Shown in pieces: positions 1 through 64,000 of a DNA stretch of 64,000 nucleotides. Made by a program: the position numbers and the translations under genes. The stretch is taken from NCBI GenBank assembly GCA_963775755.1, contig CAVZKB010000001.1, positions 80,011 through 144,010 on the forward strand, read 5' to 3'. Within the stretch, counting starts at the first letter, position 1; each line of letters starts with the position of its first letter. Source of the DNA: an uncultured Actinomycetes bacterium. Lineage in GTDB: Bacteria > Actinomycetota > UBA4738 > HRBIN12. The notes beneath the pieces are model-generated. The model was given only the letters and a program-made list of their open reading frames with translations, was not told the DNA's origin and did not search any database.

Positions 1-540
1 GTAGAGCACCAGCGCCTCCACGTGGAAGCCGTAGCCCGTGGCGAGCATGAACACGAGCAGCACGGCGGACTGCAGCACGAAGTCGACGAGCGCGACGCCC
101 ACGACGGAGAGCGGCAGGATCTCGCGCGGGAACGCCACCTTCTTCACGAGGTTGCCGTTGTCGATCACGGACCGTGTGCCGTTGCCGACCGCCACCGAGA
201 AGAGGTTCCAGGCGAGCAAGCCCGACAGGAGGAACACGGGATAGTGCGGTGTCGAGTTGCCCAAGACCTTCACCACGAACGTGAAGACCGCCAGGAAGAC
301 GATGGGGTTCAAGACAGACCAGACGGCGCCCAGGACCGAGGCCGTGTACTTGACCTTCAGCTCCTTGCGGACGAGGTTCAGCAGGATCTCGCGGTAGGCG
401 TACAGCTCACGGACACGCGGGATCGGCCGCAGGGAAAGCGACTCGGACGTGCGTTCGGTGACGCTCAGTGCGGTGGTGATGATGTGACTCCTCGGGTGGA
501 TGCGCAGGTCAGACGCGGTGCGTTCGAGTCTAGCAACGGG
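1..540 (-). CDS. ABC-2 type polysaccharide exporter permease (Wzm/TagG-like), 3' end runs off window start; start codon uncertain (possibly GTG near 609 overlapping upstream gene)
   Basis: Reverse-strand translation gives hydrophobic multi-TM sequence (...YREILLNLVRKELKVKYTASVLGAVWSVLNPIVFLAVFTFVV...VAFPREILPLSVVG...) typical of ABC-2 permeases; listed + strand ORF 22..543 is its antisense artefact (E/D/H/Q-rich). Confidence 0.6.
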
Positions 541-562
541 TGACGCCGCGACTTCGGAGGTT

Positions 563-1903
563 CTATGACGTTCCGCGGAAGGTGGCGAGCGCTCGCGCGT
601 AGCCCACACCGAGTCCCTCGTGCAGATCCTCCTCATCGGCTCCGAGGTCGGCGAGCGCCTTGCCCCAGATGGCCAGGGCCTTGTGGGCCGGGTCGCGGAC
701 GAGCCGCAGGGTCTCCTCGATCGCTTGCTCATAGCCTTTCGCGGTCGCCTCCGACGTGCGGACGGCTTCGACGTGGGCTCGTGCGGCGTCGCCCATCCGC
801 GCCCGCAGGTCGGGGTCGTCCAGCAACACGCGGATCCTCCCGGCGAGCTCGGAGGGGCTGGTCGGACCGGGCGCCACGCGGAGCACCGCATCGTCGGGGA
901 CATCGAGGTACGTCCCCGTGGCACTGACGACGGATGGCTTCCCCGAATGCATAGCGCGGATCAACGACCCGCTCACCTCCCCCCGGTGCGGGAAGCGGAG
1001 ATCGACGATCACGTCCGCCGCAGCGAGCCACCCACGGAAGTCGTCGTCGGAGACGTCCGGCGCCAGCGTGACGCGATCGCCCAGCCGGGCCGCGTCGACG
1101 ATCCCATCGACGTCGTAGCCCTCGATCCGCCTGCCGACAAGGGCGACGTACACGGTGTCGTCGAGCTCGCGGGCAGCGCCGAGCACGGCGTCCAGACGCT
1201 TCGCCTCGTTCAGGTCGCCGGGCGCCACGACCAACGATCGCGCGCCCTTCGCCTGCAGCTCCGCGCGGAGCTCGCGACCGCGATCGACCGCCCGGCGCAT
1301 GTCCGCATCGGACTCCACGACCGGGTGCGGGACCACGAAGACCGGCGTCCGGCAACCGGCTTCCCCCAGGTAGTCCTTGCAGAACTCGGAGTGCACGATG
1401 ATGCCGCGCGCCCGGCGAGCGATGTGTGCGCACCAGGGCTCGCGCAACGGCTCGTTGCGGACGATGTCCGGCGAACGGAGGTTCAGGCGGAGCGCGGCGG
1501 CCTCGCGCGTCGCCATGAACCCGAGCGGATCGCCGAGCGTTCGCAATCCACGCACGAAGTCGTCCAGAGCCAGGTCGTGCAGGACGATCAGCGAAGCCTG
1601 GGCGAGGAACGCGGCCCGGTAGGCCTCCAGATGGAACTCCACGTTGTTGCCCAGCTCGAACACGCCGAGGCGGTATCCGGGCAGCCGCGTCGCATCTTTC
1701 GGATCGATCGGCCAGAGCACGTCCATACGGTGCCGGTCGAAGAACCCGATCCGGCGCAGCCCGTCCAGTACGGCTCGGTCGTACGTCGCGACGCCGGTCC
1801 GGGCCGGGGGCAGGGGTCCCGAGAACACCAACTCCCCCACGGAACCGGGGGCCGCGGGCTTCCCGGCGCGGCGCATGAGCGTTCGAACGACGTCGCGGAG
1901 CAT
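563..1903 (-). CDS. glycosyltransferase family 4 (GT-B fold) with C-terminal extension
   Basis: 446-aa ORF; GT4-like C-terminal half (...PSVVSATGTYLDVPDDAVLRV...); stop adjacent to start of next GT. Confidence 0.6.
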   Translation of the reverse strand: MLRDVVRTLMRRAGKPAAPGSVGELVFSGPLPPARTGVATYDRAVLDGLRRIGFFDRHRMDVLWPIDPKDATRLPGYRLGVFELGNNVEFHLEAYRAAFLAQASLIVLHDLALDDFVRGLRTLGDPLGFMATREAAALRLNLRSPDIVRNEPLREPWCAHIARRARGIIVHSEFCKDYLGEAGCRTPVFVVPHPVVESDADMRRAVDRGRELRAELQAKGARSLVVAPGDLNEAKRLDAVLGAARELDDTVYVALVGRRIEGYDVDGIVDAARLGDRVTLAPDVSDDDFRGWLAAADVIVDLRFPHRGEVSGSLIRAMHSGKPSVVSATGTYLDVPDDAVLRVAPGPTSPSELAGRIRVLLDDPDLRARMGDAARAHVEAVRTSEATAKGYEQAIEETLRLVRDPAHKALAIWGKALADLGADEEDLHEGLGVGYARALATFRGTS

Positions 1904-2952
1904 CAGTCGAGCAACCGCGCCACGACGTCCGGCCAGCGGGGCACCTCGGCGCGGACGAAGGCGTTCCCCGCGGCGCCCAGCTTGGACGCCAACTCACGAT
2001 CGGCGTGCAACCGATCGAACGCATCGGCGATCGCCTTGGGCTCGGGCTCCGTGACGAGGCCGGTCTCGCCGTCCACCACGAACTCGAGCGGGCCGCCGCT
2101 GTCGGCGAGCGTCACCACCGGACGGTCGGCCGCGAACCCCTCGAGCGTCACGTAGCCGTAGTCCTCGTCGAACGGACCGTAGTACACGGCGAGCGCACCC
2201 TCGTACAGCTGGAACAAGCGCTCGTCGGTCACGTCGATCTCGAACCGCACGCGTTGCCGGATCCCCAAGCGCTCCACCTGATCTCGGAGCGCCTGCTCGT
2301 CCGGACCCTTGCCGACCAGGACGAGCGTGACCGCGGTCTTCACGTGCTGCATCGCGTCGACCGCGAGCGATTGACGCTTCAGGCTCTCCATGCGGCTGGG
2401 GAACACGACGTACTCGCCGAGCGGGCCGGAGGGTTCGTCCATCAGATGCTCCATCACGGGCGACGGGTGATACAGGACCTCCGACGGGATCCGGAGCGAC
2501 GTCCACAGTCGGTCCTTCACGTTCTTGGAGTTGGTGAACACGCGTTTGGCCTCGTTCAACGCGAGCCGGTCGGCGTTCCACACCATGTCCCTGACCGCGG
2601 GACCGTCCTCTTGGCGGGACAGATCCGCGTAGACGGGGTGGTTCCACAACTCGTAAGCCGTCCGATGCTGGTGCATCAACCACACGATCTTGCGTTCGTG
2701 CTCGACGAGGTACGCGGGGAACTTCAGTCCGACGACCGCGTCCACCTTCAAGCCGTTCGACTCGGTGATGTCGAAGCTCCGCCACACCGCCATCTGGTGC
2801 GCGAGCTGCGAGGCCGGGTACCACTTCCCCGCGATCTGCACCAGGTCGGCGTCGTGGCCGGCCGCGCGCAGCGCGCGGACCAGGCCCTCGGCGTGCGTCT
2901 CGGCGCCGCCGCGCACGAACGCGGTCTGCGGGTGCAGGACGGCGACCCTCAC
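1903..2952 (-). CDS. glycosyltransferase family 4; true start probably GTG at 2952 (VRVAVLHPQTAFVRGGAETH...)
   Basis: Track ORF 1903..3096 has Arg-rich N-terminal extension; GTGA start/stop overlap with upstream small ORF at 2949-2952; motifs ...KWYPASQLAHQ..., ...EGFAADRPVVTLADSGGPLEFV... typical of GT4. Confidence 0.65.
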   Translation of the reverse strand: MRVAVLHPQTAFVRGGAETHAEGLVRALRAAGHDADLVQIAGKWYPASQLAHQMAVWRSFDITESNGLKVDAVVGLKFPAYLVEHERKIVWLMHQHRTAYELWNHPVYADLSRQEDGPAVRDMVWNADRLALNEAKRVFTNSKNVKDRLWTSLRIPSEVLYHPSPVMEHLMDEPSGPLGEYVVFPSRMESLKRQSLAVDAMQHVKTAVTLVLVGKGPDEQALRDQVERLGIRQRVRFEIDVTDERLFQLYEGALAVYYGPFDEDYGYVTLEGFAADRPVVTLADSGGPLEFVVDGETGLVTEPEPKAIADAFDRLHADRELASKLGAAGNAFVRAEVPRWPDVVARLLD

Positions 2953-3344
2953 GAGGGCACGTCCCCTTCGGGTTCCGAGTCGTCGGGCTCGATCTCGGCG
3001 CGCAGCCGCGCGAGCTCCGCCTCGACGGCCATGAGCCGCTCGGCGAGGCTCGTGGTCAGCTCGGCGTGATCGGCGAGCAGCCGGTCGTAGCGCCATGAGA
3101 TCGGCCTCGCCACGCGGAACAGCCGGTACTTCAGCTGGCGCCGCCAGCGCGACGTCGACGCCAGGTTGCCCTCGCCCTGCGGGATGATCACCTTCTCATC
3201 GGCGCGGAGCTGCATCGAGAGGTCGTGGAGCCTGTCGCGCACCTCGGGAGTGTCCATGCGAGCGCGCGACACACGCTCCTGGGCCCAGTAGAGCTCACGG
3301 GAGAGGTCGTCGATCGCGGGATCGTGGTCGGAGGTCGCGGCCAT
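2949..3344 (-). CDS. hypothetical 131-aa coiled-coil protein embedded in polysaccharide cluster
   Basis: ORF with coherent composition, heptad-like C-terminus (LAERLMAVEAELARLRAEI), translationally coupled (GTGA) to downstream GT4. Confidence 0.4.
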   Translation of the reverse strand: MAATSDHDPAIDDLSRELYWAQERVSRARMDTPEVRDRLHDLSMQLRADEKVIIPQGEGNLASTSRWRRQLKYRLFRVARPISWRYDRLLADHAELTTSLAERLMAVEAELARLRAEIEPDDSEPEGDVPS

Positions 3345-3384
3345 CGGCGCAGGTCAGCGTAGCATCCGGCCGGTCACCGGCCGC

Positions 3385-4248
3385 TCAACCGGCGCCTGCG
3401 CCGATGGCCCCGGGTGCGGTCGACGCCAGCCATCCTTCGACCGCTTCGTCGAGGCCGGGGAGCGGCTCGACGCCGACGTGCTCCAGGTAGGCGCTCACCA
3501 TCGCGGAATTGGCCGGCCGCGGCGCGACGAGCCCGAGCGACGCGAACTCCTGCGGCTCGACCGTCCCGGGGAGCCCGGCGATCGCGCGGGCTCGCTCCAA
3601 GACGTCGAACCAGCATGCCGGCTCGGAGCCTGCCACGTGGTACGTGCCGAAGCGCCCGGTGAGCAAGAGCGGCAACAGCCGATCCGCGAGATGTCCCACG
3701 AACGTCGGCGAGCCGACCCTATCCAGGATGCCACCGGCGCTCTCGCCCCTGCGCAACCGCTCGACCGCGCCGCTCGCGTAGTCGTCTCCGGCGCCGTACA
3801 CGTAGCTCGTCCGCACGATGAAGTGCTCCGACACCAGTTGCCGGACGGACCGTTCCCCGGCGAGCTTCGACCGCCCGTACACGGAGAGCGGATGCGGCGC
3901 GTCCATCTCGTCGTACGGCGTGCCCTTCATGCCGTCGAACACGTAGTCGGTCGACACGTGCAGGATCGCAGCCCCGCACGCTCGCGCCGCGAGCGCCACG
4001 TTCTGTGCTCCGAGCGCATTGTCGCGGGCTGCCCGAGCGGGCTCCGTCTCGCACGCATCCACCTGGGTGAACGCCGCGAGGTGCACGATCGCATCCGGAC
4101 GCAGCAGCGGGATCGACCGCATCACCGCGTCGTGGTCGCCCACGTCGAGCTCGTCATGCGTGAACGCGTGCACCTGGTGGTGAGACGGCGCTTGTTGGAG
4201 GAACGCCCGTCCGAGCCCGCCGCCGGCCCCGGTGACAACCAGCCTCAC
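3385..4248 (-). CDS. rfbD: dTDP-4-dehydrorhamnose reductase (RmlD/RfbD); start at internal GTG (VRLVVTGAGGGLGRAF)
   Basis: Rossmann GxxGxxG N-terminus, YxxxK short-chain reductase core (SVYGRSKLAGE), 4-nt overlap with rfbB stop. Confidence 0.75.
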   Translation of the reverse strand: MRLVVTGAGGGLGRAFLQQAPSHHQVHAFTHDELDVGDHDAVMRSIPLLRPDAIVHLAAFTQVDACETEPARAARDNALGAQNVALAARACGAAILHVSTDYVFDGMKGTPYDEMDAPHPLSVYGRSKLAGERSVRQLVSEHFIVRTSYVYGAGDDYASGAVERLRRGESAGGILDRVGSPTFVGHLADRLLPLLLTGRFGTYHVAGSEPACWFDVLERARAIAGLPGTVEPQEFASLGLVAPRPANSAMVSAYLEHVGVEPLPGLDEAVEGWLASTAPGAIGAGAG

Positions 4249-5252
4249 AGACCCGCCCCGGCCGCACGAGGCTCCGTCACGATGGGCACGTCGTGGGCCT
4301 GCCGCAGCCAGGCCAGATGATCGCGATACCACTCGACGGTACGCGCCAGGCCCTCGTCGAACGGGACCCGCGGCTCCCAACCCAGCCCGCGCAGGCGATC
4401 GGAGCCCAGGCCGTACCGGAAGTCGTGGCCGGGGCGATCCGTGACGAACGAGATCTGCGACTCGGGCACACCCGCCAACGCGCAGATCCGCCGCGCGAGC
4501 TCGACGTTCTCCAACTCGTGCCCGCCGCCGATGTTGTAGACCCCGCCCGGTCCGCCGTCATCGAGCACGGTGAGGGCGGCCTTGACCCAATCCGTCACGT
4601 ACAGGAACTCGCGTCGCTGCCTGCCCTCGCCGTAGACGGGGAGCGATCGTCCTTCGAGGGCACAGATCGCGAACGTCGGCATCACGCGCTCGATCTGGCG
4701 AGGCCCGAACGCGTTCGTCCCGCGAACGATCGCGACCGGTGCTCCGTACGTCGCAACGTACGCCGTGCACAACAGATCCGCCGCCGCCTTGCTCGCCGCG
4801 TAGGGACTGATGGGCCGGAGCGGATGCGTTTCATCGAAGACGCTGTCGTCCGGATCACCCGGTCCGTAGACCTCATCGGTCGAGAGCATGAGCATGCGGA
4901 CGTCGTACCTGCGGCTCGCTTCGAGCACGGCCTGCGTGCCGATGACGTTCGTCCGCAGGAACGCGGCGGGGTCGTCGATACTGCGGTCGACATGCGACTC
5001 GGCGGCGGCATGGATCACCGCCTGCGCGCCGGCGACCAGCCCGTCGACGATCCCGGCATCGGCGACGTCACCCAGGACGAACCGGAGGCGCGGATCGCCC
5101 TCGTGTGCCTCGAGGTTCGCCCGGCTGCCGCCGGTCGAGAGCCTGTCGAGCACGGTGACCGTGGTCGACGGGCGCTCGAGCAACGCGTCGACGAGGTGGG
5201 AGCCGATGAATCCGGCCCCGCCGGTAACGAGGACGTTGGTGTCGGGAGCCAT
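4245..5252 (-). CDS. rfbB: dTDP-glucose 4,6-dehydratase (RmlB/RfbB)
   Basis: MAPDTNVLVTGGAGFIGSHLV..., catalytic STDEVYG and YAASKAAAD motifs of extended SDR dehydratases. Confidence 0.85.
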   Translation of the reverse strand: MAPDTNVLVTGGAGFIGSHLVDALLERPSTTVTVLDRLSTGGSRANLEAHEGDPRLRFVLGDVADAGIVDGLVAGAQAVIHAAAESHVDRSIDDPAAFLRTNVIGTQAVLEASRRYDVRMLMLSTDEVYGPGDPDDSVFDETHPLRPISPYAASKAAADLLCTAYVATYGAPVAIVRGTNAFGPRQIERVMPTFAICALEGRSLPVYGEGRQRREFLYVTDWVKAALTVLDDGGPGGVYNIGGGHELENVELARRICALAGVPESQISFVTDRPGHDFRYGLGSDRLRGLGWEPRVPFDEGLARTVEWYRDHLAWLRQAHDVPIVTEPRAAGAGL

Positions 5253-5327
5253 GGTGGGACCTCGAGGAGGGACCGGGACGACAGGAGTCTACCTGGGCGC
5301 CCTACGCGGGCCCCTGGCCCGCCCTCG

Positions 5328-6500
5328 CTAGCCTTGGCTCGAGGTCGCGACCGGAGCGGCGGCTCGCAGGACCGCGGCCGTGCCACGGGCCGTCGCCTCC
5401 CACGTGAAACGCGACGCCCTCGCCACCCCCGCAGCGGAGAGCACGGCCCGCAGGTCCTCGTCGGCGACCATCTCGGACAGCGCCGTGGCGATGGCGTCGA
5501 CGTCGGACGGGTCGACCAGCACTGCCGCCTCGCCAGCCACCTCGGGGAGCGAGGACACGTTCGACGTGAGGACGGGCACTCCCGCCGCGAACCCCTCGAG
5601 CACGGGGAATCCGAAGCCTTCGTAGAGCGATGGATACGCGAGCACCGTGGCGCCCGAGAGGAGCGCGAGCTTGTCGCGCTCGCTCACGTAGCCGGTGCGC
5701 ACGATGCGGCCACGCGCACCCTCCGGCAGCAGCCCGATCGTCGCGTCGAGCCTCTCCGCCGCCTCCGGGAACCAACGGACGGGGCCGCCGGCAAGCACCA
5801 ACGACAGGTGGCGCGCGTCACTCTTGGCGAACGCCCGCACCAGGCGTTCGAGGTTCTTCCGGGGCTCGATGCCCCCGACGAACAACACGTAGGGACCGGA
5901 GATCCCGTGGCGACGCCGGACGGCGTCGACCGCGGCCTCCGGAACCGGGGCGAACGCCTCCGCATCGACGCCGTGCCGCACCACGTGCACCCGATCGTCG
6001 GGGACCGCGAAGGTGTCGCGGAGATCGTCTGCCGCCGAAGTCGAAGGCACGATGATCGCCGGCGATCCGTCGAGCGTTGCCGCGAAGCGCCGACGCCAAC
6101 GGCGGTCGATGTGTGGCGCCGACTCCGGGAAGTGCTGGAACGCGAGGTCGTGGACGATCGGCACCACCCTATCGGCGTGACGGGTCGCGGGCGCCAAGAA
6201 GTTCGTCGCCACGAACAGGTCGAAATCGACGAGCCACTCCACCCGAGGAACGCCGAGACGGTTCGAGGCGGGTTGGAAGATCCGCGCGGGGAACCGCGAT
6301 GCCTTCTCGGTCAGGTTCCGTGCACGCACGTCGGCGAAGAACCTGCGCGGGCGCAGGAGCCCACGCGCGTGCAGGTACCACGCGACGAAGTGGTCGTCGA
6401 GATCGGCGAACGGGAGGTGACGGATCAGCTGTTGAGCGTATTGGCCCACGCCGGTCCGCCGAGGGTCGAGCGCCGGCCGAGCATCGATCGCGACACGCAC
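5328..6500 (-). CDS. glycosyltransferase family 4
   Basis: ...YVLFVGGIEPRKNLERLVRAF...LAYPSLYEGFGFPVLEGFAAGVPVLTSN... (EX7E GT4 motif). Confidence 0.75.
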   Translation of the reverse strand: MRVAIDARPALDPRRTGVGQYAQQLIRHLPFADLDDHFVAWYLHARGLLRPRRFFADVRARNLTEKASRFPARIFQPASNRLGVPRVEWLVDFDLFVATNFLAPATRHADRVVPIVHDLAFQHFPESAPHIDRRWRRRFAATLDGSPAIIVPSTSAADDLRDTFAVPDDRVHVVRHGVDAEAFAPVPEAAVDAVRRRHGISGPYVLFVGGIEPRKNLERLVRAFAKSDARHLSLVLAGGPVRWFPEAAERLDATIGLLPEGARGRIVRTGYVSERDKLALLSGATVLAYPSLYEGFGFPVLEGFAAGVPVLTSNVSSLPEVAGEAAVLVDPSDVDAIATALSEMVADEDLRAVLSAAGVARASRFTWEATARGTAAVLRAAAPVATSSQG

Positions 6501-6520
6501 CCGTGAAGGCTAGCGGAGAC

Positions 6521-7579
6521 TCAGTACAGCTCGACGCGGCTCTGGTCGCCGACGACGAGCCGATGCACCCCTCCGGTGCCGGAGTGCAGCACCTCGACGT
6601 TGCGTCCGAGGATCGACGTGGCGAGACCGTGCACGTCTGCGATCCGGCAGCCCTCCATGACGATCGAATCCTCCACCGAGCTCCGCAGGATCCGCACGTC
6701 GCGTTCGACGGACACGTTCGGACCGACCACGGAATCCTCGATGACCGCGTCGGGCCCGATCGTGACGGGACCTCGCAGCTCGGAACGGATGATCTCGGCA
6801 CCGCGGGCGACCCGGACGATCCCCTCGAGCGACGAGCGCTCGTCGACCTTGCCGCCGATATCCGTGCGCGCGATCGACAGCATCACGCGGTTCGCCTCGA
6901 GCAGGTCGGATGGACGGCCGGTGTCCTTCCACCACCCGCTCACCATCTCCGCGCGAACCGTCTTGCCGTGGTCGATCAGCCATTGGATCGCTTCGGTGAT
7001 CTCGTACTCACCCCGCCACGACGGCTCCAGGGTGTCGACGGCCTCCAGGATCGAGTCGTCGAACAGGTACACGCCGACGAGCGCCAGATCGCTCACGAAC
7101 GACTTCGGCTTCTCGACCAGCCGGACGACGCGCTCCCCATCGAGCACCGCGACCCCGAACCGCTCGGGCTCCGGCACGCGCGCCAGGAAGATCTGCGCGT
7201 CGGGCCGCGTCCGTTCGAACTCGACGACGAATCGCTTCAGCCCCTCCAGCAGGATGTTGTCACCCAGGTACATCAGGAACGGCCGGCCCGCGACGAAGTC
7301 GCGGGCCGTGATGACCGCGTGCGCCAGCCCGAGGGGTTCGTCCTGAGGGATGTAGGTGACCGAGAGCCCCCACGTTGAGCCGTCGCCGACCGCGGCGCGG
7401 ATCTCGTCACCGGTCTGCCCGATCACGATCCCGACCTCCGAGATGCCGGCGTCGCGGATCGCCTCGAGCGCGTGGAACAGGATCGGCGCGCCCGCGATCG
7501 GGATGAGTTGCTTCGCGTTGGTGTGCGTGATGGGCCGAAGTCGCGACCCCTCGCCTCCGGCCAGGATCAGCGCGCGCAT
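6521..7579 (-). CDS. rfbA: glucose-1-phosphate thymidylyltransferase (long-form RmlA with C-terminal left-handed beta-helix); start at internal ATG (MRALILAGGEGSRLRP)
   Basis: Nucleotidyltransferase signature GGxGxRL, LbH-like C-terminus; track ORF 6521..7711 carries junk N-terminal extension. Confidence 0.8.
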   Translation of the reverse strand: MRALILAGGEGSRLRPITHTNAKQLIPIAGAPILFHALEAIRDAGISEVGIVIGQTGDEIRAAVGDGSTWGLSVTYIPQDEPLGLAHAVITARDFVAGRPFLMYLGDNILLEGLKRFVVEFERTRPDAQIFLARVPEPERFGVAVLDGERVVRLVEKPKSFVSDLALVGVYLFDDSILEAVDTLEPSWRGEYEITEAIQWLIDHGKTVRAEMVSGWWKDTGRPSDLLEANRVMLSIARTDIGGKVDERSSLEGIVRVARGAEIIRSELRGPVTIGPDAVIEDSVVGPNVSVERDVRILRSSVEDSIVMEGCRIADVHGLATSILGRNVEVLHSGTGGVHRLVVGDQSRVELY

Positions 7580-7595
7580 CAGGACTCCGCCTGCA

Positions 7596-8993
7596 TCAGG
7601 ACTCCGGCGGGATGCAGGGCGTCGATCCGCCGCCGCTGCCGACCGGCTGCAGGTGGAAGTTGCCCGTGATGAACATCGCGACGGGGCTCCCCCGCAACAC
7701 CTTGTCCGCAACCTCGAGCAGCGGCAGGTTGGGGAAGTACTTCTGCACCACCTCGGCGTCGCTCTGGTGCCCCGGCTTGTACGCGATCACGGATCCCTTG
7801 ACGTCGGCGCCGTACGACGCGTAGTCGACGATCGCAGGAGATGTATCGAATCCGGCGTCGTTGAGGATCTGCTCGACCTCAGCGGCCGTCCCCGCCGAGT
7901 CGTGGTCGACGACCGGGACGACGATGTTCGCCTCGGACGGAGCTGTTCCTGCCAGGTTCTGACCCAGGTCGCCGAGCGGCTTGCCCTGTCGGATCCTGGC
8001 GAAGATCTGCTGGTCGACCGGGTCCGGGAACAGCACCGACAGGCTTCCCTCGAACCCGCCGACCCCGGGTACCGCGCGGAACTCCACCGCGCCCGTCGAG
8101 ATGCCCTCGAGTTGCTTCACCAGATAGATGACATCCGCGAGATCGAACCCCCCGTCAGCGACCAGGTTCCTGGCCACCGGACGGATGAGCGACGGGGCTT
8201 TCGCGATCTCACCCGGCGAGAGGAGCCGGTTCAACACCGCGCGCAGGAACTGCTGCTGCCGTCCGATCCGTGCGAAATCCGGAACGACGTCGCACGGCTG
8301 GTGGCGGGTGCGCACGTAGGCGAGCGACTGGTAGCCGTTGAGCGTCTGACATCCGGCCTTGACGTTCAGCCCCGTGAGCGGATCCGACATCGCCGCAGGG
8401 ATGCACATCGTGACCCCACCCAACGTGTCGACGATGCCCTGGAACCCGGCGAGGTCGACGTACAGCACGTGGTTGATCTTGAGGCCGGTCAGTTGTTCGA
8501 TCGTCTTGGCGACCCGTTGGGCGCCGAACCCCGCCAATCCACCCGAGAACGCTGCGTTGATCTTGTCCATCCCCACCCCGGGGATGTTCACCCAGAGGTC
8601 GCGCGGGAACGACAGCACGATCGCCTTCTGCAGCTTCGGATCGGTGTGGACGAGCATGATGACGTCGGATCGCTGGGATCCGCCGATGTCCGCGTTCGTT
8701 CCGAACTGCACCTGTTCCTCGGGTGTGAGCCCGGCCCGTGAGTCGCTCCCGAGGATCAAGTAGTTGCAGACGTTGTCGACGCACGGACCGAAGTCTCGCT
8801 GTTCGGGGCTACCGCTCGGCGCCGGCGACGGTGGGATGCGCGTGATGCCTCCTTGCGCTTGGAGATAGCCGACGTACGCGTACGCCGACACCGCGGCGAC
8901 GACGAGCGAGAGGCTCGCCGTGATCCCGATCAGTGCGCGCATGAACGCGCGATCGGCGTGGGGCGACCGCTGGTGATCCGGCTCGGAACTCAT
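7596..8993 (-). CDS. LytR-CpsA-Psr (LCP) family cell-wall glycopolymer ligase, N-terminal TM anchor; start at internal ATG (MSSEPDHQ...)
   Basis: TM helix LIGITASLSLVVAAV then LCP core (...YLILGSDSRAG...SDVIMLVHTDP...LSFPRDLWVNIPG...). Confidence 0.75.
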   Translation of the reverse strand: MSSEPDHQRSPHADRAFMRALIGITASLSLVVAAVSAYAYVGYLQAQGGITRIPPSPAPSGSPEQRDFGPCVDNVCNYLILGSDSRAGLTPEEQVQFGTNADIGGSQRSDVIMLVHTDPKLQKAIVLSFPRDLWVNIPGVGMDKINAAFSGGLAGFGAQRVAKTIEQLTGLKINHVLYVDLAGFQGIVDTLGGVTMCIPAAMSDPLTGLNVKAGCQTLNGYQSLAYVRTRHQPCDVVPDFARIGRQQQFLRAVLNRLLSPGEIAKAPSLIRPVARNLVADGGFDLADVIYLVKQLEGISTGAVEFRAVPGVGGFEGSLSVLFPDPVDQQIFARIRQGKPLGDLGQNLAGTAPSEANIVVPVVDHDSAGTAAEVEQILNDAGFDTSPAIVDYASYGADVKGSVIAYKPGHQSDAEVVQKYFPNLPLLEVADKVLRGSPVAMFITGNFHLQPVGSGGGSTPCIPPES

Positions 8994-9134
8994 CGCATCC
9001 AAGCGTACCTGTGGCGCACGAACGGACCCGCCGAACGTGCGTGGCATTCCTGTGGCAGCGCGGGGCGCACCCACGGGGGGGAGCCCGCCGATTAGGATGG
9101 CCGCGAGCCGGACACACCGGGCGCGAGGGGGAAG

Positions 9135-9971
9135 ATGATCAGGGATCCGATCCGGGCGCTCGTCGTCGGCATCGACGACGAGCTCCTCCGAGAGCTCACG
9201 AATGAAGAGGGGTTCACCGTCGATCGCGTCGAGCGACTCGACGGCGACGCAACACCCGACGTGAACGCCGTGATCCTCTCACTGTCGGGCGAACCTCTCG
9301 AGGCGCTCGCAACGGTTCGCGCGAAGGCGCCCACAGCGGCCGTGGTCGTCATCACGGACCCGGCCAACGCGGCCGACGGCACGGTTGCGATGCATGCGGG
9401 AGCCGACGACCATCTGGTTCGCGGCTCGATCCCACCGGGGATGCTTCCACGCGCCGTCCGGTACGCCGTCACCGTCCGGCGGCTGCGTCGCGAGCTCACG
9501 ACCCAAGATGACGAAACGGGCCTGCCCAACCTCCGCGGGTTCGCACCGATCGCCGAGCACCACCTGCGGATGGCCGATCGCGCCCACACGCCGGCCGTCT
9601 TCCTGTTCGTGCGTCTGGAGGGACTGCGGGATGCGGCGGACGCAGAAGAAGCGGCCTCCCTGGCGCGCGAAGCGGGCGCCTTGGTGCTCGAGGCCGTCCG
9701 CGACTCGGACGTCCCCGCAAGGATCAGCGCCGATACGTTCTGCGTCCTGCTGACGGGCGAGGCGCACGGGGCCGAGGCGCTCGTGCTCTCGCGCCTGGTG
9801 GAGTCGATCGCCGTGAACGACGCTCGTCAGGACCAGCCGCGGCACCTCTCCCTGTCGGTCGGGACGTCCCTGTACGACCCGGACCAGCCGAGCACCCTCG
9901 AGCAGATCATCTCGACCGCCGATCGCCGGCTGGCCGCGCAAGCCGCACCCGGACGATCCGAGGGGCGATGA
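9135..9971 (+). CDS. pseudo-receiver (REC-like) + degenerate GGDEF domain protein, candidate c-di-GMP effector
   Basis: REC-like N-terminus lacks phospho-acceptor Asp (AVILSLSGEP); GGDEF A-site replaced by SADTF while the upstream RxxD I-site is preserved with canonical spacing (RDSDVPARISADTF vs RESDLVARLGGDEF). Confidence 0.6.
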   Translation: MIRDPIRALVVGIDDELLRELTNEEGFTVDRVERLDGDATPDVNAVILSLSGEPLEALATVRAKAPTAAVVVITDPANAADGTVAMHAGADDHLVRGSIPPGMLPRAVRYAVTVRRLRRELTTQDDETGLPNLRGFAPIAEHHLRMADRAHTPAVFLFVRLEGLRDAADAEEAASLAREAGALVLEAVRDSDVPARISADTFCVLLTGEAHGAEALVLSRLVESIAVNDARQDQPRHLSLSVGTSLYDPDQPSTLEQIISTADRRLAAQAAPGRSEGR

Positions 9972-10084
9972 GCCAGCGCGGCGAGCGAACGTCCCGCCGG
10001 ATCCGGACCGGATGGCCCCACCATTCCGCCGGGGGAGCCCGACCATAGAGATCACAGCTTCATCGCGAGCGCAAGGAGGTCCCG

Positions 10085-10537
10085 ATGAGCGGACGAGTGG
10101 TGGCTGGGGTCGACGGGTCGGACACCGCGAAGAAGGCGGTGCGCTGGGCCGCGAGGGAGGCCAAGCTCCGCGGATCGAAGCTCGAGCTCGTCTCGGCGTG
10201 GGAGATCCCGGTCTACGGCTTCGCATACGACCAGGGCTACGCCGCGATGTCGGAGGAGATGTTGAAGGGCCTGGTGGACAACGCCGAGGAGTACCTCGCG
10301 GCTGCGGTCACGGAAGCCCGCTCGGAGGCGCTCGAAGTCGAGATCGAGACCATCACGGTGGAGGGACAGGCGGCGAACGTTCTCGTGGACGTCTCGAAGG
10401 GAGCGGACCTGTTGGTGATCGGATCGCGAGGCCTCGGCGGGTTCCGTGAGCTTGTGCTCGGCTCCGTGAGCCAGCAGTGCGCGCAGCACTCCACCTGCCC
10501 GGTCGTGATCGTGCGGCACATGGACGAGACGACCTGA
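10085..10537 (+). CDS. universal stress protein (UspA family)
   Basis: ...LVIGSRGLGGFRELVLGSVSQQCAQHSTCPVVIV... ATP-binding Usp motif. Confidence 0.85.
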   Translation: MSGRVVAGVDGSDTAKKAVRWAAREAKLRGSKLELVSAWEIPVYGFAYDQGYAAMSEEMLKGLVDNAEEYLAAAVTEARSEALEVEIETITVEGQAANVLVDVSKGADLLVIGSRGLGGFRELVLGSVSQQCAQHSTCPVVIVRHMDETT

Positions 10538-10653
10538 TCGCCACCGGCGGCGCGACGACCTGATCGCGTCGACCGAAACCCCTGCAAGGGATCGAGGACA
10601 TGACGAAGGCGGGGCCGCAAGGCCCCGCCTTCGTGTTCCTCGCCTGAGGTGGG

Positions 10654-11283
10654 TCAGGCGAGTTGACCGTGGACCGTGGTGACGTCTCCGTGCTGGAACT
10701 TCGTCCCCCTGTGCCATGGCGTCCCGAGCGCGGGGAGCGCGAACCGGTCGAGCCCGTAGTAGCCGGCGTTCCGCCAGGCCAGGATCAACAGGACCTCGAC
10801 AACAAGGAACACCGGGTTCACGCCGGCGACACCGGCCAGGCCGAACGAGAAGTTCAGCATGGCGCCGAAGAACGCCGCGATCCCGACGAACAGGCCGAGG
10901 ATCAACGCGATACCGATGGCCGCCTCGGCGATCGGGATGACCTTGGAGAAGACCCCCGCGGGGCCGGGGTGCCCCAGCCAACGCAGGAACGCCGCGTACC
11001 ACCCGTAGTTGACCGACGAGTTCGCGCCCTGGCCCGCGTTGCCTGCCGCGTAGGCGGCGAACCCCTGCAGCCCCTTCGTGCTCCTGAACCAGGAGTCGCT
11101 CGTGTACGCGAAGTGCCAGGTCCAGAACCCACCTCCGGTGCCGGTGATCTTCTCGAAGCCTGCATGCAGCCACTGGTAACCGAGCCACACGCGCGCCACC
11201 AGCCACAGCCATGCGGCCGCGGGAGAGGAGAGGAGCCACACCGCGAACCTCGGCTCCTCGAACGTCACTTCCTGCTTCTGCAT
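10654..11283 (-). CDS. DoxX family membrane protein
   Basis: four predicted TM helices, Trp/Tyr-rich loops, DoxX-like layout. Confidence 0.55.
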   Translation of the reverse strand: MQKQEVTFEEPRFAVWLLSSPAAAWLWLVARVWLGYQWLHAGFEKITGTGGGFWTWHFAYTSDSWFRSTKGLQGFAAYAAGNAGQGANSSVNYGWYAAFLRWLGHPGPAGVFSKVIPIAEAAIGIALILGLFVGIAAFFGAMLNFSFGLAGVAGVNPVFLVVEVLLILAWRNAGYYGLDRFALPALGTPWHRGTKFQHGDVTTVHGQLA

Positions 11284-11379
11284 CGCTCCCACCTCCCGTC
11301 TCTACCTTGGGTAAGGCTGAGCGAGATCGGGCGGGCGGACAGCGGGCGAAGGGCCCGGTCCAGGGGGGTCTTTCGCTCC

Positions 11380-14124
11380 CTACCGGGTCTGGCTCGCGGC
11401 GCGGCTCGAGAAGGGCGTCGCCGGACGTGAGAGCTGCAGGCGCAGCCGCGTATCGACGACGCGCACGCCGTGCGGCAGGACCATGACGGGATTGCAGTCC
11501 ATCTCGGCGATCTCCGGATGCGCGTCGGCGAGCGCACCGACACGCAGGATCGTGTCGAGGAGCGATCCCACATCCGCCTTCGGCGCCCCGCGGAACCCGT
11601 CGAGGAGCGGGAACGAAGCCAGCGAACGGACCATCTCGTCGGCGTCGAGATCGGTCAGCGGCGCCACGCGGACCGCCACGTCCCGCTGCAGCTCCACGGT
11701 GACGCCCCCTCCCCCGCACGCGACCACGGGCCCGAACACCGGATCGGCCACGACGCCGACCAGCATCTCGACGCCGCCGTCGATCTGTTCCTGGAGCGTG
11801 AAGCCGTCCACCCGCTCTCCGGCAGCCGCCACCCGGTCGGTCATCGCCCGGGCCTCGTGGAGCACGTCTGGCGCCGACAGGCCGATCCGCACGGCACCGG
11901 ACTCGGTCTTGTGGAGCGGTCCGATCCCCTTCAACACGACGCGGCCCTCGAACGTCGCCGCCGCCTCCGAGGCTTCCTCGGGGGTAGAAACCCTGCGCGT
12001 GCGCGCCATCTTGATGCCGTAACAGGCGAGCAGCTGTTCGGCCTCCTCCGTGGGGAGCCACCCCTCGCCTCGCGCGAGCGCGGTGGCGATCAGCGCCGCC
12101 GCCTCGTCCTCACGGAGGTCGTCGAAGACGGGAACCGTTCCCTCGGGGCGGGCACGCCACGTGCCGTATCGCGCGGCGCGCGCCAGCGCGATCGCCGCCT
12201 GCTCCGGGTAGCGGTACGAGGGGATCCTGGCGCTCGGGGCGCGCAACGCGTCGGGGAGCCCTCGTGCCGACATGAAGCAGGAGAGCACCGGGATACGACC
12301 GTCGATCTCGGCGATGGCGTCGACGAGCTGACGCGCGACCTCGGGCGCCGCGGCTTCGAGCGGCGGGATGTAGATCACGATCAACGCGTCGATCCCCGCG
12401 TCGCTCGCGACGGCCTTGATGGCCCGCCCGTAGTCCTCGGGTGCGGCCGACGCGATCAGATCGACGGGGTTCGAGACAGATGAAGCCGCCGGAAGGAACG
12501 AACGGAGCTCCGTCACCGTCTCGGCGCTCAGCTCGGGGACGTGGAGACCGTGTGATTCGGCCGTGTCCGCGCAGAGGATCCCCAGTCCGCCGGCGTTCGT
12601 CACGATGGCGGCGCGGTTCCCGGCCGGTATGGGCTGGTCGGCGAGGAGCGTCGCCACGTCGAACAGCTGTCCGAGCGTGTCCGTGCGGATCACACCGCTC
12701 TGCCTGAAGAGCGCGTCGACGGTGGAGTCCGACGCGGCGAGCAGCGCTCCCGTGTGTGACATCGCCGCACGACTTCCGGCCGGACTGCGCCCGCTCTTCA
12801 CGGCGACGATCGGCTTGCGCTTGCCGATCCGCCGGGCCAGTTTGGCGAAGCGTCGAGGGTTCCCGAACGACTCGAGGTACATCAGCACGACATCCGTGTT
12901 GGGGTCCTCGTCCCAGTAGCTGAGGAGATCATTCCCGGAGATGTCGGCCTTGTTCCCGACGGACACGAACGTCGACAGACCCAGCCCGAGCTCCGCGGCC
13001 TGCCCCATCACGGCGATGCCGAGGGCTCCACTCTGCGAGAGGAAGCCGACGTGCCCCGGCGGCGGCCAGGTGGTCGCGAACGTGCCGTTCAGCAGCACCT
13101 CCGGATCCGTGTTCACCACACCCATGCAGTTGGGTCCGATCAGGCGCATCCCGAACGCGCGGCACACCTCGACGAGTTCGTGCTGGAGGGACAACCCCTC
13201 CGGGCCCGTCTCCCCGAAGCCGGACGAGATCACCACCAAGCCGCGCACGCCCTTGTCTCCGCACTGGCGCGCCACCGGGATCACGAAGGCGGCGGGGACG
13301 GCGATGAACGCCACGTCGACGGGGCCGGGGACGTCCAGCACGCTGGGGTAGGCCGCGATGCCCTGCACGACGGCCGTCTTCGGATTGACGGCATGGACCA
13401 CGCCCGCGAACGGCGGGGCGAGCAGGTTGTGCAGGAGCCGCCCGCCGATCGAGTCGGGGTTCCGGGAGGCGCCGATGACCGCGACCGACGACGGCTGGAT
13501 CATGGCACGGATCGCGTTCGCGGCAGCGACCCGTTCACGACTCTCATAGGCCTCGAGCGCCTCTTCGGTCAGCGCGGTCGGGAACTCCACATCCACCGCG
13601 CCGGGAGTCACGCGGAGGTGCACGGCGAAGCCGCTCGCGCGGAAGACGTCGATCATCCGATGGTTCTCGGGCAGCACGTGCGCGTGGAAGGTGGTGATGC
13701 CGTTGTGCCTGGCGGCGTCGGCCAGGTGCGCGACCAGGATCGACCCGAGTCCGTGACCCTGGAGCGCGTCGGCGACGCTCACGCTGACCTCCGCCCGCGC
13801 CGCACTACCCTCGCTGATGTACTGGGCGCCCCCGATCACGTCACCGGCCTCGCCGTCGGCGATCGCCAGCAACGTGAGGTGATCGAGGTAGTCGATCTCC
13901 GTGGCGCGGCGGGCCATCTCGCTCACGTCGACGGACACACCGCCGAACCGCAGGTAGCGTGTCTCATCCGAGAGACCGATGAGATAGTCCTCGACCCGCT
14001 CTCGATCGTCGAGGCGCGCGGGACGGATGCGCACCGTCGCGCCGTCGCGAAGGACAACATCGACCGCTCGGTGCGCCGGATAGTCGGGGGGGATGTCGTT
14101 CATGACGGTGTCACTACTCGACAC
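11380..14124 (-). CDS. GNAT acetyltransferase fused to acyl-CoA synthetase (NDP-forming) alpha/beta domains (protein acetyltransferase Pat-like); alternative start at 14103
   Basis: N-terminal GNAT (…LRFGGVSV…HVLPENHRMIDVFRASGF), CoA-binding domain (VAVIGASRNPDSIGG), succinyl-CoA-synthetase-like ligase and ATP-grasp segments through C-terminus. Confidence 0.75.
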   Translation of the reverse strand: MSSSDTVMNDIPPDYPAHRAVDVVLRDGATVRIRPARLDDRERVEDYLIGLSDETRYLRFGGVSVDVSEMARRATEIDYLDHLTLLAIADGEAGDVIGGAQYISEGSAARAEVSVSVADALQGHGLGSILVAHLADAARHNGITTFHAHVLPENHRMIDVFRASGFAVHLRVTPGAVDVEFPTALTEEALEAYESRERVAAANAIRAMIQPSSVAVIGASRNPDSIGGRLLHNLLAPPFAGVVHAVNPKTAVVQGIAAYPSVLDVPGPVDVAFIAVPAAFVIPVARQCGDKGVRGLVVISSGFGETGPEGLSLQHELVEVCRAFGMRLIGPNCMGVVNTDPEVLLNGTFATTWPPPGHVGFLSQSGALGIAVMGQAAELGLGLSTFVSVGNKADISGNDLLSYWDEDPNTDVVLMYLESFGNPRRFAKLARRIGKRKPIVAVKSGRSPAGSRAAMSHTGALLAASDSTVDALFRQSGVIRTDTLGQLFDVATLLADQPIPAGNRAAIVTNAGGLGILCADTAESHGLHVPELSAETVTELRSFLPAASSVSNPVDLIASAAPEDYGRAIKAVASDAGIDALIVIYIPPLEAAAPEVARQLVDAIAEIDGRIPVLSCFMSARGLPDALRAPSARIPSYRYPEQAAIALARAARYGTWRARPEGTVPVFDDLREDEAAALIATALARGEGWLPTEEAEQLLACYGIKMARTRRVSTPEEASEAAATFEGRVVLKGIGPLHKTESGAVRIGLSAPDVLHEARAMTDRVAAAGERVDGFTLQEQIDGGVEMLVGVVADPVFGPVVACGGGGVTVELQRDVAVRVAPLTDLDADEMVRSLASFPLLDGFRGAPKADVGSLLDTILRVGALADAHPEIAEMDCNPVMVLPHGVRVVDTRLRLQLSRPATPFSSRAASQTR

Positions 14125-14779
14125 TGCCGGGGGTCGTCGTGTGGCGGGCGAGGTACGCGGCGGCTTCCGCGCGGCGCGCGACCTCGAGCTTGGACAGGAT
14201 GCTGGAGACGTAGTTCTTGATCGTCTTCTCCGCCAGCTTGAGCTCCTCCCCGATCTCCTTGTTGGTCCGGCCGTCGGCGACCAGTGCCAGGATGCGCTCC
14301 TCCTGCGGCGAGAGACGGGCGAGCTTCTCGTCGTTCATCAGATGTTTGCCCTTGCGGAGCCGATCGAGGACGGACTTGGTCACCGCCGGATCCAGAAGGC
14401 TCTCCCCGGCGCCCACGGCGCGGATCGCACGCAGCAGGTCGTCCGATCGCACCTGCTTCAAGACGTAGCCCGAAGCCCCCGCCATGATCGAAGCGAACAG
14501 CGCCTCGTCGTCGGCGAACGATGTGAGCATCAACACCTGCGTCTTGGGGTGCTTCGCGCGGATCTCCCTGGTCGCCTCGATCCCGCTACCGTCGATCAAG
14601 CGGACGTCCATCACGACCACGTCCGGGCGCGTGCGGTCCGCCTCATCGATCGCATCGTGCACGGAACCGGCCTCGGCCGTCACGACGATGTCGTCCTGCG
14701 ATTGGAGCATCGCTCGGATGCCGTCCCGCACGATCTGATGGTCGTCGACCAGCATCACTCGCAGCGGTGGTTGCTTCAT
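14114..14779 (-). CDS. NarL/FixJ family response regulator (REC + LuxR-type HTH)
   Basis: MLVDDHQIVRDG...DVVVMDVRL...; C-terminal LSPQEERILALVADGRTNKEIGEELKLAEKTIKNYVSSIL. Confidence 0.9.
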   Translation of the reverse strand: MKQPPLRVMLVDDHQIVRDGIRAMLQSQDDIVVTAEAGSVHDAIDEADRTRPDVVVMDVRLIDGSGIEATREIRAKHPKTQVLMLTSFADDEALFASIMAGASGYVLKQVRSDDLLRAIRAVGAGESLLDPAVTKSVLDRLRKGKHLMNDEKLARLSPQEERILALVADGRTNKEIGEELKLAEKTIKNYVSSILSKLEVARRAEAAAYLARHTTTPGSVE

Positions 14780-14789
14780 AGGGGCAATG

Positions 14790-15290
14790 CTAGTCGGCGG
14801 TTGCAGGGGCGTCCCGCGCCTCGTCCATATCCGTCTCGGCGCCGAGCATGAGGGCGTCGGCGACCCGGTCGAGGAAATCCTTGAGGGTGGCCTCCGCGAT
14901 CCGGTACAGGACGGTGCGGTCGATCGCGTGGCCGATCGGACCGAGCGGAGGGACGTAGCGGGCGCTCATGGCGAGCTGCGTCCGGTTCGATCCCAGCGCC
15001 GCCACTTCGAGATCGGCCTCCAGCGCGGGGAAGAGCCCTGCCGCACCGGTCGGCACCCATCGGAGCGGCATCACCGTCTTGCCCCGTGTGTGGACGGGGT
15101 CCCCGAGCTCGATCGCGACCTGACGCGCCACGCGGACCCGTCCGCCGAACCCGACGTCTGCGAGGAGCATGTCACCGCGGTAGTTGGCCTCGCTGGCCAG
15201 CCCTGGGAGCCAGTCCGCCGGGGCACGCGCCAGCGCGCGTTCGATCGATTGCGGCCCGATGGGAAGCTCGACGAAATAGCGCGCGAACAT
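14790..15290 (-). CDS. hypothetical 166-aa protein between histidine kinase and response regulator (start at internal ATG, MFARYFVELPIGPQ...)
   Basis: Upstream part of track ORF 14790..15731 is Ser/Arg-rich junk; downstream 166 aa have balanced composition; possibly SRPBCC-like fold (inference only). Confidence 0.45.
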   Translation of the reverse strand: MFARYFVELPIGPQSIERALARAPADWLPGLASEANYRGDMLLADVGFGGRVRVARQVAIELGDPVHTRGKTVMPLRWVPTGAAGLFPALEADLEVAALGSNRTQLAMSARYVPPLGPIGHAIDRTVLYRIAEATLKDFLDRVADALMLGAETDMDEARDAPATAD

Positions 15291-15372
15291 GTGTCGATCG
15301 TCGCAGGCCACGGTGCGCTTCGCCGGGGCCGTTCGACCCGGACACGTCAGGACGGTCGGCCCCCGCCTGACG

Positions 15373-16515
15373 TCACAGCGGCAGGACCGCGCGAACGGTG
15401 GTGCCCTCCCCCAGGCTGCTCGTGATGTCGAGCGAACCGCCGAGTGACGCGACTCGGTCGCGGAGGTTCCCGATACCGAGGCCCTTCCCGCCGGTTCCGG
15501 GCTCGAAACCGCGGCCGTCGTCGTCGATCTCCAGGATGGCCCCCTCCACGCCCCTGCGGAGCGACACGCGACAGGTCGTGGCCTCGGCGTGCCGGCCGAC
15601 GTTCGAAAGAGCTTCTCGCGTGACCTGCACCACATCAGAGGCGATCGAGGCGAGCTCGGCGGCGACCGCTTGGTCGATGTCCACCACCGTGACCACCCCC
15701 GAACGCTCCTCGAACTCGGCGCCGAGCTCACGCAGCGCCTGACCCAACTGGCGATCGGCCAAGATCCCGGGCCGCAGTCCGAAGATGTAGTTGCGCAGAT
15801 CGCGTATCGCGTCGTCGATGTCCTCGACCGCGCCCTCGATCCGTCCTGTGATCCCCTCGTCCTGTGCCATCGCGGCGGCGCCTTGCAGACTCATGCCGAC
15901 GGCGAAGAGCGACTGGATCACGCCGTCGTGAAGCTCCTTCGCGATCCGCTCGCGCTCGTCCATGACCTCGAGTCGGCGGATCTCGTCTTGGGCCCGGAGC
16001 ATCTCGTCGTACAGGCGCGCGTTCTCGACCGCCACCCCCGCCTGCGTGGCCAGCACCTGGAGCCCGCGCTCATCATCGATCGAGAACTCATCCGCCCCTT
16101 GCTTGTCGGTGACGTAGATGTTCCCGAACACCTTTCCCCGGGCGACGATGGGCGATCCGAGGAGCGAGTGCATCGGCGGGTGATGGGGTGGGAACCCGAC
16201 CGACTTGGGGTGGGCGGAGAGGTCCTTGAACCTGAGCGGACGAGCCTCGGAGATCAGCAGACCCAAGATCCCGTGGCCGGTCGGAAGGTCGCCGATCTTG
16301 GCTCGATCCTCATCGGTGATCCCCTGGGTGATGAACTCCTCGATGCTCCCATCGGGGCCCAACACGCTGATCGCGCCGTACCGAGCCGCGGTGATGCCGA
16401 CCGCCAACTCGACGATGCGATGCAGGATGGCGATGAGCGACCGCTCCGGAGCCAGAGCCAAGCCGGCCTCGATCAACAGATCGGCCCGATAGCGATCCTG
16501 CAACCCGTCGGCCAC
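15373..16515 (-). CDS. GAF-domain sensor histidine kinase (HisKA_3 + HATPase_c), NarL-partner type
   Basis: GAF region (…YGAISVL…GILGLLISEARPLRF…), H-box ELHDGVIQSLFAV, G-boxes DDGRGF / GKGLGIGNLRDRV. Confidence 0.85.
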   Translation of the reverse strand: MADGLQDRYRADLLIEAGLALAPERSLIAILHRIVELAVGITAARYGAISVLGPDGSIEEFITQGITDEDRAKIGDLPTGHGILGLLISEARPLRFKDLSAHPKSVGFPPHHPPMHSLLGSPIVARGKVFGNIYVTDKQGADEFSIDDERGLQVLATQAGVAVENARLYDEMLRAQDEIRRLEVMDERERIAKELHDGVIQSLFAVGMSLQGAAAMAQDEGITGRIEGAVEDIDDAIRDLRNYIFGLRPGILADRQLGQALRELGAEFEERSGVVTVVDIDQAVAAELASIASDVVQVTREALSNVGRHAEATTCRVSLRRGVEGAILEIDDDGRGFEPGTGGKGLGIGNLRDRVASLGGSLDITSSLGEGTTVRAVLPL

Positions 16516-16565
16516 ATCGGGAGCCTAACGTGGAGGAACGATCGCCACCCACGAGCCGAGCCGAA

Positions 16566-16579
16566 GGGTCTTTGGACCC
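16566..16579. promoter_or_regulatory. GGGTC-N4-GACCC palindrome 50 nt upstream of the kinase start, candidate NarL-family (DosR-like) autoregulatory box
   Basis: perfect 5-4-5 inverted repeat gggtctttggaccc in the 310-nt divergent intergenic region. Confidence 0.3.
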
Positions 16580-16825
16580 GCGATGTGGGTGCCGTTCGGA
16601 CCGAGCGAGCCGGGTCCGGTCGGAACACACTGCCCGGAGGGGAAGGGGGTGACACCGATGGTTTGCTCCGATGACGATCCGATCTTGACGGGCAAGATCG
16701 CTCTGGCGCATCTCAGGGAACTCCCTGACTATTACGCTCGGCTCGAAGAGATGGAACATCGCGCCGCGAACACGCCGTTGTCGAGGCACCATCGACGCGG
16801 TGTCGGCTGAGAGGGGCATGGAGCT

Positions 16826-17320
16826 ATGCGCGTGATGGTCGCGTGCGCGAGCAAGCACGGTTCTACCGAGGGGATCGCCCAGGCCATCGCGGAGCGGTTG
16901 CATCAGCTCGGCCATGAGACCGTGGCGGTGCGCGTATCGGACGTCACCGACCTCCTCGGCATCCAGGCGATCGTCCTCGGGAGCGCGATCTATGCCGGTT
17001 CGTGGATGAAGGAGGCAACCGAGTTCGCGAAGGCCCACGCCGAGACCCTTTCGGCCATGCCGGTGTGGCTCTTCAGCAGCGGGCCCCTGGGCACGGAGAT
17101 CGAGGACGAGGAGGAGCAGCCGCGACAGCTCGCGGAGCTCAGGGAGACGCTCCGGCCGAGGGCCCATCGCATGTTCTTCGGCAAGATCGACCGCAGCGCC
17201 CTCGGGTTCGGCGAGCGGATGATGATGAAGGCCGTGAAAGCGCCCGAGGGCGACTTCCGCGACTGGAGCGCCATCGCCGGATGGGCGGACGAGATCGCAG
17301 AGGAGCTCGAAGGTCCCTGA
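16826..17320 (+). CDS. flavodoxin-like domain protein
   Basis: MRVMVACASKHGSTEGIAQAIA... flavodoxin-like FMN-binding loop. Confidence 0.65.
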   Translation: MRVMVACASKHGSTEGIAQAIAERLHQLGHETVAVRVSDVTDLLGIQAIVLGSAIYAGSWMKEATEFAKAHAETLSAMPVWLFSSGPLGTEIEDEEEQPRQLAELRETLRPRAHRMFFGKIDRSALGFGERMMMKAVKAPEGDFRDWSAIAGWADEIAEELEGP

Positions 17321-17337
17321 AGCGGCCGGCCCTCGAC

Positions 17338-19938
17338 CTAGCGGTCGAGCAACTCCCGCAAGACCATCCGGAGCAGACCGCCGCTCGCGAAGTACGCAAC
17401 CTCCGCCGCGCCGTCGATCCGAACCGTGGCGGAGAACGCGCATGCTGTGCCGTCCTCGCCGACCGCCTCGACAGCGACCTTCAGTGCCGGCGACACGCCG
17501 TCCTCGAGACCGCGGACGGAGAACGTCTCTCGTCCGGTGAGGCCGAGCGAAGCCGCGGAATCACCCGGTGCGAACTGCAACGGCAGGACGCCCATGCCGA
17601 CCAGGTTGCTCCGATGGATGCGCTCGTAGCTCTCCGCGATCACGAACCGCACGCCCAAGAGTGACGGACCCTTCGCCGCCCAGTCGCGGCTGGAGCCGCT
17701 GCCGTATTCCTTGCCGGCGATGACCGCGAGCGGCACGCCGGCCTCCCGGTAGCGTGCGGCCGCGTCGAACACCGTCATCACGTCGCCGTCCGGCAGGAAC
17801 GTGGTCCACGGACCTTCGGTGCCGGGCGCCATCTCGTTGCGGAGTCGGATGTTCGCGAACGTCCCACGCATCATCACCTCGTGGTTGCCGCGGCGCGATC
17901 CGTAGCTGTTGAACTCGCTCGGCTCGACGCCGCGCGACTTCAGGTACTCACCCGCGGGCGAATCGGCCTTGATCGATCCGGCCGGCGAGATGTGGTCGGT
18001 CGTGATCGAGTCGCCGACCTTCACCAGGACCCGCGCCCCCTCGATGTTCCCCCCGACGACGGCCTCGTCGAGACCGTCGAAGAACGGCGGATCCTGCACG
18101 TAGGTCGATACCGGATCCCACTCGTACATCGGCCCGGTCGGCGACGGCAGAGACGCCCAGTGCTCGTCGCCGTCCCAGATACGGCCGTACTCCTTCTCGA
18201 ACTGCTCCCGGTCGGTCGACGTGCGGATCGTCTCGGCGACCTCCTCGGGACTCGGCCAGATATCCGCCAGGTAGACGGGACCGTCGGCACCTTCCCCGAT
18301 CGGCTCCGTGGTCATGTCGATGTCGACCCGGCCCGCGAGTGCGTACGCGACGCAGAGCGGCGGCGAGCCGAGGTAGCTCGCTCGAACCTGAGGGTGGATC
18401 CGGCCCTCGAAGTTCCGGTTGCCCGACAGGACGGCGGCGACGTTCAGACCCCCTTGATCCACCGCCGCCGCCACCTCGTCGGGCAACGGACCCGAGTTCC
18501 CGATACAGGTCGTGCAGCCGTAACCGACCAACGCGAACCCGAGCTTCTCGAGGTACGGCGTGAGACCGGCTTGATCCAGGTAGTCGGTCACCACCCGTGA
18601 GCCCGGCGCCAGGCTCGTCTTGACCCACGGCTTGGTCTGCAACCCGGCCTCGACCGCCTTCTTCGCGAGGAGGCCGGCGGCGACCATCACGGAGGGGTTC
18701 GACGTGTTCGTGCAACTGGTGATGGCGGCGATCACCACCGAGCCGTCACGGAGCTCGTTCGGCTGCTCCCCGCGGCGATCGCCGAACGCCGACGCGAACG
18801 ACGACCAGACGTCCGGAAGCGCGACGCGGTCCTGCGGGCGCTTCGGACCTGCGAGCGACGGCACGACCGAGGACAGGTGCAGGTCGAGCACCTCGGTGAA
18901 CACCGGGTCCGGATCGCCGCCGGACCGGAACAGCCCCTGTTCCTTGGTGTAGCGCTCGACGACATCGACGAGGGCGCCGCGGCCGGTGAACATCAGGTAC
19001 CGGAGCGTCTCAGCATCGACCGGGAAGTACGAGGCCGTTGCCCCGTACTCGGGGCACATGTTGGACAGCGTCGCCCGGTCGGCGGTCGAGAGCGTGGACA
19101 GTCCGTCGCCGAAGAACTCGATGAAGCGGCCGACCACGCCGTGCTCCCGCAGCATCTGTGTGAGCGTGAGCACCAGGTCGGTCGCGGTGGTCCCGGGAGG
19201 AAGGCTCCCGGTCATCCGTACGCCGATCACGAGCGGTTGTGGCATGAACATCGGTTGGCCGAGCATGGCCGCCTCGGCCTCGATGCCCCCGACCCCCCAA
19301 CCGAGCACGCCGAGGCCGTTGATCATGGTCGTGTGCGAATCCGTCCCGACGAGCGTGTCGGGGAACGCCACACCGTCCCGCACCGAGACGACCTGACCGA
19401 GGTGCTCCAGGTTCACCTGATGACAGATGCCGGCTCCCGGCGGGACGACGCGCAGGCCGTCGAACGCCTGCTGCGCCCAGCGCAGGAGCGTGTAACGCTC
19501 GGCGTTGCGCTTGTACTCCCACTCGATGTTCGCCGCGTAGGCGCCTTCGCTCCGGAACAGATCCACCTGCACCGAATGGTCGATGATCAGATCGGCGGGA
19601 ACGAGTGGATCGACCTTCGACGGATCGCCCCCGTTCCGGGCCATCGCCGAGCGCATCGCCGCGAGGTCGACCACGGCGGGCACGCCGGTAAGGTCCTGCA
19701 TCAGCACGCGACCGGGCATGAACGCGATGTCCTTGGCCGGCCCCGGCCACGCGGCAAGGGCGTGGACGTCCTCGTCCGAGACGTCGCGCGTGCCCGCGCG
19801 CCGCAGCAGGTTCTCCAGGAGGATCTTGACGGTCTTCGGGAGCTGATGGATGTCACCGAGCGAGTCGAGCCGGTAGATGTCGACGGCGCCGTCGGCGGTC
19901 TCGAGCGAACCCCGGGCGCCGGCCAGATCGGATGTCAT
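17338..19938 (-). CDS. acnA: aconitate hydratase A; start at internal ATG (MTSDLAGARGS...)
   Basis: full-length aconitase family with Fe-S ligand cysteines (…SCTNTSNP…, …GYGCTTCIGNSG…), swivel domain. Confidence 0.9.
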   Translation of the reverse strand: MTSDLAGARGSLETADGAVDIYRLDSLGDIHQLPKTVKILLENLLRRAGTRDVSDEDVHALAAWPGPAKDIAFMPGRVLMQDLTGVPAVVDLAAMRSAMARNGGDPSKVDPLVPADLIIDHSVQVDLFRSEGAYAANIEWEYKRNAERYTLLRWAQQAFDGLRVVPPGAGICHQVNLEHLGQVVSVRDGVAFPDTLVGTDSHTTMINGLGVLGWGVGGIEAEAAMLGQPMFMPQPLVIGVRMTGSLPPGTTATDLVLTLTQMLREHGVVGRFIEFFGDGLSTLSTADRATLSNMCPEYGATASYFPVDAETLRYLMFTGRGALVDVVERYTKEQGLFRSGGDPDPVFTEVLDLHLSSVVPSLAGPKRPQDRVALPDVWSSFASAFGDRRGEQPNELRDGSVVIAAITSCTNTSNPSVMVAAGLLAKKAVEAGLQTKPWVKTSLAPGSRVVTDYLDQAGLTPYLEKLGFALVGYGCTTCIGNSGPLPDEVAAAVDQGGLNVAAVLSGNRNFEGRIHPQVRASYLGSPPLCVAYALAGRVDIDMTTEPIGEGADGPVYLADIWPSPEEVAETIRTSTDREQFEKEYGRIWDGDEHWASLPSPTGPMYEWDPVSTYVQDPPFFDGLDEAVVGGNIEGARVLVKVGDSITTDHISPAGSIKADSPAGEYLKSRGVEPSEFNSYGSRRGNHEVMMRGTFANIRLRNEMAPGTEGPWTTFLPDGDVMTVFDAAARYREAGVPLAVIAGKEYGSGSSRDWAAKGPSLLGVRFVIAESYERIHRSNLVGMGVLPLQFAPGDSAASLGLTGRETFSVRGLEDGVSPALKVAVEAVGEDGTACAFSATVRIDGAAEVAYFASGGLLRMVLRELLDR

Positions 19939-20090
19939 CGTTGCGTCTCTTCCTTCCTCATGGACTCCCTCCATCCTCCCACGCGCGGCAACTGCGGCCG
20001 GACTGCCAGCCGTTCGTCGCCGCGAGGGGTCACGGACGCGGGGTCGGTATGGAGATGAGACGCTACCGGGGACGAAGGAAGGTGGAAGCC

Positions 20091-20447
20091 ATGCCGGATC
20101 GTGAACGAGCACGAACCCCCGAGGACCTCACGCGTCTCTTCGTCGAGCGAGCGAACCAGAAAGACGCCGAAGGGATCGCGGCGCTGTACGAGCCGGAGGC
20201 CGTGATGGCGTATCCGCCCGGACAGATCACCGTTGGGCGCGCCGCGATCCAGGCCCTCTGGGAGCGAGTCCTCGCCAACGCACCGCGCTTCGAACAGGAA
20301 GAACCCCTGCCGACGCTGCTGAGCGGAGACCTCGGGCTCACCGCGACGGCTCCCAAGGATGATGCGGGAGCCCGCGCGCAAGTGGTCCGTCGTCAGCCGG
20401 ACGGAACCTGGCTCCGGGTTCTGGACCAACCGGAGTTCCGCCGCTGA
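20091..20447 (+). CDS. SnoaL-like / NTF2-fold domain protein; start ATG 20091 preceded by GGAAGG RBS
   Basis: 118-aa tail of track ORF 19932..20447; upstream part is antisense to acnA. Confidence 0.55.
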   Translation: MPDRERARTPEDLTRLFVERANQKDAEGIAALYEPEAVMAYPPGQITVGRAAIQALWERVLANAPRFEQEEPLPTLLSGDLGLTATAPKDDAGARAQVVRRQPDGTWLRVLDQPEFRR

Positions 20448-20457
20448 CGCCCTCGCG

Positions 20458-20976
20458 TCAAGGGGGTGTCTTGCGCGCAGCCTTCACGGCTTCCTTGTGG
20501 GCCATGCGGGTCTGCCGGCGGAGCTTGGCCTCGCGCTGGCGGCGCAGCTCCTCGTCGGTCTCCGCCAGGAGCGGCGGAACGGGACGCGGCCGCCCGTCGT
20601 CATCGATCGCGACGTAGACGAGATACGCGCTGGCAGCGTGGACGCGCCTGCCGGTGATCGGGTTCTCGGCCTCCACGCGGACGCCGCACTCCATGGACGT
20701 CGTGCCCACGTCGTTCACGGTGGCGTGCAGTGTGAGCACATCGCCGATGTGTACCGGCTCCAGGAACGACATCTCATCCAATGACACCGTCACCGCAAGC
20801 CCGCCGGCGTGACGGATCGCGGCCAGCGCGGCGGCGGTGTCGACCAGGCGCATGATCACGCCGCCGTGGACGTTGCCGGCCACGTTCGCGTCGGTGACCT
20901 CCATCATCTGCGTGAGCGTCACGCGGGAATGCGCGGCGGGTTTGGCCGCGAGGCCGGGGTCGGTCATGGGCGGCAT
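20458..20976 (-). CDS. acyl-CoA thioesterase (hotdog fold, YciA-like)
   Basis: ...MEVTDANVAGNVHGGVIMRLVDTAAALAAIRHAGGLAVTVSLDEMSFLEPVHIGDVL...; upstream half of track ORF is antisense to lipoprotein gene. Confidence 0.75.
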   Translation of the reverse strand: MPPMTDPGLAAKPAAHSRVTLTQMMEVTDANVAGNVHGGVIMRLVDTAAALAAIRHAGGLAVTVSLDEMSFLEPVHIGDVLTLHATVNDVGTTSMECGVRVEAENPITGRRVHAASAYLVYVAIDDDGRPRPVPPLLAETDEELRRQREAKLRRQTRMAHKEAVKAARKTPP

Positions 20977-21004
20977 CCTACGTCGGCGCCGATAGGCTGC
21001 CGTC

Positions 21005-21763
21005 ATGCGGCGTGCGATCTGGCTGGCGGCGCTCATCGTGCTCGCGACCGCGTGCAGCGCCGAGACGGCGACAACGCCGACCGCAACGAGCTCCACACGG
21101 CCGTCCGCGTCTACGGCTTCGCCCGGCCCACCCAGCGAGAGCCCGTCCCCGAGCGATCCGATGATCGAGCCGGTGGGGATCCCGGCGGGAACGCCGCCCA
21201 CGTACGACGAAGACGTCGACGTCGCCAACCTCCCGGCGGACGCGCTGGTGCCGATCGGCACGGGACCGACCGACGTGTGGCCGGCGATCGCGCCCGACGG
21301 AACCCAGTTCTCGCTGATCGCGTTCGCCGCGCCGAGCGACGACCCGTTGCGCCAGGCGCGCGGTCTCCTCGTGTGGCGGCGGTTCCACGACGGGCCACCG
21401 TGGCGGGCGGTGCTCGGCCTGTCCGATCCCGCCCGTGCCGGCGTGTTGGCCGTGCACGCGCTGATCGGCGATGCGACCGGCGACGGCTCCCCCGACGCGA
21501 TCACGTTCGAAGAGACCGGCGGATCGGGCGCGTGCGGAACATGGCGCGTGCTCGACCTGGCGGCGAACGCCGGCGTATTCACGAAGGAGACGTGCGACAC
21601 GACGATCGATCTCTCCTCCGAGCCGGTCGGGCTCGTCGTCCGGGAGGCGGTCTTCGCGCCGGGTGACGCCCATTGCTGCCCGAGCACCATGAGGATCTCG
21701 GTGCTCACGTTCGACGACGCATCGGGCTGGGCCGTCTATTCGACCCTCGAACAGCCCACGTGA
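21005..21763 (+). CDS. secreted lipoprotein (lipobox LATAC), unknown function
   Basis: signal peptide MRRAIWLAALIVLATAC, Pro/Ser/Thr-rich linker then globular domain. Confidence 0.6.
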   Translation: MRRAIWLAALIVLATACSAETATTPTATSSTRPSASTASPGPPSESPSPSDPMIEPVGIPAGTPPTYDEDVDVANLPADALVPIGTGPTDVWPAIAPDGTQFSLIAFAAPSDDPLRQARGLLVWRRFHDGPPWRAVLGLSDPARAGVLAVHALIGDATGDGSPDAITFEETGGSGACGTWRVLDLAANAGVFTKETCDTTIDLSSEPVGLVVREAVFAPGDAHCCPSTMRISVLTFDDASGWAVYSTLEQPT

Positions 21764-21788
21764 CCGCGCCTGCTCGTCGGCGGGCCGG

Positions 21789-21836
21789 GTTGACCGTCAA
21801 GTTGCCCGTCCGATATATTCAACCTCTCGGTTGAAT
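21789..21836 (+). promoter_or_regulatory. sigma70-like promoter (TTGACC-N17-ATATAT) overlapping a perfect 9-4-9 inverted repeat TATTCAACC-TCTC-GGTTGAATA, candidate ArsR/SmtB operator
   Basis: AT-rich island in a 70% GC genome immediately upstream of arsR-family gene start at 21859; operator 21815-21836. Confidence 0.6.
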
Positions 21837-21858
21837 ACCGGAGCAAGGGGCGGATGGG

Positions 21859-22197
21859 ATGGCGGTCGATCAGCTCAGCGAGACGTTCTCCGCCCTCGCG
21901 GACCCCACGCGCCGGGCGATCCTCGCCCGTCTCGCCCGGGGTGAGGCGACGGTCGGCGAGCTGGCCGAGCCGTTCCCGGTAAGCCTCCAGGCGGTTTCGA
22001 AGCATCTGAAGGTCTTGGAACGGGCCGGGCTGATCGCCCGTGGCAAGACCGCGCAATGGCGACCGTGCCGTTTGCGCGCCGCGCCGCTCGGAGACGCCAC
22101 CGACTGGCTGCAGGACTACCGGCGGTTCTGGGAAGCGAGCTTCGACCGACTCGACGACCACCTACGACAGATCCAGGAAGGAGCGAGCCATGAGTGA
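21859..22197 (+). CDS. ArsR/SmtB family transcriptional regulator
   Basis: LADPTRRAILARLARGEATVGELAEPFPVSLQAVSKHLKVLERAGLI winged HTH. Confidence 0.9.
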   Translation: MAVDQLSETFSALADPTRRAILARLARGEATVGELAEPFPVSLQAVSKHLKVLERAGLIARGKTAQWRPCRLRAAPLGDATDWLQDYRRFWEASFDRLDDHLRQIQEGASHE

Positions 22198-22711
22198 TGC
22201 GACACCCGCCGAAGGTGTGGTCTCCGCCCACAGCGATGCGGAGGGGATCCTGATCGTCCGGGTGTTCGACGCGCCACGCGAGCTGGTCTTCAAAGCGTGG
22301 ACAGAAGCCGAGCGCTTCGCGAAGTGGTTCGGCGAGCACGGTTCGAGCATCCCGTTGGACAAGGTGTCGATGGACCCCCGTCCGGGCGGCGCATGGCACG
22401 CCACGATGATCTACGGCCCGGACGAGGTGGAGCTCCCGTTCGCCGGCACGTTCCTGGAGGTCGTGGAGCCCGAGCACGTCTCGATGTCGCTCGTCGATCC
22501 ATCCGATCCCGACCACGACGCCTTCGAAGTGCTCACCGCCGACTTCAGAGACCTCGGCGATGGGCGGACGGAGATGACGTTCACCCAGCGCGGCGGAAAC
22601 CTCCCGGCCGACGAGTACTCGCGGGCGATGCGCGGCTCGCTCATCTTCTTCGATCGGATGGCGGAGCATCTCGCCGAGAGCCTGAAGTCGAGACACGATT
22701 CCGATCCGTGA
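22190..22711 (+). CDS. SRPBCC / Aha1-like (activator of Hsp90 ATPase homolog) domain protein, co-transcribed with arsR (8-nt overlap)
   Basis: ...LIVRVFDAPRELVFKAWTEAERFAKWFG... AHSA1 signature; typical ArsR partner. Confidence 0.75.
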   Translation: MSDATPAEGVVSAHSDAEGILIVRVFDAPRELVFKAWTEAERFAKWFGEHGSSIPLDKVSMDPRPGGAWHATMIYGPDEVELPFAGTFLEVVEPEHVSMSLVDPSDPDHDAFEVLTADFRDLGDGRTEMTFTQRGGNLPADEYSRAMRGSLIFFDRMAEHLAESLKSRHDSDP

Positions 22712-22791
22712 ACGCGTCGCAGTTCCACGGCTGGCCGCGCGGATGCGTCCGCCATGACGACGAGGGCGCGAGCTAGACCTGTCGTCCTTGC

Positions 22792-23325
22792 TCAGATGAA
22801 GAGCGTGATGGCGTCCTTCGCCTCGAGGAGGGCGCTGGTCGCGCCGGCTGGGTCTTCGAGTCCCTCGATGAGGTCCTCGCGGGCCAGGCCGAGCAGGTCC
22901 ATCGTCATCTGACACGGGATGAGCCGGACGCCCATGTCGCGGGCGGTCTCGAGCAGCTCCGTCGGGCTGGCGACCTTGTGATCGGTCGCGAGCTTCTTCA
23001 TCATCGCCGGCCCCGCACCGAGGAACTGCATCTTGCTGAGCTTCAGATGGTCGGTGCCGCCACGGTTCATCGTCGACAGCATCTTCTGCATCCAGTTCTC
23101 ACCCGTGAGGCGAACCTCGTTCTTCACCAGCGGGAACAGGCCCCAGAACGTGAAGAACACCGTCGTCTGCATCCCCATCGCGGCGCCGCTCGTCGCGAGG
23201 ATCAACGTCGGCCACATGCGGTCGAGCTCGCCGCTCCATGCGAAGATCACCAGCTTGTCGGGCAACGCCTCTTCGACCGCGTCGGCGGCCGTGGTCTCCT
23301 CGGTCAGTTCGGTCATCTTGCTCAC
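22792..23325 (-). CDS. DsrE/DsrF-like sulfur-relay family protein
   Basis: DsrE-fold conserved Cys region (…IPCQMTMDLLG…), 177 aa. Confidence 0.6.
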   Translation of the reverse strand: MSKMTELTEETTAADAVEEALPDKLVIFAWSGELDRMWPTLILATSGAAMGMQTTVFFTFWGLFPLVKNEVRLTGENWMQKMLSTMNRGGTDHLKLSKMQFLGAGPAMMKKLATDHKVASPTELLETARDMGVRLIPCQMTMDLLGLAREDLIEGLEDPAGATSALLEAKDAITLFI

Positions 23326-23555
23326 CTCTTCCGGATGAGGAAGCGGAAGACGTCCGCCTCCGCTGTTTGCTCCACGAGCTCATTACCGGTCGCCTTGCAC
23401 CATGCGGTGAAATCCGGGACGGAGCCGGGGTCGGTCGCGTATGCCTCGATCAGCTCACCCGAGGCCAGCTCCTTGATCGCCTGGGCGGTCTTGACGATCG
23501 GCATGGGGCACGACAGCCCCTTCAGGTCCAATGACTTCGCGATCGCGACACTCAT
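23322..23555 (-). CDS. TusA-like sulfurtransferase (77 aa); start at internal ATG
   Basis: LDLKGLSCPMPIVKTAQAI CPxP motif; ATGA overlap with dsrE. Confidence 0.8.
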   Translation of the reverse strand: MSVAIAKSLDLKGLSCPMPIVKTAQAIKELASGELIEAYATDPGSVPDFTAWCKATGNELVEQTAEADVFRFLIRKR

Positions 23556-24718
23556 CGCTTGCTCCTTCCGGTCGACGGCAGCTCCGGGATCCGGCCCTGC
23601 GGGATCGTCTGCCAATAGAGGCGGTTGAACGTCCATTTCGCCATGTGCCAGGCCCGAGAGGGCTGAGGCGGGGTCGGCGGATGCTCGTAGTCGAACCGGA
23701 GCGCCGTGGCCCGTCCGTCCCCTGTCTCGAGGAAGCACATGACCCGGCCGCCGTAGTTCTCCTTCGGTGCCGTGCCGCGCACGAGGGAAGCGATGCGGCT
23801 CGCGACCACCGGGGCCTCGAAATGCGCGGTCGAGCCGCTCTTGGAGATCGGAAGGTCGGTCGCGTCGCCGATCCCGAAGATCCGATCGTTGCCACCGACC
23901 TGCAAGGTGGCTCGATCGGTCGGAAGCCATCCCGACATGTCGCCGATCCCGGAATCCTCGATCACGTGCTGACCGCGGTGCGGCGGGACGACGACGAGCA
24001 GGTCGTAGTCGGCCTTCTCCCCCTCGAGAGAGGTCACGACCCCGGCGCTCGGGTCGATCGACTCGACGTTGAAGAACGTGGAGAGTCCGATGTCGCGCCG
24101 CTCCATGATCGGCTGGATCAGCTTCGAGGCGGATTCGATCGTGAACGCCCGGTTCAACGGCGAGAGCAGCGTGACCTCACTGCGCTCCCGGATGCCGCGC
24201 CGGCGCAGCTCCTGATCGAGCATGAGCACGAACTCCACGGGCGCCGGCGGGCACTTGTACGGGATCCCGCCGATCCCGACCAGGATCCGGCCGCCGCGGA
24301 AGCGCCGCAGCTCCTCGCGCAGCCGCTGCGCGCCTTCGAGCGAATAGAACTCCTGCGCACCCTCGACCATCCCGGGAACCTGCGTCGGCACGAGCCGGGC
24401 GCCCGTCGCGACGACGAGGTAGTCCCAATCGAGGCTCCCTCCGCGTTCGAGCTGGACGGTCCGTGCGTCCGGATGGATCCTGACCGCCGGCTCGACGACG
24501 AGCTCGACGTCCTTGCGGAGCAGCGTGCGCTCGTCGCGCGTGAGCCACCGCCCGTTCGCCTGACCGAGCGCGACGTACAGGAACCCCGGCTGGTACATGT
24601 GCATGCCGCTGGGATCGACGACCGTCACCTTGGCGGAACGGCCGAGCGCCTTGGACACCAGGTTCGCCGCAAGGGTCCCACCGACCCCGCCCCCCAGGAC
24701 TACGACGCGCGCCGGCAT
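23552..24718 (-). CDS. sqr: sulfide:quinone oxidoreductase (FAD-dependent, SQR family)
   Basis: N-terminal FAD fold VVVLGGGVGG, catalytic YKCPPAPVE motif and C-terminal Cys (VMCFLETGDG). Confidence 0.7.
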   Translation of the reverse strand: MPARVVVLGGGVGGTLAANLVSKALGRSAKVTVVDPSGMHMYQPGFLYVALGQANGRWLTRDERTLLRKDVELVVEPAVRIHPDARTVQLERGGSLDWDYLVVATGARLVPTQVPGMVEGAQEFYSLEGAQRLREELRRFRGGRILVGIGGIPYKCPPAPVEFVLMLDQELRRRGIRERSEVTLLSPLNRAFTIESASKLIQPIMERRDIGLSTFFNVESIDPSAGVVTSLEGEKADYDLLVVVPPHRGQHVIEDSGIGDMSGWLPTDRATLQVGGNDRIFGIGDATDLPISKSGSTAHFEAPVVASRIASLVRGTAPKENYGGRVMCFLETGDGRATALRFDYEHPPTPPQPSRAWHMAKWTFNRLYWQTIPQGRIPELPSTGRSKR

Positions 24719-24722
24719 CAGA

Positions 24723-24965
24723 TCACCGAGCCTTCTCGATGACGAACCGCGCGAACCCCTCTTGCTGATCCACCTCGGCGAGCCGATGGCCGGCCTTCGA
24801 TACCCAAGCGGGGATGTCGGTCTTCGAACCCTCGTCGCTGGAGATCACCTCGATGATGTCTCCAACCGTCCCTTCGCGGATCGCGCCGATCAGCGCCATC
24901 AGGGGGCCGGGGCACGGCATCCCCCGCGCGTCGATGCTCCGGGTGATGTCCGATGTCGTTGTCAT
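24723..24965 (-). CDS. TusA-like sulfurtransferase (80 aa); start ATG 24965 with AAGGAGGA RBS
   Basis: IDARGMPCPGPLMALIGAI CPxP motif. Confidence 0.8.
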   Translation of the reverse strand: MTTTSDITRSIDARGMPCPGPLMALIGAIREGTVGDIIEVISSDEGSKTDIPAWVSKAGHRLAEVDQQEGFARFVIEKAR

Positions 24966-24981
24966 CGTTGATCCTCCTTCG

Positions 24982-25389
24982 TCAGATGAACGTCGGCGAT
25001 CCGGCGGCTTCGAGGAAGAACGACGCAACGCCCTCCTGCCCGTCGATGAGCGGATCGAGGTTCTCCGTGACGAGGCCGAGCATCTCCATCGAATGCGAAC
25101 ATGCGTGGATGCTCACCTCGCCGATCTGCTTCGCCTGCTGGAGGGTCTCGCTCCAGTGTTGGCCGCCCTGACGCTCCATCGCCGCGCGCCCTTCGTCACC
25201 GGACTCGGGAGCCGCGCCGTGGTCCTTCAGGATCCGGTCGGCCCGGAATGCATCGAGCGCCCAGTACTGGACGAGGATGTGCACCTCCCGACCCATGGCC
25301 GCGGCGCCCGCCACCAAGATGGCTGCGGCGCTGAGCTTGTCGTCCGTCCCCGAGAACAGGACGAGGGAAAACGTGTCGGTCTCGCTCAT
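24982..25389 (-). CDS. DsrE/DsrF/DsrH-like family protein
   Basis: 135 aa, DsrE fold with conserved Cys (SIHACSHSMEMLG). Confidence 0.6.
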   Translation of the reverse strand: MSETDTFSLVLFSGTDDKLSAAAILVAGAAAMGREVHILVQYWALDAFRADRILKDHGAAPESGDEGRAAMERQGGQHWSETLQQAKQIGEVSIHACSHSMEMLGLVTENLDPLIDGQEGVASFFLEAAGSPTFI

Positions 25390-25516
25390 GCGTTCCTCCT
25401 TGAGTCACTCCCCGTGAGCTTGTCGGAGGGCGCTACGCACGGCATGAGGCGTCCGACCCTGCGTTCGAGGGCCGCATGTCCTTGCGAGAGGAGAAACCCC
25501 GTTCGCGACGGCTGGT

Positions 25517-26254
25517 TCAGCCGATCGAGGATGCGAGTGTTCGTGTCAGGCCGTCGGCCGACGCCGCCTCAGCGATCAGGCGGGCCGACTCCTCGTACGA
25601 CAACAGATCCGTGTTGATCACCATGTGGTAGAGGAGCGGGTCGTCGATGTCTTTGCCGAAGTACTTCTTCACGTATCGCATCCGCCCGAGATCATTGTCG
25701 CGAACGTAGGCCGACGCTTCCTCGAGGCTGAGGTGCTTGTACTCGCAGAGATGCTCGATCCGCTTCGCGGTCGACCCCACCAGACGGACATGGAAGGCGT
25801 AGTCCAACTTGCTGGTGACGATGTTCGCGCCGCGACCGATCACGATGATGTTGCCGAGCTCCGCGAGGTGCAGGATCGTGTCCGCGGTCTTCCTCACCAG
25901 CGTCCAGTGGGATGGATGCAGCCCGAACAGCGCATCGAGCGTGTCGGACATCTCCGAGACGCGATCCTCCGGCATGAACCTTTCGAGCCGTTCAGGCAGG
26001 TCGTGATCCTTGAGCACCCGCTCGACCAGGTTCCGATCGAAGATCGCCCAGGGGCGCGAGGTTGCGCTGATCGGGCCCTGGAGTCGCGCGACGAGCTCCT
26101 CAGCGACGGTGTGTGCGCCCGCGCCGGCCTGCCGGGAGATCGTGATCACGCGCCGATGGGGATCACCATGTGGCTCCGAGGACGGCGTGTGCGGCATCTG
26201 GAGCTGCGAGTTGATGAACCCACGATAGTGCTCGAAGTTGCCGGCCGTATCCAT
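25517..26254 (-). CDS. cytidylate kinase-like family protein (P-loop); start at internal ATG (MDTAGNFEHY)
   Basis: VITISRQAGAGAHTVAEEL P-loop-like, cytidylate kinase-like family layout. Confidence 0.55.
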   Translation of the reverse strand: MDTAGNFEHYRGFINSQLQMPHTPSSEPHGDPHRRVITISRQAGAGAHTVAEELVARLQGPISATSRPWAIFDRNLVERVLKDHDLPERLERFMPEDRVSEMSDTLDALFGLHPSHWTLVRKTADTILHLAELGNIIVIGRGANIVTSKLDYAFHVRLVGSTAKRIEHLCEYKHLSLEEASAYVRDNDLGRMRYVKKYFGKDIDDPLLYHMVINTDLLSYEESARLIAEAASADGLTRTLASSIG

Positions 26255-26595
26255 GCCGTTCACCCCTTCGAGGACGATGCATCGTCCTCCGACACCAGCG
26301 TGCGCTCGTGGACGACGGACTGGCCCGGGTCTTCGGACCCGCGGTCGAGGGGACCCACGACCCTGCGCCGGCATCATCCGCCATGGCGTCGGCGCACGGT
26401 ATTCGGCAGGTGGCCCCGACGCGCGACACCTCGGCGCAGGTGGACCCGGTTCGGCAGCTGGCCCCATCGACGGTCCGGCCAGAACCTCCGCCCCATCGCC
26501 TGGATGAAGCTCTTCGTAGGTCTCATCCAGTCTCCCTCCTTCGCCGGGCCGGGCGCCGTCTGACGAGGATCGACGCCCGGTCTCCGACGAGCTTG

Positions 26596-28098
26596 CTATC
26601 GGGTCGCTCGTGCGAGTTCGGTCAGGTCGTCTTCGGGCCGAAGCGCGACCGCGAGCTCATGGGGCGCCGGGATCGCGAGGTCGTCATGCCCCGCGGACCC
26701 CCCTTCCCGCCCCTTGCGCCACCGGACCCAAAGGTAGACGGGCACACCCGCCATCAGCAGCAGGTAGCCCTTCGCGATCGACTCGGAGCCGGTCGCATAC
26801 ATGGCCCAGATGGCGTACCCGAAGCCCAGCGCCGCGATCGTCGCGTCGCGCGCGAGCTTGCGGCCGGTGAACCGAGCGGGTTCCTTCATGAACAGGAACA
26901 GCTCGGCCGCAGCAGCGAACGCGTAGGGGACGACCGTCGTCAAGGTGGCGAGCAGGATCACGAACCCGAACTGATCGACGAGGCTCTTCGTGTAGTTCAT
27001 GAACGTGAGTCCCGTGACCAGCACCGCTGCCGCGATCAAGCCGAACACCGGGGTGCCGCGCCGGCCGTAAACCCGGCCGAACGCCTTGGGGAACAGCCCG
27101 TCCTTGCCCGCACCGAGGGACACCCTCGCCGTGAGCAAGGTCCAGCCGTTCAGGGCGCCGAACGCCGCGATCATCCCGATCGCCCCGACCACCTTGGCCC
27201 AGCTGCCACCGAAGATCTCGGCGGCCGCCGCCGCGAACGGCGCGTTCGACTGCGAGAGCGCGCCGAGCGGGAGGATCCCCATGACCGCGACCGTCGCGAT
27301 CACGTAGATCAACGTCGTCAATCCCGTGCCCAACATCGTGGCTCGCGGGATCGTGCGCTCGGGATCCTTCACCTCTTCGGCCGGCACGGTTGCCGACTCG
27401 AGTCCGATGAAGGCCCAGAGCGTGAACCCGATCGCCACCGTGATCCCCTCGAAGAACCCGAGGGTCGCGCGACCGGCATCCTGCGCGGCGGGGAGGAACG
27501 GCGTGAAGTGATCGGCTTTCAGGTAGAACAGGCCGATGATGCCGATCAGGGCCAGCGGCACGAACTTCAGCACCGTCGTGACCAACTGGACCCAGCCGCC
27601 TTGACGGACTCCGAGCACGTTCACGAACGTGAGGAGCCAGACGGCGCCGACCGCGAGGAGCGCCATCGCGAGGTTGCTATCGGCCAGGCCGGGCCACAGG
27701 ACCGTCGTGTAGCCCACGAACGCGGTGGCGATGGCGGCGTTGCCGACCCACGCCGCGATCCAGTATCCCCACGCGGTTTGGAAGCCGACGAACTCGCCGA
27801 ACGCGCGTCGTGCATAGACGTACGGACCACCGGTCTGCGGGTAGGCACGACCCAGGGTGGCGAACACGCCGGCCAGGAGCATGGCTCCGGCCCCGGTGAT
27901 CGCCCATGCGAGCATGGCGCTCGAGCCGTAGACCAGCGCGACACCGGCGAGCGAAGCCGGCAACAGGAAGACACCCGAACCGATCATGTTTCCGATCACG
28001 AGCGCCGTGGTCATCCCAAGTCCGAGCTCCCTCTTCAACTTAGGGGGGTTCGTCGACTCGGGAAGGAGGACCGTTTCCCTCTCGATCATGTCGACCAT
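26596..28098 (-). CDS. APC-family amino acid permease (12 TM)
   Basis: ...GSGVFLLPASLAG..., 500 aa polytopic. Confidence 0.8.
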   Translation of the reverse strand: MVDMIERETVLLPESTNPPKLKRELGLGMTTALVIGNMIGSGVFLLPASLAGVALVYGSSAMLAWAITGAGAMLLAGVFATLGRAYPQTGGPYVYARRAFGEFVGFQTAWGYWIAAWVGNAAIATAFVGYTTVLWPGLADSNLAMALLAVGAVWLLTFVNVLGVRQGGWVQLVTTVLKFVPLALIGIIGLFYLKADHFTPFLPAAQDAGRATLGFFEGITVAIGFTLWAFIGLESATVPAEEVKDPERTIPRATMLGTGLTTLIYVIATVAVMGILPLGALSQSNAPFAAAAAEIFGGSWAKVVGAIGMIAAFGALNGWTLLTARVSLGAGKDGLFPKAFGRVYGRRGTPVFGLIAAAVLVTGLTFMNYTKSLVDQFGFVILLATLTTVVPYAFAAAAELFLFMKEPARFTGRKLARDATIAALGFGYAIWAMYATGSESIAKGYLLLMAGVPVYLWVRWRKGREGGSAGHDDLAIPAPHELAVALRPEDDLTELARATR

Positions 28099-28209
28099 GA
28101 GGACTTCCCCTCCTTTCGGGCGCGAAGCCCACGGAAGAGGGCTCCCGCCACATCCGACACTATGGGCCCGCCGGTGACCCGATCAGGGTCGATCGGCACG
28201 AGGAACGCA

Positions 28210-28235
28210 GGACCGCCCCCGTCGAGGGGCGGTCC
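28210..28235 (-). terminator. 10-bp GC stem / 6-nt loop hairpin 60 nt downstream of hsp20 stop, candidate intrinsic terminator
   Basis: ggaccgcccc-cgtcga-ggggcggtcc perfect inverted repeat; weak T-tract. Confidence 0.35.
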
Positions 28236-28294
28236 GGATCTGCTGCGGGCCGGCGGACCCGTAACGCCCGCCGGCCCGCGGAGCCCCCGCGGTC

Positions 28295-28774
28295 CTATGC
28301 GGCCTCGACGTGCGGCGTCGTGACCGCGATCTCTCTCACGGGTGGAGCCTCGAGCTTGGTGATGGGCTCGGGGACGACGACCTGAAGGACCCCGTCCTCG
28401 TAGGTGGCCGTGATCGTAGACTCGTCGACCCCGTCGGGGATCGGGATCCGCCGCTCGAAGGCACCGTAGGCGCCCTCCATCCGGTAGTAGGTTCCTTCCT
28501 CGACCTCTTCCTCGTGACGGCGCTCGCCCTTGATCACGAGCTCGCCGTTCTCGACGGCGACCCGAACGTCCTTCGCCGGGTCGATCCCCGGGAGCTCGAC
28601 CCGCACGACGAAGTGCTCGTCGCGGACCAAGACGTCGACCGCCGGTACGAACGGGCGTTGCACGAACAGCGGCAACGCGGGGTACGCGAGCCGTGCGCGA
28701 TTGCCGAACACGCTGTGCAGCACCTCATCCATCCGCCGCTCCAACGTGCCGATCTCCTCCCAGTAGCCACGCAT
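28295..28774 (-). CDS. Hsp20/alpha-crystallin small heat shock protein; likely start MRGYWEEI
   Basis: alpha-crystallin domain (…FVVRVELPGIDPAKDVRVAVENGELVIKGER…AFERRIPIP…). Confidence 0.85.
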   Translation of the reverse strand: MRGYWEEIGTLERRMDEVLHSVFGNRARLAYPALPLFVQRPFVPAVDVLVRDEHFVVRVELPGIDPAKDVRVAVENGELVIKGERRHEEEVEEGTYYRMEGAYGAFERRIPIPDGVDESTITATYEDGVLQVVVPEPITKLEAPPVREIAVTTPHVEAA

Positions 28775-28908
28775 CGTGACCACCTCCCTGGAGCGCTTCG
28801 CTCCGAGCCCACCGTAGGTCGGGGCGTCTGGGATCACCACGGGCGTGGGGCCCGCGTCGTCCGGGTCGAGGGTCCCCTTAAGCCGGGACCGGTGCGAACA
28901 GGGACGGA

Positions 28909-29922
28909 GTGCCGGTGCGCGATCCCGCCTTCACGGTCGCGTCGGGCGCCGCGGCTACCATGGGCGACATGGCGCGCATGTTCGTCGAGGGATGGGCCCC
29001 CGAGTACGGGGCGCCGTTCGATCCGGACGAGCAGCTGGCGCCCGCCGAGGGAACCATCGATGCGACCGTCGAGCTGATGGACTGGGAGCCCCTCGAGGGC
29101 GCCGATGACGGCGCCGATCGGATCGCGTTCGTCGACGGCGTGCGCCGCGTGGACGCCCGCCTCCTGATGGACGACCCAGCCGGTGGCCCGATCCCCGGGA
29201 TCTGCGGGACGTTCGCGGTGGGCGCGACCCTTTGGCACCGGACGCAGCGCCGGTCCGAGATCACGAGCGTCCGGGTCGAACGGTGGGCGGTCCTGGCGGG
29301 CGGCCGCGTCGAAGAGCTGCCGGCTGTTGACCTGGATCCGCCGTACCGCTCCACGACCACGCCGTCAGACGATCCTTCGCATCTGATGACGGAGCTCCAC
29401 ACCCGGATGCGCCGAGCGGAGGGCGAGCTGGCGACGCAACTCGCCGACGGCGCGTTCGTGGTCGCCGACGGTCCGCTCAACAAGCCGCTCGCGCCGCTGC
29501 CGGTCGTCGGCTATATCAAGAGCCATCGCGTGACGTACCTGCCGCTCGAGCAGAACGCCGTCGTCGCCGAGCTCGCCCGTGGACAACGCACGCCGTTGTT
29601 CACGATCTCGGCCGATCGGCCCGACGTGTCTCGCTACTCGTGGTACGTGCGCCTCGCGATGTTGCGCGGCGGCCACTCGTGGACCGGCATCGTCCGGTGC
29701 GAGGCCTCGGGCCGCCTGCCGACGGACGAGGTCCGCGTGATCGCCGACCGCACCGCGGCGCTCCTGCCGATCGTGGGCTCGGAGCCGCACATCGATCCCC
29801 GCGCACCGCAGAACCTGGTGCCGATCGGCGCGCTCGAGCGCGAGCTGCGTCATCGCATGGGCGACCAGGGCTTGGTCTATCGCGCTCTCCGTCAGGCAGT
29901 CAGTGAGCGCGAGGCATCGTAG
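28909..29922 (+). CDS. nurA: NurA-like 5'-3' nuclease (RNase H-like fold)
   Basis: NurA catalytic motifs IAFVDGVRR and FVVADGPL (hhxDGS pattern), about 330 aa, located immediately upstream of HerA-like ATPase. Confidence 0.6.
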   Translation: MPVRDPAFTVASGAAATMGDMARMFVEGWAPEYGAPFDPDEQLAPAEGTIDATVELMDWEPLEGADDGADRIAFVDGVRRVDARLLMDDPAGGPIPGICGTFAVGATLWHRTQRRSEITSVRVERWAVLAGGRVEELPAVDLDPPYRSTTTPSDDPSHLMTELHTRMRRAEGELATQLADGAFVVADGPLNKPLAPLPVVGYIKSHRVTYLPLEQNAVVAELARGQRTPLFTISADRPDVSRYSWYVRLAMLRGGHSWTGIVRCEASGRLPTDEVRVIADRTAALLPIVGSEPHIDPRAPQNLVPIGALERELRHRMGDQGLVYRALRQAVSEREAS

Positions 29923-30275
29923 AGATCACCTCGGCCCTCGCTCATCCGATTTCCCAGCATCGTCCGGGTGTGCATACGGCTCGTGCACGACGGTCCACTA
30001 CAAGTCGGCCACCCGGGCTCACATCGAGTCGTTGGGATACGACATCGTGGCCAATTCGGCGACCAGTTCAGCGACCTGGTCGGCGGGTTCGCGACCGCAC
30101 GTTCAAGATGCCCAACCCGAACTACTTCCTGCCCTAGACGGTCCACGGTCGAGCGCTCCCCGGGGCTCTGCGGACGAACGCGGGTCCGCAGCCCGGGGGC
30201 GTCCGACGGCGCGGCTACGATACGCCCCATGGGGTGGTGCACGATCGTCGTGGGGTTCATCGACGAGGACGACCG

Positions 30276-32012
30276 ATGACCGGCGACGGCGTCGGACGGG
30301 TCCTCGGCTCGGAGCACTCGAACACCAGCGAGTTCCGCGTGGTGCTCGACGACGACGAGTACCTCCAGCTCGACGACCTCATCGTGGTGCGGACCCAGGT
30401 CCCGAAAGCGGGCGAGGTCGCCACATACGGCGTCGTGACCGAGGCCGAATCGGTCTACGAGGGCGCCTCGTATGAGTCCGACACGCATCGGGTCGCCGAG
30501 CTCGGCATCATGCCCGCCGCGAAGGTCCGTTCCGCGCGCGTGGCCGTGACCCGCGTCGATCCCGAGATCTGGGTCTCGCCAGATCCGGGCGAGGTCGTGC
30601 AACGCGCCACCGGCGAGGAACGCTCGAAGGCGCTGTACCTGGACGAGATGGGCAGGCCGCTCCCGATCGGGATCGGTCGCGACGGCGAGCCGGTCTCCGT
30701 CGACCTCGACTTCTTCGACGGCCGCAAGGGCGGCCACATGTCGATCAGCGGCATCAGCGGCGTCGCGACCAAGACGTCGTTCGCCCTGTTCTTCCTGCGG
30801 ATGCTCACCGGGCATCCGGGCGTGGTCGGCGAGGGCGCGTCCAACCTCCGCGTGCTGGTGTTCAACGTGAAGGGCGAAGACCTCCTGTGGCTGGATAAGC
30901 CCAACCGGTCCTTCGACGACGAGGCCGCGGCCGGCTGGGCGGTGCTCGGCGTCGAGCCCGGACCGTTCCCGTCTGTGCGGTTCTGGGCGCCGCCCAGGAG
31001 ACGTTCCGGCGACGTCGTCGTGCCCGACACCGGCGGGCGGCAGGAGGGTGTCGACGTCTTCAGCTGGACGCCTCGCGAGTTCGTCGACGAAGACTGCCTG
31101 CAGTTCCTGTTCACCGATGCGAACGACTCGAAGAACCAGATCCCGTTCGTCCGCGAACGCGTGCAGTCGCAGTTGAAGCGGTTCTCCGTCGACGTCGTGG
31201 GGATGCCTGGTGCGGTCGTGCTCCGCGACCCGCGCGACGCGCCCGACGGGAGCTGGCGTGGTCAGCAGGTCCAGGCGCAGCCCGGCGAGCGGATCGTCAC
31301 CGACCTGCTCACGCTCGTCGGCGCGCTCGGCGAGTTCCTGGAGCCCGAGGACGGCTCGGAGCCGGACTGGGCGTGGAGCGGGCGCGTCATGGGCGGCACG
31401 ATCTCCGCGTTCATGCGAAGGCTGCACGCCGGCGCCGCACGGATGGGCCAGTTGGTCAGGGCCGGCGAGAGCCGCCGCATCGATCGTTCGAAGGCGAGCG
31501 TGACGGTCGTCGCGATCCAGTCGTTGCACGATCAGGCACAGCGGTTCGTGGTCGGTGCGCTGCTGAACGAGGCGTTCCGCGAGAAGGACGAGTCCGGGCA
31601 GCGCCTGCCCCTGTCGGTCGTCGTGCTGGACGAGCTCAACAAGTACGCCCCGCGCGAAGGCACCGGTCCCCTGAAGGACATGCTCGTCGACATCGCGCAA
31701 CGCGGGCGGTCGCTCGGGATCCTGCTCGTCGGCGCGCAGCAGACGGCCTCGCGCGTGGCATCCGAGGTCTTGGAGAACGCCGCCATCCGCGTGAGCGGCC
31801 GCCTGGACGCCGCCGAGGCCGAGCGCGCCGAATACGGCTGGATGCTTCCCTCCACACGCGCTCGAGCCCGGCTGTTGAAGCCCGGAACCATGGTCGTGTC
31901 GCAGCCGGCGATCCCCGTGCCGCTCGTCGTGACGTTCCCGTTCCCGCCGTGGGCCACCAGGAAGGAGGAAGTGGCGACGGACGCCGACGGCGATCCGTTC
32001 GCGGGGCTGTGA
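30276..32012 (+). CDS. herA: HerA-like FtsK/HerA-superfamily hexameric ATPase/helicase; start ATG 30276
   Basis: N-terminal HAS-barrel (GRVLGSEHSNTSEFRVVLDDDEYLQLDDLIVV), central P-loop region (HMSISGISGVATKTS, atypical), Walker B VVVLDELNKY, C-terminal arm. Confidence 0.6.
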   Translation: MTGDGVGRVLGSEHSNTSEFRVVLDDDEYLQLDDLIVVRTQVPKAGEVATYGVVTEAESVYEGASYESDTHRVAELGIMPAAKVRSARVAVTRVDPEIWVSPDPGEVVQRATGEERSKALYLDEMGRPLPIGIGRDGEPVSVDLDFFDGRKGGHMSISGISGVATKTSFALFFLRMLTGHPGVVGEGASNLRVLVFNVKGEDLLWLDKPNRSFDDEAAAGWAVLGVEPGPFPSVRFWAPPRRRSGDVVVPDTGGRQEGVDVFSWTPREFVDEDCLQFLFTDANDSKNQIPFVRERVQSQLKRFSVDVVGMPGAVVLRDPRDAPDGSWRGQQVQAQPGERIVTDLLTLVGALGEFLEPEDGSEPDWAWSGRVMGGTISAFMRRLHAGAARMGQLVRAGESRRIDRSKASVTVVAIQSLHDQAQRFVVGALLNEAFREKDESGQRLPLSVVVLDELNKYAPREGTGPLKDMLVDIAQRGRSLGILLVGAQQTASRVASEVLENAAIRVSGRLDAAEAERAEYGWMLPSTRARARLLKPGTMVVSQPAIPVPLVVTFPFPPWATRKEEVATDADGDPFAGL

Positions 32013-32046
32013 GCGCGAACGCAGCCGTGCGCCGCTCTCCCCCGAG

Positions 32047-33216
32047 ATGAAGATCCTCCACACGTCGGACTGGCACATCGGCAAGAGGCTCGGCCGTCAC
32101 GAGCGGATGGACGAGTTCCACGATGTCCTCGCAGAGGTCGAAGGCATCGCCGACGAGCACCGCGTGGACCTGGTCATCGTCTCCGGCGACGTGTGGGATC
32201 GGCCCGTCCCACCGACGGATGCGCTCGCCCTCGGCCTCCAGACGCTCCTGCGCCTGGCGGTGCGCCGCCCGGTGATCGCCGTGGCCGGGAACCACGACTC
32301 CCCGGAGTTCTTCGAGGCGCTCGCGCCGCTGCTGCGCCCCCTCGGGGTCCACTTGGTCGGCAACGTGTATCGCCCCGACGACGGTGGGATCATCGGACCC
32401 GACGAGCTCGGTGGTCTCCCGGTGGTCGTCGCGTGTTTCCCGTTCCTGCGGGAGGGACGGGTGGTCGACTTCATGAAGGACGCCGGCGAGTGGTACCGGG
32501 GGTACGCGGATCGCATCGCGGCGATCACCGGCCACTACAACGAGGAGCTCGTCAAGCGCGCAGGCGCCGACCTGGTGCCGATCCTCGTCGCGCATTTCCT
32601 CGTGAACGGTGTGAAGGTCGACCGCGAGGCCCCGCGCGGGGAGCGCGAGCTCCACATGGGAGATGCGTACGCCGCGACCCCGCAGGCCATCCCGGCAGGT
32701 CCTCAGTACGTGGCGATGGGACACATCCACGCGCCGCAGCGGGTGCCGGGCTCACCGGTGCCCGCGGAGTACGCGGGCTCGTTGTTGGCGCTCGACTTCG
32801 GAGAGGCCGGGGAGCAGAAGCGGGTCGTGCTCCTCGACGCCGAACCGGGACGGCTCGCGGTCGCGGAGAGCGTGCCTCTTCGGAGCGGGCGCCGGCTCGT
32901 TCGGGTCAACGACACGTGGGACGCGATCGAGGCGCGCGCCGACGAGCTCGCGGGGGCGTTCCTCGATCTCACCGTGAAGACGAGTGGCACGGATATGTCG
33001 CTCGCGGAGCGGGCGCACGAGACGTTCCCGTTCCTGGTCCGGGTACGCGCGCAACGACCCCTCGGTGCCGATCGCGAGCGGCTCGCGAAGGGCCATCGTT
33101 CGTGGGAGGAGCTGTACGCGGAGTACTACCGGCGCGAGCATGACGAGGACGCTCCCGGCGATCTGTTGACCCTCTTCCGCGAGGTGCTCGAGGAGGCCAC
33201 CGATGCGACCGCTTGA
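32047..33216 (+). CDS. sbcD: SbcD / Mre11-family DNA-end nuclease (calcineurin-like phosphoesterase)
   Basis: MKILHTSDWHIG, …IVSGDVWD…, …AGNHD…, …GHIHAPQ… metallophosphatase motifs I-V. Confidence 0.85.
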   Translation: MKILHTSDWHIGKRLGRHERMDEFHDVLAEVEGIADEHRVDLVIVSGDVWDRPVPPTDALALGLQTLLRLAVRRPVIAVAGNHDSPEFFEALAPLLRPLGVHLVGNVYRPDDGGIIGPDELGGLPVVVACFPFLREGRVVDFMKDAGEWYRGYADRIAAITGHYNEELVKRAGADLVPILVAHFLVNGVKVDREAPRGERELHMGDAYAATPQAIPAGPQYVAMGHIHAPQRVPGSPVPAEYAGSLLALDFGEAGEQKRVVLLDAEPGRLAVAESVPLRSGRRLVRVNDTWDAIEARADELAGAFLDLTVKTSGTDMSLAERAHETFPFLVRVRAQRPLGADRERLAKGHRSWEELYAEYYRREHDEDAPGDLLTLFREVLEEATDATA

Positions 33217-35740
33217 GCTGACCCTGGAGGGGTTCCGCTCGTATCGCGAGCGGGTGACGTTCGACTGGCGCGGCCGGCGGCTGGTGGGGATCGTGGGCCC
33301 GATCGGCTCCGGGAAGTCGTCGATCCTGGACGCGGTCTCGTTCGCGCTCTACGGCAAGACCCCGCAGGTGGAGAGCGCCACGAAGTCACTGATCCACCAG
33401 CTGGCCGAGCAATCGCACGTCGAGCTGCGGTTCCAAGTGGACGGCCAGGTCTGGCGAGCGGTGCGATCGCTCCGCCGCAAGGGCGCGTCCGGCCATCAGC
33501 TTTCGCTGCTCGCAGACGACACGCCGGATGCGGCGACGCTCGAGGTCGTCACGCTCGAAGGTCCGATGAACGAGCGCATCGAGCAGCTGCTCGGCATGGA
33601 CTTCAAGACGTTCTGCCGCTCCGTGCTCCTGGCACAGAACCGCTTCGCCGAGTTCCTCAAGGCGACGCCCACGCAGCGGGACGCGGTCCTGAAAGGGGTG
33701 TTCGGGTTCGAGCGGCTCGACGACGCGCTCCGCGTGGCCCGGTGGCACCTGGAGCGAGCCGATCTGGAGCTCGCGTCCCTGCAGAAGGAGCGCGAGCGCG
33801 TGGACGAGGCGCGCATCGAGCTCGGCCAGGCTCGCGAGGCGGCGGAGACCACCCGCGCCCGATCGACCGCGCTCGAAGCCGCTGGACCCGAGGTCGAGCG
33901 GCTCGAGAAGGAGCGCGACGCCGCCGCGGGAGAGGCCGAGACCTCGGCCGCTCGGATCGGCGCGTTGACCGAGATCGCGGGGGGGCTGCCGTCGGAGGCG
34001 GACGTTCGTTCCGTGGTCGAGTCCGCGCTCGAGGCGGGAACCAGGATCGCCGCAGCCAAAGCGGCCGCCGATGACGCGGAGCGGGACAGGCGGGCACGTG
34101 AGGCCGAGCTGGCCGACGTGGCATCGCGTCTGGGCGACCGCGAGCGCTTCCGTTCGTTCGAACATCTGGTGCAGACCCACGAGCGGCAGGTCGAAGCGGT
34201 GCAGGCCACCGGTGTCGAGGTGGAACGCATGGACGAGGAGCTCGCCTCCGCGCGCGCCTCGCTGGAAGAACGGTCGGCGGCGGGCAAAGACGCCGAGGAC
34301 GCGCTCGACGCCGCCGACCGAGCCCTGGCCGGCGCCCTGGTCGCCGTCGAAGATGCGCGGAAGGCGTTGATGGACGCCGCGCATGCGGAGATGGCGCACG
34401 AGCTCCGTTCGACGCTCATCGCCGGCGAGCCGTGCCCGGTCTGCCGGCAAGAGGTCCATGCCGTTCCCAGGGCCGGGGCCGCGCCCAAGGTCGCGGCCGC
34501 GCGGAAGGCGCTCACCAAGGCGGAGAAGGTCGAGGCGACCGTTCGGGCCGACAAGGAGCGGTGCGCATCGACCGGAGCGTCGATGCGCACCGCGATCGCG
34601 GAGGCGGAGAGCCGCATCGGGAAGGCGGAGGCCGACCGAGCCCGGGCGGACACGGCGCGGGCAGCCGTCGAGGCCGACCTCGCCGCCACCAAGAGCCAGC
34701 TGATCGAAGGACTCCACGGAGAGGGTGACTTCCGCTCCCTCTTCGAGGCCCGGCAAGCAGAGCTGACGGCCGCGGAGCGCGCGTTCGAGCAGGCTCGCAC
34801 GGCTCTCGAGCTGACCCGCGCGGGAGTCGAGGAGGCGGAGCACCTCGCCGAGGGAGCGGGCGAGGCGATCGCCGCGATCGCCAACCGGTTCTCGGGACTC
34901 TGGGGACGTCTCGACGAGGATCGAGACGTCCCGCGGGACCCCGACGCGATCACGGCGTCGTTCTCGGAGCTCCGAGCGACGATCGTCGCGCGCCACGACG
35001 AAGCGGTCGCGACGCGCGAGACGGCGAGCGCCAGGGTCGACGAGGCGAACGAGGCGCGCTCCGCCCTGCTGGCAACGGTCGGACTCGCTCCCGCCGACGA
35101 TTTCCGGCGGGCGCTCGCGGAAAGCGCCATGGCCCACGGGACGGCGACCGCCCACGTGCAGCAGCTGGAGGAGCGGATCGCATCCGCGAGCGAGCTCGAA
35201 CGCCAGGTGATGGTGTGCGAGGCACGCCGCGCCGTCGCGAAGCGGCTCACCGACGACCTTCAGCCGTCGCGCTTCTTGGGCTTCCTCCTGCGGGAGGAAC
35301 GCGCAGAGCTTGCGGAGCTCGGGAGCGATCACTTCGCAGAGCTGAGCGACGGCGCCTACCGGTTCACCGACGACGATCGCTTCGACATCCTCGACCTGAA
35401 CGCCGCGAGCACGAAGCGGAAGGCCGACTCACTCTCTGGTGGGGAGACGTTCCTGGCGTCGTTGGCGCTCGCCCTCGCGCTGGCGGAGATGGTCGCGCGG
35501 GGTGGTGGTCGGCTCGATTCCTTCTTCTTGGACGAAGGCTTCGGGAGCCTCGACCCCGAGCACCTCGACCGGGCGATGGATGGCATCGGGCGCCTGGTCT
35601 CCGAGAACGAACGCCGCCTCGTCGTGGTCGTCAGCCATGTGGCCGAGATGCGCGAGGCGATCGAAGACCTCATCGTCCTCGAGAAGGACGACGTCACGGG
35701 CGACACGGTGGTTCGATCCGGCGTTGGCCCCGCTGCGTGA
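33203..35740 (+). CDS. sbcC: SbcC / Rad50-family ATPase with coiled coil and zinc hook
   Basis: Walker A GPIGSGKSS, long coiled coil, zinc-hook CPVC, ABC signature LSGGETFLASLALALAL, D-loop FFLDEGFGSLD. Confidence 0.9.
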   Translation: MRPLELTLEGFRSYRERVTFDWRGRRLVGIVGPIGSGKSSILDAVSFALYGKTPQVESATKSLIHQLAEQSHVELRFQVDGQVWRAVRSLRRKGASGHQLSLLADDTPDAATLEVVTLEGPMNERIEQLLGMDFKTFCRSVLLAQNRFAEFLKATPTQRDAVLKGVFGFERLDDALRVARWHLERADLELASLQKERERVDEARIELGQAREAAETTRARSTALEAAGPEVERLEKERDAAAGEAETSAARIGALTEIAGGLPSEADVRSVVESALEAGTRIAAAKAAADDAERDRRAREAELADVASRLGDRERFRSFEHLVQTHERQVEAVQATGVEVERMDEELASARASLEERSAAGKDAEDALDAADRALAGALVAVEDARKALMDAAHAEMAHELRSTLIAGEPCPVCRQEVHAVPRAGAAPKVAAARKALTKAEKVEATVRADKERCASTGASMRTAIAEAESRIGKAEADRARADTARAAVEADLAATKSQLIEGLHGEGDFRSLFEARQAELTAAERAFEQARTALELTRAGVEEAEHLAEGAGEAIAAIANRFSGLWGRLDEDRDVPRDPDAITASFSELRATIVARHDEAVATRETASARVDEANEARSALLATVGLAPADDFRRALAESAMAHGTATAHVQQLEERIASASELERQVMVCEARRAVAKRLTDDLQPSRFLGFLLREERAELAELGSDHFAELSDGAYRFTDDDRFDILDLNAASTKRKADSLSGGETFLASLALALALAEMVARGGGRLDSFFLDEGFGSLDPEHLDRAMDGIGRLVSENERRLVVVVSHVAEMREAIEDLIVLEKDDVTGDTVVRSGVGPAA

Positions 35741-35902
35741 GGGGTCCGGTCGGCGTTTGCGCGCGCGCAGTCTCGAACTACCAGGTATGGGGTACGACCA
35801 AAGACCTACCTGATTCCGACCATATCCCTCCCGCGACCGACTACGGGTTGCCCCGATAGGGACCGATACAACCCTGGAGGGCCCATTCGCACAAGGGGAA
35901 CG

Positions 35903-38900
35903 ATGGCCGGCCAGAGAAGCATCTACCGTATCGCCCGGACGCTGCTGCTCGCGTTGGCAGCGCTCTTGGCTGTTGGCGCGGTCGGCTCCATGTTCCTCGG
36001 TTCCCGTGCGGTCAGCCAGGCGAAAGCATCCGCGGTCGACCAAGCGCGAACCATCGTCGATAACTCGTTGCCGCTGACGTTGTCACCCGGCGACGTCGGC
36101 TCCCCCGCCACCGACGCGAAGGCTGATCTGATCACCGCCAAGATCACGCCGGTCATCCTGGATCCCAGCGCGTGGGATGACGTCGCGATCTGGTCGCTCG
36201 ACGGCCAGATCGTCTATTCGACCGATCGCTCACTGATCGGACAACGGCCGGAGGAAGCCCGCACCAGCGTGCGCGACGCGACCGAGCGCGGGATCACCTC
36301 TTCCGAACAGAACGACGGCATGTTCTCGGTCCTCATCCCCCTTCGCTTCCGGACCGACGGGCCCGTCAGTGCCGCGATCCAGATGGCGCGGCCCGACGAC
36401 CTGATCGCCGCCGCCGGCCGGCCCTGGCGCTACAACGCGATCCTCATGACGACCGGCCTGATCATCACGCTCCTCGTCCTGTACCGGGTGATGCGGCTCA
36501 CCGCGTCGGCCAGCGCCAACCTGAGCTTCACGCCCTCCACGCGGGACCGCGTCGCTCCCATCCCGATCGGTGTGGGCCAGCGTTCGATCGAGGCGTCCGC
36601 GCCCGGGCTCCGCGAGGAGGCCGACGCGCGGAAGAAGGCGGAGGACCGCGCCGTCGCGGCCGAGGAGCGCTTGAAGGTGATCCAGGATCAGTACCGCAAG
36701 ACCCTCGAGGAACTGCACGTCACGCAGCGCGTCCTCCAGGAGCGTCCGGTCCCGAGCGGGACCGACCCGGAGATCGAGGCACGGCTCCTGAAGGCCGAAG
36801 GCAACGCCACGCTGCTCGAGACGCAGTTGAATGCGATGAGCACGGAACGGGACAGGCTCGCTCGACACATCGCCGAACAGGCCAAGGCCAAGGTCGACAA
36901 GGCCGACCCGGAGCTCGATCGCAAGACCCGTCAGGTCGAGCAGGAGGCGATCGGGCTGCGGGCAGAGCTCGAGGGAGCGCAGACGGAGCTCTCGGTGACG
37001 CGCCGTGAGCTGGATGCGCTGAAGGCGCAGGCCGCTCATGCGCAGGAGATCCAGCAAGATCTCGACAACGCGCATGTCGAGGCGCTCCATGCTCGTGAGG
37101 CGGCGGAGACCGCGGAGAGTGAGTTGGCGCGCGCAACCGCCGAACTTAGCGACGTCCACAACGAGCTCCGAGCGCTGCGGACCGAGGAGCAGAAGGCGAG
37201 CGTCTTCGGCGAGGAGCTCCGTGCCGCGCGCGCCGAGATCGAGAGCCTCAAGGCGTCGCACAGCGCCGACCTGATCGAACGCGAGGCCGAGCTGGAGACC
37301 CGCGTCCGCACGGCCCGGGAGGAGTTCCAAGCGCAGCTGGGGCAGACCGAAGCCAGGGCGCAGCGCGAGCTGGCGGATCGCGAAGAGGCGTTGACCAAGG
37401 AAGCCGCGTCGGCCGTCGGAGAGCTGCGCCAGGCGGCCGCCGAGCGCGAGGCAGAGCTGCAGACCAAGCTCGCCGAGCGAGAGGCCGAGCTGCAACATCG
37501 GCTCGCCGAGCGAGAGTCCGAGCTGCAGGAACAGATCTCCGAGCAGGCCGCACTGCTCGAGCAGCGGCTCGCCCAGCGGGAAGCGGAGCTCACGGCACGC
37601 GTCGCCGAGGTCGAAGGTGCGGCGGATACGACGAAGAACCAGCTCGGGACGGCCAACGCCGAGCTCGAGACGTTGCGGGGCGAACTGCAGGCCGCCAAGG
37701 ACGAGATCGAAGCGTTCACCCACGACGGGTCATCCCGCAACGAACAGGTCGCGAAGGCGAACGAGGAACTGGTCCGGTCCCGAACCGAGATCGAGACGCT
37801 CCAGCAGGAGCTCGCCGAGATCCAGCGCGGTCGTGAGGCGGCCGAGACCAAGCTGCAGAACGCGACGCGCGAGCGTGAGGCGCTCGAGCGTGAGCTGGCG
37901 GCGGCCAGCGCGGAAGTCCAGGCGGAGCTCGCGCGGGGCGTCGAGCTGTCGACGAAGGCCGAGATCGCGGAGGAGGAGCTTCGGGCGGCACGAGAGGCGG
38001 CGTCCGGTGCCGAGGACGACCTGCGAGCGGTCCGCGCCGAGAAGGAGAGCCTTGCCGCAGCGTTCGAAGAGGCCAAGGCTCGTCATGCCGCCGAGATCGC
38101 CACGGCGGCCGCGAAGCCCGACCTCGAAGAGGTCCTGCGAGCGAGCCAGGAACGGCTGGCCAGCCAGACCGAGAAGCTCATCGAGGTCGAGGAGCGCGCG
38201 CACTCCGCCGAGCGGCAGTTCGCCGATTCGGTCGTCCGGCTCGAAGAGGTAGAGGCCGAGCTGCGTCACCTCCAGATGGAGAAGGCGTTGCACGACCTGC
38301 AGTCCGAGCGCCCGGCCCTGGAATCCGCCACCGCGGTCGACGCGACCATCCCGAACGTGCCGCTCGAGGATCGAAGGGCTTCGAGCCCCTTCACCAAGGA
38401 GCTCGCGCTCGACGCGAAGAAGTCGCTCTCACACATCTTGGGGCTCACGCAGATCATGAAGTACAAGAAGGACTCGAAGGACCAGACGCAGTTGATCAAG
38501 CAGCTGACGGCCGCGGCGCGACGCTTGGACCACACCGTCGCAGACCTGGCCGAGGCCGACTCGCTCGCGCACGGCGTCGTCGACCTGACGATCAAGCGGA
38601 CCGACCTGGAAGCGCTCGTGAAGCGCGTCGTGGACGAGTCCGGCATCGGCTCGGATCACGACGTTCGCATCGACAGCCAGTCACTGGTCGTCGGCGTCGA
38701 CGCGCTCCGCGTCGAACAGGTCCTCGGAGGGATGCTCCGCACGTGCGGCGACCGCACCGCGACGGGCAAGGCCATCACGGTTCGTCTGTCGCCCATGGAT
38801 GGCGGCGCGTTGATCTCGGTCGAGGACCCTGAGCCCTCGTCCGACGGAACGCTCAGCCCCGTCATCACACGGTTCGCCGAGATGCAGGGCGGATGGACCA

Positions 38901-39139
38901 AGATCGAGAGTCGTGACGGTGGTGGCTCGGCGTTCCGCGTGTTCTTGCCCGACGGCGGACCGTCCGGCGAGACCAACGCGTCCGTGGAGGACGACGCGGT
39001 CGAGGAGGACGAGCCGGCCGCCCCAGGCACGCTGCAGATCGTGGTGGCCGAGCCGGAGCAGGAGAGCACCGACGCGTGGAGCGGCTCGGAGGAGCAGCTG
39101 TTCGTGCAGGAGCTGCACCGGCTGCACGCGGAGGACTGA
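35903..39139 (+). CDS. 1078-aa membrane protein: two TM helices flanking a periplasmic domain, roughly 600-aa cytoplasmic coiled coil, C-terminal degenerate histidine-kinase-like DHp/CA domain
   Basis: TM1 LLLALAALLAVGAV, TM2 ILMTTGLIITLLVLY; heptad-rich E/A/R/L region with tandem LAEREAELQ repeats; DHp-like helix LALDAKKSLSHILGLTQIM; CA-like end ...GGSAFRVFLP without clear N/G1 boxes. Confidence 0.55.
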   Translation: MAGQRSIYRIARTLLLALAALLAVGAVGSMFLGSRAVSQAKASAVDQARTIVDNSLPLTLSPGDVGSPATDAKADLITAKITPVILDPSAWDDVAIWSLDGQIVYSTDRSLIGQRPEEARTSVRDATERGITSSEQNDGMFSVLIPLRFRTDGPVSAAIQMARPDDLIAAAGRPWRYNAILMTTGLIITLLVLYRVMRLTASASANLSFTPSTRDRVAPIPIGVGQRSIEASAPGLREEADARKKAEDRAVAAEERLKVIQDQYRKTLEELHVTQRVLQERPVPSGTDPEIEARLLKAEGNATLLETQLNAMSTERDRLARHIAEQAKAKVDKADPELDRKTRQVEQEAIGLRAELEGAQTELSVTRRELDALKAQAAHAQEIQQDLDNAHVEALHAREAAETAESELARATAELSDVHNELRALRTEEQKASVFGEELRAARAEIESLKASHSADLIEREAELETRVRTAREEFQAQLGQTEARAQRELADREEALTKEAASAVGELRQAAAEREAELQTKLAEREAELQHRLAERESELQEQISEQAALLEQRLAQREAELTARVAEVEGAADTTKNQLGTANAELETLRGELQAAKDEIEAFTHDGSSRNEQVAKANEELVRSRTEIETLQQELAEIQRGREAAETKLQNATREREALERELAAASAEVQAELARGVELSTKAEIAEEELRAAREAASGAEDDLRAVRAEKESLAAAFEEAKARHAAEIATAAAKPDLEEVLRASQERLASQTEKLIEVEERAHSAERQFADSVVRLEEVEAELRHLQMEKALHDLQSERPALESATAVDATIPNVPLEDRRASSPFTKELALDAKKSLSHILGLTQIMKYKKDSKDQTQLIKQLTAAARRLDHTVADLAEADSLAHGVVDLTIKRTDLEALVKRVVDESGIGSDHDVRIDSQSLVVGVDALRVEQVLGGMLRTCGDRTATGKAITVRLSPMDGGALISVEDPEPSSDGTLSPVITRFAEMQGGWTKIESRDGGGSAFRVFLPDGGPSGETNASVEDDAVEEDEPAAPGTLQIVVAEPEQESTDAWSGSEEQLFVQELHRLHAED
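37437..37601 (+). repeat. 33-nt (11-aa LAEREAELQxx) tandem repeats x3-4 inside the coiled-coil gene
   Basis: gccgagcg(c)gag(g)c(a)gagctgca...ctc repeated head-to-tail at 37437, 37470, 37503 and a diverged copy at 37569. Confidence 0.6.
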
Positions 39140-39157
39140 ACACCCCGCCTTACGTCG

Positions 39158-40318
39158 CTAGTCCAAGAGCTTCAGGAGCTCCCGCGATATCACCAGCCGT
39201 TGGATCTGGTTCGTGCCTTCGTAGATCTGGGTGATCTTCGCGTCGCGCATGAACCGTTCCGCGGGGTACTCCCGGACGTAGCCGTACCCCCCCAGGACCT
39301 GCACGGCATCCGTCGTGACCGCCATGGCCGCATCCGAAGCGAAGCACTTCGCGACGCTCGAGTGGAACGGCATCCGCGGGTCGCCCGCGTCGCACGCCGC
39401 GAGCGCCCGATACGTGAGCACCCGCGCCGCCTCGACCTTCATCGCCATGTCCGCGAGCATGAACTTGATCCCCTCGAAGTCGACGATCCGCTCGCCGAAC
39501 TGCTTGCGTTCGCTCCCGTACGCGAGCGCGAGGTCGAGCGCTCCTTGCGCGATCCCCACGGCCTGTGCCGCGATCACCGGACGAGAGTGATCCAGTGTCC
39601 GCATCGCGATCGAGAACCCTTCCCCTTCCTCGCCAACCATCCGATCCATCGGGATGCGACACGCGTCGAGGATCACCTCACGCGTGGGCGAACCCTTGAT
39701 TCCCATCTTCTTCTCCGGCTTGCCGAACGAGACGCCGGGGTCCTCGCGCATCACGAGGAACGCCGAGACGCCTTTCGCGCGAAGCGCCGGATCCCGGGTC
39801 GCGAACACCAGGTACGCATGTGACACCCCGGCGCCCGTGATGAAGCGTTTGGTCCCGTTCAGCACGACATGGTCGCCGTCGCGTTCGTACCGCGTGGTCA
39901 TGGCGGCGGCGTCGGAGCCCGCGCCGGCTTCGGTGAGCGCGTACGACATCAGGATGTCGCCGCGGCAGATGCCCTGCGTCATGGATCGTCGTTGTTCGTC
40001 GGTGCCGGCCAGCATCAGCGGGATCACGCCGAGCTTCGAAACGATCGGCGTCAGCGACACACCGGCGGACACGCGCGAGAGCTCCTCGATGAACACGCCG
40101 AACGCGAGCGCGCCGCCGCCAGACCCGCCGTCAGCCTCGGGGTATCCGACACCCATCAGATCGTTGTCGACGAGGACCTGGTAGACGTCCTCGGGCCATT
40201 CGTCGGTCTCGTCGATCTCGGCGGCCCGAGGCCCGATCCTCTCCTCGGCGATGCGCCGGACGAGCGAGCGGAACTCCTCCAGCTCTTCCGGCAGCTCGTA
40301 GCGTCGGTCGTCCATCAC
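39158..40318 (-). CDS. acyl-CoA dehydrogenase
   Basis: ACAD N/M/C domains, catalytic glutamate region …YEGTNQIQRLVISRELL. Confidence 0.9.
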   Translation of the reverse strand: MMDDRRYELPEELEEFRSLVRRIAEERIGPRAAEIDETDEWPEDVYQVLVDNDLMGVGYPEADGGSGGGALAFGVFIEELSRVSAGVSLTPIVSKLGVIPLMLAGTDEQRRSMTQGICRGDILMSYALTEAGAGSDAAAMTTRYERDGDHVVLNGTKRFITGAGVSHAYLVFATRDPALRAKGVSAFLVMREDPGVSFGKPEKKMGIKGSPTREVILDACRIPMDRMVGEEGEGFSIAMRTLDHSRPVIAAQAVGIAQGALDLALAYGSERKQFGERIVDFEGIKFMLADMAMKVEAARVLTYRALAACDAGDPRMPFHSSVAKCFASDAAMAVTTDAVQVLGGYGYVREYPAERFMRDAKITQIYEGTNQIQRLVISRELLKLLD

Positions 40319-40327
40319 TAGTCTGTT

Positions 40328-41512
40328 TCAGACTACACGCCGGATGACCAGCGCGTCGCCCTGTCCCCCGCCCCCGCAGAGGGCCGCCGTACCGACGTCG
40401 ATACCCCGGCGGCGCATCTCCATGGCAAGCGTCAGCACCAGACGGGCGCCGCTCGCCCCGATCGGGTGACCGAGCGCGATCGCTCCCCCGTTCACGTTGA
40501 CGATGTCGTCTCCGATCCCGAGCGTGCGGGACGCGTGGATCGCCACCGCGGCGAACGCCTCGTTGATCTCGACGAGGCCGAGCGTGCCGACGTCCAGCCC
40601 GGCACGCTTCAACGCGGCCTCGATCGCGAGCGCGGGCACCGTCTGCAAGGACGAGTAGGCGCCGGCCGCCATGCCGTATGCCTCGATCGACGCGATCGGC
40701 TCGAGCTGGAGTCGCGCGGCCGCCTCTTCGCTGGCGACGACGACGGCGGCGGCGCCGTCGGAGATCTGCGACGCGTTCCCCGCGGTGGCCGTCCCGTCCG
40801 CCGTGAACGCCGGTGGAAGCGCGGCCAGCGACTCCAGGCTGGTGTCGGGCCTGATCCCTTCATCGCGGTCGAAGATCACGGGATCGCCCTTCCGATCTGG
40901 CACCTCGACCGCCACGACCTCCTCGGCCAGCCGCCCGGCGTCCCACGCATCGATCGCCCGTCGGTGCGAGCGTTCCGACCACGCGTCCTGGTCAGCGCGC
41001 TCGAGGCCCAGTTCGCGGCTCACGATGTCGGTGCCCTCGCCCATGTGGTGATCGTGGAAGCTCGACCAGAGTCCGTCGTGGATCATCGAGTCGACGAGCG
41101 CCGCATCGCCCAAGCGCGATCCGTCGCGCGCCTTCGGGATCAGGTACGGCGCGTTGGTCATCGACTCCATCCCGCCAGCCACGGCGATCTCGAGCTCGCC
41201 CGCGCGGATCATCTGGTCGGCCATCGCGATCGCGGAGAGCCCCGACAGGCAGACCTTGTTCACCGTGATCGCGGGGACCTCCTTGGGGATACCCGCGCCG
41301 ACGGCCGCCTGGCGAGCCGTGATCTGACCCGTGCCGGCCTGGATCACGTGCCCCATGATCACGTACTCGACCTGGTCCGGCGACACACCCGATCGATCGA
41401 GCGCCGCGCGGATGGCGATCGCTCCGAGGTCCACGGCATCGAACCCCGCCAGCGAACCGCGGAACTTCCCGATCGGCGTGCGGGCGCCGGCGATGATGAC
41501 CGACCGCGTCAT
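40328..41512 (-). CDS. acetyl-CoA C-acetyltransferase (thiolase II)
   Basis: active-site Cys VNKVCLSGL, …NVNGGAIALGHPIGASGARL…, CGGGGQG. Confidence 0.9.
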   Translation of the reverse strand: MTRSVIIAGARTPIGKFRGSLAGFDAVDLGAIAIRAALDRSGVSPDQVEYVIMGHVIQAGTGQITARQAAVGAGIPKEVPAITVNKVCLSGLSAIAMADQMIRAGELEIAVAGGMESMTNAPYLIPKARDGSRLGDAALVDSMIHDGLWSSFHDHHMGEGTDIVSRELGLERADQDAWSERSHRRAIDAWDAGRLAEEVVAVEVPDRKGDPVIFDRDEGIRPDTSLESLAALPPAFTADGTATAGNASQISDGAAAVVVASEEAAARLQLEPIASIEAYGMAAGAYSSLQTVPALAIEAALKRAGLDVGTLGLVEINEAFAAVAIHASRTLGIGDDIVNVNGGAIALGHPIGASGARLVLTLAMEMRRRGIDVGTAALCGGGGQGDALVIRRVV

Positions 41513-42018
41513 GGGTCGAGTCTACCGTCGCGCCACAGCTCGAAGATCGCGACGCTGTCGGGACAGAATTCCTCATCCCGCAGCATCCGGTCGAGCTCGC
41601 CGACGGTCACGAACCCACCCCACGCGATCTCCTCCGGCTGCGGGGTGATCGGTCCGTTCCATGTGACCTCGTAGAGGCGCATCAGGGCACGCTCGAACGG
41701 ACCGTCGAAGGTGTGTCGAGCACGCTCGCGGAGCTCGACGCCGTTGATGCCGGTCTCCTCGGCGAGCTCCCGGCGGGCGCCGTCCGTCCACGACTCCGCG
41801 CTCGCGAGCACGCCTCCCACGACCATGTCGTACAAGCCGGGATAGACGTCCTTCGTCTCCGTACGGCGATGCACCCAGATCTCGCCGGCATCGTTGCGGA
41901 CCGCGATCTCGGCGCACCGATGACGGAGGTTACGCCTCCGCATCTCGGCACGGGTCACGACGTCGAACACTCGATCGCCTTCGTCGACGATATCGACCAG
42001 CTCATCCCCAGCGTCCAC
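41509..42018 (-). CDS. NUDIX hydrolase
   Basis: Nudix box GGVLASAESWTDGARRELAEETGI. Confidence 0.8.
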   Translation of the reverse strand: MDAGDELVDIVDEGDRVFDVVTRAEMRRRNLRHRCAEIAVRNDAGEIWVHRRTETKDVYPGLYDMVVGGVLASAESWTDGARRELAEETGINGVELRERARHTFDGPFERALMRLYEVTWNGPITPQPEEIAWGGFVTVGELDRMLRDEEFCPDSVAIFELWRDGRLDP

Positions 42019-42039
42019 GGAGCTGAGGGTACGACCGGA

Positions 42040-43941
42040 TCAGTTGCGGTTGGCGAGCGCCTTCCCGATGACGTCCGCGATCTCGTCGCGGACGAGTTCG
42101 TCCCGTTCGATCAGCGCGTCGCGGAGCGCGGCGTGCACGTCCAGGTTCTCCTCGAGGACCTCACGGACGAGGGCGCGCTGCGCCTCCAAGATGTCTTCCA
42201 CACGTTGTTTCCCGTCGCCGTCGCCCAGGACCTTGGCGACCAGGTTCGTCTGGCTGACCGCGCCTTGTGCGATCGCCTCGTAGCTGATCAGCGAACCGGC
42301 CATGCCGAACGAGCCGACCATCTGTGCCGCGAGGCCGGTCGCGTACGCGAGGTCGGACGCCGGTCCGGTGCCGCTCTCCCCCAGGCAGAGCTCCTCGGCC
42401 ACCAGCCCGCCCAGCGCGATCGCGATCCCGGACTCGACCTCGGAGCGCGTGCGAGTGAAGTGCTCCTCCTCGTCGCCGTGCGCGAGCAGGCCGAGCGAGT
42501 CCCTCCGCTTGATGATCGACAGCACCTCCAGCCGGCGCCCCTTGCCCAGGAAATGCGCCACGGTCGCGTGCCCGGCCTCGTGCGTGGCGACCGCCGCACG
42601 ATCGACGTCGGTGTAGACCACCGGCTGCTTGATGCCGATCTCGTCGGTGAGCTTGGCCTCGTACACGTCGTCGAGCGTCATCGACTTCCGGCCGTCCCGG
42701 AGCGCGATCAGCAACGACTCGTCGAAGAGGTGCTCGAGCATGACTGGCGTGTACCCGAACGTGTCGTGGGACAGACGGTCCCGGACGGACGGCTCGTCCA
42801 TCTGGGGCTCATGCGCCTTGCGCCGCATGAAGAATTCGATCAGGTCGAGCCTGCCCTGCTTGCTCGGCAGGTCGAAGTAGAGGCGACGGTCGAACCGTCC
42901 CGGTCGCAGGAGCGCGGAGTCGAGGGTGTCGGCGCGGTTCGTGGCCGCGATCAACAGGATGTTGTTGTACGCGGGCTTCCCCGCCTTGAGCCGGTTCTCC
43001 GGCGGCAGGTAGGTGTTGATCCACGCCACCACACGGCTCCGGACGCGCTCGAGCCGGGGCGGCTGATCGAACGACTGCATCTGGATGAGGAGCTCGTTCA
43101 CCATGCCGCCGGTGCCGCTCGAGATGGAGTTCGACACCGTACGCGAGAGGCCGTTGAAGATGCCGCCGGGAGCGGGCGTCATCCCGAAGGTGTCACGCGA
43201 CCCGCCGATCGCGTCGATCTCCTCGATGAAGCCGATCGCGCCCCCTTCCTTGCGCGCCGCCTTCCGCAAGGCCTTGAAGAACCCGCGGATGCGCGAAGCC
43301 GTCCCACCGAACCACATCGACTGCGTCGCCGACGCCGACATGAACAGGAACGGCACGCCCGCCTGCTTGGCCATCGCTTTCGCGAGATACGTCTTGCCGG
43401 TCCCCGGCGGCCCTTCGAACAAGATGCCCCGTCGCGGCGTCCCGCCCAGTTCCTCGCGGAACGTCGCGTACCCCAGGAACACGTCGAGCGAGCGCAGGAC
43501 CTCATCGACCTGACCGTCGAGGCCGCTGATCTCCGTCAGACCCACCTCGACCTGCTCCGGGTGGATCATCAGGTGCGGCGAGCGACCCGAGAGCATCGGG
43601 ATCAGCATCATCACCCCGAGCAGACCGACGATGATGAAGAGCGGGAGGAACGCCACCATGTCGGGCGGGATGGTGGGGAGCCGCAGCGGGTTGTGCGTCG
43701 CGAGCCGATACCACAGGTAGGCATCGAACACCGCGATCGCGATGAACGCCCGCACGACCTTGCGCCGTCTCGTCCGCTCGCGCTGTCGGAACACGTCTGC
43801 GCGTCCTCGCTTGAGGAGCAACGATCCTTCAAGATGCGCCTCGACCGACGCTTTCTGGGTCTCGTTCACGCGTCCCACTCCTCGATCCCTCGCCGTGGCA
43901 TCCGCGAGACTAGGCGCCAAAACTACACCCAAAGACATCAC
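42040..43941 (-). CDS. FtsH-like membrane AAA+ zinc metalloprotease paralog
   Basis: TM segment, Walker A GPPGTGKT, Walker B-like IGFIEEID (D to E), second region of homology, HEAGH zinc site. Confidence 0.75.
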   Translation of the reverse strand: MMSLGVVLAPSLADATARDRGVGRVNETQKASVEAHLEGSLLLKRGRADVFRQRERTRRRKVVRAFIAIAVFDAYLWYRLATHNPLRLPTIPPDMVAFLPLFIIVGLLGVMMLIPMLSGRSPHLMIHPEQVEVGLTEISGLDGQVDEVLRSLDVFLGYATFREELGGTPRRGILFEGPPGTGKTYLAKAMAKQAGVPFLFMSASATQSMWFGGTASRIRGFFKALRKAARKEGGAIGFIEEIDAIGGSRDTFGMTPAPGGIFNGLSRTVSNSISSGTGGMVNELLIQMQSFDQPPRLERVRSRVVAWINTYLPPENRLKAGKPAYNNILLIAATNRADTLDSALLRPGRFDRRLYFDLPSKQGRLDLIEFFMRRKAHEPQMDEPSVRDRLSHDTFGYTPVMLEHLFDESLLIALRDGRKSMTLDDVYEAKLTDEIGIKQPVVYTDVDRAAVATHEAGHATVAHFLGKGRRLEVLSIIKRRDSLGLLAHGDEEEHFTRTRSEVESGIAIALGGLVAEELCLGESGTGPASDLAYATGLAAQMVGSFGMAGSLISYEAIAQGAVSQTNLVAKVLGDGDGKQRVEDILEAQRALVREVLEENLDVHAALRDALIERDELVRDEIADVIGKALANRN

Positions 43942-44079
43942 CCGGAATCGGCCCTTCGGTCCACAACGCGGGACCGAATGACCGGCGGCATATGGACATC
44001 GGAGGCTCGTACGGCCGGTACCGTGCGTGATCGGGAGCCGCTAGGGTGTCCGGACCAGCGGCGGAGGGGTCGTGAGTTC

Positions 44080-44460
44080 GTGGCTCGCAAGAAGGGATCG
44101 CCGGTCAGCGTCGGGGACCGAAAGGTCATCGGAGGTCTCCTGCGGGACCTCCGCCGGGCGGCCGGCTACCGCTCGGTCGAGTCCGCGGCGGCCACGAAGG
44201 ACTGCCCGGCCTCCAGGCAGACGATCTATGCGTACGAACGGGGAGGACTCGTGCCCTCGCTCGCGCAATTCCTCGAACTGGTCGAGTTCTTCGTGCTGGA
44301 GGCGCCGTTACCCCAGGCGCCCGGGGCCAAGCTCGAGTCCGACCTGCGTGCACACGGCGTCGCGGCGATCACGCGGGCGTTGACGCTGCCGGCGTATCAC
44401 GTGACCGAGGCGCGGGATCTGATCGCCCGCATGCAGCCCGACGGTGGGGGAAAGACGTGA
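44080..44460 (+). CDS. XRE-like helix-turn-helix transcriptional regulator (GTG start, GGAGGGG RBS)
   Basis: …CPASRQTIYAYERGGLVPSLAQFLELVEFF… HTH; tail of long spurious track ORF 41713..44460. Confidence 0.4.
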   Translation: MARKKGSPVSVGDRKVIGGLLRDLRRAAGYRSVESAAATKDCPASRQTIYAYERGGLVPSLAQFLELVEFFVLEAPLPQAPGAKLESDLRAHGVAAITRALTLPAYHVTEARDLIARMQPDGGGKT

Positions 44461-44864
44461 GCTCGCTGACGGCCATCGACCACGTTGGCATCGCCGTCCT
44501 CGACCTCGAGGAAGCGGTCGAGCACTATCGGCGGACGCTCGGCGTGAAGCCCATCCTTCGCGAACGCGTGCCCGACCAGGGGGTCGAGGAGGTGTTGTTC
44601 GCGGCCGGGGGCTCCTTCATCCAGTTGCTCGGTGCGCTCGCACCCGACACACCCGTCGGCAGGTTCCTCGCGACGAACGGCCCGGGCATCCACCACGTCG
44701 CGTACCGCGTGACCGACGTCGCCTCGACGCTCGATCAGCTGCGGCGCGAGCAGGTGCGACTGATCGACGAGGTCCCGCGGCCGGGCTCGCGCAACACGCT
44801 CATCGCGTTCGTGCATCCAAAGTCGATGGGCGGCGTGCTCGTGGAGCTCGTCGAGGAACGCTAA
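44457..44864 (+). CDS. methylmalonyl-CoA / ethylmalonyl-CoA epimerase (VOC family)
   Basis: IDHVGIAVLDLEEAVEHYRRTLG…GPGIHHVAYRV…; GTGA overlap with upstream HTH gene. Confidence 0.8.
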   Translation: MSSLTAIDHVGIAVLDLEEAVEHYRRTLGVKPILRERVPDQGVEEVLFAAGGSFIQLLGALAPDTPVGRFLATNGPGIHHVAYRVTDVASTLDQLRREQVRLIDEVPRPGSRNTLIAFVHPKSMGGVLVELVEER

Positions 44865-46103
44865 GGAAGGTCCGTGAGCCCCGGCGTCGGCGCTTGGACC
44901 AACACCGCGACGTTGCCTTCAGGGAGCGCCCCGTCACCCATCAGCTGGTGCACATGGCCGACCTGTTCGTACGGATAGGTGGCGCCGAGCGTCGTCCGGA
45001 CCGTGCCGTCGATCACCATCTGGTTGAACGCCGCGGCCTGTTCGTCGTTGAACAGGTGCGAGCCCTGATAGCGCTTCTGCATGTACCAGAGGTAGCGGAC
45101 GTCGATCATGGTGTCGTAGCCGCTCGTTCCCGCGCAGATCACGATCATGCCGCCGCGATCGCAGACGAAGTTCGACGTGGGGACCGTGTCCTGCGCCGGA
45201 TGCTCGAACACGATCTGCGGGCTCTTGCGCTCGCCGAGCACGTCCCAGATCGCCTTCCCGAACGCCTTCGCACCGTCGAACCACGTCTTCCACTCCGGCG
45301 AGTCCCAGGCCGGCGGCACGCCCCAGTGCGTGAACCGCTTGCGGTTGATGTAGCCCTCCGCGCCGAGCGTCTTGCAGTACTCGCCCTTCTCGTCGCTGCC
45401 GACGACGGCGACCGCGCGCCCGCCGGCGTTCACGACGAGCTGGATCGCGAGCGAGCCGAGCCCACCCGAACCGCCCCACACCAGGACCACGTCGCCCGGC
45501 TCGACGACGTTCGGCGGCCAGCCGAACAGCATCCGGTAGGCCGTGCTGCCGGTGAGCGTCGGCGCCGCGGCCTCTTCCCACGTCAGGTGATCGGCCTTGG
45601 GCAGGCACTGGTGTGCCTGCACCTTGGTGAACTGCGCGAACGATCCCCAACACGTGTCGTAACCCCAGACGCGGAACGAATCCGCGAGGCCGGGGTCGCG
45701 CCCCGCCATCACCTTCGGGTCCTCCGGATCCCACTGACCGGCGTGCACCACGACGCGGTCGCCGACCTTCACGTTCGTCACGTCGGAGCCGACGGCGTAC
45801 ACGACGCCACTCGCGTCGGAGCCCACGATGTGGAAGATCGGTCGGCTCTCCCCATCGCGCCTGGGTCTTCGTGACGTCGACCGGCATACCTCTTGCGGCC
45901 CAGACATTGTTGAAGTTCACGCCTCCGGCCATCACCATCACGAGGGCGTCGAGCGGCCCCAGCTCGGGGACGTCGATGACCTCGTCTCGGATCGCCTGCT
46001 CGGGTTCGCCGAACCGGTCGGGACGGACGGTCTGCGCATGCATCTTCGCGGGGACTTCGCCGACCGGCGGAAGCTCGCCGATCTCGTACAGCTCCTTGCC
46101 CAT
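44861..46103 (-). pseudogene. ccr: crotonyl-CoA carboxylase/reductase (ccr) interrupted by a +1/-2 frameshift near 45850
   Basis: N-terminal 85 aa (MGKELYEIGELPPVGEVPAKMHAQTV…VDVTKTQARWGE) in one frame (track ORF 44934..46103), remainder (…RPIFHIVGSDASGVVYAVG… to C-terminus) in another (track ORF 44861..45907); junction at run ggggagag. Confidence 0.6.
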
Positions 46104-46165
46104 GCGGTATCACCCTTCGCGTTGCTCGGACGGTCGGATGCACCCTACAGGGGCTAGGCAGGCGC

Positions 46166-47080
46166 CTACATATCGGGGCGATCGGGCGAGCCGTCCGGGG
46201 CCGGAGGCAACGCCGAGCCGCCCCCGAAGCCGCGACCGGTGAAGCCGGCGGGACCTGAGCCTCGACCGCCTCTGCGAGGACGGAACGACGAGTTCATGTC
46301 CTCGACGCTGAACGCCCCGGACGCCTCACCCGTGGTCGCGTAGCGGTACAGCGCCGCGTTGAACACGCCGGAGCACGCCGCCCCGGCCGCCATCAACACA
46401 CCGATCGCGAGGACCAGGATCGGCACGCCCAGGACCGGAACGGCCGCCGTGATCAGCGCTCCGACCAGCACGACGGGGATCGAGACCAGGAAGAAGGCGA
46501 GCCCGATCGTCGCCTGCCCGATGAACTGCTCGCCCCACCGCTGGCGGAAGATCGCCGCCGAGCGCCTGATCGAATCGCCGACGCCGACGGGCTCGAAGAG
46601 CAGGACGGGAACGACGAAGTAGGTCAGCACGTTCCACGCGATCCCGACGATGCCGAGCAGGATGCGGCCGACGACCCCCGAGCGCTCCTGGATCGTCCGC
46701 AGGATCATGCCGACGGTCGCGGTGACCACCGCCCAGACGAAGATCTTGCCGATGTGCTGCCGGGCGAGCGCGAGACCGTCCGAGATCTTGGCGTCCTGAC
46801 CTTGCAGGCGCTTCATCGCGGTGCCGATCACGGCCGCATTGAAGAAGATCGTCACGAACGCGAGCACCACGTACATCACGAAACCGATCGCGTAGATCCC
46901 GGGACTCAATGACTGGCCCTTCGCCGGCAGCCCGATCCCCCACATGCCCAGTCCGAAGACCGTCATCACGACCAGCGAGCAGAAGAACGAGATGACGGGG
47001 AGCACCAGCAGCTCCCGATCCTGCTTGACGACCGTCCAACTGGCCTTCGCCAGGCGGAACCCGCGCGAGACAGACCCCAT
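46166..47080 (-). CDS. polytopic membrane protein of unknown function with Gly/Arg-rich C-terminal tail
   Basis: 6-7 predicted TM helices; C-terminus RRGGRGSGPAGFTGRGFGGGS. Confidence 0.5.
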   Translation of the reverse strand: MGSVSRGFRLAKASWTVVKQDRELLVLPVISFFCSLVVMTVFGLGMWGIGLPAKGQSLSPGIYAIGFVMYVVLAFVTIFFNAAVIGTAMKRLQGQDAKISDGLALARQHIGKIFVWAVVTATVGMILRTIQERSGVVGRILLGIVGIAWNVLTYFVVPVLLFEPVGVGDSIRRSAAIFRQRWGEQFIGQATIGLAFFLVSIPVVLVGALITAAVPVLGVPILVLAIGVLMAAGAACSGVFNAALYRYATTGEASGAFSVEDMNSSFRPRRGGRGSGPAGFTGRGFGGGSALPPAPDGSPDRPDM

Positions 47081-47149
47081 CCGATCCTCCGTTCGAGACG
47101 AACCGCCTACCGAAGGCTATTCGACACCTGGCGGGTCGTGGGTGCACGT

Positions 47150-48070
47150 CTATGCGGGCGAGATCTGCGCGACCGGACAGACGTCGGCCCGTGGGCACCA
47201 GCCGCAGTACACGCCGGGGGTGAGCTCCGCCTCGCGACCGTTCCACAGGGCGGCCGCAGCCCGGGCGGCAGCGATCACGCGATCGGCCGCGTGCTGCAAG
47301 CCCTGCTCGCCGACATCTTCCGACTGCCACTCACCGCTCTCGAGGAACAGCGACGCCACGCGATAAGGCGGGACGCCGAACCGAAGCGTCAGTAACAACG
47401 CGTAGTAGCGGAGATCCTCGGGGTACTCGGGGTAGGCGTTGCCCGTCTTCAGATCGATCGCCAAGCGCGTGGCGCGGGTCGGCTCCAACCGGTCGGGCGC
47501 GCCGAGCACCAGGTCGATCCGGCCGGAGAGGATGAGCGCGCCGCCCAGCAGCTCGGCTCTCACCGGCATCTCCGAGATCGGCGTCAGCTCACGGCGGAGC
47601 TCCTTCAGCGGCGGGAAGGATCCCTGGAACATGGTGATGCGCCGCGTCACCTCCATCAGCACGTCGTCGCGGTCGGTCGGCGCCAGGCCGTTCCAGTACT
47701 CGGCGAACCGCTCCTCGCGCTCCACCAGACGGTCGGCGGCGATCTCGGCGATCTCGTGCGCGCCGAGCCCGTCGCGCGCGCCAACCTCGACCTCCACCGC
47801 CCGGTGCAGCAGCACGCCGGCGGCGCTCTTCGGCGAATGCTCGAACGGCGGTGCCTCGCCCGAGATCGCCGATGCGAACTTGCCCTCGCATCGCCCGTGA
47901 TCGGTGAGCTTCTCCTTGCCGAGCCAAAGGGTGTCGCGGAGCTCGAGCTCGCGGACGGCTTCCTCGATGCGATCCCGCAGGCGCTGCGCGAGGTCGGCGG
48001 GGAACGTGGGGCGGGGGTCGGTGCCGATCAGCTGCTCGAGCGTGCGCCGCTGCGGGTCGGTGAGCTCCAC
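47150..48070 (-). CDS. PD-(D/E)xK nuclease with Cas4/AddB-type 4-Cys iron-sulfur motif (RecB-family exonuclease-like); start (GTG 48070) uncertain
   Basis: N-terminal Cys DHGRCEG, catalytic GRIDLV / IDLKTGN / YYALLL, C-terminal CGWCPRADVC. Confidence 0.55.
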   Translation of the reverse strand: MELTDPQRRTLEQLIGTDPRPTFPADLAQRLRDRIEEAVRELELRDTLWLGKEKLTDHGRCEGKFASAISGEAPPFEHSPKSAAGVLLHRAVEVEVGARDGLGAHEIAEIAADRLVEREERFAEYWNGLAPTDRDDVLMEVTRRITMFQGSFPPLKELRRELTPISEMPVRAELLGGALILSGRIDLVLGAPDRLEPTRATRLAIDLKTGNAYPEYPEDLRYYALLLTLRFGVPPYRVASLFLESGEWQSEDVGEQGLQHAADRVIAAARAAAALWNGREAELTPGVYCGWCPRADVCPVAQISPA

Positions 48071-48097
48071 CCGTGCATGGTAGGGATAGGAACCGAC

Positions 48098-48649
48098 ATG
48101 GCCGAGACCCCCGACGAGATCCTCCGCGCATTGGCCGACCCCGAGCGGCTGGCGATCGCCGGTGCCCTGGCGCAGCAGCCGCGGACGGCCGCGACCCTCG
48201 CGACGGACCTCGAGTTGCAGCTCACGCGGGTCCGCAAGCACCTGAACCGCCTGACGACCACCGGCGTCGTGCGTCTGGAGGCCGACCGTCGCACGTACCG
48301 GCTCGACCCCGAGACGCTCCGGTGGGCCGCCGAGCAGGTAGGGCCGCCGCGCGATGCCGGACTCGCGCTCGGCGCCGCGAACGACGACGAGGAGACGGTT
48401 CTGCGCACGTTCTTCCGCGACGGACGCCTGACCGAGATCCCCGCGAAGGAGGCGAAGCGCCGGATCGTTCTCGAGCGGATCGCGGTCGAGTTCGAGCCGG
48501 GCGTCCGCTACGACGAGAAAGAGGTCAACGCCATCGTCGGGCGGTTCTTCAACGACTACGCGTCCCTCCGCCGCTACCTGATCGATGCCGGATTGCTCGC
48601 GCGCGAGCACGGCGAGTACTGGCGAACCGGCGGACGGGTGGACGACTAA
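48098..48649 (+). CDS. ArsR-like HTH fused to DUF2087-like domain regulator
   Basis: ILRALADPERLAIAGALAQQPRTAATLATDLELQLTRVRKHLNRL HTH; C-terminal …RIVLERIAVEFEPGVRYDEKEVNAIVGRFFNDYASLRRYLIDAGLL…. Confidence 0.6.
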   Translation: MAETPDEILRALADPERLAIAGALAQQPRTAATLATDLELQLTRVRKHLNRLTTTGVVRLEADRRTYRLDPETLRWAAEQVGPPRDAGLALGAANDDEETVLRTFFRDGRLTEIPAKEAKRRIVLERIAVEFEPGVRYDEKEVNAIVGRFFNDYASLRRYLIDAGLLAREHGEYWRTGGRVDD

Positions 48650-48780
48650 CGCCTGGCGAACACCTGTTCGGCCAGGGCTCGACGTTGGGGTATGACCGGT
48701 GCTACGTTCGGGGTCACCGCGACGCGGCCCCCTTCCCCCTTCCCCTGCAGTTGATGCTGCCGCGTCCCGATACGAAAGAG

Positions 48781-49257
48781 ATGGGTATGGGACGGAACCG
48801 GAAGATCCGCCTGATCGCCGCCGCCTTGACGACCGGCGCCCTCGTGCTGCCGCTGCTCGCCGCGACACCCGCCGTCGCAAGCCCTCTCCGTTCGACGACG
48901 CCCTCGGTATCCGGGCCGTGCGCGCTCGGTCGCGGGGCCGGCGAGGCCATCCAGGACTTCTCCATCCGCTTGATCACTTGCGCGGCGAAACGCTGGCCGG
49001 TCGAAGGCGGCGCCGACAAGGCGATCTGCATCGCGCGACGTGAGAGCGGACTGATCCCGACGGCGAGCTCGCCCACCGGCAAGTATGTGGGCCTGTTCCA
49101 GCACAGCGCCGCCGATTGGCCCCGCCGGTACGCCGAATGGACCAAGCGCGTCTGGCGACTCAAGGAGAACCCCTATAACGGCCGCACGAACGCGATCGTC
49201 ACCATCCGGATCGCGAACGCCGAGGGTTGGGCCGCCTGGGCGGGCGCGGGCTGCTGA
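48781..49257 (+). CDS. secreted transglycosylase-like (Rpf-like) domain protein
   Basis: signal peptide, then CIARRESGLIPTASSPTGKYVGLFQHSAADW matching the Rpf/transglycosylase-like catalytic Glu region. Confidence 0.6.
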   Translation: MGMGRNRKIRLIAAALTTGALVLPLLAATPAVASPLRSTTPSVSGPCALGRGAGEAIQDFSIRLITCAAKRWPVEGGADKAICIARRESGLIPTASSPTGKYVGLFQHSAADWPRRYAEWTKRVWRLKENPYNGRTNAIVTIRIANAEGWAAWAGAGC

Positions 49258-49296
49258 GCACAGCCTCCCCGACCGAGTGAGGGCTACACTCGGCCG

Positions 49297-50910
49297 ATGG
49301 TGACCAAAGACAAAGGCAAGGCCCCTCCCGGGGGCGAAGGCGCCGACGCCGAGCACGTCCCCACCGTCGAGGAACGCATCGAGGAGCTCCGCCGCAAGAA
49401 GAAGGCGGCGCTCACACCGGGTGGATCACTCGCCGCCAAGAAGCAGCACGACGGGGGCAAGCTCACCGCGCGCGAACGCCTCGACACGCTGATGGACAAG
49501 GGTTCGTTCGTCGAGACCGACCCGTTCGCGATCCACCGGGCGCACGACTTCGGGATGGACAAGAAGCGGCCTCCGGGCGACGGAGTGATCACCGGCTTCG
49601 GCACGATCGACGGGCGCAAGGTCTTCGTGGCATCGCAGGACTTCGGCGTGTTCGGCGGTTCCATGGGCGAGGTCATGGCGCAGAAGGTCTGCAAGGTGAT
49701 GGACCTGGCCATGCAGACCGGCGCGCCGTTCATCCAGATCAACGACTCCGGCGGCGCGCGCATCCAAGAGGGCGCGGCGTCGCTCGCGGGTTACGGGTTC
49801 ATCTTCGAGCGGAACGTCCGCGCGAGCGGCGTCATCCCGCAGATCAGCGTGATCATGGGTCCATGCGCGGGGGGCGCGGTGTACTCGCCGGCCATCACCG
49901 ACTTCACGTTCATGGTGAAGGAAACGTCGCACATGTTCATCACGGGTCCCGACGTGATCAAGACGGTGACGGGCGAGGAGGTCACGTTCGAGGAGCTCGG
50001 CGGCGCCATGACGCACGCGAGCATCTCCGGCATCGCATCGTTCGTCGGCGAGGACGACGAGGACGTGCTGCAGCGGGTCCGCTACCTGCTGTCGTTCCTG
50101 CCGTCGAACAACCTGGAGGATCCGCCGGCGTACGCCACCACCGACGACCCCGACCGGCTGGACGAGGGGCTCACGCACATCGTCCCTGACCGTGCCAAGG
50201 AGCCCTACGACATGCACGAGGTGATCCGCCGCGTGGTCGACGACGGCGAGTTTCTCGAGATCTTCCCGTTCTGGGCGATGAACATCGTGATCGGACTGAC
50301 GCGACTGGACGGGCGCTCGGTGGGCATCATCGCGAACCAACCGAAGGTGCTCGGCGGCACGCTCGACATCGACGCGAGCGAGAAGGCATCAAGGTTCGTC
50401 CGCTTCTGCGACGCGTTCAACATCCCGATCGTCACGTTCGTGGATGTGCCGGGGTTCCTGCCGGGCAAGGAGCAGGAGTACGGCGGCATCATCCGCCACG
50501 GCGCGAAGCTCCTGTACTCGTTCGCGGAGGCCACCGTGCCGCGGATGACGGTGATCACGCGCAAGGCGTACGGGGGCGCGTACGTCGTGATGAACTCGAA
50601 GCACCTGCGGGCCGACGTCTCGTTCGCGTGGCCGACCGCCGAGATCGCGGTCATGGGCGCGGAGGGAGCGGTGAGCATCGTGTTCCGTAAGGAGATCGAC
50701 AAGGCGGACGATCCGGTGGCCAAGCGCGCCGACCTGATCGACGAGTACAAGCGCAAGTTCTCCACGCCGTACGCGGCGGCCGAGCGTGGGTTCATCGACG
50801 ACGTGATCGAGCCGGCAGAGACGCGGAGACGTCTGATCCAGTCGCTGCGGATGCTTGCGACGAAACGCGAGAGCATCCCCGCCCGCAAGCACGGGAACAT
50901 CCCGCTTTGA
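49297..50910 (+). CDS. pccB: acyl-CoA carboxylase carboxyltransferase beta subunit (propionyl-CoA carboxylase PccB-like)
   Basis: carboxyltransferase N and C subdomains, …[14 protein letters not shown]… motif. Confidence 0.9.
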
Positions 50911-51167
50911 CCATGGACGCCGAGCGGAGGTTCGACCTGCCCCAAGGACTCACCAACGAAGAGGAGCGTGCGATCCTGACGGCGCTCGAGCGGTACTTCC
51001 TGCAAGAGAGCCCGAAGCCGGCCCCGTGGGTTCTCCAGGGCCGGATCGACGCGACGGGGCTCGGCGCGCTGCAGGCGCGGAAGTCTTCGAGGGAGCCGTG
51101 GGTGATCCGGGCACTGTTCGCGCGACGCGGCGTGGCGCCCGTGCTCGGCCGCGGCGACGTCCGGTAG
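50907..51167 (+). CDS. acyl-CoA carboxylase epsilon subunit (AccE-like small peptide)
   Basis: 86-aa ORF directly coupled (ATGA) to pccB, composition and position typical of actinobacterial epsilon subunits. Confidence 0.5.
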
Positions 51168-51485
51168 ATGGGCGCGAAGGACCACGATCAGATGACGGCG
51201 ACGAAGACGCCCGGGAACGCAACGCTCGCGGATGCGACCGCGGCATTCTCGGCGGAAGGATGCTCGCCGCCTCAGGCATGGGGCAACGACGCCGGCGACA
51301 CGTACGGGCGACACGACCACCCCTACCACAAGGTGCTGTTCTGCCTGGCGGGATCGATCGTGTTCCACACCGACGACGGGGACATCGAGCTGCGCGCAGG
51401 CGATCGGCTGGACCTGGAGCCGGGGACGGCGCACGCCGCGACCGTCGGGCCCGGTGGGTGCCGATGTGTCGAGGCCTCGAGGTGA
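51168..51485 (+). CDS. cupin domain protein
   Basis: …HDHPYHKVLFCLAGSIVFHTDDGDIELRAGD… cupin motifs. Confidence 0.65.
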   Translation: MGAKDHDQMTATKTPGNATLADATAAFSAEGCSPPQAWGNDAGDTYGRHDHPYHKVLFCLAGSIVFHTDDGDIELRAGDRLDLEPGTAHAATVGPGGCRCVEASR

Positions 51486-52612
51486 AGGTTGCGTTCCACG
51501 TCGACCAACTCTGGTTCAGCGCACCGGGAGGGATCGGGACGTACGTGGGCGAGCTGCTCGAGGCGTTGCCCGCCCAAGACGAGACCCTGCAGCTGACGCC
51601 GTTCTACTCGAAGTGGCGGAAGCCCCCGCGCGAAGCGCCGCTCACCACCGATGGGAGATACCCCGGCGTGGAACTGTCACGGTCGATACGCACCCTCTAC
51701 CCCTCGTGGGACCTGCTCGGCCGGCCGGCGCTCCCCGCTTCGTTGGCCGACGCCGCCATCGTCCATGCCACGAACCACGCGGCCGTCCCTCCGGTCCATG
51801 CGGGTCAAAGGCTGGTCGTGACGGTCCACGACCTGGCGTTCCAGCGGTTCCCGGACCTGTTCCCACGCGCCTGGCGCTGGCTCTACCGAGCGGGCCTCCG
51901 CGCCGCCGCGAGACGTGCCGACGCCATCCTGGTCCCGTCGCAGAGCACGGCAGACGACCTCGTCACCTCGACCTCAGTCCCGCCGTCGCGCGTACACGTG
52001 ACGCCGCTCGCGCCGTCGCTCGCCGCATCTCCGCAAGCTCCGTCCGAGGTGTTCGGTCGTCTCGGCGTCACGCCGCCGTACGTGTTGTCGGTAGGAACAC
52101 TCGAACCGAGGAAGAACCTTGTGCGACTGGTCCGCGCCTACCGGCAGGTCGCTCCCGACGTGCCCCACGCGCTCGTGCTCGCCGGCGCGCCCGGCTGGCG
52201 GTCGGAGGCGCTCGACACGGAGCTCGCGAGGCCGGGTCCGGGGACGATCGTTCGAACCGGGACCGTGTCCGCCGACGACCTCGACGTCTTGTACCGGGGC
52301 GCCGACGCCTTCGCCTACCCGTCGTTGTACGAAGGGTTCGGCCTGCCGGTGGTGGAGGCGATGGCCCGAGGCGTGCCGACGCTCGCCTCCGACACCTCCT
52401 CGCTCCCCCGGGTCGCGGGCGATGCCGCGCTCCTCGTGGACCCGACAGACGTCTCGGAGATCGCCGAGGGACTCGCCCGCCTGTTGACCGAGCCCGCGTT
52501 GGCCGACGATCTCCGACAGCGAGGCCTGCAGCGCGCGGCGACGTTCACCTGGGCCGCCACCGCTCGCGCTACGCTCGACGTGTACCGCGAGCTGACGGAG
52601 ACGTCGTCGTGA
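51482..52612 (+). CDS. glycosyltransferase family 4 (GTG start coupled to cupin stop; alternative ATG 51464)
   Basis: …YVLSVGTLEPRKNL…FAYPSLYEGFGLPVVEAMARGVPTLASDTSSLPRVAGD…. Confidence 0.8.
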   Translation: MKVAFHVDQLWFSAPGGIGTYVGELLEALPAQDETLQLTPFYSKWRKPPREAPLTTDGRYPGVELSRSIRTLYPSWDLLGRPALPASLADAAIVHATNHAAVPPVHAGQRLVVTVHDLAFQRFPDLFPRAWRWLYRAGLRAAARRADAILVPSQSTADDLVTSTSVPPSRVHVTPLAPSLAASPQAPSEVFGRLGVTPPYVLSVGTLEPRKNLVRLVRAYRQVAPDVPHALVLAGAPGWRSEALDTELARPGPGTIVRTGTVSADDLDVLYRGADAFAYPSLYEGFGLPVVEAMARGVPTLASDTSSLPRVAGDAALLVDPTDVSEIAEGLARLLTEPALADDLRQRGLQRAATFTWAATARATLDVYRELTETSS

Positions 52613-53541
52613 AGGTGTCGCTGATCTCGACCGTGAAGGACGCCTCGGCGCACATCGAAGAGTTCGCCGGCTCGGTGGCCGCGCAGACGCGAACACCGGA
52701 CGAGGTCATCGTCGTCGACGGCGGCTCGACCGACGGGACGCCCGATCTGCTGCGCCGTGCGGGCGCCGGCTCGGTGACCGTGATCGAGGAACGGGGCGCG
52801 AACATCGCCCGCGGCCGGAACCTGGCGATCGCCGCCGCGGCCCACGACGTGATCGCCGTGACCGACGCCGACTGCGTGCTCGATCCGCACTGGCTCGAAC
52901 GGATCCTCGAACCGATCGAAGCGGGCGCCGACGTGTCCATGGGCTCCTACGTCCCGATCACCGACGGCTTCTTCCAGGAATGCATGGCGTCGGTGAACCT
53001 GGCGCTCGATCCCTCCGACATCGAGCCCGCGTCCTTCATGCCGAGCGCGCGTTCGGTCGCGTTCCGGCGCGCTTCGATCGACGCGGCCGGCGGCTACCCG
53101 GAGTGGCTCGCCATCGGCGAGGACATGTGGGTGAACCGTCGATGGCGCGAGCTCCGCGTGGACATGCGGTTCGCCCCCGACGCCGTCGTTCGCTGGCGCC
53201 TTCGGCCGACGATGCGGGCGACCTGGGCGCAGTACTTCCGGTACGCGCGAGGGGACGCGCAGGCGGGGATGTTCCCCGAGCGTCACGCGCTGCGGTTCGG
53301 CGTGTACGTCGGGGCCACCGCCGTGCTCGCCTCACGCCGACGCTGGCCCAAGGTGTTGGCGGCCGCCGGAGCCGTGGCGTACGCGCGGGAGCCCGTGCGC
53401 AGGGCGTGGCGTCGCATGCCGGACCCTCGTGAGCGCGCCACCGCAGCCGTCGTCGTCCCCGTGCTGATGGGGTGGATCGACACGGCCAAGATGGCGGGCT
53501 ACGTCGTCGGTCTGATCGATCGCGGACGACGGGGCGGCTGA
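52609..53541 (+). CDS. glycosyltransferase family 2
   Basis: VSLISTVKD…DEVIVVDGGSTDGT…; GTGA coupling to GT4; tail of long track ORF 51232..53541. Confidence 0.75.
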   Translation: MKVSLISTVKDASAHIEEFAGSVAAQTRTPDEVIVVDGGSTDGTPDLLRRAGAGSVTVIEERGANIARGRNLAIAAAAHDVIAVTDADCVLDPHWLERILEPIEAGADVSMGSYVPITDGFFQECMASVNLALDPSDIEPASFMPSARSVAFRRASIDAAGGYPEWLAIGEDMWVNRRWRELRVDMRFAPDAVVRWRLRPTMRATWAQYFRYARGDAQAGMFPERHALRFGVYVGATAVLASRRRWPKVLAAAGAVAYAREPVRRAWRRMPDPRERATAAVVVPVLMGWIDTAKMAGYVVGLIDRGRRGG

Positions 53542-53597
53542 CCGCAGGTCACCGGAGCAGCCTGCCCAACGGCGACCGGGGAGGGCTAGGCTGCGGC

Positions 53598-55115
53598 ATG
53601 CGTCGAACACCGATCGTCGTCCTCGCGATCGCCATCGTTTCAGCCGGCGTGATCGCGGCGCCCGGACCGACGGCCACGGCTCGCGCCCAGGACACGATCA
53701 AGCTCAAGGTCATGACGTTCAACATCCGCGAGGGTGGGGTCCACGGGCAGTTCTCGAAGGTGGTCGAAGCGATCAAGGCGGCTGAAGCGGACGTCGTCGG
53801 GCTACAGGAGCCGTTCGGCCGGACGCGGAAGCTGGCGCGGGCACTCGGGTGGTACGCGGCTCCGCGCCTCCACACGATCTCGCGGTTCCCGATCCTGCAG
53901 CCGGAGGGGAGCGACGGGTTCTGGGGCTGGCTCCTGGTCGCGCCGGGCAAGGTCGTGACGATCGCGAACATCCACAACCCTTCCTACCCCTACACCGTCA
54001 ACATGATGCGGTTGGGCACCGCCACGAAGGCCGAGATCCTGCAGATCGAGCGCCACGTACGGATCCGGTGGATGCAGCCCTTCCTGGATTCGCTCGCGCC
54101 GCAACTCGAAGCGGGCGATCCCGTCTTCTTCACGGGTGACTTCAACGCGCCGTCGTGGCGCGACTGGACGCCCGAGGTGGTCGCCGCGCTCGGATGGCAG
54201 CCGACCACCCTCCGCTACCGGGCGCCCCGGTTCTCGATCCGCTGGCCGACCTCGATCGTGATGGAGAAGGCGGGCTTCCGCGACTCGTTCCGCGCGGTCC
54301 ACCCCGACGCGATCGCGGACCCCGGGTTCACGTGGACGTCCGGCCATCCCGGCATCTCACCGTGGGACGTGTTCGATCGCATCGACTTCGTCTGGGCGGC
54401 GGGCTCCACGCAGACCCTGTCGAGCCGCGTCGTGGGCGATGACGACCCGATGTCGGACATCGTCGTCGAGCCGTGGCCGTCGGATCACCGCGCGGTGGTC
54501 AGCACGTTCCGTGTGCACCCTGCGGACGCGCCGGCGTTCGTCGCGCCTTTGGACGTGCGCGTGCCGATCGGACGGCCCGTACACGGTGTGTTCCACGCGA
54601 CGCCCGCACCCGGGCGCGTCGTCGGTGTCTGGGCGGACGATGCCGACCCTGCGACGGACGAACCGCTCATCTCCGCTCCGGTCGACGACACCGCCGATGG
54701 AACGCTCGACCTGCCCACGGGCGATCTTGCGCCCGGCGTCTACGCCCTGGCCCTGGTCGGATCGGCCGGGGTGCTCTCCCGCACGACGTTCGCCGCGGTC
54801 GACCAGAAGGCGCCCGCGACCATCTCGGTGGCTCAGCGGAGCTACGCCGTCGGCGACCCGATCGTGGTCTCGTGGACGAACGCGCCGGGGAACCGTTACG
54901 ACTGGTTGGACCTGCACGCGGCCGACGCCACGCCCACGACCGGCCGCATCTGGCTCTGGCGCTACATCGGGGCCCGGGTCTTCGGTTCTGCGCCGTTCAA
55001 GGCCGAGGCGACGGGCAACTGGCCCCTCCCACCCGGTCGCTATCGCGTGACGCTCTGCGTCGATGACGGCTACGACTGCCTGGCCACGACCGAAACGTTC
55101 CGCGTCGTCGGATAG
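53598..55115 (+). CDS. secreted endonuclease/exonuclease/phosphatase (EEP) family protein with C-terminal beta-rich domains
   Basis: signal peptide; VMTFNIREGG…VVGLQE… EEP motifs, …SDHRAV… catalytic His. Confidence 0.7.
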   Translation: MRRTPIVVLAIAIVSAGVIAAPGPTATARAQDTIKLKVMTFNIREGGVHGQFSKVVEAIKAAEADVVGLQEPFGRTRKLARALGWYAAPRLHTISRFPILQPEGSDGFWGWLLVAPGKVVTIANIHNPSYPYTVNMMRLGTATKAEILQIERHVRIRWMQPFLDSLAPQLEAGDPVFFTGDFNAPSWRDWTPEVVAALGWQPTTLRYRAPRFSIRWPTSIVMEKAGFRDSFRAVHPDAIADPGFTWTSGHPGISPWDVFDRIDFVWAAGSTQTLSSRVVGDDDPMSDIVVEPWPSDHRAVVSTFRVHPADAPAFVAPLDVRVPIGRPVHGVFHATPAPGRVVGVWADDADPATDEPLISAPVDDTADGTLDLPTGDLAPGVYALALVGSAGVLSRTTFAAVDQKAPATISVAQRSYAVGDPIVVSWTNAPGNRYDWLDLHAADATPTTGRIWLWRYIGARVFGSAPFKAEATGNWPLPPGRYRVTLCVDDGYDCLATTETFRVVG

Positions 55116-55134
55116 CCGCGGCCGGCGCGGCCGG

Positions 55135-55578
55135 CTAGGCGGGTTCTTCCGTCTCCGTCCCGTACATGACCACGATCACGAACAGGGCGAACGCGAGGAC
55201 GTGCACGACCGTGCACCACAGACAGATCGCTCGGATCATGAACAGCTCCGCGTAGACCAGCCAGAGGACGAACGCCATGGCGAACGTGACGGTCGCCACG
55301 CGGACGGTCCGGAGCCACGGAGCCGTCCAGCGCCACACCCACGGAGAGAAGAGCACGCACAACCCGAGGAACCACAACAGACCGAGCAGCGCCACCGAGA
55401 TGCCGAACACCTCCGATTGCGCACTCGTCGTGACGCGCTTGCAGTTGACGACGCCCTCCGATGCGCACGCCAACACATCCGGCGAGGTGAAGTGCGCGAT
55501 GGTCAGATACGCGGACACCGCCGTGCCCGCGATCGTGATCGCGAACGTGGCGGGGACCACCCACGCCGGTCGCGTCAT
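55135..55578 (-). CDS. vitamin K epoxide reductase (VKOR) family membrane protein
   Basis: loop cysteines [13 protein letters not shown] and active-site CLWC in TM4. Confidence 0.75.
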
Positions 55579-56507
55579 GCCGAAGGCAAGGACGCCGCGG
55601 CGCTCGACACCCCGGGAGCGGTGCACACATCCGTCGGCGCCCCGTCCGTGAGCCGGCAGATCGATGCTGTCAGCATGTTGGCGGCCGCGAGCACCTGCTT
55701 CGCGATGGGGCTCGACGGATCCGACAGCGCGGACGCGACCTGCTGCCAGGTCTTGCCCTGCAAGATGTCGGGCGGATAGCTCGAACCGCTGATGGCGAAC
55801 CGGTTCCCGATCAGCAGGAACGGGATGCTCCCGGCCTGTGAGGTGTACGGAGGAGCGTCGAACGTCTGCATCAGCTTCTGCTGCTCGGCAGTGACCGTGT
55901 CGAGCGGTTCGTAGCCGAGACCCGAGGCCGTGAGCTGATTCGTGTTCAGCTCGAGCCCGACGAACGAGATCAGGTCGCTCGAGTACGTGGAGCCGTGGAA
56001 CGTGAGCGTCGGGGTGTTCGGGAAGATGTCGGTCGCCGACGAGGTCGAGAGCCCGAGCCCGGAGAACGTCCCGAACCGCGAGAGCGCGATGACCGTCGGC
56101 CAGCGCTCGGATGCGCAGAACGGGCAGTACTCGGCTCCGATGTACAGGACCTCCGGCTTCCCGTCGCTCGTGACCGCAGGAGCACCGGCGGCGATGGCGG
56201 CCGGTTGGCTGATCCCCTGGCCGGCGCCGACCGCGTCGAGCGCGGAGGCCGGGACCGACGTCACCGCGCGAACCACCTTGGCCGTTCCGCTCGTCGCGGG
56301 CGCGGCCGGGGTGTCACCCTTCTTGCCGACGCTCAACCCGACCATGACCAGCACGATCGCGACGACGACGCCGATCGCGAACAGCGGCAGACGTCGGCTC
56401 ATGCCCGACCGCCTCGAGCGCGACGATCCGGACCCGTTCGATCGCGAGCGCTGCCCCTTGGCCGCGCTCGCTGCTGCCTTGCGCTTCTGCGCCGTCCGGT
56501 TCGTCAT
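55575..56507 (-). CDS. DUF929-like thioredoxin-fold protein (CPFC) with N-terminal TM anchor, VKOR partner
   Basis: …[16 protein letters not shown]…; stop abuts VKOR start. Confidence 0.6.
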
Positions 56508-56635
56508 CGTCCCTGCCGATCGTACGGACTCATCCAAGGCCTCCTCGATGACCAGCGTACGGGCTGCCTCGCCGCCGCCCCCGGGCCGAGCGACCCGCAC
56601 CGACCGGGTCGTTCGGCGGCAGCGAAAGGGCTCGC

Positions 56636-57496
56636 TCAGGCGTCGTAGAAGCCGCCGCCGGACTTACGGCCGAGCCTCCCCGCCGCGACCATCCGCCGGA
56701 GCAGGGGCGGCGGCGCGTAGCGCTCCTCGCGGAACTCGGCATGGAGCACCTCGCCGATGCTCAGCATGGTGTCCAGGCCGATCAGATCCATCAGCGCGAG
56801 CGGGCCCATCGGGTGCGCCAGGCCCAGGTGGATCGCGGCGTCGATGTCCTCGCGGGTCGCGAAGCCCTCGTCATAGAGACGGATCGCATCGAACAGGTAG
56901 GGCACCAACAGCCGATTCACGATGAAGCCGGCGTGATCCTTCGATCGTACGCAGGTCTTTCCCAGCACGTCCGTTCCGTAGCTCCGCGCGAACGCCAGCG
57001 TCTCGTCCGAGGTCGTGACGGCCGGCGTGAGCTCGAGCAGCGCCATCACGGGCGGCGGGTTGAAGAAATGCATCCCGATCACGCGATCCGGCCGCCCCGA
57101 CGCGACGGCGAGCTCCACGATCGGGATCGACGACGTGTTCGAGGCGAGCACGACCTCGGGCCGCGTGAGCTCTCCCAGCGTCCGGAAGATCGCGAGCTTC
57201 GCCTGGACGTCCTCCGTCGCCGCCTCGATCACCAGATCCGACGCGCCGAGCGCGGTGAGGTCGGTGACCCCGCGGACCCTGCCGAACAGCGCCTCCGCAT
57301 CGCCCGGTTCGAGCTTGCCGCGGGCGACCGCCTTGCCCACCGAACGTTCGATCGCGTCGCGGCCACGGGACACGAGATCGTCGCTGCCCTCCACGTACGT
57401 GACGTCCGCACCGGCGCGAGCGAGGACCTCGACGATGCCGGAGCCCATCAGGCCGCAGCCGACGACCCCGACGTGTCGAACCTCTCGCGGATCCAC
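56636..57496 (-). CDS. hbd: 3-hydroxybutyryl-CoA / 3-hydroxyacyl-CoA dehydrogenase; GTG start after AGGAGGAGG RBS
   Basis: [16 protein letters not shown] Rossmann, catalytic …SNTSSIPI…, C-terminal dimerisation domain. Confidence 0.85.
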
Positions 57497-57542
57497 GACC
57501 CTCCTCCTCACGCTCGTCGGCCGCCAGCCTACAATCCAACCC

Positions 57543-58000
57543 ATGAGCGCTCGACGCCGGCTCGCCACGTTGGGCGTCGCCGTCGGCGGCGTGCTCGCGG
57601 GTCATTGGCTCACGTACCTCGCGGTGGCGCCGGTCGCGGGCTCGCGCGCGGCCATCCTGCGCCAGACGGGACACGCGTACCTCGGGCTCGCCAACGACCT
57701 GGCGCTCGTCGCCGCACTCGCAGCGATGGCCACCATGTTCATCGGGCAGCTGACCGACCCGGAGCCGACCGGGCAGCTCCGAGGGCTCACGGCGCGGGTC
57801 GTTCGGTTCCAGGTGATCGCGTTCGTCCTCCTGGAGGTGCTCGAGCGCGTGACGGCGGGATCCCCGCTCGCCGGGTTGATCCACACGGGCATCCTGCCCG
57901 TCGGCATCGCCGCGCAGATCGCGATCGGATATCTCGCCGCGCGTGCGATCCGGTGGCTCCTGCGAACGGCCGATCGCGTGGCCGCAACCTTCGGACGCGC
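57543..58000 (+). CDS. hypothetical 4-TM membrane protein; 3' end undefined (frame reads through into next gene without a stop)
   Basis: MSARRRLATLGVAVGGVLAGHWL… four hydrophobic helices, then Arg/Pro-rich low-complexity translation. Confidence 0.35.
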
Positions 58001-58175
58001 CGGCATCGCTCCCCGCCGTGACGTGCCCCGCACGCTCCTGCCGGAGCCGGTCTTCCGGTCCCGGCCGTGCGTCACCTCTCCGCGGCGGGCGTCCGCGGTC
58101 CACCCTCCTCCGTCTGATCGACGCACGTTCGCGCTTCGATGCGCGACCATCAGACGAATGGAAGGAGATCTATCC

Positions 58176-58860
58176 GTGCGTATCCGCGCGAAACTCGTCG
58201 CCGCTGCCATCCTCGCGGTCGCCGTGCTCCTGTTCCTCCCGGGGGTCGCTTCGGCCCACGAAGAGAAGGAGGTCGGCCCGTATCTGCTGGAGGTCGGCTT
58301 CGGCACCGAACCCGCGCGTATGTCGGGCAGCCGAACAGCGTGCAGCTGCATCCTGAGCAACGACGACAAGCCCGTCGTCGATCTCGGCGACACGCTGAAG
58401 GTGGTGGTCGAATTCGGCGAGCACGTGACGAGCGATCCCGATGGCGCTGGAGCCGTTCTTCGAGATCGGAGAGATCGGGATCCCCGGCGACTACCGGGCG
58501 TTCTTCGTCCCCTCCCAGGCCGGGTGACTACACGTTCCACATCACCGGAACGATCCACGGAACGAAGGTCGACGAGTCATTCACGTCCGGCCCGAAGACG
58601 TTCGCGACGGTCGAGGACATCTCGTGCGTGACGTTCCCGCAGGTCCAGGCGTCCCACGAACGCGGATCTCGCGTCGCGCATCCAGACAGAGTCGGATAGG
58701 ACCTCGTCGGCACTCGCCGACGCGACCACTGCGGGGACGGACGGCGAGCGCCGCCGCCAACAGCGCGAACGACTCCGCCGACAGCGCGAAGATGGTGGGC
58801 ATCATCGGCATCGTCGTGGGCGCGATCGGGCTTGACCGTCGCCGTCGTCGCCCTCTCCGC
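58176..58860 (+). pseudogene. YcnI-like (DUF1775-type) secreted copper-binding protein with N-terminal His after signal peptide, disrupted by at least two or three frameshifts
   Basis: GGAAGGAG RBS + GTG 58176; signal peptide …FLPGVASA|HEEKEVGPYLLEVGFGTEP…; protein-like segments continue in three different frames (…ILSNDDKPVVDLGDTLKVVVEFGEHVTSDP / MALEPFFEIGEIGIPGDYRAFFVPSQAG / DYTFHITGTIHGTKVDESFTSGPKTFATVED / MVGIIGIVVGAIGL anchor). Confidence 0.4.
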
Positions 58861-58886
58861 CAGCGAGGAAGAAGGCGTAAGCGCAG

Positions 58887-59453
58887 GTGCTGGCACACGG
58901 GGGAACCCCGGACGAACAGGTCGCGTTGATCACGGTCGTCTCGGGCCTGTGGATCGGATGGGCGGGCGTGTCGCGCATCCGGGACAAGGGGTTCCCCCGT
59001 CTGCCGATCATCGGGGCGTGGAGCCTGGCCGTCATCGGAGGGGTGGTCGTCATCGCGGGCCTCACGCTCCCCCGGCAGTTCATGCGACCCAACGCCACCC
59101 CGACCGCATCCCCGACGGGGGCACGTATCGCTTCGACCGCCACGCTCGCGATCGACCGACCCACGGCGGGGCAGACGGTGTCGGGCACGCAGGTGGAAGT
59201 GGTGATGACGCTCGCCGGCGGCCACATCGTGGACTCGGCCAGCACGACGCTCACGCCGGACACCGGGCACATCCACCTCTCGCTCGACGGGAAGCTCGTC
59301 TCGATGACGTACGGCCTGGTCCAGCTCGTGGACCTGAGCGGTCTCTCACCGGGCGAGCACACGCTCGAAGCGGAGTTCGTCGCGGCCGATCACAGCCCCT
59401 TCGACCCACGGGTGGTCGCGCAGACCACGTTCACGGTCGGGGGCGGGACGTGA
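58887..59453 (+). CDS. 2-TM membrane protein with periplasmic His-rich domain (HxH…DH…FDP), candidate metal-binding
   Basis: …TPDTGHIHLSLDGKLVSMT…EHTLEAEFVAADHSPFDPRVV…; paralogous to 61432..61884. Confidence 0.5.
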   Translation: MLAHGGTPDEQVALITVVSGLWIGWAGVSRIRDKGFPRLPIIGAWSLAVIGGVVVIAGLTLPRQFMRPNATPTASPTGARIASTATLAIDRPTAGQTVSGTQVEVVMTLAGGHIVDSASTTLTPDTGHIHLSLDGKLVSMTYGLVQLVDLSGLSPGEHTLEAEFVAADHSPFDPRVVAQTTFTVGGGT

Positions 59454-61420
59454 GCCGCCTGGCGCGGTCCCTGCTGGCCCTCGGCATCGCCGGATCGTTC
59501 ACGCTCGCGCTCGCGTGGCCGGCGGGGGCCCACGCGAACCTCGCCGGCTCGGATCCCGCCGCGAGCGCCCTGCTCGACAAGGCTCCCGCCGCAGTTACGA
59601 TGACGTTCACCGAGCCGCCCGACCCGAAGCTGTCCATCGTCCATGTGCTGGACGTGAACGGCACTCCGGTGGAAGCGGGACCGGTCGATGCCGTAGCGGG
59701 GCAGAGCGACGAGCTCGCCATCGCGCTTCCCGATGATCTGCCCGACGGCGTGTACACGGTCAGCTGGCGGGTCGTGTCCGAGGCGGACGGGCACGAGACC
59801 GCCGGGGCCTTCAGCTTCGGCGTCAACGTCGCGGTCGGGACGGCAGTCGTCCCGAGCATCCCGGTTCCGGTAACCCCGTCGCCGTCCGTCGCGAGCGTGG
59901 CGAGCAAGTTCTTGCTCTACGCCGGGCTCGTCGTGCTGTTCGCGACGGGGGTCGTGGGGATCCTCGCCTTCGGCGGGAACGTACCCGCCCGGCGGCCGGT
60001 GCTGCTGACCGGAGCCGCCGCCGGTGCGGTCGGCGCCGTGGGGATGCTCGTGTCGGAGCGAGCGGCGTTGGGCGTGTCGATGGGTGACCTGCTGTCGTCG
60101 TCGACGGGAGCGGACTTCCTCTGGTTGCTGGGCGGGGTCGCGTTCGCCGTGGTCGCCGCCGTCGATGCATCGAGGAGGTCGGGGCGAACCCCGCTCGTCG
60201 TGGCCGGGGTCGCCGCGGCGTCGGCCATGCTCATCCGCGCCATCGGAGGTCACGCCGCCGCCGCGGCGACCCCGACGCTCCAGATCGGTCTGCAGTGGTT
60301 CCACTTCATGGCCGCGAGCGTGTGGATCGGCGGCTTGTTGCTCGCGTTCCTGGCGCTACGCGCGCGCCGTGAAGCCCAAGACGACGCTCAGATCGCGGAG
60401 ATCCGCCGCTACTCCTCCCTGGCGGGGTACGCGCTCGCCGTCGTCCTCGTCACCGGTGTGCTCCGCGCGACGGAAGAGGTCGGCGGTCTCTCCAAGCTGC
60501 TGCATCTCTTCCGCGGTTCGTACGCCAGCACGCTGGACCTCAAGGTTGCGGTGGTACTGGTGCTGATCGCACTGGGCGGGTTCAACCGCTACCGCTCGAT
60601 CCCGCGGATGGGCACGCGTCCGGGGATGCTCCGGCGGGTGATGACGATCGAGCTGGTGGGCGCCTTGGGGGTCTTCGGGCTCACCGGCACGCTGACCGGC
60701 CTCCAACCCCGGCCACCCGTCACGCCCCCGGCCCAGAAAGCCCCGAGCGTCACGCTCCGCGGCAGCGATTTCGCCACGACGATGAAGATCACGTTGGCCG
60801 TCTCGCCCGGTGCGGCCGGTCCGAACAGGTTCGACGCCGACGTCACCGATTTCGACTCCGGCGCTCCCCTGGATGCCACCGATGTGTCGCTCCGGTTCGA
60901 GCCCGTCGGGCAACCGGGCGTGGGCGCCAGCACGCTCGACCTGACGCACCACGGCGATCGCTGGACGGCGAGCGGCGGCCAGGTCTCGATCGCGGGGGTG
61001 TGGACGATCACGGCGGTCGTCCAGACCGCATCGTCGGGTACCGAGATCCCGATGACGCTCGTGACGTCCCTCCTCGACCAGCAGGTGACGGTCTCGACCG
61101 CCGCCGGGCAGCCGGACATCGACACGTTCGCCTTCCCGGACGGCGAGCAGATCCAGATGTACAACGACCCGGGAACCCCGGGAACGGACGAGCTGCACCT
61201 GACGGCGTTCGACACGGACGGGACCGAACTGCCGCTCGCCCGCGCCACCATGATCGCCGTGGCGCCCGACGGGGTGACATCGTCGCTGCAAACGCGGCGA
61301 TTCTCCGCCGGCCATTTCGTGGGCGACGTCACGCTCACGACCGGGAGATGGACGTTCTTCGTGCAGGTGACCGCCCGCGACGGGCGCGTCCTCGTAGCAT
61401 CCTTCGAGCAGACGATCTGA
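59450..61420 (+). CDS. CopC-CopD fusion copper resistance/uptake protein (YcnJ-like) with C-terminal periplasmic domain
   Basis: signal peptide + CopC (…AGAHANLAGSDPA…YTVSWRVVSEADGHETAGAFSFGV), 8-TM CopD region, GTGA coupling to upstream gene. Confidence 0.8.
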   Translation: MSRLARSLLALGIAGSFTLALAWPAGAHANLAGSDPAASALLDKAPAAVTMTFTEPPDPKLSIVHVLDVNGTPVEAGPVDAVAGQSDELAIALPDDLPDGVYTVSWRVVSEADGHETAGAFSFGVNVAVGTAVVPSIPVPVTPSPSVASVASKFLLYAGLVVLFATGVVGILAFGGNVPARRPVLLTGAAAGAVGAVGMLVSERAALGVSMGDLLSSSTGADFLWLLGGVAFAVVAAVDASRRSGRTPLVVAGVAAASAMLIRAIGGHAAAAATPTLQIGLQWFHFMAASVWIGGLLLAFLALRARREAQDDAQIAEIRRYSSLAGYALAVVLVTGVLRATEEVGGLSKLLHLFRGSYASTLDLKVAVVLVLIALGGFNRYRSIPRMGTRPGMLRRVMTIELVGALGVFGLTGTLTGLQPRPPVTPPAQKAPSVTLRGSDFATTMKITLAVSPGAAGPNRFDADVTDFDSGAPLDATDVSLRFEPVGQPGVGASTLDLTHHGDRWTASGGQVSIAGVWTITAVVQTASSGTEIPMTLVTSLLDQQVTVSTAAGQPDIDTFAFPDGEQIQMYNDPGTPGTDELHLTAFDTDGTELPLARATMIAVAPDGVTSSLQTRRFSAGHFVGDVTLTTGRWTFFVQVTARDGRVLVASFEQTI

Positions 61421-61431
61421 CGGGAGCGCGG

Positions 61432-61884
61432 ATGAGAGACCGGTGCACGCGTGGAGCCCTCGTCGGGGCCGCGGTGCTGGTGTTCGCTCTCGGGGCGTGC
61501 GGGGGCGGCGGAGGCGAGTCCCCGGGCCCGAGCCCCAGCTCCCCTACCCCGACCGTCAGCGCCGACCGGCCCGCCAGCCCCGCGAAGCTAACGGTCATCT
61601 CGCCGAAGAACGGGCAGGTGGTCCAAGGAACCACGGTCGAGATGAAGGTGTTGCTCAAGGACGCGAAGCTCGTTCCCGCGACGAGCTCGACCATCGTTCC
61701 CGACGAGGGCCACCTCCATGTCATCCTGGACGATCAACTGATCTCGATGACGGGAGATACTTCGCAACTGCTCTCGAACCTGACGCCCGGGCAGCACCTG
61801 CTGAAGGTGGAGTTCGTCGCGTCCGATCACGCGCCGTTCGATCCGCGGGTCATCGCGGCGGTCGCGTTCGAGGTTCAGGCGTGA
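61432..61884 (+). CDS. lipoprotein with His-rich periplasmic domain paralogous to 58887..59453
   Basis: lipobox LGACGGG; …PDEGHLHVILDDQLISMT…QHLLKVEFVASDHAPFDPRVI…. Confidence 0.6.
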   Translation: MRDRCTRGALVGAAVLVFALGACGGGGGESPGPSPSSPTPTVSADRPASPAKLTVISPKNGQVVQGTTVEMKVLLKDAKLVPATSSTIVPDEGHLHVILDDQLISMTGDTSQLLSNLTPGQHLLKVEFVASDHAPFDPRVIAAVAFEVQA

Positions 61885-62456
61885 ACGGCGCCGTCCCCGC
61901 GCAGACGCGAACCCACACCCCGTCTACGGTCGCGCTCCCCGTCGTGGTTGCGGTCGCGACGCTGCTGCTCCGCCCCCGGATCCTTCAGACGCCGGACGCG
62001 ACCCGGATCGCGCTCCTCGCCGTGGTCTTCGCGGCGATCCTCGTGACCTCGCTCCTCGTGCCGGTGACGCGCGACATCGCCCGCATCCACCCCGTGACCG
62101 TGGCCGTCGTCGGCCTGGCGGGCGTCGGTCTGGCCGCCCTCGCCGCCGGACGACCCGTCGCCGCGCCGCTCGGCTCGTCGGCGCTCCCCCTCGCGCTCCT
62201 CGCGGCCGTCGCCGAGGAAGCGTTGTTCCGCCGGGCCGCCTACGGATGGCTCGCACGCTCCGGACCGGCGATCGCCGTCGTTGGTTCCGCGCTGCTGTTC
62301 GCCGCGATCCACCTGCCGCTCTACGGAGCCCCGGCGTTCCCGGTCGACCTCGGCGCGGGCTTGCTGCTGTCGTGGCAGCGATGGGCATCCGGAACCTGGA
62401 CCGTGCCCGCGGCGACCCACGGCGCGGCGAACGTGCTGGCGGTGATCCTGCGATGA
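61881..62456 (+). CDS. CPBP-family (CAAX-type) intramembrane metalloprotease
   Basis: EExxxR (AEEALFRRAAY), FxxxH (FAAIHLP), HxxxN (HGAAN) motifs; GTGA coupling. Confidence 0.7.
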   Translation: MNGAVPAQTRTHTPSTVALPVVVAVATLLLRPRILQTPDATRIALLAVVFAAILVTSLLVPVTRDIARIHPVTVAVVGLAGVGLAALAAGRPVAAPLGSSALPLALLAAVAEEALFRRAAYGWLARSGPAIAVVGSALLFAAIHLPLYGAPAFPVDLGAGLLLSWQRWASGTWTVPAATHGAANVLAVILR

Positions 62457-63709
62457 CCAGGAAGCTCGCGGTCTTCGCGTTCTGCACGGCGCTCGTGGCC
62501 GTCGGCTGCACCCGCACCGGCGCTCCCGACGGCATCCGGGTCGGGGCGATCTATCCGCTGTCGGGCTCGCAGGGACCCGGCGGCATCGACGAGCACCGCG
62601 GCATCATGCTGGCCGCCGATCTCGCGAACGAGGACGGCGGCGTCGACGGCCGGACGATCCGGATCGAATCGGTCGATACACCCGGCTCCGACGCGGCGGC
62701 GGCGGCCGTCGACCAGCTCCACGCGGACGGCATCGACCTGGTGCTCGGCAGCTACGGCAGCACGATCTCGGGGCCGGCGTCGGCCGAGGCCGCGTCGAAC
62801 GGCATGCTGTTCTGGGAGACCGGGGCGGTCGGGATGCTTCCCCCCGATTCGGACCGCGGCGGCCTGACGTTCCGCGTCCCGCCCACCGGCGAGGTGCTGG
62901 GCCGCGCGGCGATCGCGTACATCGCCGATCAGGTGGCACCGGAGCGGCACCGCGACCCGGCCTCCCTGCGTTTCGCCGTCTCCTTCGTCGACGACGCGTA
63001 CGGCCGCTCCGTCGCGTCGGGCGCCGAGGCCGAGCTGCGGGCTCGCGGGCTGCACGACGTCGGCGACTTCGGCTACGACTTCCGCACGGTCGACATGGCG
63101 AAGTTCGTCCATCGGATCGCCGCCGCGAGGCCCGATGTGCTGTTCGTGTCGGCCTACCTCGACGACGCCATCTCGCTGCGCAGGCAATTGGTCGCGCAAC
63201 ACGTCGAGCTGCTGGCGAACATCGGCACTTCGTCGAGCTACTGCATGCCCGCGTTCGGTTCGACGTTGGGCGAGGACGCGGTAGGCGTGTACGCGTCGGA
63301 CAAGCCGTCGGCCGCGTCGATCAACCCCTCGGGGTTGCGCCCCGATGCTCGCTCGCTGCTGCGACGCGCGAACGACGCCTACCACGCGAAGTGGGACGAG
63401 GACATGAGCCCGGCCGCGCTCGCCGGCTTCTCCGCAGCGTGGGCGTTCTTCACCGACGTCCTGCCGGCCGCGACATCGCTCGCGCCCGCGGACGTCGCCG
63501 CCGCCGCGCGCGGGATCGATCTTCCGCGTGGCAGCCTGCCGAACGGGAGCGGGCTGCGGTTCGGAGCACCCGATACCCCGAACGCCGGCGACAACATCGA
63601 AGCAGCGAGCGTGATCTGGAAGTGGGTGGCGCCCGGAGAGGCCGCCGTCATCTGGCCGCCGGCGTTCGCGACCGACCCCATGGATCCGAGCGCGTCGGAC
63701 GCGTGGTGA
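62453..63709 (+). CDS. ABC transporter substrate-binding lipoprotein (branched-chain amino acid / LivK-like family)
   Basis: lipobox VAVGCT; type I periplasmic binding fold segments (…LVLGSYGSTISGPASAEA…). Confidence 0.7.
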   Translation: MTRKLAVFAFCTALVAVGCTRTGAPDGIRVGAIYPLSGSQGPGGIDEHRGIMLAADLANEDGGVDGRTIRIESVDTPGSDAAAAAVDQLHADGIDLVLGSYGSTISGPASAEAASNGMLFWETGAVGMLPPDSDRGGLTFRVPPTGEVLGRAAIAYIADQVAPERHRDPASLRFAVSFVDDAYGRSVASGAEAELRARGLHDVGDFGYDFRTVDMAKFVHRIAAARPDVLFVSAYLDDAISLRRQLVAQHVELLANIGTSSSYCMPAFGSTLGEDAVGVYASDKPSAASINPSGLRPDARSLLRRANDAYHAKWDEDMSPAALAGFSAAWAFFTDVLPAATSLAPADVAAAARGIDLPRGSLPNGSGLRFGAPDTPNAGDNIEAASVIWKWVAPGEAAVIWPPAFATDPMDPSASDAW

Positions 63710-64000
63710 GCAGGCGCTCGGTCGTCGTCGCCGGCGTGGCGATCGTGACGGCCTATGTCGCGCTCGCCGGGCTGTCCGGACGTCTCACTCCGCTCGCGCG
63801 CGGTCCCCTGCTCGACGGGATCGGGCCGCCGCAGCCCTACCGGTGGGTCAGCCCGCCGCCCGACCTCGCCTCGGGCAACCAGCCGCCCTCCTCGGGCGCC
63901 TTCCACATCCCGCTCGACCCGAAAGGGTCCCGGCCGGAGGTGTTCGTGACCTCCGACAACCAGGTGACCGTTGTCGTGCCGCAGGGTGCGTTCGACGCGG
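63706..64000 (+). CDS. hypothetical membrane-anchored/secreted protein, 3' end beyond window
   Basis: GTG start overlapping upstream stop; TM/signal helix VVVAGVAIVTAYVALAGL. Confidence 0.4.
   Translation, partial: MSRRSVVVAGVAIVTAYVALAGLSGRLTPLARGPLLDGIGPPQPYRWVSPPPDLASGNQPPSSGAFHIPLDPKGSRPEVFVTSDNQVTVVVPQGAFDA

What the first reader, a model, noticed from the sequence alone, without database searches (positions are those of the whole stretch)
30750..30785. HerA-like ATPase carries a non-canonical P-loop
Where HerA/FtsK proteins have HxxIxGxTGSGKS, this protein reads HMSISGISGVATKTS: one extra residue and Ala/Thr replace the Gly before the Lys. Walker B (VVVLDE) and the downstream arginine/sensor regions look intact. 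This is either a functional P-loop variant typical of a distinct bacterial HerA clade, or a sign of altered nucleotide specificity or regulatory rather than motor function.
Basis: seen in the sequence. Interest (0 to 1): 0.5.

Follow-up and report, generated by a model that had tools for sequence, protein, structure and literature searches.

The report
Bacterial HerA with one-residue-longer P-loop
The odd ATP-binding loop is real, but it is the normal, strictly conserved signature of the bacterial NurA-partnered HerA DNA motor, whose Deinococcus member has the identical loop, a solved ADP-bound structure and proven ATPase activity, so the finding is essentially ordinary.

Summary
Window 30750-30785 (+) encodes GISGVATKTSFA in a 578-aa gene (30276-32012). 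The protein has no canonical GxxxxGK[ST] and only one K[ST] dipeptide. The gene sits in a nurA-herA-sbcD-sbcC cassette.

The loop is not a defect. Deinococcus radiodurans HerA (PDB 7F6D, 7WRW, 7WRX; phmmer E 2.7e-119, about 41% identity, TM 0.90) carries the identical ISGISGVATKTS. In its ADP complex K175 binds the beta-phosphate and T176 binds Mg2+. K175 and Walker-B mutants lose ATPase and resection activity, and the enzyme is stimulated by DNA and NurA (PMC9960219).

In a census of 312 homologues from many bacterial phyla, every one has the loop one residue longer than canonical. A sister subclade reads G-x-x-G-x-G-T-K-[ST]. The extra residue is therefore the Thr just before Lys, and the window's Ala replaces the canonical second Gly. 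Codons vary synonymously while VATKTS stays fixed.

The verdict is a new member of a known kind, of low interest. Two residual points remain. The accessible literature does not remark on the extended loop. Pfam and NCBIfam have no model for this family.

The parts
28909..29922 (+). nurA (NurA-family nuclease). The ORF starts at GTG 28909. The real start is probably ATG 28969 (MARMFVEGW...).
   Evidence: phmmer against PDB hits D. radiodurans NurA 7f6d_H at E 4.4e-25 and Thermotoga TM1739 (1zup) at E 7e-11. There is no Pfam or NCBIfam hit. The start is inferred from conservation with L001.
30276..32012 (+). herA (bacterial, NurA-associated HerA-type hexameric DNA-translocase ATPase), 578 aa
   Evidence: PDB 7f6d_B/7wrw/7wrx (drHerA): E 2.7e-119 with the single sequence and 1.1e-221 with the family profile. 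The AF2 model has pLDDT 93 and pTM 0.91. Foldseek gives TM 0.90 to drHerA and TM 0.5-0.6 with probability 1.0 to archaeal and defence HerAs.
30750..30779 (+). Extended Walker A / P-loop G159-I-S-G162-V-A164-T165-K166-T167-S168, one residue longer than GxxGxGK[ST]
   Evidence: sequence; identical in drHerA, K175/T176; gap before K against canonical HerA; 312 extended, 0 canonical. One search gives beta-strand 155-158, loop 159-164 and a helix starting at T165. Searches give the roles of the Lys and Thr in the drHerA-ADP crystal.
30864..30881 (+). N-V-K199-G-E201-D202 at the end of beta2. It aligns with drHerA K217 and the catalytic acidic residue D220.
   Evidence: Alignment. K199 is invariant and D202 nearly invariant in A1. 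The roles come from PMC9960219.
31617..31634 (+). Walker B V-V-V-L-D452-E453
   Evidence: It aligns with drHerA D487/E488, whose mutation abolishes ATPase.
31647..31661 (+). A-P-R460-E-G. R460 aligns with drHerA R495, the pore DNA-binding arginine.
   Evidence: Alignment and the figure legend.
31701..31712 (+). R476-G-R478-S. R478 aligns with drHerA R513, the trans-acting arginine finger.
   Evidence: Alignment. R478 is invariant in A1.
32047..33216 (+). sbcD (Mre11-type nuclease)
   Evidence: TIGR00619 sbcd 5.3e-44 and Pfam Metallophos 5.9e-16.
33203..35740 (+). sbcC (Rad50-type ABC ATPase), with a canonical Walker A, GPIGSGKSS
   Evidence: TIGR00618 sbcc 4e-61, plus AAA_23, SMC_N and SbcC_Walker_B. 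Sequence.

Best explanation
The protein is an orthologue, in an uncultured Actinomycetota genome, of the bacterial NurA-partnered HerA typified by Deinococcus radiodurans DR_0837. Its GISGVATKTS is a working Walker A that is one residue longer than the canonical loop. K166 contacts the beta/gamma phosphates and T167 ligates the metal. D452/E453 (Walker B), E201/D202 and the trans arginine R478 complete the site at the subunit interface. By homology, the hexamer threads DNA through its pore into a NurA dimer docked on the HAS-barrel face. ATP hydrolysis there is stimulated by DNA and NurA and drives 5' end resection, here probably together with the co-encoded SbcCD. The extra residue is a Thr inserted immediately before the Lys in the common ancestor of a large bacterial clade. 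The window's subclade later changed the preceding Gly to Ala. Shown directly: the sequence, its conservation, the homology, the fold and the synteny. Taken from the literature on the orthologue: nucleotide contacts, ATPase and resection. Inferred: the same activity in this protein, and cooperation with SbcCD.
For:: drHerA has the identical ISGISGVATKTS, E 2.7e-119 over the full length. [quoted passage not shown] They also report that K175 and D487/E488 mutants lose ATPase and resection, that the E487A/E488A mutant is inactive, and that ATPase is stimulated by ssDNA, dsDNA and NurA (up to 70-fold); a confident model with TM 0.90 to 7wrw/7wrx, and a strand-loop-helix at residues 155-179; 312 of 312 homologues have the extended loop; synonymous codon variation with invariant VATKTS in 72 DNA versions; the sister subclade reads GxxGxGTK[ST]; nurA-herA-sbcD-sbcC is conserved in 71 of 80 related loci, with the rest cut by contig ends or, in L002, lacking nurA, and also on two distant plasmids; the clade spans Actinomycetota, Deinococcota, Cyanobacteriota, Chloroflexota, Rokuibacteriota, Desulfurellaceae, WS2, Poribacteria and Pyrinomonadaceae.
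Against: There is no biochemistry on this protein itself. drHerA is a poor Mg-ATPase, 10-100-fold below Sulfolobus HerA, and it improves with Mn2+, so the loop may carry a kinetic cost that nobody has measured. The ADP complex is at 3.4 A and the gamma-phosphate state was not captured. The papers I could read call the motif simply 'Walker-A' and do not analyse the extra residue. AF2 confidence dips over residues 161-170 (mean pLDDT 80). Cheng 2015, Xu 2022 and Iyer 2004 were not available.
Confidence: 0.85

Rival explanations
1. The loop is functional but has consequences. The Thr insertion and the Gly-to-Ala change reshape the phosphate-binding loop so that basal Mg-ATP turnover is throttled, with altered metal or nucleotide preference. 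Hydrolysis then depends on NurA and DNA. This refines the best explanation rather than excluding it.
For: With Mg2+ drHerA is 10-100-fold slower than Sulfolobus HerA, is enhanced by Mn2+, and is stimulated up to 70-fold by NurA plus DNA. Thermus HepA is reported to have kcat about 0.05 per s, but I could not check its loop. The insertion is strictly conserved in 312 of 312 homologues, which implies it is selected and not merely tolerated.
Against: The authors offer a different structural reason for the low activity: residues 220-260 of the helix bundle partly occlude the ATP site. Archaeal HerAs with canonical loops also have low stand-alone ATPase. No mutant that removes the extra residue has been reported in the papers read.
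Confidence: 0.25
2. The P-loop is degenerate. The protein binds but does not hydrolyse nucleotide and serves as a scaffold or regulator for NurA/SbcCD rather than as a motor.
For: It fails the canonical GxxxxGK[ST] pattern. The N-terminal half, including the loop, matches no Pfam model and no PDB chain other than drHerA.
Against: The orthologue with the identical loop hydrolyses ATP, and its Walker A and Walker B mutants lose ATPase and resection. The Lys, Thr, Walker B Asp/Glu, catalytic acidic residue and arginine finger are all invariant or nearly so. Degenerate sites normally lose these residues.
Confidence: 0.04
3. The motif is an artefact: a mis-registered motif, a sequencing or assembly error, or a pseudogene.
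For: None found. A few database homologues are frameshifted gene calls, which shows such errors do occur in this high-GC group.
Against: The reading frame is open over 578 codons and collinear with drHerA. The same loop is encoded in 72 independent DNA versions. No alternative Walker A exists in the protein.
Confidence: 0.01

Closest known systems
Deinococcus radiodurans HerA (DR_0837; PDB 7WRW apo, 7WRX ADP, 7F6D NurA-HerA complex)
   Same: The two proteins are collinear over the full length (about 41% identity, TM 0.90). They share the identical P-loop ISGISGVATKTS, Walker B LDE, NVKGED, APREG and RGRS motifs, and a NurA gene immediately upstream.
   Different: The window gene is followed directly by sbcD-sbcC in one cassette, an arrangement reported for Oceanithermus but not for Thermus. 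drHerA R154, proposed as a gamma-phosphate contact from the neighbouring subunit, is Asp in the window protein (alignment). The host is an uncultured Actinomycetota lineage.
Archaeal HerA (Sulfolobus solfataricus 4D2I; Thermococcus kodakarensis 9X1L/9X1M)
   Same: The architecture is the same: a HAS-barrel, a RecA-like ASCE core and a helical insertion. Both partner with NurA and are genomically linked with Mre11/Rad50-type genes.
   Different: Identity is only 12-16% and TM 0.5-0.6. Sequence profiles align only the Walker-B-to-C-terminal part. By general knowledge of the FtsK/HerA family, archaeal HerAs have the canonical GxxGxGK[ST] loop. A canonical loop was shown directly here only for the defence HerA 9c1m_M. 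The NurA contacts are ionic in bacteria and hydrophobic in archaea.
Anti-phage HerA ATPases (Sir2-HerA/Nezha, DUF4297-HerA; PDB 8SUB, 8J4U, 8ZIQ, 9C1M)
   Same: They share the HerA fold (Foldseek probability 1.0, TM about 0.5-0.6) and similar Walker B, arginine and C-terminal regions.
   Different: They have a canonical P-loop (9c1m_M: GSTGSGKS). Their partner is a Sir2 or DUF4297 effector rather than NurA/SbcCD. The PADLOC HerA models match only the C-terminal part of the protein, at 1.9e-7 and 0.0054; the best PADLOC hit, mad8 at 4e-8, spans residues 129-516.
Other non-canonical Walker A loops (my own recollection, not tested here): MCM GDPxx[AS]KS, dethiobiotin synthetase GxxxxxGKT
   Same: They are precedents showing that replacing the Gly before the Lys, or lengthening the loop by one residue, is compatible with catalysis.
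   Different: They belong to different P-loop lineages. None combines a Thr insertion directly before the Lys with a Gly-to-Ala change as seen here.

Membership tests
Canonical Walker A P-loop ([AG]-x4-G-K-[ST]) | Eight-residue pattern with Gly immediately before the Lys | tested here: not met
   A regex over the whole protein finds no match. The only K[ST] is in GISGVATKTS, which is one residue longer and has Thr before the Lys.
Bacterial NurA-associated HerA (drHerA type) | Full-length sequence and fold homology to D. radiodurans HerA | tested here: met
   phmmer E 2.7e-119 over residues 17-581 of the ORF. Foldseek TM 0.90 to 7wrw/7wrx.
Bacterial NurA-associated HerA (drHerA type) | Extended Walker A G-x-[ST]-G-x-[AG]-[TAS]-K-[TS] with the catalytic Lys and Thr | tested here: met
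   The loop is identical to the drHerA loop and is present in 312 of 312 clade members examined.
Bacterial NurA-associated HerA (drHerA type) | Walker B D-E, the beta2 acidic residue, the trans arginine finger and the pore arginine | tested here: met
   D452/E453, E201/D202, R478 and R460 align with drHerA D487/E488, E219/D220, R513 and R495.
Bacterial NurA-associated HerA (drHerA type) | NurA nuclease gene adjacent in the same orientation | tested here: met
   The upstream ORF matches drNurA 7f6d_H at E 4.4e-25. nurA lies next to herA in 78 of 80 related loci.
Bacterial NurA-associated HerA (drHerA type) | Hexameric ring; DNA- and NurA-stimulated ATPase; translocation-coupled 5' resection | not testable with these tools
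   Known only for drHerA. It needs biochemistry on this protein.
HerA/FtsK superfamily as modelled by the Pfam and NCBIfam profile libraries | Significant match to a curated HerA-type profile | tested here: not met
   No Pfam family matches even at E<=10. NCBIfam gives only a sub-threshold EccCa match. No Pfam domain is precomputed for any of the 240 listed homologues.
HerA/FtsK superfamily (structural definition) | N-terminal HAS-barrel plus a RecA-like ASCE core with an inserted helical domain | tested here: met
   Foldseek probability 1.0 to archaeal HerA 9x1m/4d2i and to defence HerAs over about 600 aligned columns.
Anti-phage HerA systems (Sir2-HerA, DUF4297-HerA) | HerA paired with a Sir2 or DUF4297 effector; match to the PADLOC HerA models | tested here: not met
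   The neighbours are nurA and sbcDC, not Sir2 or DUF4297. The PADLOC HerA hits are weak and C-terminal only, and the NurA ORF has no PADLOC hit.

The most novel reading that the evidence does not exclude
The Thr inserted before the Walker lysine is an ancient shared derived character of a phylum-spanning bacterial NurA-HerA(-SbcCD) clade. It acts as a built-in throttle: it distorts the phosphate-binding loop so that Mg-ATP hydrolysis is very slow until NurA and DNA binding remodel the site, and it shifts metal preference towards Mn2+. That would explain the unusual enzymology of drHerA and give a one-residue switch to test.
Probability: 0.15. Interest if true: 0.45.

Novelty: new member of a known kind. 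Interest (0 to 1): 0.2.

Why it matters
The main result is a clarification. An apparently broken ATP-binding motif in an annotated 'ATP-binding protein' is the normal signature of a characterised DNA-end-resection motor, so it should not be read as a pseudo-ATPase. Two modest practical points follow. First, the family can be recognised by H-x-x-[IV]-x-G-x-x-G-x-[AGS]-[TAS]-K-[TS]-[TS] followed by N-V-K-G-E-D. Pfam and NCBIfam currently have no model for it, so thousands of these genes across many phyla are left as 'ATP-binding protein' or 'hypothetical'. Second, the one-residue insertion is a clean handle for asking why bacterial HerA is such a slow, Mn-preferring, partner-dependent ATPase.

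Tried and rejected
- **Another Walker A in the protein.** I looked for a canonical motif elsewhere and found none.
- **Pfam, NCBIfam and PADLOC scans.** Pfam gave nothing even at E<=10. NCBIfam gave only a sub-threshold EccCa match. PADLOC gave weak matches: mad8 at 4e-8 across residues 129-516, and two HerA models covering only the C-terminal part.
- **The 73-aa P-loop segment alone against PDB at E<=10.** The aim was to obtain alignments to canonical P-loops. It hit only drHerA and a spurious designed repeat protein. The register therefore rests on the profile alignment to 9c1m_M, the sister-subclade sequences and the AF2 secondary structure.
- **Literature.** The string GVATKT occurs in no paper of the library. 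A search for 'HerA / Walker A / non-canonical' gave nothing relevant. Cheng 2015 (PMC4438212), Fujii 2018 (PMC6060359) and Iyer 2004 (PMC521647, doi 10.1093/nar/gkh828) are not held. I therefore cannot say that nobody has remarked on the loop.
- **Thermus HepA.** I could not check whether it has the same loop, because no sequence was accessible.
- **The nurA-herA spacer.** Rfam and sigma-70/terminator scans found nothing.
- **Anti-phage defence HerA system.** I considered this and rejected it on gene neighbourhood and the PADLOC results.

Full report
**1. What is at the coordinates**

- Window 30735-30779 on the + strand reads HMSISGISGVATKTS, and 30750-30785 reads GISGVATKTSFA.
- The motif lies in the ORF 30234..32012.
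- Nearly all homologues are 576-582 aa. In the closest relative (L001, 96% identity) the start overlaps the stop of the upstream gene. The real start is therefore ATG 30276, giving 578 aa.
- In that numbering the loop is G159-I-S-G162-V-A164-T165-K166-T167-S168.
- The protein has no [AG]xxxxGK[ST] anywhere and only this one K[ST] dipeptide. VVVLDE is at residues 448-453.

**2. What the gene is**

- Pfam returns nothing for this protein even at E<=10. NCBIfam gives only a sub-threshold EccCa match.
- Against PDB sequences it matches one protein strongly: D. radiodurans HerA (7f6d_B, 7wrw, 7wrx). The score is E 2.7e-119 over the full length, or 1.1e-221 with a family profile.
- An AlphaFold2 model built on 41 diverse homologues is confident (pLDDT 93, pTM 0.91).
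- The model superposes on drHerA at TM 0.90. Archaeal HerA (9x1m, 4d2i) and anti-phage HerAs follow at TM 0.5-0.6 and 12-16% identity.
- The upstream ORF (28909..29922) is NurA: drNurA 7f6d_H at E 4.4e-25 and Thermotoga TM1739 at 7e-11.
- The two downstream genes are sbcD (32047..33216) and sbcC (33203..35740).
- The order nurA-herA-sbcD-sbcC is kept in 71 of 80 related loci from Actinomycetota and Acidimicrobiia MAGs. The other nine lack one or two of the genes, mostly because contigs end. In L002 an acid-phosphatase gene sits directly upstream of herA and no adjacent nurA was detected.
- The same arrangement was noted for Oceanithermus profundus.

**3. Is the loop a defect?** No.

- The drHerA chain has the identical ISGISGVATKTS. 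Counting along the alignment puts its Lys at 175 and its Thr at 176. These are the residues described in PMC9960219.
[quoted passage not shown] D487/E488 coordinate the metal, and R513 acts in trans.
- The paper states that mutation of K175 and of D487/E488 impaired both ATPase and resection, citing Cheng 2015, which I could not read. The E487A/E488A mutant is inactive.
- ATPase is stimulated by ssDNA and dsDNA, and up to 70-fold by NurA.
- The window protein keeps all the corresponding residues: K199, E201/D202, D452/E453, R460 and R476/R478.

**4. How general is the loop?**

| Set of homologues | Identity range | Extended loop | Loop consensus |
|---|---|---|---|
| 120 closest homologues | 78-97% identity to the window protein | 119 scored, all extended | One cluster (P0054) has Ser for the first Gly |
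| 150 best representatives of 50%-identity clusters | Down to 34% identity to the window protein | 79/79 with an intact region | G-[IVM]-S-G-[VI]-A-[TAS]-K-T-[ST] |
| Sister subclade, seeded from plasmids of Aulosira and Candidatus Chlorohelix (25-28% identity to the window protein, same four-gene cassette) | 49-96% identity to the Aulosira query | 114/114 | Mostly G-M-A-G-[VA]-G-T-K-[ST]-[ST] |

- In the second set, the five apparent exceptions are frameshifted gene calls.
- In total, 312 homologues have the extended loop and none has the canonical one.
- The sister subclade retains the canonical second Gly, so the inserted residue is the Thr next to the Lys. The Ala of the window-type loop is a later Gly-to-Ala change. 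This agrees with the HMMER alignment to the canonical GSTGSG-KS of 9c1m_M.
- It also agrees with the AF2 model, where the strand ends at residue 158, the loop is 159-164 and helix alpha1 starts at T165.
- Across 72 distinct DNA versions, the V, A, T, K, T and S codons vary synonymously while the amino acids never change.
- Named members come from Euzebya, Streptomyces, Nonomuraea, Deinococcus pimensis, Rokuibacteriota, Desulfurellaceae, WS2, Nostocales, Leptolyngbya, Halothece, Poribacteria, Pyrinomonadaceae and Chloroflexota.

**5. Mechanism**

- The best-supported reading (confidence about 0.85) is that this is a working, clade-typical Walker A in a hexameric DNA translocase.
- By homology, the translocase feeds DNA into a NurA dimer for 5' resection, probably acting with the co-encoded SbcCD.
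- What is shown here is the sequence, conservation, homology, fold and synteny. The nucleotide contacts and activities come from the Deinococcus orthologue. Their transfer to this protein, and the cooperation with SbcCD, are inferences.

**6. What remains open**

- With Mg2+, drHerA is 10-100-fold slower than Sulfolobus HerA, and Mn2+ helps. Whether the longer loop contributes to this is untested.
- The authors instead point to partial occlusion of the ATP site by residues 220-260.
- The papers I could read report no data on nucleotide specificity. I give the 'throttle or altered specificity' refinement about 0.25, a degenerate or regulatory site about 0.04, and an artefact about 0.01.

**7. 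Novelty and score**

- The protein is a new member of a known kind.
- The loop itself is present in deposited structures, so it is not new. However, the accessible papers call it simply 'Walker-A', and the string GVATKT occurs in no paper of the library. The explicit statement that the whole bacterial clade has a Thr-inserted nine-residue loop may therefore be a small addition.
- Several key papers were unavailable, so I cannot exclude that this has been noted before.
- Interest is 0.2.

**8. Side observations**

The nurA-herA spacer and the missing Pfam and NCBIfam models are listed under 'noticed in passing'.

Noticed in passing
window 29923-30275: There is a 353-bp spacer between the nurA stop and the herA start. 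In the closest relative, L001, the two genes overlap (GTGA), and the median gap in 78 loci is 29 bp. The part at about 29975-30150 is a frameshifted remnant of the 3' end of a HAD subfamily IIIB acid phosphatase gene. That gene is intact directly upstream of herA in L002 (ORF 2051..2899; Pfam PF03767, E 3.3e-33)..
   Followed up: partly
window 30196-30279 and 28940-28990; L001 5020-5060; L002 and L007 upstream of herA: The last ~80 nt of the spacer duplicate the region just upstream of nurA (GCGCGGCTAC[C/G]ATA[G/C]GC..CATG). This stretch is invariant in front of herA in the window, L002 and L007. TACGAT (30216-30221), 7 nt, then ATG 30229 looks like an actinobacterial TANNNT -10 box with a leaderless start. 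It opens a 16-codon mini-ORF (MGWCTIVVGFIDEDDR) whose TGA overlaps the herA ATG (ATGA). The same logic places the nurA start at ATG 28969. This is inference from sequence only; the sigma-70 consensus scan and Rfam found nothing.
   Followed up: partly
window 30276-32012 and 28909-29922: Neither the bacterial HerA nor its NurA is recognised by any Pfam or NCBIfam model (for HerA, none even at Pfam E<=10). All 240 listed homologues have no precomputed Pfam domain, and sources name them 'ATP-binding protein' or 'hypothetical'. This is an annotation gap for a family with about 1,600 50%-identity clusters.
   Followed up: yes
L081 (Aulosira laxa plasmid6, 3795-10957) and L082 (Ca. Chlorohelix allophototropha plasmid, 3927-11167): A sister subclade of the cassette (nurA-like, herA, sbcD, sbcC) is carried on plasmids of Cyanobacteriota and Chloroflexota. 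One plasmid is typed mobilizable (MOBV). The P-loop there is GxxGxGTK[ST], which retains the canonical second Gly. This suggests the cassette moves horizontally.
   Followed up: partly
protein P0054 (homologue, 82% identity; cluster of 115 member sequences): The first Gly of the loop is Ser (HMSISSISGVATKTS). The first glycine is therefore less constrained than G162, A164, K166 and T167.
   Followed up: no
L002 (CAVRSI010000052.1) 1-3033: In this MAG, whose HerA is 96% identical, no nurA was detected next to herA. An acid phosphatase gene sits there instead. Either nurA is elsewhere in the genome or the cassette has been rearranged.
   Followed up: no
window residue D145 of HerA (about 30708-30710) versus drHerA R154: drHerA R154 was proposed to contact the gamma-phosphate from the neighbouring subunit. 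It aligns with Asp in the window protein and is not conserved in the family consensus, so that contact is not a family-wide feature.
   Followed up: no
representatives P0167, P0202, P0203, P0245, P0253: Several database homologues are frameshifted gene calls. The sequence upstream of the P-loop is translated in the wrong frame, which is typical of high-GC metagenome assemblies. They would look like P-loop-less variants if taken at face value.
   Followed up: partly

Follow-up and report, generated by a model that had tools for sequence, protein, structure and literature searches.

The locus and its gene family

The window analysed here is a 64-kb stretch of DNA from an uncultured soil actinobacterium, within which a complete nurA-herA-sbcD-sbcC cluster lies upstream of a gene that begins with ATG and encodes a complete protein (Table 1). 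We call its product CCHK, for coiled-coil histidine-kinase-like pseudokinase. With GC fractions of 0.72/0.47/0.86 at the three codon positions, typical for coding DNA in this 69% GC window, the open reading frame is borne out as real, and the purine-rich AGGGG block before its start codon is kept in relatives. An earlier, sequence-only reading of this DNA had placed sbcC directly upstream of this gene and had seen no adjacent response regulator, and we agree on both points: translated SbcC shows a CPVC hook motif, and the window encodes a single receiver domain, 21 kb away (14114-14779, minus strand).

Table 1. Features of the CCHK locus, in window coordinates
Feature	Position	Strand	Evidence or details
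nurA, 5'-3' nuclease, first gene of adjacent cluster	28909..29922	+	PDB 7f6d_H (Deinococcus NurA), E=4.4e-25
herA, hexameric helicase/translocase	30234..32012	+	PDB 7f6d_B (HerA), E=2.7e-119
sbcD/mre11-type nuclease	32047..33216	+	TIGR00619, 150.9 bits (cutoff 77.65); Pfam Metallophos
sbcC/rad50-type ATPase	33203..35740	+	TIGR00618, E=4e-61; Pfam AAA_23, SMC_N, SbcC_Walker_B
Homologue, by position, of the putative family-wide sigma-28/WhiG-type promoter	35842..35869	+	TACG (35842-35845), 16-nt spacer, ACCGATAC (35862-35869)
Ribosome-binding site AAGGGGA	35893..35899	+	Read from sequence
CCHK coding sequence	35903..39139	+	1078 aa, complete
TM1, aa 6-34	35918..36004	+	Kyte-Doolittle >=1.6; AF2 helix 4-54
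Extracytoplasmic sCache/PDC-like domain, aa 35-177	36005..36433	+	AF2 pLDDT >90; Foldseek
TM2, aa 178-199	36434..36499	+	Kyte-Doolittle; AF2
Juxtamembrane linker, disordered, aa 200-233	36500..36601	+	AF2 pLDDT <50 at aa 213-233
Coiled-coil rod, aa 234-800	36602..38302	+	Composition, heptad test, AF2
33-bp tandem repeat coding 11-aa AELQxxLAERE repeats	37420..37544	+	TRF: period 33, ~3.2 copies, 75-81% matches
Rod-to-DHp linker, disordered, aa 801-824	38303..38374	+	AF2 pLDDT <50 at model residues 34-55 (aa 803-824)
DHp (HisKA-type) helical hairpin, aa 825-895	38375..38587	+	Profile to HK853, AF2, Foldseek
CA-like (Bergerat-fold) domain, aa 896-1018	38588..38956	+	Profile, AF2, Foldseek
Acidic, variable, disordered tail, aa 1019-1055	38957..39067	+	Charge, conservation
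Conserved C-terminal peptide W..(E)Q(L/M)(F/L)VQELHRL..AED, aa 1056-1078	39068..39136	+	Conservation

From its N-terminus, CCHK comprises TM1, an sCache/PDC-like outside domain, TM2, a disordered linker, a coiled coil and a second disordered linker, followed by a head of DHp and CA-like domains, an acidic tail, and a conserved C-terminal helix. We found 336 homologues, all belonging to uncultured Actinomycetota, and the best 120 of the 336 are nearly all full length (37-100% identity). Pairwise identity across the family reaches 0.69 in the DHp and 0.67 in the CA-like domain vs 0.19-0.25 in the linkers and central coil, and sequence conservation indicates that the strongest purifying selection falls on the degenerate head, the first cytoplasmic helix (aa 234-280), and the C-terminal peptide. 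There is practically no chance that CCHK is a pseudogene in decay or a spurious gene call caused by high GC content, even though the query scores below Pfam thresholds and the CA region appears frameshifted in two relatives (P0037 and P0046); the homologue set and the conservation of the head refute that reading, and codon-position GC and high-confidence AF2 folds also speak against it.

A sensor-kinase input module and a catalytically dead head

Exactly two hydrophobic segments are present, the first following a basic N-terminal stretch with net charge +2, and they flank ~143 aa, in agreement with the sequence-only picture of two TM helices around a ~150-aa extracytoplasmic domain. That reading had missed the fold of this domain, which is predicted to be of the sCache/PDC type: the AF2 model matches the WalK outside domain (4ywz/7dud, E~1e-4, TM 0.62-0.65 on target) as well as CitA (1p0z) and KinD (4jgo) in Foldseek, and relative P0048 shows a weak match to Pfam sCache_3_2. 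The domain is fixed in length (141-143 aa) throughout the family, with an identity of 0.48.

At the C-terminus, the DHp and CA folds proposed earlier are upheld by three methods. The family profile matches HK853 with E=1.6e-13, the AF2 model of the head has a pLDDT of 84.5, and its top Foldseek matches are DivL 4q20 (E=7e-13) and HK853. The DHp is a fixed 71 aa and the CA-like domain 123-124 aa long, the latter with only ~85 residues spread over 109 positions of the Pfam HATPase_c profile.

The catalytic residues of this fold are gone. In the profile alignment, the phospho-accepting His260 of HK853 falls on Leu836 of CCHK (codon 38408-38410), a column that reads L74/V15/H11/I4/F4/R3 among 116 family members, and the phosphatase T/N position is occupied by Lys840, with K or R in 116/116 members. 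The candidate phospho-His of the sequence-only reading, H844 in LSHILG, proved to be eight residues off register; its column is not conserved (H38/R34/Q28/K16), and we rejected it as phospho-acceptor. DHp helix 1 and a basic hairpin in the loop (KYKKDSKDQ) are nearly invariant, and in HK853 the corresponding surface is the response-regulator docking site. The CA-like domain, already suspected of lacking clear N and G1 boxes, is without its N, G1, F, and G2 boxes altogether: the N-box Asn is missing, the G1 box reads VEDPEPS, and 'VEDPEPSSD..SLSPV' stands for G1 through G2 across the family with ~25 residues fewer, the ATP lid together with the F and G2 boxes being deleted throughout, even in members whose residue 836 is His. 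In a library of 1.8 billion proteins, the nearest canonical relatives have intact AVSHDLRTPL / NLLANAARHT / DDGPGV...GVGIGL motifs.

Judged by its sequence, then, the head is a pseudokinase descended from a HisKA-type sensor histidine kinase, as had been suggested, with its catalytic motifs lost and its degenerate DHp/CA portion the best-conserved part of the protein, and CCHK very probably acts without phosphotransfer. That it instead remains active as an unusual kinase or phosphotransfer protein, working through another residue such as His844 or phosphorylated in trans, is highly improbable: His844 is present in the window protein, 11 of the 116 members have His at 836, and two such relatives pass the Pfam HisKA threshold, but the His844 column is not conserved, the nucleotide-binding boxes and lid are missing from all members, and none retains the phosphatase residue. 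Residual phospho-chemistry in trans may persist in the ~10% of members that keep the canonical His.

Beyond the head, the net charge over the last 60 residues amounts to -16. The acidic tail varies in sequence (identity 0.19) and length (14-54 aa), and is followed by a peptide, overlooked by the sequence-only reading, that is conserved across the family.

A long rod with flexible ends

The rod consists of ~565 residues of coiled coil, and over aa 236-800 its composition (19% Ala, 19% Glu, 11% Leu, 10% Arg) and heptad a/d occupancy (0.60 vs 0.46 +/- 0.015 for shuffles) bear out the heptad-rich character described earlier. The tandem 11-aa repeats were likewise recovered, as ~5 copies of AELQxxLAERE at aa 517-571 with a 33-bp array at the DNA level. 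The coil is not the uninterrupted ~600-residue structure that had been claimed, however, as it has Pro-containing breaks at aa 282-289, 336, and 739. Its first helix (aa 234-280) is highly conserved (identity 0.69), and its centre (aa 501-700) is variable in sequence (identity 0.25) and in length (100-222 aa). Both flanking linkers vary too, the juxtamembrane one at identity 0.20 and 27-50 aa, the rod-to-DHp one at identity 0.23 and 17-34 aa. The view of this region as a giant linker from TM2 to the DHp is not sustained, there being no continuous signalling helix; disordered, variable ends and a coil of varying length argue against HAMP/S-helix-style or mechanical transmission, and we found nothing in favour of the mechanosensor once proposed.

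These features weigh on the idea that CCHK is a genuine transmembrane signal transducer, capable of phosphate-free signalling in the forward or reverse direction as in DivL, in which ligand binding to the sCache domain would shift the rod to another conformation or oligomeric state and thereby alter the affinity of the head for a receiver-domain partner. The conserved outside domain, with its strictly fixed length and sensor-kinase fold, is consistent with this idea, as are the near-invariant docking surface on the DHp and the REC-GGDEF proteins encoded in the wider neighbourhood. Nonetheless, we consider it unlikely, since two disordered linkers and a two-fold range of rod length make helix-rotation or piston coupling improbable, the protein has no HAMP or S-helix, and no receiver gene is adjacent.

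Promoter and neighbourhood across the family

A putative sigma-28/WhiG-type promoter, TGAA-N16-GCCGATAA (family consensus gaCTGAA-N16-GCCGATAAc), lies upstream of CCHK genes family-wide and had also escaped the sequence-only reading. In 84/85 loci (vs 0.021 expected), CCGATA occurs on the plus strand no more than 200 nt before the start codon, and T[AC]AA-N15-17-GCCGATAA, with at most one mismatch, is found at the promoter in 43/85 loci, which account for 43 of all 48 matches in 3.04 Mb. The copy in the window is weaker, with four mismatches to the family consensus. Judged against the literature consensus, assignment to the WhiG/FliA class is reasonably probable. A simple sigma-70 scan yielded nothing either way, no LexA or PafBC DNA-damage box was found upstream of CCHK, and the 64-kb window contains no WhiG/FliA sigma factor, flagella, or pili genes. 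Possession of its own promoter argues against simple co-regulation of CCHK with sbcCD.

The nurA-herA-sbcD-sbcC cluster adjoins the CCHK gene in 86/86 informative loci (84/84 plus L089 and L090). These clusters fall into two non-orthologous types in four arrangements, the second type having a DUF87-type HerA and an SbcC <30% identical, and adjacency persists though the cluster may be replaced by the other type, inverted, or moved to the other side of CCHK. At the same time, all relatives share synteny over the wider ~20-kb region (aconitase-4HBT ... thiolase-FtsH-like), with the thiolase and FtsH-like genes on the other side of CCHK in every locus, and local inversions or swaps within such a region would keep neighbours together without selection, so that complete adjacency is weaker evidence than its frequency suggests. 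The functional link to the DNA-repair cluster raised by the sequence-only reading gains support from these data and is plausible, and we put forward coupling of CCHK to DNA-end processing only tentatively.

The same ATPases might instead make CCHK part of a phage-defence system based on SMC/HerA-type proteins, as SbcC and HerA generically match the PADLOC models mad3, LmuB, and mad8. These matches are far weaker than those to SbcC (4e-61) and Deinococcus HerA (3e-119), CCHK itself has no significant PADLOC match, and the locus lies on the chromosome and keeps its synteny throughout a whole lineage instead of occurring patchily, which together make this reading very improbable.

Comparison with known systems and proposed role

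Canonical HisKA kinases with PDC/sCache domains, such as HK853, WalK, CitA, and KinD, share with CCHK the order TM, PDC, TM, ..., DHp, CA. CCHK differs in having lost all catalytic motifs, in carrying a ~565-aa coiled coil with disordered ends in place of a HAMP/PAS linker, in its additional acidic tail and C-terminal peptide, and in having no adjacent cognate response regulator. The HK-fold protein RetS of Pseudomonas aeruginosa, matched by the CCHK family profile (6dk7, E=7e-7), has protein-protein interaction as its output, forming a heterodimer with GacS via its DHp; most of its kinase motifs are intact, and it has receiver domains and a different periplasmic domain but no coiled-coil rod. 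TipN, EzrA, and Scy/FilP are membrane-anchored or polar coiled-coil scaffolds whose long coils, including non-heptad repeats, have an organising rather than enzymatic role. We liken CCHK to them by analogy, not by a sequence or fold relationship, and none has a kinase-like head or Cache outside domain.

Two pseudokinases are analogous to CCHK. DivL of Caulobacter crescentus, the classic case, is like CCHK membrane anchored, with a HisKA-type DHp and CA but no phospho-acceptor His, and it acts through partner binding instead of phosphotransfer. As well as leading the Foldseek matches, DivL is matched by sequence profile, at an identity of only ~17%; Tyr replaces the phospho-acceptor His, PAS domains stand where CCHK has its coiled-coil rod, a Cache outside domain is missing, and its host group is the Alphaproteobacteria, unlike the Actinomycetota of CCHK. 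PsmA of Streptomyces venezuelae, from the same phylum as CCHK, is also HK-derived and, with DivL, provides a precedent for pseudokinases acting as scaffolds: its H-box His varies between orthologues, its E/DxxT/N phosphatase motif and ATP-binding residues are missing, and it binds DivIVA (PMC12963549). PsmA resides in the cytoplasm, resembles a hybrid HK, carries a receiver domain, and is confined to Streptomycetaceae (PMC12963549); unlike CCHK, it has no TM segments, outside domain, or giant coiled coil. None of our searches recovered PsmA as a sequence relative of the CCHK family.

It is possible, though on balance doubtful, that CCHK serves as a landmark for polarity, division, or the cytoskeleton, of the TipN/EzrA/Scy kind and unrelated to DNA repair, with a dead-kinase head that recruits morphogenetic partners as PsmA does DivIVA and with the repair-cluster adjacency being inherited synteny. 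A conserved promoter of a class typical of developmental or motility regulons, the long, length-variable rod, the PsmA precedent, the synteny of the entire region, and the lack of a LexA or PafBC box point that way; the persistence of the repair cluster through replacement, inversion, and relocation points the other way.

We consider it probable that CCHK descends from a HisKA-type kinase, has lost catalysis, and now serves as a membrane-anchored scaffold or adaptor, most likely, by analogy with DivL and PsmA, a non-phosphorylating one. The sensor-kinase input module and the DHp and CA fold are retained. CCHK would dimerise via its coiled coil and DHp, and a flexible rod reaching up to ~80 nm from the membrane would carry the pseudokinase head and the acidic-tail peptide. 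Its output would be the binding or sequestering of a partner, perhaps a protein whose receiver domain docks on the conserved face of the DHp, perhaps part of the machinery encoded next to it. CCHK and its relatives look like an undescribed family of dead-kinase scaffolds, which their own sigma-28/WhiG-type promoter would place in a developmental, motility, or c-di-GMP-controlled regulon, and whose invariable place beside nurA-herA-sbcD-sbcC suggests that they may organise DNA-end processing at the membrane.

A new family predicted to combine a Cache-type sensor, a long rod and a dead kinase

The coding sequence of the 1078-aa protein studied here (CCHK) starts with ATG, and its codon-position GC of 0.72/0.47/0.86 marks it as a real gene in a window of 69% GC; the large antisense ORFs that overlap it are the usual artefacts of high-GC DNA. 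Its coordinates and those of other features in the window are collected in the table below. A search of a 5.8-billion-protein collection returned 336 homologues of CCHK, the best 120 of which are nearly all full length, share 37-100% identity with it and come without exception from uncultured Actinomycetota. All carriers of the family that we found are uncultured soil Actinomycetota, and when a cultured carrier was sought through the sister clade (represented by P0184), all 27 proteins recovered proved to be metagenomic. Neither Pfam and NCBIfam nor the literature searched contained the architecture of Cache domain, rod and dead kinase, and a search of papers for coiled-coil histidine kinase (HK) pseudokinases led only to the analogues DivL and PsmA. 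CCHK represents a new family that has not been characterised: Pfam and NCBIfam do not contain it at threshold, and we found no paper on it.

Features of the window that bear on CCHK and its neighbourhood
Feature	Coordinates	Strand	Remarks
GGDEF diguanylate cyclase	9135-9971	+	~280 aa
NarL-type regulator	14114-14779	-	only receiver domain in window; paired with kinase 15373-16515
GAF-HisKA_3-HATPase_c kinase	15373-16515	-	partner of NarL-type regulator
nurA-herA-sbcD-sbcC set	28909-35740	+	complete; precedes CCHK
nurA		+	Pfam-silent, upstream of sbcD; PDB 7f6d_H, E=4.4e-25
herA		+	Pfam-silent, upstream of sbcD; PDB 7f6d_B, E=2.7e-119
sbcD	32047-33216	+	directly upstream of CCHK together with sbcC
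sbcC	33203-35740	+	directly upstream of CCHK
Predicted -35 element	35842-35845		TACG, followed by N16
Predicted -10 element	35862-35869		ACCGATAC
CCHK	35903-39139	+	1078 aa
33-bp tandem array	37420-37544		encodes 11-aa repeats AELQxxLAERE, aa 517-571
FtsH-like AAA + M41 protease	42040-43941	-	633 aa
DUF6159 protein	46166-47080	-
PD-(D/E)XK nuclease-domain protein	47150-48880	-	576 aa

Membrane module and rod

Only two segments of CCHK exceed a Kyte-Doolittle score of 1.6, aa 6-34 and 178-199, in agreement with the two TM helices around an extracytoplasmic domain proposed in the sequence-only reading. An AF2 model of aa 1-300 (pLDDT 84.9) consists of a long TM1 helix, a domain of one helix and five strands, TM2, a disordered stretch (213-233) and a further helix (236-280). 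The outside domain, modelled at pLDDT >90 as a long N-terminal helix, a five-stranded antiparallel sheet and flanking helices, matches the PDC/sCache domains of WalK (4ywz, 7dud), CitA (1p0z) and KinD (4jgo) with a Foldseek probability of 1.0 and TM scores of 0.62-0.65 normalised on the target. At the sequence level, the CCHK domain had no match among Pfam Cache families, an N-terminal profile (A2) found nothing significant among PDB sequences, and the relative P0048 matched Pfam sCache_3_2 below threshold (E=4e-4, 20.8 bits vs 28.4). The structural model gives the extracytoplasmic part a predicted sCache/PDC-type fold between two TM segments.

The rod is rich in Ala, Glu, Leu and Arg over aa 236-800, where heptad a/d occupancy is 0.60, compared with 0.46 +/- 0.015 in shuffles, and it contains the tandem 11-aa repeats seen in the sequence-only reading. 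The coiled coil of about 600 residues described there is therefore present, but it is not uninterrupted: prolines occur at 282, 284, 289, 336 and 739, the only ones in this stretch. Between rod and head, aa 803-824 (model residues 34-55) are disordered in AF2, and both the membrane module and the head are joined to the rod through floppy, length-variable linkers. Such linkers argue against helix-borne signalling of the HAMP or S-helix type, as well as against the idea of a mechanosensor raised earlier, while a rod with flexible ends fits a tether.

A kinase head stripped of its catalytic motifs

When CCHK was scanned directly against Pfam and NCBIfam, only generic SMC-like coiled-coil matches and a sub-threshold match to HATPase_c (E=0.11, 13.4 bits; cutoff 26.4) were returned, with no match to Pfam HisKA; a few relatives lie marginally above the Pfam gathering thresholds for HisKA/HATPase_c, and CCHK itself matched HK853 by phmmer at E=4e-4. 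An alignment-based profile was therefore needed, and A1, built from 35 sequences over aa 770-1022, matched Thermotoga HK853 at E=1.6e-13. The AF2 model of the head region is confident (pLDDT 84.5) and comprises a DHp four-helix-bundle hairpin (aa 825-895) followed by an alpha/beta CA (Bergerat) fold (aa 896-1018), for which Foldseek ranks the pseudokinase DivL (4q20) and complexes of HK853 highest (E~1e-12). Profile and model alike thus uphold the DHp and CA resemblance first read from the sequence.

The catalytic residues of this fold are gone. The A1 alignment sets HK853 His260 on CCHK Leu836 (NISHELRTPL vs ELALDAKKSL), and in a 116-sequence family alignment this canonical phospho-His column holds L74, V15, H11, I4, F4 and R3. 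Asp837 of the phosphatase motif E/D-x-x-T/N is retained in CCHK, and the T/N position is occupied by K or R in 116 of 116 sequences (K95/R21). His844 (LSHILG), the candidate phospho-acceptor named earlier, lies eight residues downstream of the canonical position in a column of H38, R34, Q28 and K16, and is ruled out on both register and conservation. As the sequence-only reading had suspected, the CA fold lacks N and G1 boxes: the N box reads G(L/M)LR.sgdRT in the family (also GMLRTCGDRT), with no Asn, and the G1 box (DxGxG) is replaced by VEDPEPS. The ~25 residues between G1 and the last helix, which span the F and G2 boxes and form the ATP lid, are absent in all members, even those that retain His836.

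At E<1e-50, a scan of 1.84 billion representatives with A1 recovered a compact family of ~50; it also recovered a sister clade in which the lid is missing too (ALSMDAKRS...VEDGxP) and, from ~1e-30, canonical kinases with intact motifs (AVSHDLRTPL / NLLANAARHT / DDGPGV...GVGIGL). This succession points to descent of the family from ordinary HisKA kinases, and by its motifs we take the CCHK head to be a bona fide pseudokinase. No response regulator is adjacent to CCHK, again as first described. Within the 64 kb, a receiver domain occurs only in a complete, ordinary two-component pair (14114-16515) unrelated to CCHK.

Conservation of the family

Mean pairwise identity differs sharply by region, as listed below. 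Also conserved is a C-terminal peptide, W..(E)Q(L/M)(F/L)VQELHRL..AED, which follows a tail of net charge -16. With fixed lengths and the highest identity in the protein for DHp and CA-like domain, an HK fold that has lost its catalytic residues is kept under purifying selection, in a family that is maintained rather than decaying. Truncation in relatives, which had been named as a possible sign of decay, is not the pattern seen among the best 120 homologues, and just two of 116 sequences look frameshifted. These two, P0037 (locus L012) and P0046 (locus L077), carry the apparent frameshift inside the CA-like domain and may reflect rare decay or MAG assembly error; downstream synteny is broken too in L012.

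Mean pairwise identity and length of CCHK regions across the family
Region	Identity	Length
Outside domain	0.48	141-143 aa
First cytoplasmic helix, aa 234-280	0.69	44-47 aa
Central coil, aa 501-700	0.25	100-222 aa
DHp	0.69	always 71 aa
CA-like domain	0.67	123-124 aa
Two linkers + acidic tail	0.19-0.23	variable

Pairing with an end-resection cluster

The sequence-only reading placed CCHK directly downstream of sbcC, which holds, and the set of four genes that precedes it corresponds, in bacteria, to the HerA-Mre11-Rad50-NurA end-resection cluster of archaea (PMC3326311, PMC2288612). We classified by tblastn 79 loci from species-representative genomes, together with further contigs, covering +/-10 kb around the gene. 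The cluster adjoins CCHK in 84 of 84 informative loci, as well as in L089 and L090; the five loci without it have flanks of <3 kb each. Four arrangements were seen: type 1 clusters lie upstream and co-directional (65 loci) or upstream and divergent (4 loci), and type 2 clusters lie upstream and divergent (12 loci, plus L090) or, in the sister clade, downstream and convergent (3 loci, plus L089). Type 2 is non-orthologous to type 1, with a DUF87-type HerA and an SbcC <30% identical. Either version, one with a Deinococcus-like and the other with a DUF87/archaeal-like HerA, may occupy the same chromosomal spot in relatives (window; L013, L021, L084, L086, L090), and the presence of two non-orthologous versions at one spot looks like in-situ displacement.

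The suggested link between CCHK and this repair cluster gains from the unbroken adjacency, but synteny extends in all loci over the wider region (aconitase, 4HBT, ..., thiolase, FtsH-like). Since such synteny and local rearrangements are enough to hold neighbours together, we rate functional coupling to the DNA-end-processing cluster as plausible only, and lean somewhat towards doubt. For bacterial HerA-NurA-SbcCD, the literature searched offered no membrane or coiled-coil partner, only the same two analogues, DivL and PsmA. An anti-phage defence system was also considered and set aside, PADLOC having given only generic SMC/HerA similarity for the five genes. So was translational read-through from sbcC into CCHK: in the window both genes lie in one frame, with only a stop codon (35738-35740) and 162 nt of open sequence between them, which we regard as coincidence because the frames differ in relatives (e.g. 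L001).

Several other genes recur in the region. The FtsH-like protein (281 bits against NCBIfam FtsH, cutoff 600, in two stretches) and a thiolase are constant neighbours on the far side of CCHK in main-family loci that reach that far. With the PD-(D/E)XK gene, the syntenic block contains a second gene of the nuclease type, and the order of this gene and the DUF6159 gene is kept in L001, L002 and L004. Genes with no Pfam match recur beside the cluster or CCHK in some sub-lineages: one of 491 aa lies between nurA and CCHK in L084 (8276-9751, -), and others of ~262 aa lie upstream in L002 (2612-3400, +) and L086 (9028-9816, +).

A predicted WhiG-type promoter

The gap before the gene, 162 nt between sbcC and CCHK in the window and 120-200 nt long across the family, carries a separate, conserved predicted promoter; a simple scan of 35500-39500 gave no terminator and no sigma-70 promoter. 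A motif, gaCTGAA-N16-GCCGATAAc, is kept 40-100 nt before the start codon in all four cluster arrangements, and in 84 of 85 loci the coding strand has CCGATA no more than 200 nt upstream of the gene, against 0.021 expected. The flagellar sigma-28/WhiG consensus has TAAA at -35 and GCCGATAA at -10 (PMC8325347), and the WhiG2 consensus is T(A/C)AA-N16-GCCGATAA (PMC12871210). As the sigma-28 criterion we used T(A/C)AA-N15-17-GCCGATAA, allowing <=2 mismatches and a distance of up to 200 bp from the start codon (PMC8325347, PMC12871210), and 70 of 85 loci have such a match; with <=1 mismatch there are 43 of 85, and these make up 43 of the 48 such matches in 3.04 Mb. Judged by this agreement, the family-wide motif is a predicted promoter of the flagellar sigma-28/WhiG consensus. 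The window copy has four mismatches, beyond the <=2 of the criterion, making the call weaker for this genome, and no sigma-28-family, flagellar or pilus genes lie within the 64-kb window.

LexA (TCGAAC-N4-GTTCGA) and PafBC (RecA-NDp) boxes were rejected, with only four weak matches and one weak match, respectively, upstream of CCHK in 85 loci. Two further blocks are conserved in the promoter region (e.g. L004 ~9850-10000; window 35820-35902): ATATCCC(C/T)CC ~10 nt upstream of the -35, and CCACCCACGGAGACCAG, which directly follows the -10 and probably belongs to the 5' UTR. An Rfam scan of the whole window found no family, and neither block matches one, so they do not represent a known RNA.

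A GGDEF diguanylate cyclase recurs in the wider surroundings of the gene, in the window and in L086 (877-1722) and L089 (2680-3519); it has a clear receiver domain in L086 and L089, and the window copy gives only a weak receiver-like match (NarL phmmer, E=0.0012). Since WhiG is under c-di-GMP control in other Actinomycetota, this protein is a candidate partner or regulator of CCHK.

Possible roles and significance

To our knowledge, only a handful of HK pseudokinases have been described (DivL, PsmA and, in part, RetS). DivL, from Alphaproteobacteria, is a protein with PAS domains. PsmA occurs only in Streptomycetaceae and is a cytoplasmic protein resembling hybrid kinases (PMC12963549). The CCHK family belongs to neither, and its combination of Cache sensor, ~565-residue floppy rod and dead kinase is unusual.

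From the loss of its motifs, CCHK would be incapable of autophosphorylation or dephosphorylation, and we infer a phosphotransfer-independent function without ATP binding. The protein would dimerise through its coil and DHp and work by binding a partner, as do DivL and the actinobacterial PsmA. Binding faces may include the invariant DHp face with the basic hairpin, the CA-like surface (VEDPEPSSDxSLSPV), and the aa 234-280 helix and/or the C-terminal peptide; candidate partners are a receiver protein or the end-resection machine. A more specific proposal, which we consider unlikely and offer as speculation, is that CCHK adds a fifth part, specific to this lineage, to a bacterial machine of the HerA-NurA/Mre11-Rad50 type. 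Anchored in the membrane as a dead-kinase tether and produced under a developmental sigma factor of the WhiG/c-di-GMP type, it would dock the end-resection complex or its DNA substrate at the envelope, and so couple envelope or developmental state (e.g. desiccation, dormancy, DNA uptake) to double-strand-break processing.

The anatomy of CCHK is clear and unusual, and two leads stand out, the WhiG-type promoter and the constant nurA-herA-sbcCD pairing. If the pairing is functional, CCHK would give the bacterial form of the archaeal end-resection module its first membrane-linked accessory factor, and if the promoter lead holds, the diversifying WhiG regulons of actinobacteria would gain a new type of target. 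Throughout a whole, well-conserved family every catalytic motif is gone, yet conservation is highest in the dead head, and the family may offer a clear example from nature of a sensor kinase that became a scaffold.

Follow-up and report, generated by a model that had tools for sequence, protein, structure and literature searches.

The locus analysed here raises two questions: what the proteins encoded around its CopC-CopD fusion do, and whether one of their genes, a signal-peptide gene that we call gene A, is truly broken by the frameshifts seen in the deposited sequence. Within the window (the whole stretch of 64,000 nucleotides that was analysed), we find a conserved copper-handling operon of an uncultured soil Actinomycetota lineage. 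We consider it probable that two things jointly account for what is seen at the locus, namely a conserved copper-relay operon and frameshifts that arose as an artefact of a mixed-strain consensus.

Layout of the operon and its CopC-CopD fusion

The cassette comprises six genes, in the order 4-TM protein, gene A, 2-TM DUF4399 protein, CopC-CopD fusion, lipoprotein with a DUF4399 domain, and CPBP protease (Table 1). This order is kept in all nine related GTDB loci that cover the full locus (one further locus, L003, is truncated and was left out of the count), with CopC-CopD identities of 46–80%. In these nine loci the 4-TM gene, whose product has no Pfam or NCBIfam match, is conserved upstream of gene A, and a single gene separates gene A from copCD, as is also the case in the contigs L011 and L016.

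Table 1. Features of the copper-handling locus, in window coordinates
Feature	Coordinates	Strand	Remarks
4-TM membrane protein gene	57543..58117	+	190 aa in relatives; conserved upstream of gene A
Divergent mosaic tract, ~1.4 kb	57977..59381		from comparison with strain-level contigs
Shine-Dalgarno GGAAGGAG	58160..58167	+	8 nt before GTG start of gene A
Gene A	58176..58880	+	signal peptide with AxA before the mature N-terminal His28; 232 aa once corrected
2-TM hairpin protein, C-terminal extracytoplasmic DUF4399	58887..59453	+	PF14347, 28.6 bits
CopC-CopD fusion, 656 aa	59450..61420	+	PF04234, PF05425
Lipoprotein, lipobox LGAC, DUF4399 domain	61432..61884	+	paralogue of 58887-59453
Rce1-like CPBP intramembrane protease	61881..62456	+	PF02517, 50.9 bits; conserved last cassette gene

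Outside the affected genes, the operon is intact and closely packed. The initial annotation had described the genes downstream of gene A as translationally coupled; overlaps bear this out at two of the four junctions (GTGA at 59450–59453 and at 61881–61884, where the start of the CPBP protease overlaps the stop of the lipoprotein), but the other two junctions are spacers of 6 and 11 nt. It had also read the ribosome-binding site GGAAGGAG and the GTG at 58176 as opening a signal-peptide protein cleaved between ASA and HEEKEV, and this reading holds. We found no copper-sensing regulator adjoining the operon, and no efflux ATPase, multicopper oxidase or CsoR/CopY regulator at the locus.

The CopC-CopD fusion matches PF04234 at 78.3 bits (residues 28–125) and PF05425 at 51.8 bits (residues 317–415), and it matches the NCBIfam CopC and CopD models below their equivalog cut-offs. 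Its mature N-terminus, as read from the sequence, is HANLAGSDP, and the protein contains the motif SEADGHETAG (with its DGH) and no Met cluster. Judged by these motifs—an N-terminal His and a D-x-H, with no Met-rich Cu(I) site—the CopC domain is of the Cu(II)-only (C0-1) type, following the site classification criteria as cited in PMC12362106. The C-terminal extracytoplasmic extension of ~230 aa has no Pfam match, and a search of the C-terminal 239 aa for YtkA (PF13115) gave no match even at E ≤ 10. Bacillus subtilis YcnJ (CopC-CopD-YtkA) and the window fusion share an N-terminal Cu(II)-type CopC, a CopD and a C-terminal extracytoplasmic region, but the window protein is longer, at 656 aa, and YtkA is not detectable in its ~230-aa extension; the earlier description of the fusion as YcnJ-like therefore applies solely to its CopC-CopD part. 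The fusion, its tethered extracytoplasmic partners and the conservation of the operon uphold the copper-handling reading of the locus.

Gene A, the DUF4399 paralogues and copper

Gene A belongs to an unannotated family with more than 1200 homologues. Its predicted architecture consists of a signal peptide, a ~110-aa beta-sandwich, a long helix and a C-terminal TM anchor, with the C-terminal helix ending in the hydrophobic stretch GIIGxVVGAIGLIVAVVAL. Among 54 family sequences, A25, A27, H28 and E45 are invariant, and the predicted signal cleavage leaves the conserved H28 first. Gene A had initially been taken for a YcnI-like protein of the DUF1775 family; its topology (signal peptide, mature N-terminal His, beta-sandwich, C-terminal TM anchor) agrees with this, but the family assignment does not. 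The stitched window protein gave no Pfam match to DUF1775 (E ≤ 0.1), none of the 54 family members matched PF07987 (DUF1775) even at E ≤ 1, NCBIfam holds no model for gene A, and fold searches placed neither YcnI nor the solved YcnI/DUF1775 structure near the top; membership in DUF1775/YcnI is ruled out by these Pfam, NCBIfam and fold searches. Trp is absent from P0001 and from the corrected window gene A, and with it the capping Trp of YcnI (Trp137).

The nearest fold matches of the beta-sandwich are CrdA (the best), P19 and CopC, with Tp34 and HftA joining P19 near the top, and a PDB sequence search with the gene A profile returned chance-level matches only. Weak Pfam matches within the family, to YtkA in 20 of 54 members (best E = 2.8e-4) and to Filamin in 14 of 54, were treated as generic E-set beta-sandwich similarity, and membership of gene A in either family was rejected.

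In YcnI, His27 and Glu50 make up an N-terminal Cu(II) site; the protein also has a C-terminal TM helix and a copCD neighbour, and it exchanges Cu(II) with the CopC domain of YcnJ (PMC8424229, PMC12362106). Bacillus subtilis YcnI (ycnKJI) and gene A are both His-first after signal cleavage (predicted for gene A), with a conserved Glu ~20 residues on in the sequence (in gene A E45, a candidate counterpart of Glu50), and both are extracytoplasmic beta-sandwich proteins with a C-terminal TM tether, encoded near a CopC-CopD fusion. Besides having neither the DUF1775 HMM match nor the capping Trp, gene A differs in lying upstream of copCD with a DUF4399 gene between, whereas the YcnI gene lies downstream, and in a locus without a YcnK-type regulator. 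Its identity to Helicobacter pylori CrdA, CopC and P19/FtrA is only 10–14%, with no HMM match. Unlike the TM-anchored gene A product, CrdA and CopC are soluble and reside in the periplasm of diderms, and CrdA has a Met-rich site (PMC9182242) where gene A has a candidate N-terminal His site.

The 2-TM protein (58887–59453) and the lipoprotein (61432–61884) are paralogues, with 49% identity over 114 aa (E = 2e-33), and their genes bracket the CopC-CopD fusion (59450–61420), both as first proposed. The His-rich domain that they share had been called undescribed; HMM search instead assigns it to Pfam DUF4399 (PF14347), which is itself uncharacterised. The 2-TM protein scores 28.6 bits, above the gathering cut-off of 28, and the lipoprotein 25.4 bits, under it; the shared domain also has a weak match to DUF6130 (PF19625). 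PF14347 is precomputed for P0121, which is 100% identical to the lipoprotein, and for most homologues, and a profile built from the two paralogues recovers 1581 representatives, with a DUF4399 match in 38 of the 42 that were scanned. The 2-TM protein carries the motifs GHIH...D...H...E...DH.PFDPR, and the motif common to the paralogues and to Pfam DUF4399/DUF6130 is GHxH...D...H...(N)DH; each paralogue has four invariant His and several invariant acidic residues. Other family members are fused to cupredoxins (P0255, P0362, P0369) or, on a Sulfitobacter plasmid, to PCuAC (hhalign probability 95%, E = 5e-8), and tandem arrays reach up to 10 repeats. A PDB sequence search with the lipoprotein returned chance-level matches only. 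In the literature searched, DUF4399 is mentioned in four papers without functional work, DUF6130 was not found, and we found no description of a DUF4399 pair flanking copCD.

The membrane domain of CopD is thought to take up copper. In the mechanism that we propose, the cassette products would act on the outer face of the cytoplasmic membrane, around a core formed by the CopC-CopD fusion, with its putative Cu(II)-type CopC outside the membrane and its CopD membrane domain. Three membrane-tethered extracytoplasmic beta-sandwich proteins—gene A and the two DUF4399 paralogues—would surround this core. Its first mature His, invariant Glu close by in the sequence and C-terminal TM anchor would make gene A an analogue of Bacillus YcnI in topology, and of the paralogues one would be tethered through its 2-TM hairpin, the other through its lipid anchor. 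These proteins would capture Cu(II) and hand it over to the CopC domain, after which CopD would import the copper to supply cuproenzymes. Sequence features suggest such a relay as the most likely role of the gene A and DUF4399 proteins. More tentatively, we put forward as possible that the gene A family and DUF4399 are two unrecognised families of membrane-tethered copper-binding proteins that supply the CopC-CopD of monoderm Actinomycetota with Cu(II); gene A would then be a convergent, non-homologous counterpart of YcnI with an N-terminal His/Glu site, and DUF4399 would bind copper through its GHxH...H...DH cluster. Copper binding by DUF4399, if true, would explain the cupredoxin and PCuAC fusions and the tandem arrays.

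An intact operon could also serve copper tolerance or sequestration, or another metal (iron, zinc), rather than copper import, and its beta-sandwich proteins would then be extracytoplasmic metal buffers or fast-evolving surface proteins. The first descriptions of CopC and CopD came from copper-resistance operons, and it is disputed which way CopD transports copper, according to passages in PMC12362106 and PMC8689200; the best structural match of gene A, CrdA, is a copper-resistance determinant (PMC9182242), and the near-top matches P19, Tp34 and HftA are iron/copper proteins. Likewise, His/Asp-rich sites such as those of DUF4399 also suit Zn or Ni, and gene A evolves faster than its neighbours. 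We nevertheless rate this reading as unlikely: the motifs of the CopC domain place it in the Cu(II)-only type, as in YcnJ, which is associated with import, and the locus has none of the efflux ATPase, multicopper oxidase and CsoR/CopY genes that were looked for.

Origin of the frameshifts in gene A and the 4-TM gene

Protein-like sequence does pass through three frames in gene A, as had been noted, but the two or three indels then supposed are in fact eight frame-shifting indels spread over 550 nt: seven +1 insertions (58350, 58440, 58520, 58652, 58742, 58832 and 58862) and a single −1 deletion (58313/4). They are accompanied by an in-frame +3 insertion (58424–58426) and by a further 1-base deletion at 58878, in the spacer just past the gene A stop. 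There are no larger deletions in the gene, and no repeats or slippery runs at the indel sites. Taking out the seven surplus bases and putting one base back gives the 232-aa ORF, which retains all 26 family-invariant residues and 31 of the 33 near-invariant ones. Just upstream, the 4-TM ORF (57543) runs into the gene A region without a stop in the window sequence, as first observed, because a CC insertion at 58060–58061 shifts its frame and the stop at 58115–58117 is missed; deleting the CC brings back this stop and the normal C-terminus, ending in FRSAVRHLSAAGVRGPPSSV, as in L011, L013, L014 and L016.

Comparison with close strains placed these indels in a short mosaic tract. The contig L011 is 99.2% identical to the window over 15,830 bp and carries both gene A and the 4-TM gene intact. 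Divergence from it is ~0.35% in the flanks, ~8% across 57977–58884 and ~3% by 59381, with 72 of the 122 differences falling within 57977–58884 and 12 of the 13 indel events of this 15.8-kb comparison within 58060–58878. Within the tract, the sequence switches between L011-like, L013-like and third alleles on a scale of tens of bases, and the alternation of L011-like and L013-like alleles is confined to ~57.95–59.4 kb of the window. Gene A, the most variable gene of the cassette, is intact in all 17 other copies examined (nine species-level loci, the strain-level contigs L011–L017, which include JGI and Logan assemblies, and L008).

In four of the seven insertions, both alleles of a SNP from the strain panel stand next to each other (58520 G/C, 58742 A/C, 58832 C/T and 58862 A/G; P = 0.005, with a null of 0.117 per insertion), and the −1 deletion falls on an A/G SNP. 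The insertions at 58350, 58440 and 58652 have no matching SNP in the close-strain panel; for those at 58440 and 58652, the only matching SNPs are ones spotted by eye among orthologues that are more distant. Gene A substitutions relative to L011 number 8/8/25 at codon positions 1/2/3 (25 of 41 at the third; p = 9e-4), an excess that points to purifying selection on the gene. Sixteen substitutions are found in the window alone, which makes it necessary to assume a third allele outside the sampled strains or additional errors. When the entire window was tiled by GC3 and ORFs, long intact ORFs were seen elsewhere (up to 1133 aa); the filter is crude, its "gaps" including intact genes, so the tiling shows only that frameshifting is not pervasive.

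We propose that over ~57.95–59.4 kb the window would be a consensus of at least two co-occurring strains, which at SNP sites would have retained both alleles (+1) or neither (−1). On these comparisons, the gene A frameshifts are most likely a mixed-strain, long-read consensus artefact and not the mark of a pseudogene, and in the organisms themselves gene A and the 4-TM gene are most likely both intact. The view that gene A is truly broken is, in turn, most likely wrong, as the intact copies, tandem SNP alleles, mosaic and codon bias all point to an artefact. Strain-collapse errors of long-read metagenome assemblies are alike in having indels clustered where haplotypes differ, tandem alleles and clean flanks. 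Related MAGs, which are Nanopore-only and were built with Flye and one Medaka round, with microdiversity noted (PMC12313526), show similar frame splits.

Alternatively, gene A could be truly inactivated, along with the tail of the 4-TM gene, forming a real pseudogene that perhaps derives from a divergent allele imported by homologous recombination. The deposited sequence itself carries the indels, 16 substitutions are restricted to the window, and the tract could be a natural recombinant, given that no other gene of the cassette varies as much as gene A. We consider this distinctly unlikely in view of the codon-position bias, the full set of invariant residues recovered on indel correction, the absence of larger deletions, the insertions that reproduce both alleles of known SNPs, the intact state of every other copy examined and the intact, tightly packed remainder of the operon. 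Bacterial pseudogenes usually show a deletion bias, the reverse of the 7:1 ratio of insertions to deletions seen here, and neutral decay is rejected on the codon-position bias, the retained invariant residues and this insertion bias. A functional role for the frameshifts (by way of programmed frameshifting, phase variation or targeted hypermutation, e.g., by a diversity-generating retroelement, DGR) is extremely improbable. Sequence change is concentrated locally in one surface-exposed gene, but translation could not decode all of the eight shifts that occur within 550 nt, their sites lack repeats and slippery runs, the substitutions are not adenine-specific and the tract greatly exceeds a DGR variable region in length; the mutation spectrum and the number of shifts lead us to reject both DGR/hypermutation and programmed frameshifting.

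Implications

As a strain-mixture artefact, the locus would be a clean worked example of how co-occurring strains create clustered frameshifts in long-read MAGs, with both SNP alleles retained side by side as the telltale. Frameshift clusters of this kind would be wrongly scored as pseudogenes or as fused genes, and here a consensus artefact would make the 4-TM/gene A read-through a false one.

Copper uptake through CopC-CopD is still poorly understood, and its accessory chaperones vary by lineage (YcnI, PCuAC, YebY, YtkA). The operon nominates two uncharacterised families as candidate copper accessories, with invariant residues that can be mutated in each: H28 and E45 in gene A, and H94, H96, H122 and H133 in DUF4399. 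For copper biology this would be incremental rather than surprising; confirmation would assign a function to a widespread DUF.

A conserved CopC-CopD cassette

The locus lies in actinobacterial DNA of about 70% GC and comprises six genes, encoding a 4-TM protein, the product of gene A (58176-58880, plus strand), a 2-TM DUF4399 protein, a CopC-CopD fusion, a DUF4399 lipoprotein and a CPBP protease. At gene A we found the ribosome-binding site, GTG start and signal-peptide product, with predicted cleavage between ASA and HEEKEV, that the initial annotation had claimed. It had also placed a 2-TM protein and a lipoprotein with a common domain around a CopC-CopD fusion, and this too held: the two C-terminal domains are 49% identical over 114 aa (E = 2e-33), and both Pfam domains of the fusion were matched. 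With these features confirmed, the observation is real, and several of its details needed correction.

Genes of the locus and indels of the window, the latter scored relative to L011 (a strain-level ENA contig) and seven other close copies
Feature	Position	Remarks
Shine-Dalgarno GGAAGGAG and GTG start, gene A	GTG at 58176	Product opens VRIRAKLVAAAILAVAVLLFLPGVASA/HEEKEV (slash, predicted cleavage)
2-TM protein	58887-59453	Intact; C-terminal domain common with lipoprotein
CopC-CopD fusion, 656 aa	59450-61420	Intact; PF04234 78 bits, PF05425 52 bits
Lipoprotein, lipobox LGAC	61432-61884	Intact
Rce1-like CPBP protease	61881-62456	Intact
CC insertion	58060-58061	Frameshift, 4-TM gene
-1	58313/4	Frameshift, gene A
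+1 each, unique to window	58350, 58440, 58520, 58652, 58742, 58832, 58862	Frameshifts, gene A
+3	58424-58426	Gene A, in frame
-1	58878	Spacer directly after gene A stop

All nine GTDB genomes with the complete locus share this order of six genes (46-80% CopCD identity), and in each the cassette adjoins a divergently transcribed 3-hydroxyacyl-CoA dehydrogenase gene; the contig of a tenth locus, L003, is short and includes just the 3' portion. Domain identities, conservation, synteny, and predicted topology and folds are established for the cassette. By signature, the CopC domain, residues 28-125 of the fusion, is of the Cu(II) type (mature N-terminal His, DGH motif, no Met-rich site), as is that of YcnJ, and no YtkA domain is detectable in the 230-aa C-terminal extension of the fusion. 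In one GTDB locus, L008, a further DUF4399 copy lies inverted (12017-12346, minus strand), with copCD and the lipoprotein gene on either side. Just upstream of the cassette in the window (~55100-56600, minus strand) are a VKOR gene and a DUF929 gene (thioredoxin-like, CPFC motif), a pair that looks like an actinobacterial extracytoplasmic disulfide-bond system adjoining the copper operon.

Origin of the frameshifts in gene A

From about 58310, protein-like reading switches among all three frames, with the GC3 phase rotating in step. The initial annotation had thus described the three-frame reading correctly, while its count of two or three indels was too low, as gene A carries seven +1 and one -1 changes together with one +3. 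It was also right that the upstream 4-TM ORF (start 57543) enters the gene A region without a stop; this read-through is caused by the CC insertion, and with CC removed the family C-terminus (ending in AVRHLSAAGVRGPPSSV) and the stop at 58115-58117 are regained.

The disturbance is confined to a small part of the window. Positions 48174-64000 align to L011 in one 15,830-bp alignment at 99.2% identity, but the differences are unevenly spread, with 72 of 122 falling within 57977-58884 and 12 of 13 indel events within 58060-58878. Elsewhere in the window ORFs run uninterrupted for as many as 1133 aa, so the frameshift problem is local.

Multiple frameshifts could mark gene A as a real pseudogene. 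Against this, gene A is intact in every other copy, both in nine species-level GTDB loci (L001, L002, L004-L010) and in the strain-level contigs L011-L017, drawn from ENA, JGI and Logan assemblies. The 41 gene A substitutions relative to L011 fall 8, 8 and 25 at codon positions 1, 2 and 3 (chi-square p = 9e-4), and on this sequence comparison the divergence appears to have arisen under purifying selection, without decay. Once corrected (seven bases removed, one restored), the gene encodes an intact 232-aa protein that retains all 26 invariant family residues and 31 of the 33 near-invariant ones; the other two are the GTG start and a Met common with P0001, the best gene A homologue. The single-base indels, mostly outside homopolymers, number seven insertions versus one deletion. 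In bacterial pseudogenes deletions usually predominate, and so this insertion-heavy spectrum is wrong for decay.

The indels also coincide with SNPs. Both alleles stand in tandem at four of the seven insertions (random-insertion probability 0.117 each; P = 0.005). The window's GG-A-C-GG at 58742 combines the C of L011 (Ala) with the A of L013, L014 and L015 (Glu), and its CC-A-G-CG at 58862 combines the A of L011 (Thr) with the G of L013 and L014 (Ala). The window also has G then C at 58520, an Ala/Pro polymorphism of G or C, and C then T at 58832, with T in L008. The insertions at 58440 (C/G) and 58652 (G/T) match, by eye, SNPs only in more distant orthologues, and the deletion at 58313/4 sits on an Asp/Gly A/G SNP. 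L011 and the strain L013 are ~95% identical; where they differ, the window nearly always matches L011 outside ~57.95-59.4 kb, whereas inside this interval L011-like, L013-like and third alleles switch every few tens of bases. A consensus assembled from reads of at least two co-occurring strains would produce both the clustered indels and the haplotype mosaic. Collectively, six lines of evidence—intact copies, codon bias, an undamaged corrected gene, the indel spectrum, SNP-sited indels and the mosaic—make it very likely that the multiply frameshifted gene, which had headed the initial annotation, is an assembly artefact.

At 58424-58428 the window alone has three inserted bases, in frame, with substitutions on either side, and encodes GEHVTSDP where all close relatives encode GDQSSDP; this may be a genuine allele or a further consensus error.

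Frameshift errors seem frequent in related long-read MAG assemblies. Database relatives of the organism come from Microflora Danica; these MAGs are Nanopore-only, built with Flye and one Medaka round, and derive from soils with reported microdiversity (PMC12313526). HSPs are split across frames in L002 (8148-8661), L008 (8102-8520), L004 (12448-13003) and L005 (7242-8047), in the 4-TM, CPBP protease and 3-hydroxyacyl-CoA dehydrogenase genes, and two gene A homologue calls (P0010 and P0067) are frameshifted. L011 itself has one extra C relative to the window at ~15331 (window 63513) and a call of a single 670-aa protein, where the window and the JGI contig L016 have two genes, a Peripla_BP_6 gene of 418 aa (62453-63709) and then a second gene of 253 aa; the fused call probably stems from an indel error in L011 itself.

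Gene A, YcnI and the DUF4399 domain

A search with the stitched gene A protein found over 1200 homologues, 217-233 aa long. Every one is labelled hypothetical, and only one has a Pfam domain; the best match, P0001, is encoded on the 1.35-Mb ENA contig that is the source of L011. An initial assignment to YcnI/DUF1775 failed in an HMM search, with 0/54 family members matching PF07987 (DUF1775) at E ≤ 1. The stitched protein had no match in a Pfam scan, NCBIfam has no model for it, and the family profile found nothing meaningful among PDB sequences; membership of the DUF1775/YcnI family was rejected on these grounds.

In an AlphaFold model of P0001 (54 sequences, mean pLDDT 83), a signal helix precedes a beta-sandwich of eight strands (29-135), which is followed by a long C-terminal helix whose last part is the TM segment. 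Compared with the YcnI architecture described in PMC8424229, gene A shares predicted cleavage after AxA with invariant His28 as first mature residue, and also a C-terminal TM tether and a position close to copCD. An invariant Glu45, 17 residues after His28, is a candidate counterpart of Glu50 in YcnI; the conserved YcnI Trp is absent. With this architecture yet neither a family match nor the Trp, gene A is a topological analogue of YcnI, not a homologue, and by the same comparison probably a functional analogue. It is also the fastest-evolving cassette gene (61% aa identity between the window lineage and L001, versus 70-88% for its neighbours), and highly polymorphic between strains that are nearly identical (D/G47, K(A/N/D)D, Q/R, A/P, A/E).

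The His-rich domain of the 2-TM protein and lipoprotein, initially taken as undescribed, matched in an HMM search the known, uncharacterised DUF4399, at the Pfam threshold (28.6 and 25.4 bits, cut-off 28), and DUF6130 weakly; PF14347 is precomputed for most homologues. Our literature search found no functional literature on DUF4399 or DUF6130. Both paralogues keep G93-H94-x-H96, D100, H122, E127, D132-H133 and F136-D-P-R139, and the domain model (pLDDT >90) is an Ig/FN3-like sandwich with generic structural neighbours only. A profile search of 1.84 billion representatives returned 1581 relatives at E ≤ 1e-3; some consist of a single domain (130-200 aa), others of as many as 10 domains repeated in tandem (~900-1170 aa), and the wider consensus is GxGHxHxxxDG...GxHxxxVxLxNNDH.

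Cupredoxin domains occur in 3 of the 52 multidomain relatives scanned (P0255, P0362, P0369). A 252-aa protein on a Sulfitobacter mediterraneus plasmid (NZ_CP069000.1, 69016-69774; L018 5539-6297), annotated as a PCu(A)C copper chaperone, combines a PCuAC domain (43-128) with a DUF4399-like domain after it; the latter (hhalign probability 95%, E = 5e-8) retains both motifs, GHxH and DH, and is missed by the Pfam DUF4399 model. These fusions are few, yet they are the sole informative partners, and they point to copper. Other DUF4399-like fusions involve Kelch repeats (P0267) and a Sortilin-Vps10 region (P0261).

A candidate Cu(II) relay

By prediction, all three accessory proteins lie on the outer face of the membrane together with the CopC domain; the tethers are a C-terminal TM helix, a 2-TM hairpin (its positively charged loop predicted inside), a lipid anchor and, for CopC, the CopD body. 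YcnI has been demonstrated to exchange Cu(II) with the YcnJ CopC domain (PMC12362106). By analogy, the tethered accessory proteins would most likely pass Cu(II) in relay to CopC, from which CopD would then take up copper. Metal binding by gene A and DUF4399, transport in the uptake direction and any contribution of the 4-TM protein and CPBP protease are inferred; the cassette might possibly serve tolerance or sequestration, or another metal. The remaining finding is that an uncultured actinobacterial lineage has a conserved CopCD operon, with the gene A family and DUF4399 as its two candidate accessory families.
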